Shown piece by piece: positions 1-64,000 of a stretch of 64,000 nucleotides of DNA (the stretch's first letter is position 1; every line of letters starts with the position of its first letter). The stretch is from Octopus sinensis (lineage: Eukaryota). The stretch is from contig NC_043017.1 in NCBI RefSeq assembly GCF_006345805.1, positions 4,340,001-4,404,000 of the forward strand, written 5' to 3'. The notes beneath the pieces are model-generated. The model was given only the letters and a program-made list of their open reading frames with translations. It searched no databases and was not told the DNA's origin. A program made the position numbers and the translations under genes.

Positions 1-867
1 TATTTTAATTCTTATATATATATATATATATATCTGAAGTACAGGAAATTGAATAGTAGGACCTCTGTAAAGCTGATTAACTTAAAACCTCTTAAAATGC
101 AGCCTTCTACCCGAATATATTACTGCTACAAATATCATTTACTGAAGAAGCCAGGATGTTAGTGGATGGTATGGAATAGTGCAAGGCCCCACGTTTTCCA
201 GTTGATCCTTACACAATTTTTGTTTACCCGTAACTATTTATTAGTTCCCCTTATTCTACACACATATACATACTTGTATGTGTGTGTGCATTCATGTGCA
301 TGCATGCATATGCTCTCTATGAGTGTGTATGTATGTACGTGTATGATTGCTGTAAATGTCTTTCAGAAAACCTACTGTGTAGCGCAATGAGTGTTGATGA
401 AACAACTACACTCTCCCTTTCTCTTTCTTCCCCCATCCCCACGTATGCATATATATATATGTGTGTATATCTGTGTAATATTCTCGCTAGTTGTTGACTG
501 CTATAATTGATATGATGACATTAACATTAACGAGAATGAATTGATTCTTGGCAGAACAAAGAAAACTGTGGTAGCGTTTGATAGTTTGGTGGTAGTGGGA
601 GTAGGGGGGGAGCTCTGTTGCATTTGTAATCTGTGGTTGGGCATTTTTGTAAACAGATTAAAGGTTTAAGAAGTTCACTGCCTTTTACTTGTGACCAGCT
701 TAGTACTTTGTAATGTCATTTGACTATCAAGCCCTTGTGAATTGTAATTTGCTTCGCAAGCCCTTTTTTTTTTTTTTTTGGTGAGCTAGACTCGTTAATG
801 TTACTGGGTTATTTATTCATCTACATCTCTGTCTTTTAGTCTGCATCTCTGTCTTTTCATCATCACA

Positions 868-1031
868 GGAGTGCCTGTGTGGTAAGTAGCTTGCTTACCA
901 ATCACATGGTTCCGGGTTCAGTCCCACTGCGTGGCACCTTGGGCAAGTGTCTTCTACTATAGCCTGGGCCGACCAATGCCTTGTGAGTGGATTTGGTAGA
1001 CGGAAACTGAAAGAAGCCTGTCGTGTATGTG

Positions 1032-1062
<31 letters not shown>

Positions 1063-1275
1063 ATGTGTATATATGTTTGTGTGTCTGTGTTTGTCTCCCT
1101 AGCATTGCTTGACAAACGATGCTGGTGTGTTTACGTCGCCATCACTTAGCGGTTCGCCAAAAGAGACCGATAGAATAAGTACTGGGCTTACAAAGAATAA
1201 GTCCCGGGGTCGATTTGCTTGACTAAAAGCGGTGCTCCAGCATGGCCGCAGTCAAATGACTGAAACAAGTAAAAG
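868..1275 (+). mobile_element. tRNA-derived SINE, family A (octopus OK-like), near full length with internal (TA)n
   Basis: A-box-like tgcctgtgtgg and B-box-like ggttcagtccc head. 3' end gcggtgctccagcatggccgcagtcaaatgactgaaacaagtaaaag. Many homologous copies in the window. Confidence 0.85.
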
Positions 1276-1277
1276 TA

Positions 1278-1408
1278 TTGTTCGTCTGTGGTCGAGACAA
1301 TAGCATTTACTATGTTACGCCAGACTTCACGGTCCATCATAGCATTACGGAGGTCCTGTTGCTTGATGCCTGTATCCCTGGAGACTACATCAGGGTAGGA
1401 GAGTGTAA
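1278..1408 (-). mobile_element. Short 3' fragment of the same RTE family as 18165-18520
   Basis: Near-identical reverse complement of about 18377-18505. Confidence 0.85.
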
Positions 1409-1833
1409 TACCTGTCCTTCTTAGCCTTTCCTTTCATTCACTCTTGTTAATGTCATATAGCTAGTCAACCCTTGTTAGTCCTCGTTAATATGGTAGTTGA
1501 CCTCTGACATGATGTTGATTTTTAAGGTTAACCCTAAGTAGAACTGCAATCAAAGGCATTCCAGCCCTGTCCATCCATCCAACCATTTTTAGAGCCATAT
1601 AGGCCTACATTATCTAATGTGTCCTCCACTTTTTAAGACAGTAGGTGTGAGTTGAAAGAGACTTGGTTGCTACTTCTAGCAGGTCAAATGATTGAGACCT
1701 ACATCTTGTTGGGTAGTCCTTGTTAATGTAATTTATCTCGTTAATTACTTAGTCCTTGTTAATATCGTTTGGCTAGCTCTCTCTTGTTAATGCTATTTGG
1801 CTAATTTTCCCTTGTTGATATTATTTGGTTAAG

Positions 1834-2232
1834 TTAAGGTGGTGAGCTAACAGAAGCATTAGCACGCAGGACAAAATGCTTAGCGGTATTTCGTCTGCTG
1901 CTATGTTCCGAGTTCAAATTCCGCCGAGGTCGACTTTGCCTCTCATCCTTTCGGGGTCGATTAAGTAAGTACCAGTTATGCACTGGGGTCAATATAATCG
2001 ACTTAATTCGTTTGTCTGTCCTTGTTTATCCTCTCTGTGTTTAGCCCCTTGTGGGTAGTAAAGAAATAGGTATTTCATCTGTCTTTATGTTCTGAGTTCA
2101 AATTCTGCCAAGGTCAACTTTGCCTTTCATCCTTTCAGGGTTGATAAATTAAGTACCAATTGTGTACTGGGTCGATCTAATCGACTGGTTCCCTCCCACA
2201 AAATTTCGGGCCTTGTCCCTAGAGTAGAAAAG
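1834..2232 (+). mobile_element. tRNA-derived SINE, family B (OR/Nin-domain-like), dimeric body, 14-bp TSD
   Basis: TSD attatttggttaag at 1820-1833 and 2233-2246. Two tandem bodies gttc(t/c)gagttcaaatt..gaggtc(g/a)actttgcct.tcatcctttc.ggg(g)t(c/t)gat..taagtacca. Confidence 0.85.
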
Positions 2233-2793
2233 ATTATTTGGTTAAGCTTTCTTTACGCCATTTCACATAGCTGTGCTTTATAGAAGCTATTTGGCTGGCT
2301 ATCCCTTGTTAAAGTCATTTGACTAAGCAAGCTTTTTTTAATGACATTTGCTTTATTAATGTCATTTGTCTAACAGAGCTTTAATTCCAGTTGGCTAACT
2401 AAACTTTGTTAATTCCATTTGACCAACAAAGCTTTGTTAACATGTTTAATCTGTCCTACAAAAATATTGTGAGTAATTTTCTCATGACAACACCCAAATG
2501 AAAAATAAGACTTTCAATGGAAAAAATTTAGATTATTTTTACTCTGTCTCTTTCATGATTGTACATGTTATTATTATTTGTTGTTTTTTTATTATACTCA
2601 CTGTCAGGCTGCTGAAGATTCACTTGTGCTGCATTCCTGGCAATAGTATCTGTTAATTTCTTTTTTTTTTTTCATAAGTTTGAATAGGTGGAACAGTGCC
2701 CATGATGTTTGTGGTTAGTTGAAGATTGGTAAGAATGATAACGATGATGTTAAATTTGAACATTTGTTGGTTGCTACTCAGTAGATGAAAACA

Positions 2794-2845
<52 letters not shown>

Positions 2846-2849
2846 CCTT

Positions 2850-3122
2850 TATTCTTTTATTTGTTTCAGTCATTTGACTGCGACCATGCTGGAGCACCAC
2901 CTTAAGTCGAGCAAATCGATCTCAGGAGTTATTCGTTGTAAGCCTAGTATTTATTCTATCGGTCTCTTTTGCCGAACTGCTAAGTTATGGGGACATAAAC
3001 ACACCAGCATCGGTTATCAAGAGATGTTAGGAGGACAAACACAGACACACAAATATATATATATACACACACACACGATGGGCTTCTTTCAGTTTCTGTG
3101 TACCAAATCCATTCACAAGGGT
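2850..3122 (-). mobile_element. Family A SINE, partial
   Basis: ttgtttcagtcatttgactgcgaccatgctggagcaccacc...ttcagtttctgtgtaccaaatccattcacaagg is homologous to 10865-11260. Confidence 0.8.
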
Positions 3123-4410
3123 GTGAAGACGATGATTATGAACTCCCTGAGTGGCTAAACCTTGCTGGGAGTAGTAGTGAAAAGTTTATAGGATCTGGCT
3201 CACCCCTTCTCTTTATGTCCTAAAAATCCCAACTCTAACATCATCACACTATACCTCCAATGATAGGTACATCAGTATATCATCTCGTGATACCAAAGAC
3301 GACTGTAGCCAAAGTAGATGCCTCTGCATAGCTGAAAATGCCAAGTCTCATTCAAATTACACTCTTAGCATTTAGAAAAAGAAATGACACGTTAGATAAT
3401 GTAGTTTTAGATATAATCTATCTGAATACAAGCTGGGATGGTCATGGCTGGAATGTCTTTCATTGTAGGTCTGCTGAAACATGGCAAACCTGAACAATTG
3501 AAACAAGCATTTTGTTGTCTGTTTGAAGTAAAAATTTTCTCTTGGATGTGTCATTCTGAGAATGTATGTTGAGGAAAATTTCATTCTGTTGGGTAATTTC
3601 TGAGAGGAAGTGGCACTTGGAAACTTACAGTTTTGAAGAATATCCTGAACATCTGTTAATGTCAGAGATGGCTCTACACATTCCATGTGAGGTTGATGGT
3701 TCAAAACTAACGGAGGGAATTCAGATAACATATACACCAGTAAGACACACTGCTGTGTTGTATGTATACAGCTGTAAGACTTTGGTGTATTCACGTGCGT
3801 GCGCACACACACACTCACATGCATACATAAAGTCACATCTGTAAGACTATATATGTCTATGTTTGTGTATAAATAGCATAAAATAATTTTCAACAATAGA
3901 GAATTCAATACAAAGATGTAGCATCTAGGAATTTTATCAAATGCTTGAATAAACATACGTGTGTGTGTGTGTGTGTGTGTGTGTACAATAGGGTTTCACA
4001 CAGTTTCTATCTGACAAATTGACTCACAAGGTATTGATCAACCTGCAGCTATAATACAAGACACTTGCTTAATGTGCCACACAGTGGGACTGAACCTCAA
4101 ACTTGCTCTACCTTAGCCTCTCTCTCTCTCTATTTGTGTTTCTTTGTTTTGGCATTGCCTGTTAGTTGTAAGCGTGAGTCTTCTGTGAAAACATATTTGG
4201 ATTAAGGGACACTTCCTTTGTTTCTGGTTTTTGCTGACAATATATTTGGCTAATTAGCTTTGATCTTTTTCTATGTGGATTGGTGTATCTCAGATTATGA
4301 CTACATTTTCCTGGTGTATGTTTAAACCACCTCTTTTCTGGTGGTATTTTGATACTGCTGGCATAACATCTAATGTGTTAAAGACCTCATGCTGTCGTGC
4401 TTGTAGATTA

Positions 4411-4700
4411 TCTATTATATAAAATCCGTTCTGTCTGTCTGTGTGTGTGTCTTCTAGGATCTCGGGCATCCTCCATCTGATTGCGCTCAAATTTGATATG
4501 TAGATAGCGACGGTATCGGGGCGTGTATAAGTCTTGAAAAAAATTACAAAAATCGATTTCAGGTGAGAATGCGATTGATAAAGCCGTAGGAACGTGCATT
4601 TGTATGCACAAGTTCATCAGCTGTTGCGATCGATACACATATGCAAGAAAAATGCACATGCAGTTTGCACAGAAAAAGCCTGCTGACTTGAAATAATGCC
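4411..4700 (+). mobile_element. Probable 5' part of a non-autonomous Helitron
   Basis: A|TCTATTATATAAAATCCGTTCTGTCTGTCTGTGTG start resembles the 5' end of 19782-20180. Followed by CpG-rich sequence. No 3' hairpin/CTAG found. Confidence 0.5.
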
Positions 4701-7700
4701 ACAAAATGCAATATATTTAGGAGACCAAAAAAGTAAGATGCAAAAGAGATATTTTCTTCAAACTTGGCATGAAGGAAGGAAAGACTATTTGGTTTCTCAA
4801 GAAGTTTTTTTTTTTTTTGCTTTAACTTCGTTTAACAAAACCAAAAATTTTATTGAAATAAAGGAATGCTTAATTATTTTTTAATGAAAAGAAAACATTG
4901 ATTGCTTTTTATTCATCAGATATGATTCAGCACTGTCCATTGGACGGGGAGTGGGGTGCGTTATGCTCATTCTTAATATAAGTCAGAGTAAGGCAGTGAG
5001 TTGGTGGAATCATTAGTGTATCAAACAAAATGCCTGGGGGTGTTTCCTCTGACTTAGTATGTTCTGAGTTCAAATTTCAATAGGATTAACTTTATACCTC
5101 TAGAGTCAATAAACTGAAGTACCAGTCAAATACTGGGGTCAATGAAATTAACTTACTCATCCCACCCCCATTGCAGTGTTTGTGCCCAAATCAAAAAGTG
5201 TTGTTTAGTCAGAGACAGGAGTGGTAGCTTGTGTCTTTTTCTAGGTCAGCTGAAATTAGTGAGGTTATTGCGATTAATATTTGCAGAATAAAGAAATATA
5301 TTAAAAAATATGTTGTAAGAGTTTCAAGGAGTTTGAGGATGGGTTGGAAGGATTGCATAAATGAGTTATTGTTTAGTCTGAGGTCAGCTCTGATGCAGCA
5401 AACCTATGACTCAAATTGTCCCAAATTGTGGTGGGAAGACAAACAAAGACACAGGGCTTCTTTCAGTTTCCATCTGTTGAGTGGTAGACTTAATCCACTG
5501 CTAGGTTTGATCATCTTACCTGGTCTTTGGGTGCCTTTAGTGGAATGCACTGTGTTGCCATCATTCAACTGAAGACTCTATTTGCTGTCTTGATCCACTG
5601 CTTCCAACTAAGAGTTGCATTTTCTATCTTCCTCCTCTCTTTACCCTACCCTCATCAATCTCAGAAGACCTACAAAAAGGCCATGGGTATTGTCCCTTCA
5701 TCCTCTGTTTAAGACCTAAAATAAATAAAAGGGCCTCAAGTACCTCCTACATGGTAAAGCAAAATAAATGGACTCAGGCTTTATATATTTGAAGCCGGGG
5801 GACTTCACGGATTATCTGCTCTGAGATATTAACTCTCAATTCTGTAGTCCAGTCGTCAGATGCTGCTAATTAATTAATTTCATTTATGGTCACTTCAGGC
5901 AGGATTTGATCTTGGCTGGGCATCAGAAAGGTGTAAAGACCACTAAACTACTCCTGATTGCAACTGCTGTGCTTCTCTTCCACATCAGCCTCTTGCTGCA
6001 TATTTGGGTGAAAGGTCAATGCTTATACTCTCTCTCCCTCTCTCTCTCTCTCTCTCTTCCACTAACTTCCTTTTTTTTACTGAAATGTAAATAAACACTT
6101 CATATGGGCCGTTACTATTCCTTTCAAACACCACCATCATCACCATCATTGCTACTGCCATCACTGTTATCCTAAACATCACCACCATCACTACACAACC
6201 ACTACCACCAACACCACACTTTACCATCCCCCATTACACACTGCTACCACTACACACTGCCATCCACCCATCCCCAACCACCACCAAACAACTATAAACC
6301 ACCACCACCACCTCCTACACTACACACCATTATCTACCGTACACTAATTGATGTTTCAAGCTTCAAAACAGGAAACTGTATCTAAAAGCATCTTCAAACT
6401 TTTAGTGAGGTTTTGGTGGAAATATTTAATACCAGTGTTGGTGGTGGTGGTGGTGGTTATGGTGGTGGTAGTTGCAATAATGGTGGTGGTGATGATACAG
6501 TTATAGTAGTCATAGTGGTAATTGTGGTAGTAGTGATTGATAGCAGTGATAGGTGTTAATAGTGATAGAGGTGATAGTTGTTATAACGGTGATGTTGGTG
6601 GTGACGGTGTTGGTAGTTGTGATTAATAGTAGTAATAGTGCTGGTTATAGCGGTGGTGGTGGTGTTTAGCTCCAAGCTGATGCTGAGTGAGTAGATTTAT
6701 CCTTCTTTTGAGACCTAGTGTATCTTGGATTATATTATCCATTGTGTCCATTTTTTTTTCTTAAGGTGGTGGGATGTGGTTTGAGGCAGATTTGGCTGCT
6801 ATTGCTAGCAAGATGAGTGACTGGCTCCATTGTTGGTTCACTGGTGCTAGTGTTGATGATGATGATGATGATGATGCTGTTGGTGGTTGTGATGCTGATG
6901 TTTACAGGAATAATGAGGATGGTGTTTTTGTGGTGGTGGTGGTGGTGGCAGCGGTTGTAACAGTGATATTGATGATGTTGGTGTTGATAGCTGTAATAAC
7001 AATTAGAGGTGGTGCACGTGAGGTAAGTGCTTGCCTCGAGGGCTCTTGAGATTGTTAGTGTGGGATGTCGTTCGGAAGTGATGCAATACACACTGCATGT
7101 ATACACCCATGCATAAGGATGCACTTGTACGTCTGTGCATGTGTTAAGTTATAAGCCTGAACAAACTGTATCAACAGCAACTTTGTTCTTTGATTCTCTG
7201 ACAGAAATATTAAGATATAATGATATAATGGTCAATGGCCTTCTTACTTCCATCTGCCGTGCCTCTTATATCAGTATACGAATGTTATTATTATTTATAA
7301 TGATTTCAAATTGTGACACAAGGTCAGCAATTATAGGAGAGAGGCTTACTTGATTACATCGACACCAGTATGCAGTTGGTACTTATTTTACTGATCTTGG
7401 AAGGATGAAAGGCAAAGTTGACCTTGGCAGCATAATAATAATAATTTATCCTACTATAGACACAAGGCCTGGAATTTCGTGGGAAGGAGTTAGTCAATTA
7501 CATCAACCCCTCAACTTATTTTATCGGCCCCAAAAGAATGGAAAAAAGGATGAAAGCAAAGTCAACTTTGGCGGAATTTGAACACAGAACACAAAGGCAG
7601 ATGAAATGCCATTAAGCATTTTGTCTGGCTTGCTAATAATTCTGCCAACTCACCACATTAATGTTATTAATAATAACAATAATAATAAAAACAGTAATTG

Positions 7701-7803
7701 TCATCTCACCATTTTGCCTTTAAAAAATTATAAAGGATACATTAAACTATGTAGTTCAGGATATTGAGTAGAATCCGGATGATCATTGCTACAATGCCTT
7801 TGA

Positions 7804-8232
7804 TTAGTTAGTTAGTTTGTTAATTTTTTGGCTCAAAAAGCAAAAAGTAAGGCCATGTAGGGGGACATGGAGTTATGTATAGGGTGGTGTTCATGTAAAG
7901 AATTCAGGCCACTTGTGGTCAAGGGAGACTTTGAACCGAGTGGTCGTCGGCATCTTCACCATCTCGTCTGGCAGCTTATTCCACGGATCCGCAACTCAGA
8001 CGGAGAAAGCCCCTCTCCTTCGATTGAGATGAAATCGTTGCAGATAGAGCTTTTCGGAATTACCCCGCAGCCGACGCTCTGGAGCAGAAGTGAAGAACAG
8101 CTCTTTCGAGAGGTTACACTTTCCGCTTATGATGTTGTGAGCGAGAATGAGATCACCACGGCGTCGTCGTTTTTCTAGAGAATAAAGGTCGAGCATCTTC
8201 AACCTTTCTTCATAAGACAAATTCTTATGGAT
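7804..8232 (-). mobile_element. CR1/L2-clade LINE, 5'-truncated 3' end
   Basis: Track ORF 7996..8220(-) SYEERLKMLDLYSLEKRRRRGDLILAHNII...RFHLNRRRGAFSV is the typical CR1 ORF2 C-terminus. It is followed by a short 3' UTR and an (AACT)n tail at about 7804-7817. Confidence 0.88.
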
Positions 8233-8530
8233 CTGGTTGATTAGAGATGATCTGGGTTAAATGTGAATATGAAATGGTCTCAGCTGGAAGCATCTGGTGT
8301 GTCAGTGCTGACCTGGTGCTAGATAACATCAACCAGTTCCAGTTATTGGACTGTGAGGATGCAGTAACACCACCTTTAGGGGTTTTGTTGATCATATTAA
8401 TCCCAGTTCTTACTTCAGTATGATACTTATTTTATCAGTTTTGATTTGTTGAATTGTTAAGTTATGGGATATGAAGAGACACTAAACACCAATTTTGAGA
8501 CTGATGCAAGCATAAACACAGGCTTGGACA

Positions 8531-8563
<33 letters not shown>

Positions 8564-9862
8564 GTGTGCTTCTGCACAATCTCCGCCTTCCAAATTCTAC
8601 TCACAAAGTTTTATAACTGATAATGACTTCTAGCATAGTTAGGTTGGCCTCAGCATGTGACTTGACTTGGTATTTATTTTATTTGCCCCAGAAAAAATAT
8701 AACATTCACCTCGGCAGAAGTAAAACTCAAGAGCTAAAAATTAGCATAACTAATTATCACAAGGCATTTCATCTGGTGTCCTAATGATCTGTCATGCTAT
8801 TCTCTCAATTATGAAATAACAACAATAATAATTATCAGTTCTTTATTTGTGACAAAAACATTACAAATGTGGGGTACAAAAACATGTAATTATGTAATTG
8901 CCATCAAATGAAAAAAAAAATTAATAAATGGATGTGTTGAAAACAAAATATGAAGATGTAGAAACATATGTTCCAAAAGGGAGATTGTTGCCTAGAATAA
9001 CAGGGAGCAGCCCCATAAATCCATAAATGCTCTTCAACGCTAAGATAAGTATCTTCTGCCTGCTAGAAATTATTAATGAGATTACAAATGGAGCCCTGTA
9101 GCTGCATCAAATTCACTGCTTTCACCATCTTTCAGCAAATTTACTGGAGGGCAGCACTTCTCGCCCTATTTTAACCCTTCTTTTCAAATGGTAATTGAAA
9201 ATGATGTCTTGACAATTTACCCTTCATATTACCTTTTTTACCATATGCACCAGTTTTCTCAACTATTTTTTTTACCTATGGACCCCTTTCATTCCAATTT
9301 TACTGGGGATGGGGGGACCTTCTTAGCCAATTTTAACAAGAAAATCTTACATGAACCGCCAAGGGCCAATATGAATCCTGGCTGAGAACCTCTGATATGC
9401 ATCAGTCAGATAGTGGAAAACTGCCTGCTTTTCCATATCAAAAGAAGGCAGTGGGTCAGTCTTTACAATGAGCATGTCTGACTGCCAGATCCATCTGACA
9501 TGCACTAACAGGTGTTTGATGCAACTCTGCAAGTCAGTAAAGAACAAGTGCAAGCAGAATGGTTTCATTCTTGTGTGTTTGTATCAAACAAGCCAGGCTA
9601 ATACTACTGGCATTTCTGTAGAGTTTATCTCAAACAGGCAACTGTAGGTTGTACTATCTATGGTTGCCAGTTTGAGATAAACTCTACAGATATGGTGCCG
9701 GTGCTACATGAAAAGCACCCAGGACACACTGTGAAGTGGTTGGCATTCAGGAAAGCCCTAACTGTAGAAACCACACCAAAGCAAACAGCAGAAACTGGTG
9801 TGGCTTCTGACTTGTCAGTTCCTGTTAAACTGTCCAACCCATGTCACCATGGAAATGGATGC

Positions 9863-9895
<33 letters not shown>

Positions 9896-10752
9896 TGATG
9901 ATGATGTATACAAATTCTTAATGAGTATTTGCTCTGAAAGAATTAGGATTGTCGTCATCATTACCACCACTTTTATTTAAACAGAAGCAATTTAGTAAAG
10001 AAAACATTACTTGTATAATTATTTCTGTCCATTATTCTTGGTAATGGTGGTGCTGCAGATGGAAGGCAGTTTCTCAGAATATCTTGCTAATTTCCAGTTC
10101 CCCTACATCTCCATCAATTAGAGGTACTAAATCAATCTGGGTGGAGGTACAGTTTTGATGATGCCTATTCCCCTGCTGTATCTGATTCCATTCTCTTCTC
10201 TGCAACTCCTCCTGCCGCCGCCTCGCCTTACCGTTTTACTCTTTCCTATAAAATATGTCAAAGTTTAGTTCTGGTTTGTCTCACTAGGAAAATGCTTGAA
10301 TTCATTAATTTCTTCAGTGGGAGAAAGGAATCATTTGGAAATGTAGCTTTCAATGAAAGTGAGTAGGATGTATGGTGGGGAGAACATCAAGGTAATGAAT
10401 AAACGAAGGGGGTGGAAAAGTTGGGCATGTTTGTAAGTCCGCCCCCCCATCATCCGGGTTTTTTTTTTTCCTTAGAATAAAGGTGAAGCAAATTGTTTAA
10501 TTTCTATGAAGGGTCTCTGCTTAGTTTTGTTTAGAGAAAACGGGTGTTTTTTTTTCCCAACTGTTACCTCACTCCCCTCTCATTCAAAGGAATGAAATTC
10601 CCAAATTCGGTACCTTACCAGTATACACGCTGACAGGAAATGACACTTTGTCATCATTAAATAAGTTTTCTTATTTATTTATTTATTTATCTTTGTAAAT
10701 CAACTACAGAAATAGTAATTTTTATTATTTCATCCAAATTACTACTGTAGCT

Positions 10753-10783
<31 letters not shown>

Positions 10784-10864
10784 ACTACTACTGCAGCAAT
10801 AGTAGTAGCACTGTGGCAGGAATGCTAAAATATCTAACAAAACCCTTTCTGGTATCTAGTTGTC

Positions 10865-11260
10865 TTTATTTACTCTTACTCTTTTACTCTTTTACTTGTT
10901 TCAGTCATTTGACTGCAGCCATGCTGGAGCACCGGCTTTAGTCAAGCAAATCGACCCCGGAACTTATTCTTTGTAAGCCCAGTACTTATTCTATCAGTCT
11001 CTTTTGCTGAACCGCTAAGTAACGGGGACATAAACACACCAGCATCAGTTGTCAAGCAATGCCAGGGGGACAAACACATACACATATATATACATATATA
11101 CGACAGGCTTCTTTCAGTTTCCGTCTTCCAAATCCACTCACAAGGCATTGGTCGGCCCGGGGCTGTAGCAGAAAACACTTGCCCAAGATGCCATGCAGTG
11201 GGACTGAACCCGGAACCATGTGGTTGGTTAGCAAGCTACTTACCACACAGCCACTCCTGC
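10865..11260 (-). mobile_element. tRNA-derived SINE, family A, near full length
   Basis: Reverse complement of 868-1275 along its whole length, with (tttactct)n tail and intact head ggagtggctgtgtggtaagtagc. Confidence 0.85.
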
Positions 11261-12129
11261 GCCTACATACAAATCTTGCTGGGTTTAGCTGTTAGTTGCA
11301 TCCTTCTTATCTCTGAGTGAATGGTTAAGTACCCGTGGTGTACAGAGGTAAATTTAATCTACTCAGGCTTTCTCCTCAAATTTCTGGCTCTGTGCATGCA
11401 TTTGTTAGAAATTTTTATGATGTCTTCAATTTGTGGTTTGAGAAATAGATCGAGTATATTGCACCTTGTTTTGCATCAAAAGGAAACAGCTATTTCTTGG
11501 TAAACATGCATAAGAGAGTGTTCAAGGTTAGCAAATACTGTGTGAATATGCCCCAGCAATATCTATAAATCTCACTATTTTTTTGGAACATGCCTAAGTC
11601 TATCTCTTTAGGCAATCTGCCAATGTATCTACAAAAGTGGTTGTTTATCATTCCAGCAGAGCCAATTAAAAATGGGATGAGGGACACTTTTTTTAAACTG
11701 TCATAATGCCTTTAATTATGTAATTAACAACACTTACAGACCTAGGCAATTGTAGTTTTGTGGTACATTCGTATGTCTTTTGTTATAGCTAATATTTTAA
11801 TGTCTATACACAAGTGGTTGAGTATTGTTTTCCATTTGAACTAATTACAAATAAGATGATACACTTTCACTGCTTCTATCATTTGACTGCAGCCGTGCTG
11901 GGCTACCAGCTTGAAGGGTTTCAGTCATTCACATTGATCCTAGTACATATTTTTACACCTGGTACATATCAATCTCTATTTGTTGATCTGCTAAGTTATG
12001 AGACATAAACAAAGGCTTTGTTTTCAAATGGTATCTATGTAAAAACAGACCCATACAAATAAGCATGCATGCCTGCATGAGTCTGTCAACTATGTGTATA
12101 TTGTACGAGTATGTCACATCTATAATAGC

Positions 12130-12530
12130 CATCATCATCATCGTTTAACGTCCGTTTTTCATGCTCGCATGAGTTGGCCGGTTCGACCGGGGTCTGGGAA
12201 GCCAGGAGGCTTCACCAGGCTCCAGTCTGATCTGGCAGTGTTTCTACAGCTGGATGCCCTTCCTAACACCAACCACTCTGTGAGTGTAGTGGGTGCTTTT
12301 TACGTGCCACCAGCACAGGGACCAGAGGAGGCTGGCAACAGCCACGATCGGCTGGTGATTTTTATGTGCCACCGGCACGGAGCCAGCCAAGGTGCAATAC
12401 ACTTGATCCTATTTCTCAAACCACATCAGCCACGTTTAGATGTTGCTTTTTAGGTACCACTGGTACGGGTATCACAACTACAATTTCCATTTGATTTTTA
12501 TTTTGATGCTGATGTACTTGACTCAATAGG
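12130..12530 (-). mobile_element. RTE 3' UTR-derived repeat
   Basis: catcatcatcgtttaacgtccgtttt..catgc..ctgggaagccaggagg..cagctggatgcccttcctaac is homologous to 15848-16290. Confidence 0.8.
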
Positions 12531-12859
12531 ATATACATACATATCATAAGCGTAGCAAAATTGGAAATTTTTGGATGTTATTTATTCACCATTACACATG
12601 TTTCATTTGCTATGGATTTATGGAGTTTTACATGTTAAATAGACATGTAAGGAATTTCCGATTAGAAATTCTTCAGACAAAAAATTAAATAATCCAAATT
12701 TTTACATTTAAGTGAAGCATTTATATTTAGATTGTAATCAGGAGCAGCACAGGCAGCCCCAGTAAAGGAAAAAAAAGGTGACACACATACATGGGATTTA
12801 TCCTAACTACCTGCACAATATATATTATGTGTGTCCATAAAAGATATCTACTGACATAT

Positions 12860-12982
12860 ATATATCAGAACCTTGTACTTATTCTATTGATCACTTTTGA
12901 TGAACTGCCAAGTTACAGGGATGTAAAGATGCCCACAAGGTTGTCAAGTGGTTGTGGGGTACAGACACAAAGACACTCACAT

Positions 12983-13018
<36 letters not shown>

Positions 13019-13360
13019 CTGTGATGAGCTTTCAGTTTCTGTCTACCAAATCCACTCAAGGCTTTGGTTGGCTCAGGGCTATAATAGAAGACACCTGCTC
13101 AAAGTGGCATGCAGTGGGATTGAACCTAGTTGAGAAGCAATGTTCTTACCATACACCCATGCCTGAATCTACATCTTGTACACGTCGCACACAAATACAT
13201 GAATGACAGGTTTCTGCACAGTTTCCATCAACCACTTTTCACTCAAAAGGTATAGACTGGCCTAAAGCTTTTGTAGAAGCAACTTGCCCAAGATGTCATG
13301 CAATGAAACTGAACCAAAACTATGTGGTTGCAAAGTGAATTTCTTGACCACACAGCCATA
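12860..13360 (-). mobile_element. Two adjacent degenerate family A SINEs (about 12860-13160 and 13205-13360)
   Basis: Each shows ttcagtttc..taccaaatccactca(c)aaggc..gctata..agaagac/caacttgcccaag..gcagtgggattgaacc..accacacagcc. Further partial copies near 3975-4110, 27590-27690, 40973-41100, 56640-56820 and 62810-62960. Confidence 0.75.
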
Positions 13361-13597
13361 CATTTTTGCATACCATATTGTCTTCTTGACCACACAGCCA
13401 TACCTTTTTGCATACCATATTGTCTTCTTGACCACACAGCCATACCTTTTTGCATACCATATTGTCTTCTTGACCACACAGCCATACCTTTTTGCATACC
13501 ATATTGTCTTCTTGACCACACAGCCATACCTTTTTGCATACCATATTGTCTTCTTGACCACACAGCCATACCTTTTTGCATACCATATTGTTTCTTG
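13339..13597. repeat. Minisatellite, 6 x 42 bp
   Basis: Unit tcttcttgaccacacagccatacctttttgcataccatattg. Copies 2-6 are identical. Produces the 14-aa periodic ORFs in the track. Confidence 0.95.
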
Positions 13598-13760
13598 CAG
13601 GTCAATTAATTGCATAGTGGATATCTCACGAGCTTATTTTAAGTTAGTTACAATCACCTTGGGAAAAGCAAAATGCAAAAAGATTTTAGAGAATGTAATT
13701 TTAGATCACCGTACATCAATAGTGATATGATATTTAATTGTGTACCTACTGTTATCAGGG

Positions 13761-14147
13761 TGAGGCGCAATGGCCCAGTGGTTAGGGCAGCGGACTCGCG
13801 GTCGTAGGTTCGCGGTTTCGATTCCCAGACCGGGCATTGTGAGTGTTTATTGAGCGAAAACACCTAAAGCTTCACGAGGCTCCTGCAGGGGATGATGGTG
13901 ATCCCTGCTGCACTCTTTCACCACAACTTTCTTTCACTCTTTCTTCCTGTTTCTGTTGTACCTGTATTGCAAAGGGCCAGCATTGTCACACTCTGTGTCA
14001 CGCTGAATCTCCCTGAGAACTACGTTAAGGGTACACGTGTCTGTGGAGTGCTCAGCCACTTGCACATTAATTCCACGAGCAAGCTGTTCCGTTGATCATA
14101 TCAGCTGGGACCCTCATCGTCGTAACCGACAGAGTGCTCCTATACTA
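13761..14147 (+). mobile_element. tRNA-Arg-derived SINE, family C, full length with 14-bp TSD
   Basis: TSD tactgttatcaggg at 13747-13760 and 14148-14161. A box tggcccagtgg, anticodon-like loop ggac-tcg-cgg, B box ggtttcgattcc. Confidence 0.9.
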
Positions 14148-14924
14148 TACTGTTATCAGGGCTGAGCTGGAATTAAACAGTTATTTTTAGACTTTAAGAA
14201 ATAATGCGAAGATTGTTACTTTGGAAGAAAATACCTACAAAGTGTGTGTGTGTATTGGAGATACAAGTTGAGTGTAGATCAAGAGTATTGGGGAGTCTCT
14301 AGTTGCTATTGGCGACTAAGACAAGTGAGATATTTTATCAAAGGGTTCATCATATATTTTAGAGCTGTATATTTATATCATTGACATTACTATCTTAGAT
14401 ATTTGACATCAGCACCCTGTATACTTGACTCTGGTACAATGTATGTTTAATACAAGTACTCTTTTATATTTGACATCTGCTCTCTATAAATTTGGCATCT
14501 TTATCCTGTACATTCCACATCAATACTTTGTTTATTCGACCTATGTACTCTCTATTCAATATCCATAATCACTATATTTGCTACATGTACCTTGCATATT
14601 TGACATATGCTCTCTGTATATCCAACACATGTACTCGTATAATTGACCATGGCCTGTGTGTTTGGCATAGCAGTGTATTAGTCAAAAGTTAGCTTGACTG
14701 ATAGAGTAGGGTCCGTTGCGTGTGTTTCCTAAATCTCTTTACCATTTACCCTGCTATCAAACCCTTCCCCTCATACAAATACCTCTCCAGGCTTCATACA
14801 CGTACTCCTCATTCCTCTCTACCAATACCACAGGAAACAATAAAAATATTGTTAAGATTTTATTATGAAGAACTTGTTAATATTATTTTCTTTATTGGAT
14901 GTTTTTCTTTCTTCTCCTATCCAG

Positions 14925-14980
14925 GTTTTGTACACATTGTCGAAACTTTCTAAAACAGAACTAGCTCAAAAGACTGCCAG
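14925..14980 (+). CDS. vav: Vav exon encoding the last helix of the calponin-homology (CH) domain (equivalent to vertebrate exon 3), phase 0-2
   Basis: Pyrimidine tract + ccAG | GTT TTG TAC ACA TTG TCG AAA CTT TCT AAA ACA GAA CTA GCT CAA AAG ACT GCC AG | GTatgc = VLYTLSKLSKTELAQKTA(R/S), 56 nt. Resembles human VAV1 VIYTLSALSWTPIAQNRG and VAV3 VIETLSRLSRTPIALATG (recalled). Phase 2 end fits the next exons. Confidence 0.92.
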
Positions 14981-14996
14981 GTATGCTTTTTAATAA

Positions 14997-15042
14997 CTTT
15001 ATTATTATTATATTATTATTATTATTATTATTATTATTGTTA

Positions 15043-15112
<70 letters not shown>
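14997..15112. repeat. (ATT)n microsatellite plus poly-T immediately 3' of the CH-exon donor
   Basis: Direct reading of the sequence. Confidence 0.95.
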
Positions 15113-15159
15113 CCTGAGCACATTATTTATCTCCTGCCTAATATTTTAGAAGACTTCAA

Positions 15160-15381
15160 CCCTTTAGCATTCAGATTTCTCTGTCAATGTAATGCTTATT
15201 TATCCACGTTGTTTTGAATTAATTACACATCCTCTTTAACTTTAAGATTTTGATGGTGTAATTGTTTATTTTAAATAATGACATTGTAAGATACATATGA
15301 GAAACCGAATTTGGCTGGTTTGAACATAAAATATTCAGAAAATTCTTTGGTTAGACATGGGCTGATTTGAATGCTAAAGGG
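15160..15381. mobile_element. piggyBac-type MITE, family 1
   Basis: TIR ccctttagcattca / tgaatgctaaaggg. Flanks are tcaa (left) and TTAA (right). Confidence 0.8.
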
Positions 15382-15847
15382 TTAAAAAATAGTTGTTTTT
15401 CACAAACTCTGCTGTAATGATGCTAGGGTTCAGATCTTGGATGAACAGACAAAATTAATAAAAGCATTCTAATCACAACCATCCAATCTTTTTGAAGTTG
15501 GTAGAATGTGAATTGATTGAGATTTGGCTGTGATTTCTAGCAAGACAAGCAACCACATAATGATCTTTATTAGCAATGTGGAGAAGGTGTCTTCCTGTGT
15601 TTTCTTGCCAGTTTTCACACCAACCACACCACTGTCATCATCATCATCATCACCATGAAGTAAATATCTAATATGTGTCATTAAAAACAAATACATTTTG
15701 GTCTTGAAATGCTTTCATTATATTTGAAGTATCTCAATTTTATCACCTGAGTAGTTGAGGTGCAGAATTGCTGGTCTTTGGACCACAAGTTCGTATCCTG
15801 CTTTAGCTATTTTATTGTGCCTTCACTGCACCACTTCTCTTTGCTCT

Positions 15848-16563
15848 CATCATCATCATCATCATCGTTCAACGTCTGTTTTCCATGCTGGCATGGGTTG
15901 GACGGTTTGACCAGAGTCTGGGAAGCCAGGAGGCTGCACCAGGCTCCAATTTGATCTGGCAATATTTCTACAGCTGGATGCCCTTCCTAACGCCAACCAC
16001 TCCGAGAGTGTAGTGGGTGCTTTTTACATGCCCCCAGCACAGGAGTCAGTCAGGTGGCACTGGTGCCGGCCACGTTTGGATGGTACTTTTTACGTGCCAC
16101 CGTCACAAGAGCTGGTGAAGCTGGGGGCTGGCATTGACCACGGTTGGATGGTACTTTTTATGTGCCACCTGCATGGGGAGCCAGTCAGGCAGCGATCCAT
16201 GCATGAATGGTGCTTATTGCATGCCACCAGCACTGATAACAACTGCAACTACAATTTCCATTTGATTTTGATTTACTTGACTCAAGACGTCTCCTCAAGC
16301 ACAGAATGTCGCCTGATGATTCAAAGGTACTTTTTAAATGGGCTGGTTATGCAACACTGGTGTAGGCTACAAATGTGATCTCACTTTCCTTGCCAGGTCT
16401 TCTCAGTCACAGCATATCTCCAGAGGTCTCAATCTTTCGTCATTGCCTCTGTGAGGCCCAACGTTCGAAGGCTTCCAATCGCTCACCAGATAAGGGATCA
16501 GGGTACCTTGTCAAAGGCTTTCTCCAAGTCAACAAAAGCCAAGTATAGGGGTTTATCTTGGCT
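15848..16563 (-). mobile_element. RTE-clade LINE remnant: RT motif fused to ORF2 C-terminus plus 3' UTR and (TGA)n tail
   Basis: Minus strand reads DKPLYLAFVDLEKAFDKVP*SLIW, then SLRTLGLTEAMTKD*DLWRYAVTEKTWQGK*, then the abundant 3' UTR (…ggttggcgttaggaagggcatccagctgtaga…aacgatgatg). Confidence 0.82.
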
Positions 16564-17589
16564 AGATAACAACTCTGGAGTTGTTATTGTACTAGATCTA
16601 AGAATGTTGCTAGAAATAGCTAGGTGTCATCTCCATGTTGCAGATTTTTCTGTTAGCAAATTCTTCATTGTTACACGTTGCAAACTAGTACTAACTCATG
16701 ACCTTATGAACCCCTGTGTTTCAAAAGAAACAGCCAAGTGGATATGGTATAGGATTACTAACCCCAAAGTCCTGTGTTGAATCCACTTAAGTTGTTTTTA
16801 TTGTGTCCTTAAATAAAGACACAATACACCTGGTTGGTGATGTATGCTTGTATGGGTGGGAGAATACACACATTTTCTGGAGTGCTAACTATGACACACT
16901 GGAATCCTATCCATTGGTACTATTGATTTTGGCTCCATCAAAGGCCATAAAACCGGAGTTTAACAGAAACCTCATGACCTAGTGTCTTTCTAGGAAATTA
17001 CTTATCTAAAGTTAGATATTTCATAGGGCTTGTCTTCTCCCCGTCATCTTAATTATCGTTGTTTAACATCCATTTTCCATGTTGGCTTAGGTTGGATGGT
17101 TCAGTAGGAGTTGGAAAGTCAGGGGGCTGTATCAAACCCTAATGCCTGCTTTAGCATGGTTTTTATAGCTGGATGCCCTTCCTTACACCAACCACTTTCC
17201 ATAGTGTCCTGAGTGCTTTTTTCTTTTGGCAGCACTGGCTCTTGTGATGTTAGCAAGTAACTAGCAAGGCAAGCTGCTTCAATCGAAGTGGATGGAGTAT
17301 TGAGAACAGAGGCTTTACATAAGATTAAAAAAACAAACAAAATCTATGGTTTTAAATAATGTGCTTTTATAGATATTGTGCTCGATAATGTCATCTTTAC
17401 AAACTTTGTCCACTGTGATTATTATTTATCTGCTTCTTATTAAATTAGCGTCAAACAATAATTTAATCATTGTGTTTGTGTGGTGTGTGTATGTATTTGT
17501 GGTATCTTTCTGTGTCATCCGTGTCTGAGTGGTGTTTAATGAACACTGTTAGTGTCACATTGGTAATTTGTAATAGTATTACTGCTTGG

Positions 17590-17870
17590 TAGTTATGTGA
17601 ATGTGTTACCATTGGTAATAATCTACACTGTAGTGTTACTATTGGTTATATTGTAAAATGTAGTATTACCATTGGTAATATTGTAAAATGTATTGTTACT
17701 GTTGGTGATATTGTAAAATGAACCGGTACCATTGGTAAGATTGTAAATCATACTAACATTATTCATGATGTTGTAAAATAAAATGTTATCATCGTTGATA
17801 TTAATTGGTATAATTAATTGATATGCATTATTAAAATACAGCACTTAGTGTTACCAATGGTTACCAATGA
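17590..17870. repeat. Degenerate 30-bp tandem array
   Basis: Unit approximately ttaccattggtaatattgtaaaatgtagta. Gives the FYNITNGNTT repeats in ORF 17623..17844(-). Confidence 0.75.
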
Positions 17871-18164
17871 TATGCTGTAAAAATATTTTTCTGAAATATC
17901 TGTGTGTTCCAAGCTTTTGTTTTGATATTTAAAAATACTGATGCAACTGCAACATTCTTGATAATGAGAGATTTATTCAAGATATGTAATTGCCAAAATT
18001 AGGTTAGTAAGTTGGTTTTTTTTTTTTTTTTTTTTGTTTTTGGTATGGTGCCTGAAATTAAACTTCTCGTGTATTTCCAAATTTAAATCTTTGTGAAATG
18101 AAGTGCCAACAAATATGCTGTAGTTTGAATTCCATTTTATAAGTTATAATCAGTTTATAAGTTC

Positions 18165-18520
18165 CTCACACTCCTTACACTCGCCTCCTTATGAGAGCTC
18201 AAAATCTCTCGTGGAAGCGTCATTCAACCAAAATGTAAATATATGGGAAACTACCAACTGTATCATCTCTTGTGAAAGGTAGAAAAGTCCAGTTTGCTGG
18301 ACATTGTAGAGCTGAAAACGAGGTAATTTCTACTCTTCTCCTCTGGAAGCCATCTGCTCGCGATACCAGAGGACGCACACTCTCCTACCCTGATGTAATC
18401 TCCAGGGATACAGGCATCCAGCAACAGGACCTCCGTAATGCCATGATGGACCGTGAAGTCTGGCGTACCATAGTAAATTCTATTGTCTCGACCACGGTCG
18501 AACAATGATGATGATGATGA
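18165..18520 (+). mobile_element. RTE-clade LINE 3' fragment with (TGA)n tail and 10-bp TSD
   Basis: Encodes RLLMRAQNLSWKRH...KGRKVQFAGHCRAENEVISTLLLWKP...GRTLSYPDVISRDTG...MMDREVWR. TSD ttataagttc at 18155-18164 and 18521-18530. Confidence 0.85.
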
Positions 18521-19781
18521 TTATAAGTTCAAATAATACCAAAGTCACTGTTGCTTTCCAACTGGTTGGGTCAATAGTTTCAGGGTCTAAATCTTGTTAA
18601 AGTCAATTTTATTTCTCAACCATCATCATGATTGAAAGTAGTAAAAGCAAATACTCATTTCCTATCTTATCCCCCAGTCTGTTTAATTTTCCTGTTTCAT
18701 TCGCAGCAGTTTTCATTCCACTCCCACAATGTCCCCTTACAGAAAGGATTAGGAGGCCCTCATCTGTATAAGAATCTGACAAAGTGTTAGCAATTTCTTT
18801 TGTCTTTTACGCTTTATTATAAAATAATTAGTTCCTGCCTTAATTATCTCTAACAGCCCTTTTCCCTCCCATCACTGTTACTATGAGAAGATTTAAAACT
18901 CTCAAAACGAACCAATGAGAGTGCTTCTACAAGGTCATTTGACTTGCTAGAAATAACAGCCAAATTTCCCCTCAAATCACCCCTTACCAACTTAAACGAA
19001 GAAAGATATATTGGACAGTATAGTCCCTAACATACAAGAAGATGAGATGATTACTACCAAAATGTTTTTGATCCTGAGTTTGCTCTCTTTGGCTTGACCT
19101 AGGGTTAAATAACAACAGCAATAATTTTGAAGCTTTTCTCAGCTGACTCACATATACCCCTGCCCTGTTGTTTCAAAAGTACCCATCCTAGCACTGCCAA
19201 AAAACTATTACACTTCAGGCCATATTATGTTAATTACAGCCTCCCCTCCCTTAATTAAACAATTTTCTGCCTTGATTCTCTCTGCTATTTTTCCCCTAAC
19301 AATTTTCTGTTTCTCGTTAACGAGTTCTCGTTTTAATTTGTAATTTCTCTACCACAATATTCTTCTTGTTAGCATTGCTAACCGATTTCGTTGAAGCAAT
19401 TGATTCCTCTCACTCATAATGTTTCCTTTATATTCTGGGAAAATAAAACAGAAATCTTTCTTTTTCTAGCAAACTTAATTGCAGTTAACCAAAGGGAGGG
19501 GCTTCTACAGGCTACAAACAAGAATGTGGAACAAACAAATCCTAAAAAAAAAAACAAACAGTGTTCAGAAATATGATAGTGTTTAGTAAGGAATAAGTAT
19601 TTTTCACAAGACCTAACATTTGAAAGGGTAAAGAATAAAGTCAGTTGTATCGTTTCCCAATGCTTACTTGCTTGACACTAAGGTCGTGGTGGTGGTGGTT
19701 TTGGCCTCAAGTCAGTCCTGTTTGGACAGACCTATGACCAAAGATAATCCAGTCATATCCATTCTGCTTTTCTATATCAAA

Positions 19782-20180
19782 CTAGCAGTATCGCCCGGCG
19801 TTGCTCGGGTTTGTAAGGGAAATAACTATATAAGCATTTTTAGAGATGTAAAGTATAATAGCCATCTCAATATGGTTAACCACAAAGGGAGGGGGGTGTT
19901 ACTGTAGCTTTTTACGTTCTGAGATTTAATAATAAACTTTTAGAGAGTTACTGCCCTTATATATGCCAAAAATGCATTAAAAATGGGAAAAATTGATGGT
20001 AAATTTTTTTTTAAATCGTAGACTCATCATAGATGCGCGCTAATACCCAGAAGGGTTCGATATGAATCACGACTATAAGATACCCGGTTTTGGTTAAACT
20101 GCACCGCAAAATGTGGGAGTAGTTAGGAATCTAAATCGTAGGAGACAGACAGCACACAACCTCATTCTTATATATAAAGA
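19782..20180 (-). mobile_element. Non-autonomous Helitron, complete (399 bp)
   Basis: On the minus strand: host A | TCTTTATATATAAG ... CCCGAGCAACGCCGGG hairpin (19794-19809) ... CTAG | T. No TSD. Matches the 5'-TC, 3'-CTRR, subterminal hairpin and A/T insertion rules. Confidence 0.82.
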
Positions 20181-21624
20181 TTAGCATTCTCCTATGTGTC
20201 TTTTCTGTTGTTTGATCCAAGAGTGGTTTGGCTGTTATGTGTAGCAGGTTGAGCCACCTCTTAGCTACTCCCTTGTTTGTTCATGGTACTTAAGTTATTG
20301 ATCCTGGAGGGATGCAAAACAAAGTTTATCACGGAGGGATTTAAAATCAGATTCTAGGAACATAAAAACAATGTAAGGCTCTGAGCGCTCTTGTTGTTGT
20401 TGTTATTATTATTATTATTATTATTACTATTATTATTATTATTATTATTTTACATGGATAAATTTGGACTAGTGTCATGATCTTGATTGTTATAGTTAGA
20501 ATTCAGTCATTGCACTCTTTAGCTGTCTTCAGGTGTTGTATTTTGTAACATTTTCAGAATCAGTATTATTTAGCATTTCTGAATCTGCTAGAAAGAGCAA
20601 CCAAATCAAACTAAAAGGATACCCTACTGTACTTAAAAAGAAAAAAAAAACATGCATATGACAATGTAGTCCTGGGTAAACTATATATTAAAACAAAAAG
20701 GTAGCTCCCTGGATTAGAGCTGACCTTGGGCTAAACAACAAATAGGAATGCTATATATTATTATATATTAGACATGTGAGCAAGATGGGATGTTCCTTTG
20801 TACATGGGTACTCAGTCTGCTAGAAATAGCAACCAGGTTTCCTTCACATCACACCCTACTTTCTTAGAAAGAAAAAAGGGAAGAATACATTTGATGATAA
20901 AGCCCTAAATACAATAGGTCTATGGGATCAGAACTGAACTGGGACTAAACTATTACTGCTGCTAGAAATAGAGGCCACATCTCCCTGAAATCACACTGTA
21001 TGATCTTAAGAAAAGAAACATTAAATAATGTGGATTGAGATCCTGTCAAAAGAGTAAAAATAAAAACACAGAACAGTCCGACTAGAATGCCTTAAGATCA
21101 CAGGCCAGGTCTTTTACTGTGACAAAGAAGGATATATTAGATTATGTGGTCTTAGAAAAACTGTCCCTGATGGAGAGTGGGGAAAGATGAGATGGTCATA
21201 GCTGAAAGAACTTTGATCGTAATTCTTCTTCGTCAGGTTTACCTAGGATTACCTAACAAAAGGTACATTGGATAATACAGATGTCTTAGATATGCTGTGT
21301 TTGAATGAAAAAAAGAGAAAAGAAAAAAAGCTGCAGTGATCTTGGTTTGAGTACTTTGATCACAAAAGTTCTCTTCAGAATTGACTAGCATTGAAATCAA
21401 CCACCCAACTACCCCGTAAATTACTCTACAATATTATACTTTCTGTTTTGTGTTGTTGGTTTTTGCACAAACTTTTGGTTTCTCACAAAACACTGTTTAT
21501 GATAACATTAGCCTTAGTGTTCTATTGTTTGGCCAATTCATGTGTGCACGTGCATGCACACATAAGTCGTTGTGTTGCATCTCATGTATTTTTAACTATC
21601 ACCCATTACAAAAGCCTGGAACTA

Positions 21625-21670
<46 letters not shown>

Positions 21671-21957
21671 AGCATGTATTTATTTATATGTATATATGCA
21701 TGTTTCTCTTTGTATGTGTGTATAAATGTGCATGTTTCGATGTATGTGTGTATATATAAATTTGTATGTGTATATATATGTCTGTATGTGAATATATATG
21801 TCTATGAATGTATGCATGAATTTAGATATAAATGTCTATGTGTATATTTGTGTGTGTGTTTGTAATCCTGAATGTTAATGTAATCTATTGTATAATTGAT
21901 TCTATTACCACTTGAAAATTGTCTTCTATTAAACATTATTGTCAGATGATTTATTAC

Positions 21958-21988
<31 letters not shown>

Positions 21989-24168
21989 TGACTTAATCAG
22001 CTTCTAGCAATTATTGACACCTCTCAGCTTCTTAGTACAACTGTTAATGAAATAATGCTAATGGAGATGTAGTGGACACATCTTATCGTATATGCTGCTA
22101 ACATAAGTAACATTTCTTTGTCGTAATTGCCAGAACTTTGCTCTGTATTCCTTAAGACGAATATTAACAAATGTAAACAATAAGATGCAGTAGGGTAGGG
22201 TGGCAGTAACCCTCCAGAACCTTTGTTGGGGTGGGGCAGTTGGAAACTGCATTTGGTTATGTTCCTTCTATCTCTTGGTAAATTGCAGAGCTAGAAGAAA
22301 GGGAAAAGAAATTCTTATTAACGGTCCTGTTTTGGTGATAATGTTTAAGTAGTGATGGTGGGTTTAACTCCTGATAGATCTAGAGATGCTGTCCTGACAT
22401 ATGTTGTGTCTTGAGCATTTTTAGCCTAATACACAGCCTGTCCCTTACTATGTGTGAATACAGCTGATTTCTTCCAGAGACAAAATGAAAGATAAGTATT
22501 GACCCCAGTTCAGGAATGATATGTTTTTCGTCAATGTCAAAAAGAGGAAAAGCAAAGTCAACTTTGGTAGGATTTCCAGAGAACTGGAATGAATACTTCC
22601 CAGGCATTTTACCTTCTGCTTTAATGACTCTGCCGATTTGCTACCTGAGTAGTAGCAGTAGTTTAGCCCCGAGTTGGTCCTGACCTAGTAAACCTATGAT
22701 GAAAGTCATAGTCTAGCTAATTTTTACATTCATTGAGTGTGTACTACTGTTTTTGTTTTAGAGATTATTTAAGGAAGGATTTTGTTGCTATTTCTACTGG
22801 GTAGAACAACTCCATAGAAACTCTAGTGGTTCAAATCCAAGCAAGCTTTAGCAGTGTGATTGAGGGAGCACTGTCGTATACAGAGATTCTTCCACAGCAT
22901 CTGAAGACATTTTGTGTGAGGCATGCTACTTCAGACTGTTGGCCCATGGCAACTGTAAATGAATGTAAGACTGTGATGATGATGATGATAATGATGCACA
23001 AGATTGCACTTGTAATCAGAGAGATGTTTACGTCATAAGAGTGTTATTGTGAAGTAGATTAAAAGTTTTTTTTTCTCTAGTGGGGAAGCAGTTTGCTGTG
23101 CTAAAATAATCTCTGGGGCTATTTATAGTGTTCTATTTTTTAAAAATGCTATATAGCTTATTTAGAAGTGGAAGGGCAGTGCCTAGTATCTTATTCCAGG
23201 GTCTCTGAGAGAGACTGGTTGGTGAAGGATCGGATCTTATTGGTCATCCTCAGATCAGAGACTTGGTCTAAATGTTTGCTTGCAAAAAAGTGGACTCCAC
23301 GAAAGGCACCCAAGAACCAAATGGTGGTGTCAATCTGGTTGATGGAACAAATCTATTATCAAAGAACACAATTGTTTCTACTAAAGCAACCATGAGCGAG
23401 AAACACCCAAAGAAAGCCCACAAGAAAGGGGGCGGGATGGCTTAAGCCATTCACCATTCCTAGATTTCTGTATTTCTCACGGGATTAGTGCCAATGCTCG
23501 TTGTCTTGGTTCTTTCATTGTGCATGTGTCTTGCATAAAAAGCTAAGTGTAGTGGAGGAAATAGCTTTGGGAATCTAGAGATAAGCTGGGCTGCGTAGTT
23601 ACTTGCATGAATGTTATCTACTAATGAAATATTTTTCATCGACTCCCCCACCCCCCTGCAGCTCTATATAGCAGTAGCAGAATTGAAAGTTGTAGTGGTA
23701 TTAGTAGTAATAGTAATTCTGAGATAATTTGTACTTTGTATAGGCAGAAGTCCTAAAAGTTCATTTTGGAACTGTGTGAAATCGGGGCACAGAAGTGTGA
23801 CTAAATATCAAGGTAGAAGGTCCTAGAATTTCAGATTTACTCGAGAATCTTAGCAGCTTTGGCTGGTTTCACATGTTGCATTGGACATTTGGTGTCTGGA
23901 ATCGGTCAGTTATTGAAAGAGGGTCAATATTATAGCTTCCCCTCATCCCAAACACCCAAACCCCTGCCATAATATGTGTGCTTATGCACACATACATGCA
24001 AGTGCTCATTCATGCACACACACATACACACATGTGAGTGTATGTACATATACGCATGTGCACACGTGTGTGTGTGCATATTATATATTATAGAATACAT
24101 ATATAATGTATACTCATATGTATAAATGTATGTATATATGTATTTATATGTGTGCAAATATAAATATA

Positions 24169-24219
<51 letters not shown>

Positions 24220-24714
24220 TTAGGTATACATGTATATGTTTAAATATATTTATGCACATACACACTCACACATACACAAACATGTCTATATGTATGCATT
24301 TATATATGTGTGTATGTGTGTGTATACATACACATGTATGCATATTGGAATGCGTGTGTATATATACAAACAGAAAAAAAATTAAAAGAAATAATTGAAA
24401 TCCACTTTAAGAGAAAAACACATTAAATCTATTTCAATGGTAAACTTCTTTCTTTCTTTCTTTTTTTTTCTTCTTTTTAATTGAAAATCTGAAAAATATA
24501 ATTACTGAAATATTCTTTAAAAAGAACAAAAGTTACAGTAAAAAAAAAAGAAAAAGAAAAAAAATATCTTACTATTATCAATAAGTAATATTTTAATATA
24601 TTTATTAAAAATTTTTTTTTTCCCAATTTCTTTTTTCCTCTGTTAGCTGACCCTTGACCTTCGTTGCCCCTTGGTTTCTTACCGTTCTTTTGCTCTCCTT
24701 TTTCTCAATTGTAG

Positions 24715-24789
24715 AGGGTTCTCTCCTCCTGATACGAGACCTCTCACTATTGAACATGATTATTACAACACATTGGAGGATCTTGCAAC
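24715..24789 (+). CDS. vav: Vav acidic-region exon 4a (phase 2-2, 75 nt)
   Basis: Branch-like gctgac at about 24646, long pyrimidine tract, ttgtAG | A GGG TTC TCT CCT CCT GAT ACG AGA CCT CTC ACT ATT GAA CAT GAT TAT TAC AAC ACA TTG GAG GAT CTT GCA AC | GTAAGT = GFSPPDTRPLTIEHDYYNTLEDLA. In frame with the CH exon. Aligns to the Vav G-x-x-PFP...D-I-Y-x-x-L segment (Y142 region). Confidence 0.85.
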
Positions 24790-25778
24790 GTAAGTGCTTG
24801 ATGCAGTCCTTGTCACCCAAGCCTGCTCAATAATCATACACTCACTTTTATGGGTTCAAGGATCAATGTCACCCATCCTCAATCCTCCTCCCAAACCACC
24901 AGTCCATCCATCCATCCATCCGTCCAGCCGTCCTTCCGTCCATCCGTCCGTCCGTCTATCCGTTCGTTCGTTTATCCTTAATTTGTGTCTCTCGCCTACC
25001 CTTCTGCTGTCTGTTGTTTTCATCATTTTATAATATTTTTTTTAAAGTTTATTTTTGTGTTTTTTTTTTTGCATTTGCTAACAGTAGTAGTAGCAGTAGT
25101 AGTAGTAGTGTTAGTAGCAGTAGTATTAGCTGTGTATTGGAGGAGCTGGTGACATCAACATCACATCATGTGTGCAAATGTTCAGTGGCAGAGCACAGCA
25201 GAGCAAAAAAGGAAGTTGTCACAAAATCTGTATTATTAATTGCTGAAAGACTAATCACTACTAACTCTTGTAGGTATATGTGTATATATGTGGGTTTGTT
25301 TGCATGTATGCTCTTATATATATATATAAAAACCTTGTTATTATACTAATCTTGTCTATTGGTGCATTTGTGTATGTGCATAAATTACATGTTAACTCAG
25401 AACTAAACTTTCACGGTTGAAATGGCATTTTCCAGTAATAAACACAGGTAGACTATCAAGTACAACAACACTAAGACAATTGCAAGAACAACAAGTTTAA
25501 TATTTATTACTTCTATATTTCTATTCTGAAATAAGCGCATGGTTTGTTTATATTTAATCAGGTCGACCCTCAGAGAAATTCAAGCTGGACATTAATTAAT
25601 TTATCATATCAATCTCTTTAGTCATGTGGAAGGTGAGGGACCGGAATCCTAATTGGGTACTGCATTTGTCTTCTTCCATAGATACTGTAGGGGAAAGAGG
25701 AAGGATTGTGAGCCCTATGAGCACTGCACTGTGCTCATAGATTACAGATGCTCATAGATTACAGTTACTAAGTGTTAA

Positions 25779-25999
25779 CCCTTTTGTTACTGTATTTATT
25801 TTGAGATGTTCTGTGTTTCTTTCAATTAATTTTAAATATAACAAAGAATTTAGTAAAATAACTTAGTCATCATTAAGCTAGTGTTAGGGACATAAATTGT
25901 GACTAAGGTTTGGTGGGCGATTTTAATTCAAAACTTATGAAAACAAAATATTTGTATTCAGAGCCATAGCCAGTTTCAGCCGGATTGGTAACGAAGGGG
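25779..25999. mobile_element. piggyBac-type MITE, family 2
   Basis: TTAA|cccttttgttac ... gtaacgaagggg|TTAA. Confidence 0.82.
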
Positions 26000-26617
26000 T
26001 TAATGGTGTTAAGGGAGAGATTACACTGTCCTAAAGGAAGCAAAAAGTTGTCAAAGCCAGTTGTTTAGCCTAGGTCAGCTCTGATCCAACTGACATGTGA
26101 TCAAAGGCATTCCACCCATGACCTGCCCATCTTTTCTTAAAGCATAATGTTATTTAGGGCTACATCATTCTATCTTCACTTTTTTCTTATTTATAAGATA
26201 ATGGAGTGGGGTTGGAGGGAGACTTTGCAACGATTCTTACAATGGTTGAGCAACTAAGCTGAAGCTCCCTGCTTGGTTTGTTGTCCTGGATTTTTCTTTT
26301 AATGGTATTGGTGGTGGTGGTGGTGGTGGTGGTAATGTTGTTGATCTTGGTATTGCTGAAGATGTAATAAAGCTGACAACACTTGTTGTTCCCTCTGTTT
26401 ACACTCTATTTCAAATTGTCACTCACATATTTCTCTTTTCTGCCTCTCCCATATCTTTCTCTCTCTCTCTTCTAGGCCTCGCCCCTGCCCCATCTTCTCT
26501 ATTATTCCTCTCTATCTTCCTTCTTTTCGTCCTTCAACACCTCATCTTGTTGAAGAAAGAGATGTGGGTAGAGATTGGTAATCTGAGCTGTCCTGTAGTG
26601 TGTGTGTGCGCGCATGT

Positions 26618-26880
<263 letters not shown>

Positions 26881-27841
26881 AACATATTAAAAGCATACAT
26901 ATATTCCTACATATTTGTTTTTCATATGTGTGTGTGTATGTGCACAATAATTTGTGTGACATCACATACACTAAAACTAGGAACAAATTTTCTAAAAAAA
27001 GCAAACAAGCAAAAAAAAAAAAGAAGTACTCAGTACTTAGTTTAGAGCATATATTTAAAATGTTAAGTTACAATTCTGGCTTTCAACACTCTAATACCTT
27101 AACATTTTCTGTAGTTTGGACATTCTTCCAGACAAGAATATTAACTTTTAGAACTTGATCCACTGTGGGAAAGTAACAGTTCTAACAATTAATTTTCAGG
27201 TTTGAAGAATGTCCAAGGGACATGAGACTTCAATTATCATGATGCTATAAGCTGTAGCTGTAACCCAACACACACACACCCACACATGCTCCAGTCTGCT
27301 TGTAGTAACTGGATTGTGGTCTTATTGATGAAAATCACTTTGAAGAATATTAGTCAGTCATATTCAATCTTATACTGATTTTTAAGTCTAGTACTTGTCT
27401 TATCAATATGTATTGGACTATTTTGTTACAAGATGAAAAAACAAAACCTTGTTTTTTGGGGGGTTTTTTCACGTGTGTCTGTGTAAAGACAGGCCTAGAG
27501 ACTGACACATACAAAGACTTGCACATACAGTGTACTTACATACATACATATACACACACACACATATACACACACATATACACACCTAGGCATTAGGCTA
27601 TTGTAGAAGACACTTGCTCCAGATGTAATGCAGTGAGACTGGATCAGAGATCACAGACTTGTTGTGAAACAAACTTCTTCACCACAGACAGGCAGGCAAG
27701 CAGACAAACAGACACGTATATAGTTATCTACCTATATATATACCGGAGTAAACACATAAATGTGAAACAAGGTGGAAAAAAGAGTACTCAAATACCAGTG
27801 GTAGAGTAATATGCTTTATTTAAAGCAGCAGAAAATTCAAC

Positions 27842-27889
27842 AAAACCTGTTACTCTGAGTTTCACGTTCCCGTTCGTTGGACAGTTTTT
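27842..27889 (-). ncRNA. Inverted copy of the hammerhead motif, core reads CCAACGA (G5A, likely inactive)
   Basis: Reverse complement reads aaaaactgtCCAACGAacgggaacgtGAAActcagagTAacaggtttt. It is identical to the + copy except at position 27878, which corresponds to catalytic-core G5. Confidence 0.6.
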
Positions 27890-27900
27890 TCTAGAATAGC

Positions 27901-27948
27901 AAAAACTGTCCGACGAACGGGAACGTGAAACTCAGAGTAACAGGTTTT
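27901..27948 (+). ncRNA. Minimal type I hammerhead ribozyme motif (Penelope-like element type; U4C core variant)
   Basis: aaaaaCTGT-[C C G A C G A, 27910-27916]-stem II ACG/GGAA/CGT-[GAAA, 27927-27930]-stem III CTC/A/GAG-[T A, 27938-27939]-ACAGgtttt. Stem I is CTGT:ACAG, extended by aaaa:tttt. Predicted cleavage is after the GUA triplet (27939). All core nucleotides are present except U4, which is C. Confidence 0.7.
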
Positions 27949-27975
27949 GTTGAATTTTCTGCTGCTTTTAATAAA

Positions 27976-28016
<41 letters not shown>

Positions 28017-28723
28017 TGCACTCATAATCTGCATCTATTTCTCTACTGATACACACACACACAGAGGCTTAGACATATGTAATCTACGTCTATCAATGCA
28101 CCTAAATATTTATATACACACACAATCTACGACGGTCTGTCTGTCTGTCTGTCTATTCTACCCACACTTCCTCGCACACAGGAACTCTTCCCTCTCCTCT
28201 CTATGTGTTTAATCAGTTTAATGATGTTCAGCAATGTTTCCTTCCCAATCTTTGCTATGTATGGAACACAAGTTCTTTGGAAGTGTGTGTATATACGTAT
28301 ATATATATATATATGTATGTATATATATATATTATACACACACGCAATAATGTCTTCATATGCTATTTCTAAACTAACTGTTCCTCTGTCGGTGTTCATG
28401 TTCTTTGATTGCTTCAAGTATCCATGTAGCATGATATTCAACACTCTGCTACCACCACCACCACCACCACCACCACCTTTCTTTCTTTCTCTCTGTGTTC
28501 TAATTCTACTTTGGAATTTTCTTAGATTAACACTGCATTCAGAAATCTTTTTATCACTAAACATTTTCTCTTTCACTTATATCTCAGTCATTTTCTATAT
28601 TATTTGTTTTATCAGTCCCTTCCTTTCTCTCTATCTACTTATACACACACACTCACACACACACACCTACTTATACATACATATATATATATGTGTGTGT
28701 CTACTTATACACACACTTGTATG

Positions 28724-28754
<31 letters not shown>

Positions 28755-28829
28755 ATATATGTATATATATGTATATATATATGTATATATATGTATATAT
28801 ATGTATATATATGTATATATGTATGTATA

Positions 28830-28865
<36 letters not shown>

Positions 28866-28930
28866 TATGTATATATGTGTATATATGTATATATATATGT
28901 ATATATATGTATATATATATATATATTATA

Positions 28931-28968
<38 letters not shown>

Positions 28969-29139
28969 TATATATACACACACTAGTGTATACAGCTACA
29001 CACACACACATGTATACTAATATAGACATATGCATGTACATCATTAGGATGTTTGAATTATATTGATTATAATGGGAAACAAAAAGAAAAATCATCACAA
29101 GACACCATCTGAATTGGTTCAGATCTGAAATATAAAGGT

Positions 29140-29190
<51 letters not shown>

Positions 29191-29332
29191 GGTAAAATAT
29201 GAGTTAGAGGTTATGCAACCGTCTTAAGGGATAAATATATCTGTAGGCATTACTGGTGTATTACCTTACTATGTATAGTCCTAGCTCTAAGGTATACAGT
29301 AGTTGGTAATTTAAAGGTAAAACCGTGGTTTA

Positions 29333-29374
<42 letters not shown>

Positions 29375-29994
29375 AGAAAAGAAATGGAGCAATAATAAAC
29401 AAGGAAAAGTTGATCATTGGTATTAAAAGGTCATAGTTTAATTGTCATTAACAACATTATATATGATAATTATCAACACTGGATATCTCCACCAGGTATA
29501 TCTCCTTTGACTAACACCGCCGGTCAACTAGTCATCCCCCCCCCCCTTACTACATTCTTCTAATTGAAGAAACATACACACATGTAGAACCCAAAAGGTC
29601 ACTAAAATGTAGCCTAAAGACTTAACAAACTTTTTCCTTTTTCTTTTGCCTTTTCCTTTCATTTCCCTTTTGCTCCTATTTATATTCCTTTGCATCATTC
29701 TGATGATGTTTGTTAAATGGAACAAGATAAATGCAAATTTACTTTGATTTGATAAAAAGAAACAGCTGTAAATGGTTCTGAACTACAATTAAACTACGAC
29801 CTCTTAATAGCAATGATCAACTTCTCACTGTTTATTATTCCTCCGTTCCTTTTCTTTTCTATATATTATATATATATATTATATATATATATATATTATA
29901 TATATATTATATATTATATTACATTATACCATTCCATGAAGGTATGATCAACAAAATAAAGTACTCCATCTGGTGAAGCACCATCTGAATGTGA

Positions 29995-30243
29995 TCATTC
30001 CTCAGCCTTCTCTTATCATAGTCCTCCAGGCAATAATGGAGGAATTCAAGACAGGATACCCTGGGAGCTCCTCTATGCTGATGACCTTGCTCTAGTAGCT
30101 TAGTCACTATCAGAACTAGAGAAGTTTCAGGTGTGGAAGCAAAGTCTAGAATCGAAGGGCCTTGGAGTGAATCTAGCCAAAACCAAAGTCTTAGTAAGAA
30201 GGAAGGTAGACAAATCACTTCAGGTAGATGGCCCTGCTTGTAT
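29995..30243 (+). mobile_element. Decayed RTE reverse-transcriptase fragment (YADD motif)
   Basis: IIVLQAIMEEFKTG / frameshift / PWELLYADDLALVA*SLSELEKFQVWKQSLESKGLGVNLAKTKVLV. Confidence 0.85.
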
Positions 30244-30269
30244 ATGATATACATTGTATATACTATTTC

Positions 30270-30465
30270 CTTGAGAGATCACATCTGAAACAAGCAGATC
30301 AGAGAAAGAACTGGAGTAAAGGACTTTATTGTCGAATACTGTCTGAATTAAATCAGATAGGCCAGACATGTTGCATGGTGCACTGATAATCAGGGGACCT
30401 GGGTAGTTGTTGAGTGGTATCTGTGTGAGCACAAACGACCACTTGAAAGGCCCCCCCACACAGAT
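30270..30465 (+). mobile_element. Decayed RTE ORF2 C-terminal fragment of a different RTE family
   Basis: QIRERTGVKDFIVE...ARHVAWCTDNQGTWVVVEWYLCEHKRPLERPP resembles the RTE consensus IRxRTxVxD...WAGHVARxxDNRWTxxxxEWxPxxxKRPxGRPP. Confidence 0.6.
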
Positions 30466-31558
30466 AGATTGATGATTGTTTAACATCCGCTTTCCATGCT
30501 GGCATGGATTAGACAGTTTGACATTTGTGTGTCTGTCTTTCCATGCTAGCAATGATTCGATGGGGAAAGGATGTGAGGTAAGATTTGTGAGGCTGGATGC
30601 CCTTGCTGCAACCAATCATTATAATTTTTCAAGGAAATTTTAATTGCAGAGGAATTTGAAAGTGTAGAGCTTGTGGACAAGTTAATGACGGGAAATGTCA
30701 ACAAATGTCACTGGTCGATGTTTAGTTACAAATGGTGACATCACCGCCTGTCGTATAACTCAATGCAGATTAGAAACTCTCTCTCTCTCACACACACAAT
30801 GGGCTTACAAGGCATTAGTTGACTTAGTGGTCTAGTGGAAGATACTTGTCCAAAGTGCTGTGCAATTGGATTGAACTTGTGGCTAACTTACCAAATACAG
30901 CTAACTTATTGAATGTTCAACCTTGCCTGCTCTTAGTCTATGTGTGTGTGTATACATGTAAAGGTGTGTGTGTACAATATTCATCTGACTTTCTGGCAAC
31001 AAATTATGAATTGAGAGATATATGTATGTGTAAAACCAAAAAAAGGAAAAAAAATGGAGAGAGAGAGAGATGGGAAGGGTCTGGTGGAATGGTAAGACCT
31101 AATTATGTTGGCAACTGATGTATCTATAAAGATTGCAGGCAAGTCTCCAACTGTTCCTTATAAACTCTAATAGAATTAGAAGTGAAGAGTCCTGCCAACA
31201 TTACAGTTTAGAACATTTTTCAAATGTAATGCGACCACGACTATCACTTATTGAAAGCAACAAAGAAACTTATACATCAGTGGTTCTCAACCCTTTGTTT
31301 TCTGTCTTTTTTTACTCCATCCATCCTTTAAATTATGTTTCAAAATCCTATTCTCTCCTTTTCAAGATTGTGAGAGTCAAAAGTTGCATTTAAATAATAT
31401 GCATTTTTTCTCTTTTGCTAACAACTTGCAGATGCACGTGCTACCAGTTGAAAGCTCTGCATTACTGGTTGTTAGCAAGCTTATGGGATCATTAGGAGAG
31501 AATGTGTGCTGTTTTAGGGCTTTCTTCCTGAAATTCTTTTTGCTTTTGGAATTAATAC

Positions 31559-31810
31559 ATCATCATCATCATCGTTTAGCATCCGTTTTCCATGCTAGCA
31601 TGGGTTGGACAGTTCGACCAGGGTCTGGGAAGCCAGGAGGCTGCACCAGGCTCCAGTCTGATCTGGCAGTGTTTCTACAGCTGGATGCCCTTCCTAACGC
31701 CAACCACTCAGTGAGTGTAGTGGGTGCTTTTTGCATGCCACCAGCACAGGGAGAAGAGGAAGCTGGCAACGGCCACGATCGGTTGGTGATTTTTACGTGC
31801 TGCCGGCACA
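31559..31810 (-). mobile_element. RTE 3' UTR-derived repeat
   Basis: Same family as 12130 and 15848. Shorter copies at about 9690-9905(+), 17062-17235, 38453-38526, 50035-50115(+), 53346-53500 and 56440-56545. Confidence 0.8.
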
Positions 31811-32105
31811 TATACGTATACTTTAATTAGGATGATGTTTTATGATGGAGTTTTATAACCTAGTTGCACTGGAAGTGTTTTTGAGGCCTTTTTACAGTTG
31901 AAGCTTGCTTCCTTACATTATCTTAAAATTCAGATTTTGTTCCCAGTATTTTAGGTTGATGCTCCATCTAGGCAGCACCTACAGACATTATCCCATAAAA
32001 TATTCTCTAATCCCATGAATGTCAGACAAAATGAAACTTTTTCCAGAATACCTTCAGTCTTGGTAGCTGTGTCAGGAGGAGAACAAAAGAGTAACTCTTC
32101 TTTAA

Positions 32106-32326
32106 CCCTTTGGTGTTTAAACTGGCCAAATATGGCCCAATATATTCTACATATTTTATATTCAAACTGGCCATATCTAGCCTCTCACACCTAACCTACA
32201 ATGTCATTCTGAAAATAAACAATCACATCATTGAAACCTCAAAGCTATAAGATAATGCATGATTAATTCAAAGCAATTTAAATAAAAAAGCATTACATTT
32301 AACAGAATAATCTGAACACTAAAAGG
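32106..32326. mobile_element. piggyBac-type MITE, family 1
   Basis: TTAA|ccctttggtgtttaa ... ctgaacactaaaagg|TTAA. Confidence 0.82.
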
Positions 32327-32431
32327 TTAAATGAACCTGCCTGACTATATTTAGCAATCTGTTAGAAATGGCAGTCAAATCACTCTTGAATTGCATCCAT
32401 CATCAATAAAGGAAGGAGACTTTCATCTTAA

Positions 32432-32652
32432 CCCTTTAGTGTTCGCACTATTCTGCCAAAATTAATGCTTCTTCATCTACATTGTTTCGAACTAATCATG
32501 CATTATCTTGTAACTATGAGATTTTGATGAGGTAGCTGTTAATTTTTACAATGATATTGTAGGGCTGGTGTGAGAGACCAGATCTGGCCAGTTGGAACAT
32601 AAAACAGGCAGAATACATCTGGCCGGATATGGTCAGTTTAAATGCTAAAGGG
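32432..32652. mobile_element. piggyBac-type MITE, family 1, opposite orientation to 32106-32326
   Basis: TTAA|ccctttagtgttc ... tttaaatgctaaaggg|TTAA. A truncated copy also occurs at about 39585-39780. Confidence 0.85.
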
Positions 32653-33374
32653 TTAAACATAGAAAGAATACTATAGACAATCTGAAGTTGTTACCAGTTC
32701 AAATATACTTAAGATATAACTGAATCTGTAAGAAAGTCATTCACTGTATTTTGTCATAGAGAAAAATTTTTGCTGTAGATAAATTGGTGTAAACACACCT
32801 ATTTGTCAAAAGATAGGTGTAATCCATATTTTGTAGACAATCTAGTCCAACATATCCATGAAAAGATGGGACGATCAGTGCTGGATAACCTTTGATTAGG
32901 TTGGGCCCTGGGCTAAATAACAACTGCTAACTGTGTAGCTATTTAATAAAGTTTCTGTATTTCGAAGACAGAATTGAGTCAAGTTAATGTTTGCTGTGTA
33001 TTCTTGTATTCCTTGATTCTTTTATTGGTTTCAATCCTTGGACTTCAACCATTCTGGCACTTATCACTTTTAGTGATTTTAGTTGATTAGATCAAAGTTG
33101 CAACCTTCTCCCATACTTTGTTGGGCAGTTTTTTCTGTTGATTTCTGTTTATCAAAAGTCTTAAGTTCATTTTGGCATGAACATTGATATGGTTGTTCTG
33201 ATAAGATTTGCACAGCAGATATTTTTGGGTTAGTCACAAACAGATTGAGTTCGATTGGATTAAGGTATAACACTGATGACCAGATCCTGGTGTGATTTGT
33301 TCGAAATCTGTTGCTGGTATTTTGTAGTTTCATTTGCACCAATGTGTAATAGTGATTTGAAAATTTATCTGTTG

Positions 33375-33770
33375 GGTAGAATATCTAACCCTGAGATCTG
33401 TTTGCTTGAGAGAATAACTAGCTACCAGATCTAACTGTTACATAAAAAAGCTAGCTCTCAAAATGCTTGGTAATCGAGTAGAATAGCAAGCTACCTGGAC
33501 AACTGGTTGTTTAGTGTAATGGTTATTGACCAGATGATCTGGGTAGTCTGATAGAATAGCTAGTTACCAGATCAACTGGTAGTCTGATAGAATAGCTAGT
33601 TACCAGATCAACAGGTAGTCTGATAGAATGTTGCGTTACCAAGTCGTTTAGTTGACTGATAGAGTAGGAAGCCACCAGATCATCTGGTAGTCTGGTAGAA
33701 AACTAGACTACTCGTTCATTTGTTTATTAAACCAGCCATCAGATCTGGCTATGGAATAGATTAGCTGACT
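33375..33770. repeat. Degenerate 36-bp tandem array (about 10 units)
   Basis: Unit agtctgatagaatagctagttaccagatcaactggt. Best-preserved copies lie at 33545-33640. Confidence 0.8.
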
Positions 33771-35251
33771 GCTATAATATTTAATATTTGAGTGCTCAAT
33801 TACTAAAAAAAGCTGTCTTCAGTGAATAGATAGATACCAGATCTAGGAATATTACCTGTGATTGGTGGTGTATTCCATGGGATATTAATCTCTTATCCAA
33901 TTGACTCCAGAGCTAGCTAGGTATAAGTATCCAGGTAGCCTGAAATTTGGGGATAAGTGAACTTTACAGACTACCACACCACTTGTTCTCTAAAACATTT
34001 CCTAAATAAAGAATTTTTTTACTAATCTTGTGTTTAAAAATGAAACTTTTATTGCATCTATTCAGTGTTGCAGACAATTTCAGCTACACTCATCATCATC
34101 AGGTGTCTGGATAGGTACATAGTACTAAAATGAATTTGAAGTGGGGAACCTTTATATATTTTTATTACCTTTAGTTTCGAAATAAAGGTACTTGACTGAA
34201 TTGAAACTGTTTCTACTAAATAGGGTTTCTAGTTCAAATTCAGACTGTTTCTGTGTACATATCTAGGAATTAGACACTTGATGGGGATCAAAAATGTGGT
34301 TAATGGTCAGATATTTTGAAGGCAATCCCGTTCCTTTGACACTGGCCATTTTCTGGACTTTCACCCACCTTTCAGCAAACCTGTTAGATGACAACACTCT
34401 CCTATCCACCCTCACTTTCCTTTTCAAGTGAAACTTGAAAAAGTTGATGAGGGTTTGGCCAAAGAGGAAAATAATAATAATAATAATCCCCTCTACTATA
34501 ATAATAATAATAATCCTTTTTACTTAGATTTTTTTTTTACACGATGTGGGGTTAGTTAGTTACATTGGTCTTAATGCTTAACGGGTTTCTATCTCATTGA
34601 TTCCGATAGGATGATAACCTCAGCAGAATTTGAACTCAGAACTTAAAGGCAGATGAAATGCCACTAAGTATTTTGTCCAGTATGATAACAATTCTATCAG
34701 CTAACTACATTCTTAATAATAATAATAATTGCAACAACCACCGTGGATGTAATAAGATAGTCACATTCTAATTCAGGTATCAGGTACTGATCCATGCTTC
34801 TTGTAACCATTCTTCTTTTAACCCTCAACTTTTAACATCGAAACGATACTAATAACTAATCTGAGTGGATGAGAAAAATAAAACGAAACGAAAATATAAC
34901 AAAGAACTGCATTTCAACCAATCAGAATATTCGCTTTATTCTAACCTGTATGGACATTTAATTTCTAGTTTGACCGTTCTTGAGTGTGTGTTATTGTTTG
35001 TGTTGTTGTTGTTGTGTGTTTGTGTGTGTTTGGGCATGTGTTTTCTTCAAATCTAAATAAGTTTGTCAACTCTCTCTCTCCAAACTTCCGCAGTCTGTTG
35101 TTGTTGTTTGGTCTGATGCAATGGAATAGCAGAAGTGGCAGCTGGCTCTGAAGCGATGGTTGTTGATGGTGGGTCACTTTGTTTGGAAGTGGAACCTGTG
35201 ATCATGTGTCTTGTCTTAGCTTAGCTTTTGTGTACTTCATTTGCTTTCTAG

Positions 35252-35329
35252 CGAGTTTCCACCCTTCGTAGAAACCCAAGAATACGATGAGGATGAAGAC
35301 ATTTACAGTAACCTTAAAGAGATGGCATT
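35252..35329 (+). CDS. vav: Vav acidic-region exon 4b (phase 2-2, 78 nt), paralog of exon 4a
   Basis: ttgctttctAG | C GAG TTT CCA CCC TTC GTA GAA ACC CAA GAA TAC GAT GAG GAT GAA GAC ATT TAC AGT AAC CTT AAA GAG ATG GCA TT | GTAAGT = EFPPFVETQEYDEDEDIYSNLKEMA. EDIYSNL matches VAV1 EDIYSGL (Y142). Confidence 0.9.
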
Positions 35330-35688
35330 GTAAGTATTCTTTGAACCTTCAGACAATCTTGGAAATGACTTTGTAAATTTCTATCTTCTGTTTGGGAAGG
35401 GGAGTTGAACCTTGAACCTACTTTTTGAATTTGTATTCTGTACGTATTTATATGCTTTTATATATGCCTTATATATATATATATATGTAATATGTGTATG
35501 TATGTATATATATATATAGGGCTTCGAATGTCCCGTCCTGTGGTTCTTGTGTCGTCTCTGTGGTGTTTCATGTTCTTGTCCATGTCTGTAATTATTTTTA
35601 CTGTTTACCTATATATATATATATATATATATATATGTAATATGTGTATATATATATATAATTATATATATATTATATATATATTGTA

Positions 35689-35720
<32 letters not shown>

Positions 35721-35730
35721 GTAATATGTG

Positions 35731-35767
<37 letters not shown>

Positions 35768-35875
35768 ATATGTATATATATAATATATATATATATATAT
35801 GTAATATGTACATACATATATATATATGTAATGTGTGTATATATATATGTAATGTGTGTATATATATATGTAGTG

Positions 35876-35917
<42 letters not shown>

Positions 35918-35930
35918 GTGTATATATATA

Positions 35931-35973
<43 letters not shown>

Positions 35974-36188
35974 GTGTATATATGTATGTATGTATATGTA
36001 TATATATATAATATATTTTTTATATATTTGTTGTTGATGTAATATATATAAATTTTTGATATTTGAAAAAATGTATGTATATATATATGTATTTATCTTT
36101 TATATGTCATCAATGTTTATGTAAATAATGTTTTGATAATTGAAAAAAATGTGTATGTGTATCTCTCTCTCTATATACATATTTATAT

Positions 36189-36236
<48 letters not shown>

Positions 36237-37412
36237 ATAATATATATATTTAATATATATATATATATTTAATATATATATTTAATATATATAATATATA
36301 TATATATGTATATATATATAGCTGTGTTCTGAAGCACTTTAATTTTGCTTATATATCTTCTGTATTTCTATGTGTGTATATTTTAGTCAGTGTTTTGAAT
36401 TTGAATAGATTTAAACAAACTGCTGAAACCAAAATTGCAAAATAAGAAAATCTCTCTCTTTACATATATATATATTCATTCCTTAAAGTCATGCTATGAT
36501 GCATAGGTTTATAGGTTTCACCAAGTTAACAGCTTCTGAATAGAGAAACATTGAAGTTTTAAAAACAAGCTTAGAATATAATTTTCATTTTTTTTTTTTT
36601 TTCTTCTTTTTTTCTTGTTATTTCATTTATCAATGACAAATGTTAGAATAAATGTTATTCTGAAAATTATAGAAAATTTTCTTTGTTAAAACTATGTTTA
36701 CAGAGTTTGAAAATTCTGAGAGGATTTCTTGCAGTCTTTGGATTCCCATGCTGTGTATTGATCTGATATTGCTGTTGATGTTATTGCTGCTAATTTGACT
36801 TTTACTTCCCATTACTGAAAGCTCTTTTTTTTTCTTTTGTTTTTCATCATTATTACCCTTTTGGAAGCAATTCTCCGATTTCCATTGTTTTCCGTATTTG
36901 TTCTCCATTTCTCATGCATTGGCACAATGCTGAGTAGAGAAGAACTCATCCCCTGCTCCCTCGCTGCGGAGTCAGCAGCAGCTAAACCCATCCCATCCCA
37001 CTCCACCATTATCTTATTATCCTAATTTACAATTTTCTTTGCCAATAAAAGCTTCTTTGGCAGAACATCTCTGCAGCAGTTTCATTTAATTTCTCTTCTA
37101 CCTGAAACTGTTTACAGGTGTTTATCAAGAGCATAAGAGATCATTTTCCTTGTTGAAAGGGGTAAAAAAGAACAATAAGATCATTTATGCAAATTAATGA
37201 ATTTAATCTCTTTTTGTTTTCCTCCTCCTTTTCCTTCTGCTTTCTCTTCTTCAGTCATCTTTTGTATTCATCTTCTGTATCTGCTTCTATCATCTCCTCC
37301 CTCTGAAAATTCTTACGAGTTTTCAAGTTCACAGTGTCTGTCATGAACAAGACCTTGAAAATCTTTATTTAAAAACTGAACTAAAATTAAATTGAATGTT
37401 GTGACTTAGTAC

Positions 37413-37445
<33 letters not shown>

Positions 37446-37447
37446 GA

Positions 37448-37750
37448 AATACAAGGTAAGATAGGGGTTATGGGTGTAACCCACTAAGGGATAGTATTTA
37501 TCCAATATACCGTTGGTAAAGTACTCAGATTTTTAATACATAAATGTTTTTAATTGCAATGCAATTAACTCATTTATTGTATTAAACAGGTGAAGGTAAT
37601 GAAATATTTTTACCATAAGTTTATAATACAAATAAGAAAATGGAGAAACAAATTTAGTTTGTTCATCAACTTTCGGATATTATAATATTCTAATATTCAA
37701 AAGTTGATGAACAAACTAAACTTGTTTCTCTATTTTCTTATTTGTATTAT
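37448..37750. mobile_element. Microsatellite-flanked element ending in a 60-bp inverted repeat (unclassified, same architecture as 27739-27978)
   Basis: Arms 37623-37682 and 37691-37750 are reverse complements with 4 mismatches and an 8-nt loop. Flanked by (TA)n on the left and (TG)n on the right. Confidence 0.55.
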
Positions 37751-38301
37751 GTGTGTGTGTGTGTGTGTAGTTCTTGTGATGGATTAAACAGTAACTCTAA
37801 GTACGTTGACCATACCATACCATACCATCATGCTGTGCTGTTCTGTACTTTAGTTTCAGAGATGAAATGGAGTCAAAGCCATGAGTTCAAACTTGAAAAA
37901 AAACTGTTTGCTGATATTATTGTTGAAAGGTAAAAAAAAAAAAAAAGAGGAAAACAAAGAAGAAGAAAAAATAAAAGAGCAACAAAAAACAAAAGCAAAA
38001 TAATGAACAAAAACAAGCTCGTTTCTTCTGGGTCGGTCATCTGTTCTCTGATTAATTGGATTGCCAAAATATTTCGAGTGGTTCTCCCCCTCGGTTGCAC
38101 CAAACAATACCTTGAATTCATTAACCCTTTGTAATACTACTTCCATTTCAGATAAGTTCTGAGAGTGTCAGCCAGATTCCTTTTGCCAATCTTCCTCCTC
38201 CTCCTCTCCTTCCTCCTCACAACCAACCAACAGGATATCTCATGAATCAAAACTTTGCATTAGGGAATTATTTACATATTTGTACATTTTATATATATAT
38301 A

Positions 38302-38360
<59 letters not shown>

Positions 38361-38561
38361 TCATATATATATATATATGTATATATATATACATATATAT
38401 GTGTGTGTGTGTGTATGTATGTATATATATATATATATAGATATATAATCATTGTTGTTGTTTAACATCTGCTTTCCATGCTGGCATGGGTCGGATGGTT
38501 TAAGGACTGGCAAGCTGGGAGGCTGAAAATATGTACACACACACACACGCATATATATATA

Positions 38562-38607
<46 letters not shown>

Positions 38608-38635
38608 ACATTTTATGCATGTGTTCATGTATATA

Positions 38636-38689
<54 letters not shown>

Positions 38690-41600
38690 ATATATAATCT
38701 GAATGATACACATGTGCACAAACACACACATAAAAATGCCGTTTATCTAATCTGTGAGTAATTGAAATATCTACATTGCTTGGCAAACTAATAGTAGCCA
38801 GTCTTGATTTATGCTTTAATAAAAGAGAAGAGAAAAAAAAAGAAAAAAGCTAAACACAGTATCATCCCTCTTAGTAGATTTCCTGCAACCGTTCTTAAGA
38901 TAACTACAGTTGGTGTGAGACAGGAAGCTGGAGAAGTGGGTCTGGGCATTAATGGTAATCTGGAGTGTGTTGGATGCTGTTTTTATGCAGTGAGCTATCT
39001 CTCTCATATTGATGCTGATGTGAACTAATGGTTGGAAGGTTCTAGTAACAGTGATTGCCGAGAGAATTATTATTATTATTATCATTATTATTTTTTTTTT
39101 TACATCAAGGGGTTCATTTAGCATCAGCCTGTATGTGTTTTATTTATTTGCCTTGTTACGATGTTGAAGACTGGGTGTTAGAATTTGCATGTGCCAAATT
39201 AGTCGTTAAGCACATTGTGTTAGTTAATTCCCTGTAGTTCAGCAACATTGTTCTTAAAAAAATGGTCTGTTTGGTTATTGCACTAGGATGATTTTGTTTT
39301 CTTTCTGTCAGAAGATATTTCATGGGAGAGATTTAAAATATTTCAACCAATCTCTGTATATGTGTGCATATGTGTGTGCATGCCTACTTGCTCATCAGCC
39401 TTGTTAGGTAGCCCTTCTCCACTAAGTTATACTCAGTTATATGGCAAGCCCCATGTTTCAAAGAGAGTAGACCAAACAAGACATTGCACTAACGTTTTTA
39501 GCCATGTCCAATCATCTTTGTTGTAGGAAGTATTGGTTCTAGTATTTAGGACTTTGACCATTTATTCTAACACATAAATATTAACCCTTTAGCATTTAAA
39601 CTGGCCATATCGAGCCCAAATATTTTACCTATGAAATGTTCAAACCAGCCAGATCCAGCCTCTTGCACCAACCCTATGATGTCATTTTATAAAAAATATT
39701 GTCACATCATTGAAATTTTAAAGCTGCAAGATAACGCAGAATAATATAAATGAATAAGTGTTACATTAGACAAGACAATAAGCTGGCGGTTGTGGAATAT
39801 TTGGGTAGTACTGTGAGCAAGTCAAAGAACTTTGTTAATTATCTCAATTATTGCTCATCTATACTTAAGCATTTTGCTCTCTGCAGAGTATTGGCGATTG
39901 ATGACTTTTCTCCACATTTCTTGACTTTTGGATTGTCCTCTCCCAGGTTTTGTTGATTTTGAGTTGTCATCGATGTTTCTGTAATTTGCATCTTTCCTAT
40001 GTAGGGTTGTTGGCTGTGCACAAATCCATTTTTACCTCTGCTATGTGGTGGTCCATATCCGTTTGGCCTCTGTTCTGTGGCCTGTCCAGCATGGTGGCCC
40101 CACCAGGAGCTTGCATTTCACTAGCATAGTCTTCAGGGTCATTGAGGCACATAAGCCACTATACTGCAGCAAGGACTGGACTGTGTGGTGGCACTGGTTA
40201 CTCTGGTCCCTATTTTAAGGTATAGTGAGATAAGGTGTATAAAGGTTGAGTATCTCAGGAATCTGATAGAGAAAGGACATTGTAGAGGCAGTGGTGGTAT
40301 GTGGTTGGACATGTTAGGCAGTAGTAAGGTGTATAATAAATAGAGCAGTTTTAGTAGTAGGGATGTAGGAGTGGTACAGTTGAGTTAGGGTGGGAGGATG
40401 TACATACAGTAGAGAGATAGTCATGCAGTGGAAAAACAGTACTGAGGTATGCTGTGTGCAGTGTGGCAGTGGTGTAGCAGAGAGAGAGAGAGAGAGAGAA
40501 TGTTGCAGTAGAGAAGCAGAAGTGGAGTGTATCAGAGGTGCAAAGTGACAGTGTAAGGCAGTAGTGGGGTGTCACAAATGTAGTGTGATAATAGTAGTAG
40601 TAGTAGTAGTAGTTGTAGGATGTAGTGTTAGTGTAGTGGAGGTAGTATTGTATTGAATGGTGTAGTAGAGAGAAGTAAGCAAGAAGGCCACCATTTTGAA
40701 GTAGACAAATTAATTAATGAAGAGGAAGTTAATTGAATTTGACAGCTTAGTGTTGCAAAATTTTTGCTTTGCTTAATTAATGACTTCCAGGTGCATTTCA
40801 CAGACTTTTGTTAAACCTTCATGTCTATGCAGTGAGGATGGAATATTATGATTCTACTCTCACTACATACACGTGTGCACTGTCTTTGACACCAAAAGGA
40901 CAGCATCTGATAAAAGTTTGGAAGGATAGGTTAATTGTTCATCTGTTTGAACTTTGTAGAAGAAAAGAAAGCACGCAGGTATGGCTGTGTGGTTAAGAAG
41001 CTTGCTTTGCAACCATATGGCTTTAAGAGTTCGATTCCACTGTACTGCTCCTTGGGCAAGTGCCTTCTATCATATCCTCAGGTTGATTAAACCGCGTGAG
41101 TGAAATTTTGCAAACCCTATGGTCAGCCGATTGCCCTAACCACTAATCCACGCGCCTTATTTTGTGTACTGAACAAGGAATTAGCTTTCAATAAGATACT
41201 GAATGATGGAGTACCTGCCTGTAGGGTACTGAAGTGGCTTATCTATCAACAGGGTGCTAAACAATGGGCTGCCAGTCAATCATGTGAGAGGTTGGAAGCA
41301 CATATCCAGTCACTGGTGCTTTGCTATGTATATGACTAAGATATTTGGCTGTAAATAGGCTCAACAACATAAGAACAGTGACAATATGTGTGTTTAGCTG
41401 AGTTCATCTGCTTCTGTGGCGGTTGTAGCATACTGAGCTCAGTTCTTGCTGAGTTCTACTTGTGCTGTGTGTGGTTGTAGGAACTAAAAGAGGTTAGGGC
41501 TCTATTGGTCTAACATAGAAGATAATAGGAGATTGACCAACCAATAATGGATACTGCTGGTCATGAGAAGTCTGAAATATCTGACAATCAGATTTTGGAC

Positions 41601-42285
41601 GCCTCATTTCTGTCTAAATTTCCAAGCGGTAAATCTGTGGTTCAGTGGTCAAGATTAGGTTAGATTGTTTGGAGAGGGGAAATGAGGAAGAGCCAAGTGA
41701 AGAAATATTTCTCTGATATTCACCTCTTAGAAAATGAGAAAATCTTGGGAATCAAGGTTTTTTATGGAAAATACTTTTGTGAGACAAGGATTACTGTTTA
41801 ATCTTGCTCCATTCACATGTATTAGGCGGATTAACTGGGAATGATGGATGACTCATTAGTGGAATGCTTAACTAAATCAGGGATAATTAAGAACTGGTTC
41901 TTAGTTCAAATCATACTGGAGTTAAGCTGTTTGTTTCTTTCACTAATGTTGTTGTTGTTGTGGAGGTGTATGTGTGCTTTTATTTGGGGTTGGTGGATGG
42001 GGGTTCCAGGTTGGTTGCACTTTAGCAGACTTAGAGCAAAAAGGCAGGCATTCCAGCTAAACAACCACTGATCCAAAATCTTAGATGTAAGTATACATGT
42101 AAAGTGGCTTGCTTTTGCAAAATTTCATTGTATGATTTGGAATTTAGCTGTAGCCATCTTTCATATCTGAATTCCGAGCCTGTCTGTCTAAACCATGTTG
42201 AACCAATTTTGAAAGACAATCATATGGTTTATTAATGAAAAATTGAGTGTAAAATGAAGCAGGTAATATATCTATCAGTCTGTCT

Positions 42286-42324
<39 letters not shown>

Positions 42325-43042
42325 CAGGCTCTCAAAGGTAAATCTTTGTCCAAACTATGCTTGATTTAGCATTTAGCACTACTTGCTGGTCCTTGAGTGC
42401 TTTTCCAGTGGTATACCTAACGTAGTATCTGGTCCACCCTCACTTCCTAGTCCTTGACTGCTTTGTGGTAGAATGCCTGGCATGCCACCCCAGTTTAACA
42501 CAACTACATAGTGCTTAGGTGTGTTGGACGGTAAGCTTAATGTCACTCAGTTTAACACTGCTACCTTGTCTTGGGTGTCCTTTAATATGTTGCATGAATT
42601 AGCATCTTAGGTGCCTTTAGTAGAATTCACCCTCTTGTACGCTATCAAAGCCAGATCCACAATTTCCTCCCCCCCCCCGTATTCAATCCCCTTACAGACT
42701 TTGCACTGCCACATCAATCTCTCTAATCTGTGAAGGCCTACAAAATGTCAAGCGCATTGCCCTCTTCCTTTATTAGAATTAGGTCCTGCATATGGTCCCT
42801 GATTTATCTACTTGGTCTCTTCAATCTTCTCATATCCATCAAGATCATATTGGATATTATTTTACAGATCTGTGCCATTCAGTCAGCCAGTACTTTTGGT
42901 TTCTTTAGTGTTGAACAGATGTATGACAAACTTTCTTCAGGCTTGGCAGCTAGCTTTTTATATTTCTCGACAAGCAGAATTGAACTCAGTGCCATAAACC
43001 AACAAAACAGCAGTCAATTTTATAGTATTGCTACTGATTTAA

Positions 43043-43263
43043 CCCTTTTGTTACCATATTTCTGTTGAGATGCTCTGTGTTTCTTTCAATTATTTTAAAT
43101 ATAACAAAGAATTTAGTAAAATAACTTAGTTATTATTAAGCTAGTGTTAGGAACATAAATTGTGACTAAGGTTTGGTGGAAGATTTTAATTCAGAACTTT
43201 TGGAAACAAGACATTTCTACTACAGAGCCAGAGGTAGTTTCAGCCAGGTTGATATCAAAAGGG
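43043..43263. mobile_element. piggyBac-type MITE, family 2
   Basis: TTAA|cccttttgttacc ... gatatcaaaaggg|ataa. Homologous to 25779-25999. Confidence 0.82.
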
Positions 43264-43319
43264 ATAATGTGGGACCATCACCAGTGCTTTCTGCATAGTA
43301 CCACCATAAGTGCTTTTAA

Positions 43320-43540
43320 CCCTTTTGTTACCATATTTCTGGTGAGATGCCCTGTGTTTCTTTCAATTATTTTAAATATAACAAAGAATTTAGTAAAATA
43401 ACTTAGTTATCATTCAGCTAGTGTTAGGAACATAAATTGTGACTACGGTTTGGTGGAAGATTTTAATTCAAAACTTATGAAAATAAGATATTTGTACTAC
43501 AGAGCCAGAGCCGGTTTCAGCCGGGTTGGTCACGAAAGGG
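43320..43540. mobile_element. piggyBac-type MITE, family 2
   Basis: TTAA|cccttttgttacc ... ggtcacgaaaggg|TTAA. Confidence 0.85.
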
Positions 43541-45395
43541 TTAAAGCAGCTGTTGCTACTGGTTTGAGCCAGCTACGAGAAATAGAAGCCTTGTCTCTCT
43601 GAGATCACATGCTTCTGTTTAAGAGAAAAAGGACACAGTAGGTAATATAGTTCTGGATACACTATGTCTGAATAAAAACATAGTCTTTGATCCATATATC
43701 TGCTGAATTAGAGTTGATTAGGGGTCAAACAATGATAAAGAAGGATACGTTAGATTATGTAGAACTAGATATGCCTGAATAAAGGACATGTTGATCATAG
43801 CTAAAATGTCTTTTATCATATGTTTACTGGAATGGGGCTGACTTCGGACTGAACGTTGCACTGTGTCTGTAAGGAACCCACTTCTACCTATTCATCATCC
43901 TAGAAATAGCAACCAAATCTGCCTTCAAACAACCCTATTGTTTAAAAAAGCAAAAAAAGAAAAACAAAGGTCAGGTAATCAGATAATGTGGTCTGAGATG
44001 TGCTCTCTCTCTAAATAAAGATCATGAGTGGGGTGCTCTTGATCATACATCTGCAAGATTAATGGCAATCTGGGGCTAAGTCATACCAACTATTTAGTTT
44101 CCGCACTATAGTTGACTTGTAAGCAGTTAGAATCTTGGCCTCGTCCTCATAACTTATATGTACCAAGTTACACTTTTTATACTGCATGACATTGGATGAT
44201 ATGAGATCTCTTTTAAGTGAAATTTGCAATAAAAGTTACAGGGCTAACTTGTTCAACCCCTTCTCCCTGCATAGATTTCACCGCTCCTTTTCTTCTTTCT
44301 TTTTTTTCTGTATAGTTTTTTTTTTTTTTTTTTGCTTTTAACTGTTAAGGAATCCCTACATAATTCATTGTAATCCCTATTTGAGCAGTGAGGTAAAAAT
44401 TAATGAGCCTCAGGAGCTTCGATTCCTCCTTTTCATTAGAGAAAGTCAGAGAAAAATAATCCTCTTCTCCCTCCCCTTACTCTTGACTCTTCAACATTGA
44501 TTCCCTTTTATTCATTCATTTGTTTTCATCAACCACTTAACTCTCTTCTCTCTCACTCTTCCTCTCTCCTTCTACTTTCCCCTGTTCTCTTTAAAACCAA
44601 ATGTAATGTTTTCTAATTCCCTTCTCCATCTGACAACCTGCCCTCCACCCGCTCCATTCTCGTTAATCTGTTCTTCGTCATCCTCCTCAATCTCCTTACA
44701 CCCATACCAAATTTAATTATCTCCTTATCCATCTCTCCTTTCTTTTCTTTCTCTCTCCCTTTACTTTCCTCCCTCTACCCTTTACCCCTCAATCTCTGTT
44801 TCTACTCCCATTCTTCATTATTTAAACTCTTTTTTACTTTCTCTTTTATATTTCCATTTAATTCAGAAGAAACCATTGAATTTTTTTAGCTTCCAAATTT
44901 TCCTCTCCCACATTCTTATTTATTTATATCTCTCTCTTTTTTTTTTTTAAGGTAAAATTTGCCCCACTAGAATTTATCTAGGTTGTTCTCTAGTACGATA
45001 GAAATATTTCAAAATTTTTTCTCTGTAAAAAGTCATATGAAAACCATTTAAATGCTTTTGCTTTCTATTTGAGTATATTTGTGTGTGTGTGTGTGTGTGA
45101 TAATTTGTAAGTAGTTACATAAACAAAAATGAGAATATTTAATATGTTGGGTAGATTGAATATATTTATTATAATAGTGTGGATAATATTACTTTTCTTT
45201 GATTTCAAGTTTCTTACTAAGTTGACCTTTCTTCAAATGGATGTGAATTGACTTGATTTTTTTCCTCAAATAATGATTTTATTCAAGTGTTCTCCATCTA
45301 GGGTACCATGTTATTAATTTCTGTTGAGGTATATGCATGGTAAAATGTCAGTAGAAGAGGGTGTTGAATAACAGGTCTGGACACACACTTGAACA

Positions 45396-45447
<52 letters not shown>

Positions 45448-46527
45448 TGGGTATACATGCATGTATACATGTGATGTTTGTATTATGGTACATATAGGTT
45501 GTTTTGCACCACAGTGTGAGAGTTTCAAAGATTGAATGTGCTAATCTTAATATAGTGTTTGGTATGTGGCATTGATTTCAGTGGGATCAGAAGCCTGTGG
45601 ATGTGAAAGTGTGAAATGTAAAATATGAAAAGTGGAAGTTCAGTATATTGTAAAACTTTTGTTTTTGGTTTCAGTTATGCAATTGAAATTAGCTTGGAGG
45701 AATTTGTTAATATGTCTGCATTTGGTGAACATTTGAGGTCATTTAAAATAAACACTCACACATACATACAAAACCTTACCATGATATGGGTACAAATATT
45801 GAAATCATTAGTGTATGGTTTATTTTGGTTTAGCTTATCCCAAAAGATGTGCAGTTTGTTTAATTTTCTTGTCTTTCAGTTTCCTTATATAACTTGAAAG
45901 GACTGTGGCATTACTCTTTGTTATGTTTCATAAATTTGAAGCATGGTCATTATAATGGTTTTTGAAATTGCCCAGTATTATCTTTAGGAGAATAGATTGC
46001 TGCTTTCCTTTCATTTCTGTTTGAGGGACGGGGGCATAACTTTATTTTTGCATATGCACCCTGTATTATTTCTTGGGAGAATTTGTAAATCATTTAGATA
46101 TTTTTAATGTTGGTTTTGCAGCTGTAACTGATTTTCAGTGTGTTATGATCGAATAACTTCTGGTTCATGTGCTTTAACGGAAACTGTGTGAAAATGAGGG
46201 CTAAAATATCTTGTGCTATTTTGATTTTGACATTTTGATGTACATACACACGCATATACACACAGACACACACACACATTAGTAAGGGCATGATGGATAG
46301 TGCCTATCACCTTAGAAGATCCTTCTACAGAAGTGAACATCTGTAGATCAATGTCTGATGCATGTGTGTGTATGTGTGTGTGTGTATTGATATGTATATA
46401 AATTGTGTGTATCTGATATCCTGTTAGTTGCCATTCATTAAATATTGTCTGTCTTCTTGATCTCCTGTTGTTCTCCTCCCACCTCCCTGTCTCTTCTCTT
46501 CCCCTCTCTGTATTATGACATCTATGG

Positions 46528-46534
46528 TACTAAC
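46528..46534 (+). promoter_or_regulatory. Perfect TACTAAC branch-point / Quaking-type ACUAAY motif upstream of exon 5a
   Basis: ggTACTAACtaaacc ends 67 nt upstream of the exon 5a start. Two AG dinucleotides lie between it and the acceptor, so its use as the branch point is not certain. Confidence 0.45.
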
Positions 46535-46600
46535 TAAACCTGGCTTGTTTAGAAATGTCTATTTGCTGCCCCTTGTCAGCTGTTGTTTGGCTTTTTCCAG

Positions 46601-46703
46601 TGACTTACCAGATGACCATGAAGTGTATAACAAAGAAACACAAGATGATAATCAGCAGATATATGAGGATTTGTGCTCGCTTAAACGCAAATCCACTTCA
46701 CAG
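46601..46703 (+). CDS. vav: Vav acidic-region exon 5a (phase 2-0, 103 nt) with the Y174-equivalent IYEDL motif
   Basis: ggctttttccAG | T GAC TTA CCA GAT GAC CAT GAA GTG TAT AAC AAA GAA ACA CAA GAT GAT AAT CAG CAG ATA TAT GAG GAT TTG TGC TCG CTT AAA CGC AAA TCC ACT TCA CAG | GTaaaa = DLPDDHEVYNKETQDDNQQIYEDLCSLKRKSTSQ. IYEDL is the Vav autoinhibitory helix motif. Confidence 0.9.
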
Positions 46704-49498
46704 GTAAAAAAAAAAAAGAAAAAAAAAAGGAAATAATAATTGTTGTGCCAAATCAGTCAGTCACTGAAGTGTTTTTTTCTTTGTTTTTCATTTTTTTTTT
46801 GGGCCTTGAAGCATGTTTATTATTAATTCAGTTGTCTTTCTTTTTTTCTTTTCTTTGTTTAAACAAATATTTAATATTTCTTGCTTTCTATGTACAAACG
46901 TGTGTGTCTATATATATATTATATATATATAATATATATGTATATGCAAACACATACGCATATGCTCACACCAATATGTGTGTGTGTGTATATATATATA
47001 TATGTGCATATCTTTATATACATACTCTTCTACAGCCCCTTTCTTATTTAATTTAATTTTCCTTTATGTTATTTTTCTTAATCTTAGAAGAATTTATATT
47101 ATTTTGGAAGAAATGTTAATTCATTTTTCTTCCAAATATGAATATTTTCAAATGTAATGTTATTTCATTGAAATTTAGTATTTTCTTTTCTTTCTTTTTT
47201 TTTTTGTAATTTTCTAAGGGGTGGGGGTGGAATGTGTTGATTTTTTTTTGTTCTCTTTCTAATTGAATTTTAATTTCTTACTGAAAATGTCTAAGTAGCT
47301 TCCAACTTGTCTATGGTGTTACTTGTACCCAATCATGTTGCTAAACTTTAATACAGGTAGGATAGAATGAGTTAACAAGAAAATGGATTTATCAGGAAAA
47401 AAAAAAATCTCTCTTACATAAAACAAACAAAATAATGTTCTGCTTAAATAATGTAGCCTGTGTTTTTAACAGTGTACTTATTCTGATAACTGACTTTCCC
47501 CATGATTTATCTTTATCTAGAATGATTTTATGTGATATACAAATATTGCCTTTTTTCCCCTTTTTTTTAAATATATAAGATATTTTCAGAATATTTTCAT
47601 TTCATTTTTCTTTTTATAAAAGGTATCAATTCTGATAACATATGGATAATCTCTCTCTTTTTCTCTCTCTCTCTCTCTCTCTCAATGATAATATCTAGTA
47701 ACATTCCATCTGTCTGTAAACCCTTGGTCATACTCTCTCATCTTTAATATATCTTGTGTGTGTGTGTGGTGTGTGTGTGTGTATACATACATGTATACTT
47801 AAGTGTGAATGAGGAAGTACTCAATACCAAAATGTAGTTATATTAAAGAAAAGAAGAAAAGGAAAAAAAAAAAAACAAAGATGGTGAGCTGGCAGAATCA
47901 TTACGGCACCGGACAAAAGGCTCAGCAGTATTTCTTCCAGTTCTTTGCATTCACAGTTCAAATGCTGTTGTGGTTTACTTTGTGTTTCATCCTTTCAGGG
48001 TTGATAAAATAAAATAAAATAAAATGCTAGTTGAGCACTTGAGTTGATGTAATCGTTTAGTGCCCTTTCCCCAAATTCCCAGCCTTGTGCATATACTAGA
48101 AAGAACTGTTAACTGGGAGCTAAAATGTCCCTTATAGAAAAAAAAAAGAGAAGCAACAAACTCAGAGTAGTGATTTCTAATAAATGATTTTACTCCCCCC
48201 CCCCAGTTCAGTGATATACACCCTTCTCTGTATTAGTGCTCTACTCTATATAATAAAATGTAATTTAAGGAGATCAAGGCCCAAGGAAAGAAAAGGTAAA
48301 AAAGGGTGGTATTTTAGACTGGTGTGAGTAGATGAGCTTTTCATTAGACTTGGCAATCTGTTATATATCTTCTCTGATGAAAAACTTGGGTCCCCAAATG
48401 TTACACATTTCCTTTCTGCATTGTCCCCCCATAGCAATGGACTGTAACTCATTTTCTGCTTCTTACTTTATGGCATTATCACCCACGTCTCCTCATTTCA
48501 AAATGTCTCATATTAGCTATGGTCTCATTTGTTTCACTCTAAAACATCCCAGAAACAAACAAAACACATGCAATATGTTCCAAGTTCTGTATTATACAAA
48601 TTCCTCAGTATTTCTCAAATCTAATTTGAATTCAGTTATTGTTACCATTCTCCCAACTAAAGAATTTTTATAAATATAGGCATTATGTTTCTAATTTGCT
48701 GAAATGTCTTAAGTACTTTGTCGTGTTTGTAGTAATTCAAATTTTCAGAATTATGAATCCAATTATTTGCTTTTTTCACTCTAAATAGTTTCCTGTTCAC
48801 TGTTCTTGTGTTCCTATTTATAGCTGCTGGCTCAGTTTAAGGGATGGCTTCTTTCTCCTCAGAAATGTGAAGCACTTTGGAAATGAAGGTTATGAAAATA
48901 TGTAACAACTCAGATCAAAGGTAGATGATGAAAGTCATCAATAGTAGAATAGATGTGTAGTTAAGAAGCTTGTTTTGCAACCACAGGGCTTCAGTTCCAG
49001 AATTTGAGGATCTGTACAAAGATTTGGGGCAAGACATCTATCCATACAGAGGATACTGTTATGTTTACAACAGATATGACATAACAACAGTCATAGTCGA
49101 GTTGTGATTGACACCATAGAATCTGTCTCTGTGTGTGTGTGAGAGAGAGAGAGAGAGAAAGAAAGTTGGGAGAGCAACTCAATCCATTGCCATCTCTATT
49201 CAGCCATGTACGATGAAGAGATGGATTCACATCACCCCATTCTCACAACCTAGTAGAGGTCCTGCATAGTTTGTGGCTACAGTTCTTCCTCTGTATAATT
49301 CTACCCCACCCTCCTCCACCAGATAATAGATAAGAAAGATACGTATACACCACCAGTGCAGTATGTTAAGGGTCCAAATATATTATTCCGGTTATTTTAG
49401 ACATGAGCTTGGTTGTTGGGTTAACGAGTTCACTTTGTAACTCTGTAATTTTGGATTCCATCCCATTGGTTTGCACTTTTAGCAAGTATGGTGTCACC

Positions 49499-49790
49499 CA
49501 GTGCTTCTCAACCCATCTGATGTGGCATACCGGCAGTTTTTTTTTTCTCAGTGTGCCAAGGATTGGTAATATTTCTTAGAAATATTAATTTATACAGGAA
49601 ACAATATATATAATGAATATAATAAAAATCGACAATCTTTTTTATCTTCTATCTATTTTGCAAACAAATAATACAATATTACATAAGCATTTTATGATGT
49701 TTCTTTCTTTTCTGGAAACTCGCCACGTACCGGTGGCTGATGGCTCGCAGACTGGCACTGGTCTGTGAACCACCAGTTTGAGTAGCACTG
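49499..49790. mobile_element. hAT (Charlie-like) MITE
   Basis: TIR cagtgcttctcaac / gtttgagtagcactg. Degenerate 8-bp TSD gtgtcacc / gtgcaacc. Confidence 0.78.
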
Positions 49791-51174
49791 GTGCAACCAA
49801 TTCCATGTGAGTGGAATTTGGTACACAAATATAGTACAGAAGCCATCATGTGTGTGTATGTACATATGTACGTATGTATGTGTGTAACTATTTTCTTGCT
49901 TTCACATTGTCGCTATACGAGTAAACACAGTGTGAGTGTTTAGGGCTCTTGTAAACAATATGTCCTGCAGCTTGGCAGTTATTTGGGGGGATGGTTTTAG
50001 TGGAATATATTAACTTGAGAAACAAGAACTGGTAACAGGAAGGACATCTGGATGTGGAATGACTCTTGACCAACCCATGCCAGCATGGAAAAAGCAGGCG
50101 TAAAATTGATGATGATAATATTGGACATCTACTGTAGTTTAGTTGGTACCACTGACAAAATGCTTGTCGATAAACTTTCTATGAATTAATAATGGCTATT
50201 CCACTATACTTGCTTTTGTTTAGCTTCAGGTTAGTCCTGATAATAAAAGGTATTGCTACCTGTCTTTTATTCACCTCTGCAATACTTCAGACTACATTAT
50301 CCAGTGTTACAGGAATATTCACCCCTGCTTACCTCACACTACATTTTCCAATATGACATAGTTTATATTTAGCTTCTGCTCAGTGCATTGGGCAGTGTAG
50401 CATATCTGGGACTACCTCATTTGGGATTTCTGTTGTAAAGACCATTGGTGATCAAGGTCTCTAAGTTAGCAGGTTGTGTAGTATGCAGCTCATGTGTCAT
50501 AATTGGCACTACCTGTCAGTACCTGTGGTCAAGATATCTCTGAAGTGGTCCAGCATTCCTCTCAGTAAATAGATTACTGTGAAATACAAACAATTTGTAC
50601 TGTGTCTATTGGTGCTTAGCTTCAACTCAGCCTGGTTTGAGCTACACTCAAAAGACATTTCAGCTTTGACAATCTTGTCTCCTTGTATATATGTGAGGCT
50701 ACGTTATTCAGTGTTACATTCTTTATTTAAGATTATAGAGTGTAATATAAGAGAGATTTGGCTGCAATTTCTTGCATAGAGATTCACTCACTGATTTATG
50801 TTCTGCGAGTGTAGTTTGTATATGTATGATACCTGACTTGTGCCTGGATAGATGATATACGAGAGATGAAAAGGAAGTATTCAGGTATCGGAGTTGCTTC
50901 TAAATGTCTGATGTGCCACTGTTCAAGGCAAATTACCTTGCTAGGCTGAGAACGGGTTCCATATTTACTTTGTTGTTGAGTGACGAACACGGTTATTCAA
51001 CCATAGAAATAATAGCTCTGATAATGCATAAATGTCTTAAATTTCATCTCTTATCATCACGGAAACTGCCATGTAATTTTAATGCTAAAACATGCACACA
51101 CACACATACACACACACATGCATACAAAATTCAAACAAGTGATTGGATTTAGAAACTCATGCTATATTCTAGAA

Positions 51175-51393
51175 CAGTGGTTTTCAACCAGGGTTCCGCA
51201 AAACTTTAGGGTTCCGCCAGTACAGTCCAGGGGTTCCGCAAGAAGTTACAAAACTGCTAAAATCGGCAGTAATTTTTATTTCTCCTGTGCAGATATGTGT
51301 GCATAAGACTATTAAATTATTGCACAGGGGTTCCTCGAGCCAGTGGAATGTTTCCTTGGGGTTCCGCTCCTGCAAAAATGTTGAAAAGCACTG
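51175..51393. mobile_element. hAT (Charlie-like) MITE with perfect 8-bp TSD
   Basis: TIR cagtggttttcaac / gttgaaaagcactg. TSD ttctagaa at 51167-51174 and 51394-51401. Confidence 0.88.
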
Positions 51394-52798
51394 TTCTAGA
51401 AGTTCGTTTTTTAGACTAATTCTTGCCGCCATCCTGTCAATTTGTTCACAAATGGCAACAAACCATTCTTATGTTATTTCTTATAATAAAGCTCTGTCAT
51501 CTCTATGCCGGCATCATTGACAACGATCTTAAACAATATAATCACCATCACCACAGAAGCAAATGGGACGACAGCCTGTTCATGGTAATTTCAAGTCATA
51601 GAAGGAACATCTTCATAATCTTTTGGGTTGCAAGATATATATTTGCCTAATCTCCCTTAAATTGCATTATTGTCTTAGAAAAAGAAACACACATTGGATG
51701 TTGTAGTCTTAAATTTGGCGGCAGTTCTAATTCTGTCATACAGTTTAACACAACCACTTGACTCTCATGTGCCTTTAGCCATGTCTGTCTGTTTTGTTGC
51801 AAGTATGTGAATCAAGTCTCTCAACTTCCCACTGTCTTAGATGCTTTTTGAAAATTGAGATGAAGGATTGCTTTTCTCTTTTGATTGAGCCATAAAAAAA
51901 ATCATAAAAAAAGAAAAAAAAAGATAAACTATGGGATTGTCATGGCTGGAACGCCTTTGTTTGCAGTTTGAAGAACTTGAGAGTAAACAACAACAACACC
52001 ATAATTAAAAACAGTCGTGCCACCAACACCATTACGATCACCTTCATACGTCTGTTGGGTTGGGACCGGACTGGGCGGAGGGAAGGTGGTAGTGTGTGTG
52101 TGTGGGGGGAACTAAACTATAACAACAACAACAACAACTATACAATTTCTCTTGAGTATTTGCATTAGTTTTTTGTTGTTTTATTTTGTCTTTTATTTTT
52201 TGTTTTTATTCTTGTTGTTTTCGTAATTTATCACAAGTTTTTGTCTTCAGCCTCCTCCTCCTCCTCCTACAACCACTGCCACAATCTGACCATCGTCCAC
52301 AAACCTTTCTGCTACTGTACATAGAATTAATATGTTCACCCTTCCTTTCCAGTCTTGCCCTTCACCTCAGTCTGATGTTACCACCACCACCACCACCACC
52401 ACCTTGCACCACATCTGTTCTTCCTCCCCCTCTTATTTTTTAATTATATTTTTTCCCTCTTTTTTTTTTAAAGAAATTTCTTTCCAGTGATGTTTGCTGT
52501 TTTTTTTTATATTTTTCATTTCGTTATTTTTTTCTTTTTATTTACTGTTTTTTAGTTTTAATTTTTATTTTGATAATTTTTTTTGTTTTATTTTGTTTGA
52601 TCAATGTTGTCTTTTCATTTTATTTCCTTTTATTTTATTTTATTTTGTATTCTTGATTTCTAATTTTATATTTTTTATTTTTTGCTGTTTTTTTTTGTTG
52701 TTGTTGCTGCTGTTGTTTTGATAGTAGGTGTTTGTTTGTTTGTTGTTAGTTGTTGTAATCCATATAAGCTTTGTTGTTGTCGTTGTTGTTGTATATAG

Positions 52799-52907
52799 TG
52801 AGAATGACTTGGATGATAACCAGGATTTATATGATGTTGTGTACGACGGCGAGGAAGATGAACAGATTTATGAACACTTGTGTATTCGACATCAAAGATT
52901 CTCCACA
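52799..52907 (+). CDS. vav: Vav acidic-region exon 5b (phase 2-0, 109 nt), paralog of exon 5a
   Basis: gtatatAG | T GAG AAT GAC TTG GAT GAT AAC CAG GAT TTA TAT GAT GTT GTG TAC GAC GGC GAG GAA GAT GAA CAG ATT TAT GAA CAC TTG TGT ATT CGA CAT CAA AGA TTC TCC ACA | GTAAGT = ENDLDDNQDLYDVVYDGEEDEQIYEHLCIRHQRFST. Closely matches VAV3-type EDLYDCVYGEDEGGEVYEDL (Y160/Y174 region, recalled). Embedded in track ORF 52728..53027. Confidence 0.9.
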
Positions 52908-53653
52908 GTAAGTCAGCACAGAAAAGATTTCCTTCTCTCACATTACCCCCCCCCATGTCCCACCCCCCTCAGACAGCTGCTGGTCCCCCCCCCCCCACCA
53001 ATCTACAACCTTTTAAAACTATATTGAATTTAACCATCACATGTAGTACAGTGTCACATATAACAAATGCATTGTCTCAAGCAATATGGTGGCGAAAGGG
53101 ACACGGTCTCATGGCAGAATGCCTCCTGCAACACTGTGTCACATTACAGCATAATGACTTGTGTCACATGGCACAGTATGACATGTAACATGGTGTCACA
53201 AACTTTATGGTTTTACATATTGGATGGTGTTACATATGACATGGTGGTTTTTAACCATGGTGTCACACAGATATGACACAATACACTGTATCATATACAG
53301 CATGGTTTTACATATAAACATTGTGTTATTCATATATATATATATATCATCATCATCATCATTGTTTAACATCCACCTTCCATGCTAGCATGTTTTGGAC
53401 GATTTTGACTGAGGGCTGGCGAACCAGACGGCCGCACCAGGCTCCAATCTTGATCGGGCAAAGTTTCTACAGCTGGATGCCCTTCCTAATGCCAACCACA
53501 TGTATGTATGTATGTATAGCATGGTGCCATTGGAACTGTAGATCAGACCAAACTGTTGAAATAGGTCAAGTGAAACTGGAACTTGTACTTTGTTCTCTCA
53601 TTCAGTTTACCTCAGTGGGTCCACAGAGGATGATAAACAGATATTACATTGAA

Positions 53654-53882
53654 CAAGGCGGCGAGCTGGCAGAGTCGTTAGCACGCCGGGCGAAATGCTT
53701 AGCGGTATTGTGTCTGTCGTTGCGTTCCGAGTTCAAATTCCGCCGAGGTCAACTTTGCCTTTCATCCTTTCGGGGTCGATAAATTAAGTACCAGATACGC
53801 ACTGGGGTCGATGTAATCGACTTAATCCGTTTGTCTGTCCTTGTTTGTCCCCTCTATGTTTAGCCCCTTGTGGACAATAAAG
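53654..53882 (+). mobile_element. Family B SINE, young monomeric copy with 19-bp TSD
   Basis: TSD aaacagata(t/a)..cattgaa at 53635-53653 and 53883-53901 (1 mismatch). Intact head ggcggcgagctggcagagtcgttagc and B box gagttcaaattcc. Confidence 0.85.
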
Positions 53883-55055
53883 AAACAGATATAACATTGA
53901 AAGGATCATCTCATCTCCTAAGCCAAGATACTGTAGGCAGCCCAGGACATTTTACATCATACACATTTTTCGGTGAACGGTAGTTTTTTTTATCGACGAG
54001 ATTGTTGTGTAGCCCCAGGTCAGTCCTGATCGAGCAGTTGTGATCAACCTTGCCTTGTTTTTAGAGGTGTGCTTTATCCAATGTATACATTACTTATTTT
54101 TAAAACGAAAGTGTGCAATTTGAGGGAGATTTAGTTGCTGTGTATTTAGTAGGTTGAACTACTAAATACAATCCCCTTTGTGGATTTATATTCATGGCAG
54201 TTTTTACTGTTAGCTGTAGCTCTGTGTGTGTGTGTGTGTGTGTGTCTTATCCCTCCCTCTCTTAAATAATATGGTAGAACATCAAAGCTGATGTTGTCTC
54301 ATCCTGGAAACAGTCAATATGTCGTGGTTTGCATGTATTCATTCACATTCATGTCCCTCACCAGTGTTACCGATCACCTCCTTTTCTTAGTAAGCATGTT
54401 CTGCTTGGTGTTAAACAAGAAATTGTATGGTTTCCTTATTGTTTGTTATTTGTTTTATTCTATTAAAAAATTTTTTTTTTTTTTTTGTTAATGTATATCT
54501 CAGATCTATTGTTTGCCACCTGCCCTCCCACCTTACCTGACCGATCTGACTATGCCATCAACCTTGCAGCCACTTCTCCAGACTAAATCAAACTGTTGCT
54601 TATTAGTGTTGTTAAGGTAGCAAACTGGTAGACTCGTTAGCGTGCTGGTCAAAATGCTTTGCAGTGTTTCATTTGTCTTTACATTCTGAGTCCAAATTCT
54701 GCTAAGATTTGACTTTGCTTTTCACCCCTTTTGGGGGCTGATAAAATAAGGACCAGTTGAGCACTAAGATTAATGAAACCTACCTAACCCCGCTCCCTCC
54801 GATCTTTCTGGTCTTATGCCAATATTTTAGTAGCGTTGTTATTTTAAAAAATTTTTTTTACCAAGATCTCTCAACTTTAACATTGTTGCTGTTTTAATAA
54901 CAGACCTTGATTAAATCATGGCCTAGTTTATCGACCTCTATATCTAAACCAATTCTAATTCCTCATATTGAATTCCCTCAATAATGAGCGAACATTTCAT
55001 AAAACTGATGCTAAAGTTGACATTATTACTAGAGCATTGGTGTAGTGAGAGAATG

Positions 55056-55445
55056 TCTTGTTAGCATTCCATCGCTTACGACGACAAGGGTTCCAGTTGA
55101 TCCGATCAACGGAACAGCTTGCTCATGAAATTAACGTGCAAGTGGCTGAGCACTCCACAGACACGTATACCCTTAATGTAGTTCTCGAGGGATATTCAGC
55201 ATGATACAGAGTGTGACAAAGCTGGCCCTTTGAATTACTGGCACAACAGAAACAGGAAGATAGAGTGAGAGAAAGTTGTGATGAAAGAGTATAGCAGGGA
55301 TCGCCACCAACCCCGGCCGGAGCCTCGTGGAGCTTTAGGTGTTTTCACTCAATAAACACTCACAACATTCGGTCTGGGAATCAAAACCACGATCCTATGA
55401 CCGCGAGTCCGCTGCCCTAACCACTGGGCCATTGTGCCTCTACAA
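55056..55445 (-). mobile_element. Family C SINE, full length with 10-bp TSD
   Basis: Reverse complement of 13761-14147. TSD tgagagaatg at 55046-55055 and 55446-55455. Confidence 0.88.
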
Positions 55446-57299
55446 TGAGAGAATGATTGAGTATTAAAGGTATCAACTGATTTATGTCAGAGGTATAGCT
55501 GTAGTTATCATCCATGGATGTAGATGGATGATAACTGCCATGAGCTGGCTGGTTGGTTGGTTGGTTGGTTGGTGCTGCAAGATAGTTTTGAAAATGGAGA
55601 AGAAATTAGGGGGTCAAATGTGAGCATGTTGCCCCTTTCAGGTGAAATGACAGAAATATGTTGATAAGACCATATTGCAAACTTTTAAGGACGATGATGA
55701 TCAGTTGTTGTTGTTGTTTAGATCCAGGTCTGGCTTAATTTTATAGGTCTATAATCAACGGTCTTCCAACCATGACCATCCTTGACTTTCCAGGTTACAT
55801 TATCCAATATGCCCCTATCTTTTTAAAACAGTAGAGTGTGATATGAGGCAGGATTTCAGTGCTATTTTTAGGATGTCAACTAATATTGCTTACAAATTTG
55901 GGCACTGGGCCATTATTTTCAGGTGAGGCAGGTAAGTCACTTACATCGACCCCAGTACTCAACTGGTACTTATTTTCTTGACCTTGAAAGGATGAAAGGC
56001 AAAGTCAACCTCCGCAGAATCTGAACTCAGGACGTAAAAATGGATGAAATGCTGCTAAGCATTTTGCCTGGCATGCTAACAATTCTGGCTTCAAGAAATA
56101 ATTATTTAGCTTTAAATCAACCTTGACTCTGTAGACTTGTAATCCAAGATATTCCTATCATGATCTCATGTTTTATTCTGAGGATATTTTTCAATATGTC
56201 CTTTATTTTTAAAGAGGCCAGTACAATGTAGTCACATTGTTGTTGTTATGTTGGCAGGAACCTATTTTCAGATATTAAGTTTCTTGAGAAATTCCTTAGC
56301 TGATAAAAGATAAATTAGGGAGCCAAGAAAAGGGCCTCTGTATAGTCATTCAACTGGCTAACTCTATCTTGAATCACACCCTGTGTCTTAAAAAAAAATT
56401 GGAACAAATATTATTGTACAATGTAAGCCTGGGTCATCATCATTTTACTTCTACTTTTCCATGTTTGCATGGGTCAGATGGACTTTGTTGAGGTAGATTT
56501 TCTATGGCTGGATGCCCTTCCTGTTGCCAACCCTCACCTGTTTTTCATATCTGAATATTTTCTCAGGGAAGACTGGAAACAAACAACCTCATATGATAAT
56601 GATACCCTTTTACAACCATCATGCAATATTCAGACGTGGGTATATACATATATCCACACACATACCCATGACGGGCTTCTTTCAGTTTAATGTCGACCAA
56701 ATCCACTTACAAGGCTTTGATCAGCTTCGGGCTATAGTAGATGACACTTGCTCAAGGTACTGGTCAGTGGGACCACTTGATTGGGAAGCAAGCTTCTTCT
56801 TAACCACACAGTCATGCTTAGATATAAAAAAAATAAGAAATATAGAAAGAAAAAAAAAGACTGGATGATCATGGTTGGAACACTTTTGTATCTCTGTCTG
56901 CACACTCAGGAATGACCTGGGAATAAATAACAGTTGAACGTAGCAACTAAAGTAATATTTTCCATATGTATGTTCCCCGAGTATTGCGATTGAACTTCTA
57001 AACTGCTTTGTCTACAAATGTTAGATTCATTCCTCTCTTCCTCTTCTTTCATATTAATTCTAGAACTGAGGGGTGGGGGTGGGGTTACAATGGCTAAAAA
57101 TTTAGACTAATAATTTCAGCATTTATAATTCGGTACTACTTGGTCTGCAGCTTTCTTCCTGTTAAAATCTTTTAAATAATGCTGTTTGATTGTTTTGGAT
57201 TTTGTTTTTCATCCATATTAAAGTTCTTATGATTAAAGCATCAGTTAACTGCTGCCATCAGTCTAATCAATTAGACCTTTCTCAAAATTGCTGGTATTA

Positions 57300-57344
<45 letters not shown>

Positions 57345-57348
<4 letters not shown>

Positions 57349-58025
57349 GTTTTGGCATTGCTTTAATTTATGTGAGTTGCTAAGTTCCACCCAAGTCTCG
57401 ATTATAATTGATGTTCTGAATTCAGATTCTGCTGAGGTTCTCTTTGCCTTTCATTCTTTTGGGATCAGTAAATTTAGTACCAGTTGTGTACTGGGGTTGA
57501 TCTAAATTGACTGACCCCCCCCCCACAAAAAAATTTCAGGCCTTGTGCCTATAGTAGAAAGGATTATTATTATTATTATTATTATGTTTTGGTTTTCCTT
57601 TAGTTTATGTGAGTTGCTAAGTTGCACTCAAGTCATGATTATAATTATTTATGCTCTGAGTTCAAATTCTGCTGAGGTTGACTTTGCCTTTAATCCATCC
57701 AGGGTCAATGAAATAAGTACCAGTTCAACACTGGGGTTGATGTAATTCTGAAATTTAAACAATTATTATCATTATTATTATCATCATCATCATCATCATC
57801 ATCAATAAGGTGGTGAGCTGGCAGAATTGTTAGCACACTGGGCAAAATGCTTAGCAGCATTTTGTCTGTCCTTATATTCTGAGTTCAAATTTCACTGAGG
57901 TTGACGTTGCCTTTCATCCTTTTGGGGTCGATGTAAAAAGTACCGGTTATGCACTGACGTCGACATAATTGAGTAGTCTCCTCCCACCAAATTTCAGGCC
58001 TTGTGCCTATAGTAGAAAGGATTAT
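57345..58025 (+). mobile_element. Cluster of three family B SINE bodies separated by (ATT)n/(ATC)n tails
   Basis: Three repeats of ctgagttcaaattctgctgaggttgactttgcctt..catc..ggggtc..gtacc. Other degenerate copies at about 4990-5200(+), 7290-7660(-), 22490-22650(-), 34540-34710(-), 47880-48110(+), 54610-54830(+), 55890-56090(-) and 58990-59650(+). Confidence 0.75.
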
Positions 58026-58419
58026 TATTATCATTATTATTTTCTTCTTCTTCTTGACTCAGAATTGATCTTATTTCTGGTAGAATTTCTGTGGGTGGTT
58101 ACTACCTGTTCCCTTAGATATCCCTATGGTTCCAATAAGTCCATCAAGTGCTCAGAACCCTCCTACTGTTCCCAAGAGGTAAACCTTCTGTAGAAGCTTT
58201 ACAATATCCTTTTGTCCATTGGATTATTTCATCACTCACAGTCCCTAATGCACCAGTTATCACAGGTACAACTTTTACAGATCTGATGTGTAATCTCAAA
58301 TTTTAAGGGGTTGTAGTTTTTCATCTTTTCATTTGTTTTCTTCACCATCTTAGTATCAAATGGACCAGATGGATCAGTCAGATTACAAATCCAATTTTCC
58401 TTGTCTATTACTGTATTAT

Positions 58420-58972
58420 TATTATTGAGTGAGAGAACAGTGCATGCCATCAAAGTGACACTGGGAAGCCCAGTATACTCATCATGACTACCCATCTGAT
58501 AAGGGTACACTAGGCACATGCATCACAACAATGTGTGCGCGACATGGTAATCTCATATCAAGATAAACAGCACATGACCTTGCAGGTGGAGCCCAGTTAG
58601 AACTTTCTTCTGGTCGAGTAACCCATCCTGCTCAAAAGGTCCCTGAATAAGGGTTGTTTAAGGATGTTGAACGAAACACCCATGTTTCCAGAGGTGAATT
58701 ATTCAGACCCCAAAGAATCCCTCTCAACACACAGCTATGATGCTCCCCCACTACTTCAGCTCGTGATCAGAGATGCACATATCATCAGCCACTAAGGGAC
58801 ATGCTCAACTGGTTACGGTTGAACAACTGACAAGCAGATCTGCGGCATTGAGCAGAATATTTACTGTAGCCCATCTTTTTATACCAAAACAAAACAATGT
58901 ACATGATAACACTTCCAATCAGTTAAGATCAGAAGGCCACGAGAGCTACTGCCTGGTACTGCATCAGGGCTT
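58420..58972. mobile_element. Unclassified interspersed repeat
   Basis: Higher-GC block bounded by (ATT)n/(AAT)n tracts. Resembles a recurrent octopus repeat from recall only, and there is only one copy in this window. Confidence 0.4.
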
Positions 58973-59814
58973 AATAATAATAATAATAATAGCAGTGAGC
59001 TGGCAGAATTGGTAGTGCATTGGACAATGTGCTTAGCAGCATTTCCTCTGGCTCTTTACACTCTGAGTCCAGGTTCTACCAAGATCAACTTTGATCCTTT
59101 CAAGATCAATAAAATAAGTACAAGTCGAACACTGAAGGCAACGAAATTGATTAATCCCTTTCCATAAAAATTGCTGGCATTGTGTCAAAATTAGAATTAT
59201 TATTATTTTTATGACTACCCTTTTCTGATAGAGTGCCAAAAATGTTAGAGCATCAGGCAAAATATTTTGCAGTATTTCTTCTGGGTCTTCATGTTCTGAG
59301 CTTAAACTCTATTGAGGTCAACTTTTTGCTTTTCACCCATCTGGGTGTGATAAAGTACTGGAATTGATTTAATTGGCTTCATCCACCTCTATACCACCCA
59401 GTTTGAGGGCTTGTTATTATTAACATAGAGGTTGATAGGTTGGCAGATTGATTTGAGCATTGCATAACATGCCTCTTGTTATCTTTCCCAGCTTTTTGTT
59501 ACGAGTTCAAACCACACCAGGGTTATCTGTGCCTTTCATCTTTTCGAGTTTGACAAAATTAAATACCAACGAAATACTGGGCTGATGGTATTGACTAACC
59601 ACCTGCTTCCCCTAAATTTCAAACCTTGTGGCTATGCTAGAAAGTTACAATCTCACTGGGTTTGAGGTGATTTTTCTAACTGCCAAGACTCGATAAAACA
59701 AAGTATCCTTCTGGTTGCTGAGGCCTGTATATTGTATGTGTGTGTGTGTGTGTGCGTATATATAATTAACTATCTCTTCTTCCCTAAAATGTATGACCCT
59801 CTGCCAATGTTATA

Positions 59815-59819
59815 GATCT

Positions 59820-59850
<31 letters not shown>

Positions 59851-59885
59851 CATTTATTGTCATCATCATCATCACTATAATTATG

Positions 59886-59955
<70 letters not shown>

Positions 59956-60014
59956 CATTTATTGTCATCATCATCATCACTATAATTATGTTATTATATT
60001 ATTTATTATTATTA

Positions 60015-60045
<31 letters not shown>

Positions 60046-60093
60046 TATTATTATTATCATTTATGTCATCATCATCATCATCACTATATTATG

Positions 60094-60163
<70 letters not shown>

Positions 60164-60216
60164 TTATCATTATTGTCATCATCATCATCACTATAATTAT
60201 GTTATTATTATTATTA

Positions 60217-60276
<60 letters not shown>

Positions 60277-60443
60277 CATCATTATTGTCATCATCATCAT
60301 CATCATCATCACTATAATTATGTTATTTATTATTATTATTATTATATTATTATTATTATTATTATTATTATATTATTATTATTATTATTATTATCATTTA
60401 TTGTCATCATCATCATCACTATAATTATGTTATTATTATTATA

Positions 60444-60503
<60 letters not shown>

Positions 60504-60572
60504 CATCATTTATTGTCATCATCATCATCATCACTATATTATGTTATTTATTATTATTATATTATATTATTA

Positions 60573-60620
<48 letters not shown>

Positions 60621-60869
60621 CATCATTATTGTCATCATCATCATCACTATATTATGTTATTTATTATTATTATTATATTATTATTATTATTATATATTAT
60701 TATTATTATTATATTATTATTATCATCATTTATTGTCATCATCATCATCACTATAATTATGTTATTTATTATTATTATTATATTATTATTATTATTATTA
60801 TTATTATATTATTATTATTTTTTATTATTATTATCATTTATTGTCATCATCATCATCACTATAATTATG

Positions 60870-60939
<70 letters not shown>

Positions 60940-60980
60940 TATCATTTATTGTCATCATCATCATCACTATAATTATGTTA

Positions 60981-61040
<60 letters not shown>

Positions 61041-61098
61041 CATTATTGTCATCATCATCATCACTATAATTATGTTATTTATTATTATTATTATTATA

Positions 61099-61152
<54 letters not shown>

Positions 61153-61438
61153 CATCATTTATTGTCATCATCATCATCACTATAATTATGTTATTATTAT
61201 TATTATATTATTATTATTATTAATTATTATTATTATTATTATTATTATTATCATTTATTGTCATCATCATCATCACTATAATTATGTTATTATTATTATT
61301 ATATATTATTATTATTATTATTATTATATTATTATATTATTATATATTATTATTATATTATTATCATCATTTATTGTCATCATCATCATCATCACTATAA
61401 TTATGTTATTTATATTATTATTATTATTATTATTATTA

Positions 61439-61470
<32 letters not shown>

Positions 61471-61526
61471 TATCATTTATTGTCATCATCATCATCACTA
61501 TAATTATGTTATTTATTATTATATTA

Positions 61527-61567
<41 letters not shown>

Positions 61568-61745
61568 TATTATTATTATTATTATATTATTATCATCATT
61601 TATTGTCATCATCATCATCACTATAATTATGTTTTTATTATTATTATTATTATTATTATTTATTATTATATTATTTTATTATTATTTATTATTATTATTA
61701 TTATTATCATCATTTATTGTCATCATCATCATCACTATAATTATG

Positions 61746-61822
<77 letters not shown>

Positions 61823-61882
61823 CATTTATTGTCATCATCATCATCACTATAATTATGTTATTTATTATTATTATTATTATTA
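59815..61882. repeat. Compound satellite: 19 conserved cores separated by variable (ATT)n tracts (period about 110 bp)
   Basis: Core tcatttattgtcatcatcatcatcactataattatgtta counted 19 times from about 59850 to 61860. Confidence 0.92.
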
Positions 61883-63777
61883 AACTAGAAACAATTATTA
61901 TTATGGAAGCTTTTTCTTGATATCTGCTGTATTTACACATTATCCACTGGATGCTACCCAAACACCTGAGGTAGATAACACCTGATATGATGTTCTTATT
62001 ACATTGGATCATTATATGATGTTGAGAAGTGTTAGGACTGCATGAATTTTTTTAAAATCTACATAAGTGCTCAAAAATTCTATTCACTAATGTTAATTTA
62101 GAGAAACATTAGAGCTATGTTTCTCAAAAGTACTGCCATAAATTTTACAGAAATCTGTATTAATATTTGAGCATCTTGGAGACTTGAAATTCATTTTATT
62201 ATTATTCACAAATGCGATAAATAAAACAAGGTAAGCATTAGTTTTCTATATGTAACTTCCTAAATGAATTTCATCAGTAATTTCTTTGTTTGATCTCCAG
62301 TGTACCACTAAGTCAAATCACCTGAGAATCAGTGCTAAATACCTTGCTCTACATTGTTCTATACCTCTACATTCTGAGTTCAGATTCTGCCATGGTCACC
62401 TGTCACTCCTTCCTCATTATATCATTGGGGTACCATTAAGTAATTTTCCTTCATGCAGTGTGTCTCTAGAGGAGTAAAAAGCTGTATGGAAGTTTACATT
62501 CCTCTCAAAACTATATTACCTCTGAAATAAAAAAAAGAGTTTATTTTAGCACAGAAGGCTAATGGAACACCTGTCAGCTTGTCAGCATTGCCTCAGCTTA
62601 CAGCTGCAGGTTATATTTTTTAGATATTTCTCTGTATCTTGCATTTTGTGAATGATAGCAAGGCTGGTTCTGTGTTTCCAACTTGTGATATGATATCACG
62701 AGTGATAAAGGGGAGCCTGTTTTACACGAGTAGAAAAAATACCCCAAAGCATTTGAAAACACTAGATTTACTGCCAATTTTTACCAATATACTATCCCCC
62801 CCTCTCTCTCTCTCCACACACACACACACACAGAGCTTCTGTTAAGTTTCTGTACACCAATTTTCACTCCTGAAGCATAGTTCAACCCAAGGCAAGAAAG
62901 CACTTGCCTAAGTACTGTGCTATGGGATTGAACCTCTGGACCATGTATATGCAAAGAGAACTTCTTAACAATATAACTACGCTCATAACAACACAAGGTG
63001 TTCCTACTCTTGTTAGAGACAGTGTATTTAATGCTGTTGTCATGGACACAAACCCATCACCACCTGGCTGCTTGTCTCACCTCCTATCCACTGGGCCATA
63101 CCCATTCTCAGATTAGGTTTAATACATTATCTTATATTATCTCTAATATATTAATCTTATGTTATATAATTGATACATATTTCTAATCAACTTCAACTGG
63201 CCTGTTTTCTACACACACACACATGCACACACACATAGTGTGCTTATAAATATGAAAAATGAGATTTTATTGAATATGAAATAAATCAAGATAACTTTGG
63301 TAAATTATAGACACATATTACTATTTATAGTGCATGTGTGATATTTTATATGCAATATTACTCATATTACATGTGTCATGTTACATATATGACATGTGTG
63401 ATATTAATGATATAAGACATGCAATTTTATTTGTATTGCATATAGATTTTTTTTTTTTGCTTGTATTGCAAATTGATAATTAAATCTTAGATTAATTGGT
63501 AGAACTTGTTCAAACTCCTATCAGAGACCTTTGATCAATGGTGGTCAAGCTGTGATTATTCTTGCTTTTTATTCAGACACTGCCTCTAGGACTACAGTAT
63601 CCAAAGTGTCCTTCAGTCGTATCTATGGAAACAGCTTGACCGAATGGTTAAGAGTGGATGTGGCATGGACAAATGGTTAAGTTGCTAGCTTTGTAATTAC
63701 CAGGTCCTGTGTTCAATCTGACTGCTTGGTGTCTTGGGCAAGAATCTTACTGAATGGATTACTCTTGTGATTCCAAG

Positions 63778-63907
<130 letters not shown>

Positions 63908-64000
63908 CCATGTGTGAATTACACTGAAGGCACACATATTCTAATTCACTGAGCAGGTAGTCCAGTTGATCAAATTATTCACTACTCATTACTGAAACTG

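What the first reader, a model, noticed from the sequence alone, without database searches (positions are those of the whole stretch)
46601..52907. Exons 5a and 5b are obligatorily mutually exclusive; they swap IYEDL for IYEHL at the Y174-equivalent site
Seen: both exons start in phase 2 and end in phase 0 (103 and 109 nt). If 5a is joined to 5b, 5b is read from its first base, giving TGA as the first codon. Skipping both also breaks frame if the next exon is phase 0, as in vertebrate Vav. 5a: EVYNKETQDDNQQIYEDLC (2 Tyr). 5b: DLYDVVYDGEEDEQIYEHLC (3 Tyr). Inference: the D-to-H change at pY+2 and the different upstream Tyr should alter DH-blocking strength and SH2/kinase recognition. The 6.1-kb separation excludes steric exclusion, so exclusivity must come from NMD, RNA pairing or splicing factors.
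Basis: partly seen in the sequence, partly recalled or inferred. Interest (0 to 1): 0.8.

Follow-up and report, generated by a model that had tools for sequence, protein, structure and literature searches.

The report
Alternative exon pair in Vav's autoinhibitory region
Two old, duplicated coding exons of an invertebrate Vav gene encode alternative versions of the tyrosine-bearing switch that keeps this Rho-GTPase activator off, and their lengths mean a working mRNA can carry only one; this is an ordinary kind of alternative splicing in a place where the papers searched do not report it.

Summary
Exon 5a (46601-46703, 103 nt) and exon 5b (52799-52907, 109 nt) lie on the + strand with AG/GT borders. 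Both follow a phase-2 intron and end in phase 0. Joining them gives TGA as the first 5b codon.

With exons 3 and 4, each aligns to mouse Vav1 residues 111-181, covering Y142, Y160 and Y174. The two exons are paralogues (shuffle p = 2e-4).

Both are real coding exons. A 5a orthologue and a 5b orthologue in other species keep their splice sites, stay 1 mod 3, and show dN far below dS. A distant relative carries the same pair in the same order and phases, followed by a phase-0 DH exon. Two other species have a single copy.

A frame-enforced mutually exclusive pair is therefore well supported. No transcript data could be reached.

His occurs only here and in one close relative, and I-Y-x-x-L is kept in both exons. 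The conserved differences are in the Y160 segment and the linker.

Steric and U12 mechanisms are excluded, and no conserved RNA pairing was found.

A second duplicated pair, 4a/4b, encodes the Y142 segment.

This is a new member of a known kind, of moderate interest.

The parts
14925..14980 (+). Vav exon encoding the last piece of the CH domain (VLYTLSKLSKTELAQKTA). It is 56 nt and ends with 2 dangling bases (AG).
   Evidence: The borders are ccag|GTT ... CAG|gtatgc. It aligns to mouse Vav1 111-128.
24715..24789 (+). Exon 4a, 75 nt: a|GFSPPDTRPLTIEHDYYNTLEDLA|ac. It is an alternative version of the Y142 segment.
   Evidence: tblastn with a Schistosoma Vav fragment (P0128) gives E = 1.4e-4. The borders are ttgtag|A ... 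AAC|gtaagt. It aligns to the same Vav1 residues as 4b. The shuffle test against 4b gives p = 0.006.
35252..35329 (+). Exon 4b, 78 nt: c|EFPPFVETQEYDEDEDIYSNLKEMA|tt. It carries the Y142 motif DEDIYSNL and ends with 2 dangling bases.
   Evidence: The borders are ttctag|C ... ATT|gtaagt, with a stop just past the donor. It aligns to Vav1 DEDIYSGL.
46601..46703 (+). Exon 5a, 103 nt (1 + 34 codons): DLPDDHEVYNKETQDDNQQIYEDLCSLKRKSTSQ. This is the Y160/Y174 segment, 5a type.
   Evidence: The orthologue in L001 keeps its splice sites and is 100 nt, with dN 0.05-0.065 and dS saturated. A 5a-type exon lies at L005:435-534.
46704..52798 (+). The 6,095-nt intron between 5a and 5b. It has a U2-type GT-AG, an A-rich tract at its 5' end (46706-46740), and a roughly 350-nt T/GT-rich stretch at its 3' end (about 52440-52798).
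   Evidence: No further Vav-like exon lies inside it.
52799..52907 (+). Exon 5b, 109 nt (1 + 36 codons): ENDLDDNQDLYDVVYDGEEDEQIYEHLCIRHQRFST. This is the Y160/Y174 segment, 5b type, and the one closer to vertebrate Vav.
   Evidence: The orthologue at L002:2318-2423 is 106 nt, keeps its splice sites and IYEHL, and has dN 0.072 and dS 0.46. A 5b-type exon lies at L005:10222-10327.

Best explanation
Exons 5a and 5b are tandem duplicates of the single Vav exon that encodes the second half of the acidic region. That half holds the Y160 segment, the Y174 helix that plugs the DH catalytic site, and the linker to the DH domain.

Both copies are translated in some transcripts and kept by selection. 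The ancestral exon is 1 mod 3, so it follows a phase-2 intron and is followed by a phase-0 intron. A productive mRNA must therefore contain exactly one copy.
- 5a+5b gives a stop at the first 5b codon.
- Neither exon gives a frameshift.

This makes the pair a frame-enforced mutually exclusive exon pair.

Inferred, not shown: the choice is made by trans-acting splicing regulators acting on ordinary U2-type sites. Joint inclusion or joint skipping is removed by nonsense-mediated decay, or yields only a truncated CH fragment.

Inferred consequence: two Vav isoforms share the same I-Y-x-x-L docking face. They differ in the Y160 segment, in acidity (12 against 9 D+E) and in the linker, so they probably differ in autoinhibition strength and in which kinases open them.
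For: Gene identity:
- Spliced 3-4b-5b and 3-4b-5a each align to mouse Vav1 111-181 in PDB entries 3ky9 and 6nf1, with the Y142, Y160 and Y174 motifs in register (32.9 and 26.9 bits).

Paralogy:
- tblastn E = 8e-4 and shuffle p = 2e-4.

Selection on 5a:
- In L001 only the exon plus splice sites aligns (81% nt).
- There are 13 synonymous against 5 non-synonymous codon changes and one 3-nt indel, with dN 0.065 and dS about 2.

Selection on 5b:
- In L002-L004 the atatag|T and ACA|gtaagt borders are kept, with one 3-nt indel, dN 0.072 and dS 0.46.

Pair conserved in a distant relative (L005):
- The 5a-type exon is 435-534 (100 nt). The 5b-type exon is 10222-10327 (106 nt).
- Order and phases are the same as in the window, and both are 1 mod 3.
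- The first DH exon, 11925-12026, follows in phase 0.
- There too, joining both or skipping both gives stops.

Single-copy outgroups with the same phases:
- L011 has an exon 5 of 91 nt, 1 mod 3.
- The insect locus L012 shows one copy.

Frame outcomes were checked by translation.

Such pairs are common among known mutually exclusive exons. [quoted passage not shown]
Against: - No cDNA or RNA-seq junction for this species or its close relatives could be reached. All spliced Vav fragments recovered come from distant taxa and hold one Ac copy.
- The next exon is not in the window, so its phase is deduced here and read only in the relative.
- An AG at 52801-52802 (GAG) would give a 105-nt, phase-0 version of 5b that joins 5a in frame.
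- Orthology of the 5a types is suggestive but not proven. The window's 5a scores slightly higher against L005's 5b-type (93) than against its 5a-type (75).
Confidence: 0.8

Rival explanations
1. One of the two exons is a dead duplicate (pseudo-exon) that is never spliced into productive mRNA, so Vav has a single constitutive exon 5.
For: There is no transcript evidence. 5a has a weaker donor (gtaaaa, no G at +5) and 5b has a G-interrupted pyrimidine tract.
Against: - Both exons keep an open frame, canonical splice sites and 1-mod-3 length in other species, with only 3-nt indels and dN far below dS.
- Introns around them do not align at all.
- The pair persists in the distant relative L005.
Confidence: 0.06
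2. Both exons are included together in frame, giving a Vav with two Y174 helices. This would use the alternative acceptor GAG|AAT at 52801-52802, or an undetected intervening exon of length 2 mod 3.
For: Translating 5a plus 5b from base 52803 stays open...KSTSQNDLDDNQ.... The GAG is present in all three species because it is the Glu codon.
Against: - GAG is the least used acceptor trinucleotide, and it sits 4 nt after a TAG (established splice-site consensus, my own knowledge).
- Every spliced Vav fragment recovered from other animals has one Ac copy.
- No extra Vav-like exon lies in the 6.1-kb intron.
- In L005 the same frame clash is conserved.
Confidence: 0.04
3. Exclusivity is actively imposed by competing RNA structures, with a docking site pairing with one of two selector sequences as in Dscam1 or 14-3-3zeta. 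Frame and decay would then be only a backstop.
For: - An A-rich tract directly after the 5a donor (46706-46740) recurs at the same place in L001.
- It is complementary to T-rich tracts upstream of 5b (pairs I8, I15, I23).
- A T-rich block about 200 nt upstream of 5b is weakly collinear with L002.
Against: - The complementarity is low-complexity A:U. Duplex energy with the region upstream of 5b ranks only 16th of 338 windows, and other T-tracts pair better.
- No non-repetitive conserved intronic blocks were found between the window and L001, L002 or L005.
- L005 has no A-tract after its 5a-type donor.
Confidence: 0.1
4. The pairs in the window lineage and in the L005 lineage arose by independent duplications of the same exon (recurrent evolution), not by one ancient duplication.
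For: - The window's 5a scores 93 against L005's 5b-type and 75 against its 5a-type.
- L005's two exons are 64% identical in DNA against 53% for the window pair.
- Recurrent tandem exon duplication is a known phenomenon (PMC3342872, listed, abstract only).
Against: - L005's 5a-type is clearly closer to the window and L001 5a exons (75, 81) than to any 5b-type (34-50).
- The 5a types share derived features: D[LM]PD[DE], CS[LI]K...SQ, shorter length and the upstream position.
Confidence: 0.2

Closest known systems
Frame-incompatible clusters of mutually exclusive exons made by tandem exon duplication, as catalogued for human and Drosophila (Pillmann et al. 2011, PMC3228551; Hatje et al. 2017, PMC5740500)
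   Same: The exons are neighbouring and internal, with similar length, the same splice-site type, the same phase and detectable homology. Their lengths are not divisible by three, so joint inclusion gives a premature stop. This is true of 60% of human clusters.
   Different: VAV is not mentioned in the main text of either paper. Here validation by splice-junction reads is missing.
PKM exons 9/10 (pyruvate kinase M1/M2); my own knowledge, not tested here
   Same: A duplicated exon pair of equal phase, with lengths not divisible by three, swaps a regulatory segment of an otherwise identical enzyme. The choice is made by trans-acting factors.
   Different: It is a different protein. There the segment forms an allosteric pocket, whereas here it is a phospho-regulated autoinhibitory helix and its flanks.
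Vertebrate Vav1 acidic region (structures 3ky9 and 6nf1; Y142, Y160, Y174)
   Same: The order of motifs is the same, and both 5a and 5b keep I-Y-x-x-L. The reported DH contacts are I173 and Y174, and Y142 and Y160 contact the DH and PH domains.
   Different: The spliced vertebrate Vav fragments recovered here each hold a single acidic-region copy. The Vav review says isoforms exist in all species but that nothing is known of their signalling specificity (PMC4601183).
Docking-site/selector systems (Dscam1, 14-3-3zeta, Mhc; PMC6071210 was listed, abstract only)
   Same: Mutually exclusive choice across long introns.
   Different: No conserved complementary intronic elements were found here.

Membership tests
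Vav family guanine nucleotide exchange factor (gene identity) | The end of the CH domain is followed by an acidic region with the three regulatory tyrosine motifs, in register with Vav1. | tested here: met
   phmmer against PDB sequences: spliced exons align to mouse Vav1 111-181 at E = 6.7e-7 (5b form), 4.6e-5 (5a form) and 1.4e-4 (4a-5b form).
Vav family guanine nucleotide exchange factor (gene identity) | A DH-PH-C1 catalytic cassette lies downstream of the acidic region. | tested here: inconclusive
   No DH exon lies in 52908-64000, so the intron exceeds 11 kb. In the relative L005 the 5b-type exon is followed by four DH exons.
[quoted passage not shown] | Neighbouring internal exons of about the same length (difference of at most 20 aa, at least 15 aa each). 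| tested here: met
   34 against 36 codons. The exons are adjacent, with no other Vav-like exon between them.
[quoted passage not shown] | Same splice-site type and same reading frame, with split codons conserved and no in-frame stop. | tested here: met
   Both are AG...GT, each starts with 1 base of a split codon, each ends in phase 0, and both frames are open. The same holds in L001, L002 and L005.
[quoted passage not shown] | Sequence homology between the exons. | tested here: met
   tblastn E = 8e-4. Shuffle p = 2e-4, z = 5.1.
[quoted passage not shown] | Junction reads run from each exon to the flanking exons, bridging the other. There are no joining reads except frame-shifting ones. | not testable with these tools
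   No transcript data for this species or its close relatives were reachable. Protein searches returned only genomic ORFs for them.
Frame-incompatible (decay-policed) type of mutual exclusion | Exon lengths are not divisible by three, so joint inclusion or joint skipping gives a premature stop. | tested here: met
   103 and 109 nt. 5a+5b gives TGA at once. In L005, joining both or skipping both gives stops.
Frame-incompatible (decay-policed) type of mutual exclusion | Aberrant transcripts are actually degraded by nonsense-mediated decay. | not testable with these tools
   This needs an experiment.
Steric-hindrance type of mutual exclusion | The donor of the first exon lies too close (under about 50 nt) to the branch point of the second. 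| tested here: not met
   The intron is 6,095 nt. The threshold is taken from PMC5740500.
U2/U12 spliceosome-incompatibility type | One intron of the cluster has U12-type splice sites. | tested here: not met
   All donors read gtaagt, gtaaaa or gtatgc, and none reads [AG]TATCCTT. All acceptors are AG preceded by pyrimidine tracts.
Docking-site/selector RNA-pairing type | Conserved intronic docking sequence complementary to a selector next to each variant exon. | tested here: inconclusive
   Only low-complexity A/T complementarity was found, ranking 16 of 338. No conserved non-repetitive intronic blocks were found. Comparative intron coverage is small.

The most novel reading that the evidence does not exclude
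The whole phospho-regulatory acidic region of this Vav is built from two consecutive duplicated-exon clusters. 4a/4b encodes the Y142 segment and 5a/5b encodes the Y160/Y174 helix segment. Splicing could therefore produce up to four different autoinhibitory modules on one catalytic core. This would be an old, conserved, splicing-encoded way to set the activation threshold and kinase preference of a Rho exchange factor, possibly with coordinated choice between the two clusters.
Probability: 0.35. Interest if true: 0.65.

Novelty: new member of a known kind. Interest (0 to 1): 0.45.

Why it matters
Vav proteins are the textbook case of a Rho exchange factor held off by an acidic-region helix and switched on by tyrosine phosphorylation. 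Invertebrates have a single Vav gene, and the 2014 Vav family review states that nothing is known about the signalling specificity of its splice isoforms (PMC4601183).

A conserved exon pair that swaps exactly the Y160/Y174 segment offers natural, selected variants of the autoinhibitory module. The two forms could be compared directly for exchange activity, opening kinetics and kinase preference. The mechanism itself, frame-incompatible duplicated exons, is ordinary.

Tried and rejected
It found exon 4b, exon 5b and exon 3, but no CH exons 1-2 and no DH exon in the window.
- The first word-index protein search, with exon 4 + 5a + 5b, found only the 5a relative P0001 and missed P0002. A negative from that tool is therefore weak.
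The job was rerun with 5b alone.
- P0003, the second hit of that search, is a repeat protein and was discarded.
- The apparent exon-4-like hit at L005:8004-8054 has no splice sites and was rejected.
- A scan of metagenome contigs with the exon alignment found nothing.
- Searches for run and assembly accessions in papers found nothing, so the organisms remain unnamed.
- Rfam, tRNA and Pfam scans of the window gave nothing.
- The first RNA duplex script timed out.
- The A-tract/T-tract pairing idea was tested and is not exceptional.
- Apparent matches of L001 and L005 to window 35945-36141 fall on TA microsatellite.
- Literature searches for Vav together with mutually exclusive exons or exon duplication returned only unrelated papers.
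Full report
**What is in the sequence**

The window is repeat-rich, AT-rich eukaryotic DNA with no gaps. On the + strand it holds five short exons of one gene, separated by introns of 6-11 kb.
- Exon 3: 14925-14980.
- Exon 4a: 24715-24789.
- Exon 4b: 35252-35329.
- Exon 5a: 46601-46703.
- Exon 5b: 52799-52907.

All have AG acceptors behind pyrimidine tracts and GT donors.

Exon 5a is 103 nt and exon 5b is 109 nt. Each begins with one base that completes the codon left open by the two dangling bases of exon 4, and each ends on a full codon. Splicing 5a to 5b puts TGA as the first 5b codon. The intron between them is 6,095 nt.

**Gene identity**

Spliced 3-4b-5b and 3-4b-5a peptides were searched against all PDB sequences. 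Each hits mouse Vav1 (3ky9, 6nf1) over residues 111-181, the only significant match for either.
- DEDIYSNL aligns on Y142.
- DLYDVV or EVYNKE aligns on Y160.
- QIYEHL or QIYEDL aligns on Y174.
- The 5b form scores E = 6.7e-7 (32.9 bits) and the 5a form 4.6e-5 (26.9 bits).

No CH exons 1-2 lie upstream and no DH exon lies in the 11 kb downstream. The window therefore covers only the CH end and the acidic region of a Vav gene. The organism could not be named with the tools at hand. It looks like an invertebrate with very long introns, but that is an impression, not a result.

**The two exons are paralogues**

tblastn of 5b against the window finds 5a at E = 8e-4. A global BLOSUM62 score against 5,000 shuffles that keep the acidic composition gives p = 2e-4. 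Identity is only about 30% (10 of 33 aligned residues), so the duplication is old. Motif and similarity scans find no third copy in the window.

**Both are selected coding exons**

Exon 5a:
- A 2-kb genomic contig of another species (L001, Logan run ERR3431203) aligns to the window only over 5a and its splice sites, at 81% identity.
- It has 13 synonymous and 5 non-synonymous codon differences and one 3-nt deletion.
- dN is 0.05-0.065 with dS saturated.

Exon 5b:
- An exhaustive HMMER search found P0002. Its 4.4-kb contigs come from three runs of one species (L002-L004).
- They again align only over the exon. The borders atatag|T and ACA|gtaagt are kept, IYEHL is kept, and there is one 3-nt deletion.
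- dN is 0.072 and dS 0.46.

**The pair is conserved in a distant relative**

A profile search found 5b-like genomic ORFs in more distant species (P0004-P0008). One lies on a 592-kb contig, of which 20 kb could be read (L005). It carries the following.
- A 5a-type exon at 435-534, 100 nt: DHDMPDEAEFQPGDQEEKIYDDLCSIKHSSDSQ.
- A 5b-type exon 9.7 kb downstream at 10222-10327, 106 nt: ENDLDDNEEIYDKVYQEEDEEIYEDLCSRKKRESR.
- The first DH exon at 11925-12026, starting in phase 0, followed by three more DH exons.

The order is the same, the phases are the same, and both exons are again 1 mod 3.

L005's 5a-type is closer to the window and L001 5a exons than to any 5b-type (scores 75-81 against 34-50). 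The 5a types also share D[LM]PD[DE], CS[LI]K...SQ and the shorter length. I therefore favour one old duplication. Independent duplications are not excluded, because the window's 5a scores 93 against L005's 5b-type.

**Single-copy outgroups**

Two other lineages show one copy with the same intron phases.
- A compact unnamed species (L011) has an exon 4 of 54 nt and an exon 5 of 91 nt.
- An insect, Homalodisca (L012), shows one copy in the region read.

Spliced Vav fragments from other animals all hold one acidic-region copy with [IV]Y.DL.

**Exclusivity**

Both copies are translated somewhere, otherwise selection at the amino-acid level would not be seen. Each is 1 mod 3, so a productive mRNA must hold exactly one.
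- Joint inclusion stops at once in the window, and at the third codon in L005.
- Joint skipping shifts the frame, giving stops inside exon 6 in L005.

That follows from both exons ending in phase 0, and it was read directly in L005.

One loophole exists. The Glu codon GAG at 52800-52802 offers an AG four bases after the normal acceptor. A 105-nt version of 5b starting at 52803 would join 5a in frame. GAG is the poorest acceptor and sits just after a TAG, so I rate this low (my own knowledge of splice-site consensus).

**How the choice is made**

- Steric hindrance is out, because the intron is 6.1 kb.
- U2/U12 incompatibility is out, because all sites are U2-type.
- RNA pairing was tested by looking for complementary and conserved intronic elements.
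  - Only low-complexity matches appear.
  - An A-rich tract right after the 5a donor is also present in L001 and can pair with T-rich tracts upstream of 5b. The duplex energy ranks only 16th of 338 windows of the same size.
  - Apart from a weakly collinear T-rich block about 200 nt upstream of 5b shared with L002, no intronic block outside simple or dispersed repeats is shared with L001, L002 or L005.

The most likely arrangement is therefore regulated choice by splicing factors on ordinary sites, with the frame clash as backstop. This is inferred, not shown. 5a has a good acceptor but a donor without G at +5 in all three species. 5b has a G-interrupted pyrimidine tract behind a roughly 350-nt T/GT-rich stretch, and a strong gtaagt donor. 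This matches the commonest situation in human, where 60% of clusters have lengths not divisible by three (PMC5740500).

**What the swap changes**

His is present only in the window and its close relative L002. In L005 the 5b-type has IYEDL and the 5a-type IYDDL, and other protostome sequences read Y[EQH]DL.

The published docking contacts of the helix are I173, in a pocket of F320, L325 and V328. Y174 contacts T205, Y209, V328, Q331 and R332 (bioRxiv 10.1101/2021.05.10.443419). I, Y and the L at +3 are identical in 5a and 5b. By helix geometry Y+2 should point away from the DH domain (inference).

The differences kept across species lie elsewhere.
- 5b-types have [LI]YD.VY, close to vertebrate DLYDCV at Y160. 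5a-types have a single aromatic residue in a non-acidic setting.
- 5b is more acidic (12 against 9 D+E).
- The linkers to the DH domain differ.

Y142 and Y160 help hold the closed state by contacting the DH and PH domains (PMC4601183). The isoforms therefore most plausibly differ in the strength of the closed state and in priming phosphorylation. This is inference.

**A second pair upstream**

Exon 4a (GFSPPDTRPLTIEHDYYNTLEDLA, 75 nt) was found with a Schistosoma Vav fragment at E = 1.4e-4.
- It has the same phases as 4b (78 nt).
- It is weakly similar to 4b (p = 0.006).
- It aligns to the same Vav1 residues, with its second Tyr on Y142.

Their lengths are divisible by three, so frame does not force exclusivity: 3-4a-4b-5b stays open. 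The exon order 4a, 4b, 5a, 5b shows exon-by-exon duplication rather than duplication of a two-exon block.

**Comparison with what is known, and novelty**

By the published sequence criteria for mutually exclusive exons, the pair qualifies. The criteria are similar length, the same splice-site type and frame, and homology (PMC3228551). In that study, only 0.56% of exons not annotated as mutually exclusive shared those features.

The transcript criterion could not be tested. No paper in the searchable library links Vav with mutually exclusive exons or exon duplication, and VAV is absent from the main text of the human catalogue.

This is a new member of a well-known kind. The interest lies in where it sits, on the autoinhibitory switch of a much-studied signalling enzyme, not in how it works.

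**Limits**

- There are no transcripts.
- Comparative data for each exon come from a handful of short contigs.
- dN/dS values rest on 31-35 codons.
- The protein word-index search is demonstrably incomplete: it missed P0002.

Noticed in passing
window 24715-24789 and 35252-35329: A second duplicated exon pair (4a/4b) encodes alternative versions of the Y142 segment. The phases are the same and the lengths are 75 and 78 nt, so joint inclusion or skipping stays in frame. 4a looks like the usual invertebrate form (DYYN.LEDL) and 4b like the vertebrate form (DEDIYS.L).
   Followed up: partly
window 46706-46740; L001 1630-1645: An A-rich tract directly after the 5a donor is present in both species, although synonymous sites are saturated. 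It can pair with T-rich tracts upstream of 5b, but no better than with many other T-tracts (rank 16 of 338).
   Followed up: partly
window about 52440-52798; L002 1968-2087: A roughly 350-nt T- and GT-rich stretch runs up to the 5b acceptor. It includes a weakly collinear block (TTGATyrATGTTGTCTTT) about 200 nt upstream that is shared with L002. It may be a binding platform for splicing regulators.
   Followed up: no
window 52799-52848 against L002 2318-2367: The first 50 nt of 5b differ at only one base between the two species, although dS over the whole exon is 0.46. This hints at an extra constraint at the RNA level, or it may be chance.
   Followed up: no
window 52801-52802: An AG inside the first full codon (GAG) of 5b would give a 105-nt, phase-0 version of the exon that could join 5a in frame. 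It is conserved in relatives because it is coding.
   Followed up: partly
window 59822-61882: A 2-kb (ATT)n microsatellite of about 692 copies, where GC falls to 10%.
   Followed up: yes
window 12130, 15849, 17044, 30472, 31558, 38429, 53347, 56499; and 1836, 2069, 7428, 7654, 34702, 47883, 53653, 56087, 57413, 57655, 57804, 59498: Two dispersed short repeat families of about 150 and 170-200 nt, at 70-86% identity and SINE-like in size, fill the Vav introns. Copies flank 5b. They have no Pfam, Rfam or tRNA match.
   Followed up: partly
L011 (Logan SRR24442794) 800-3800: A very compact Vav gene in an unnamed species, with CH, acidic-region and DH exons within 3 kb. It has single copies of exons 4 and 5 and the same intron phases, so it is a useful outgroup.
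   Followed up: partly
all protostome sequences recovered: In most invertebrate Vav fragments recovered, including every 5a-type and 5b-type exon, the residue after the Y174-motif Leu is Cys ([IV]Y.DLC). Exceptions are L011 (Phe) and the isopod P0037 (Val), and several flatworm-like fragments lack the motif. The vertebrate fragments have Met or Ile at that position.
   Followed up: no
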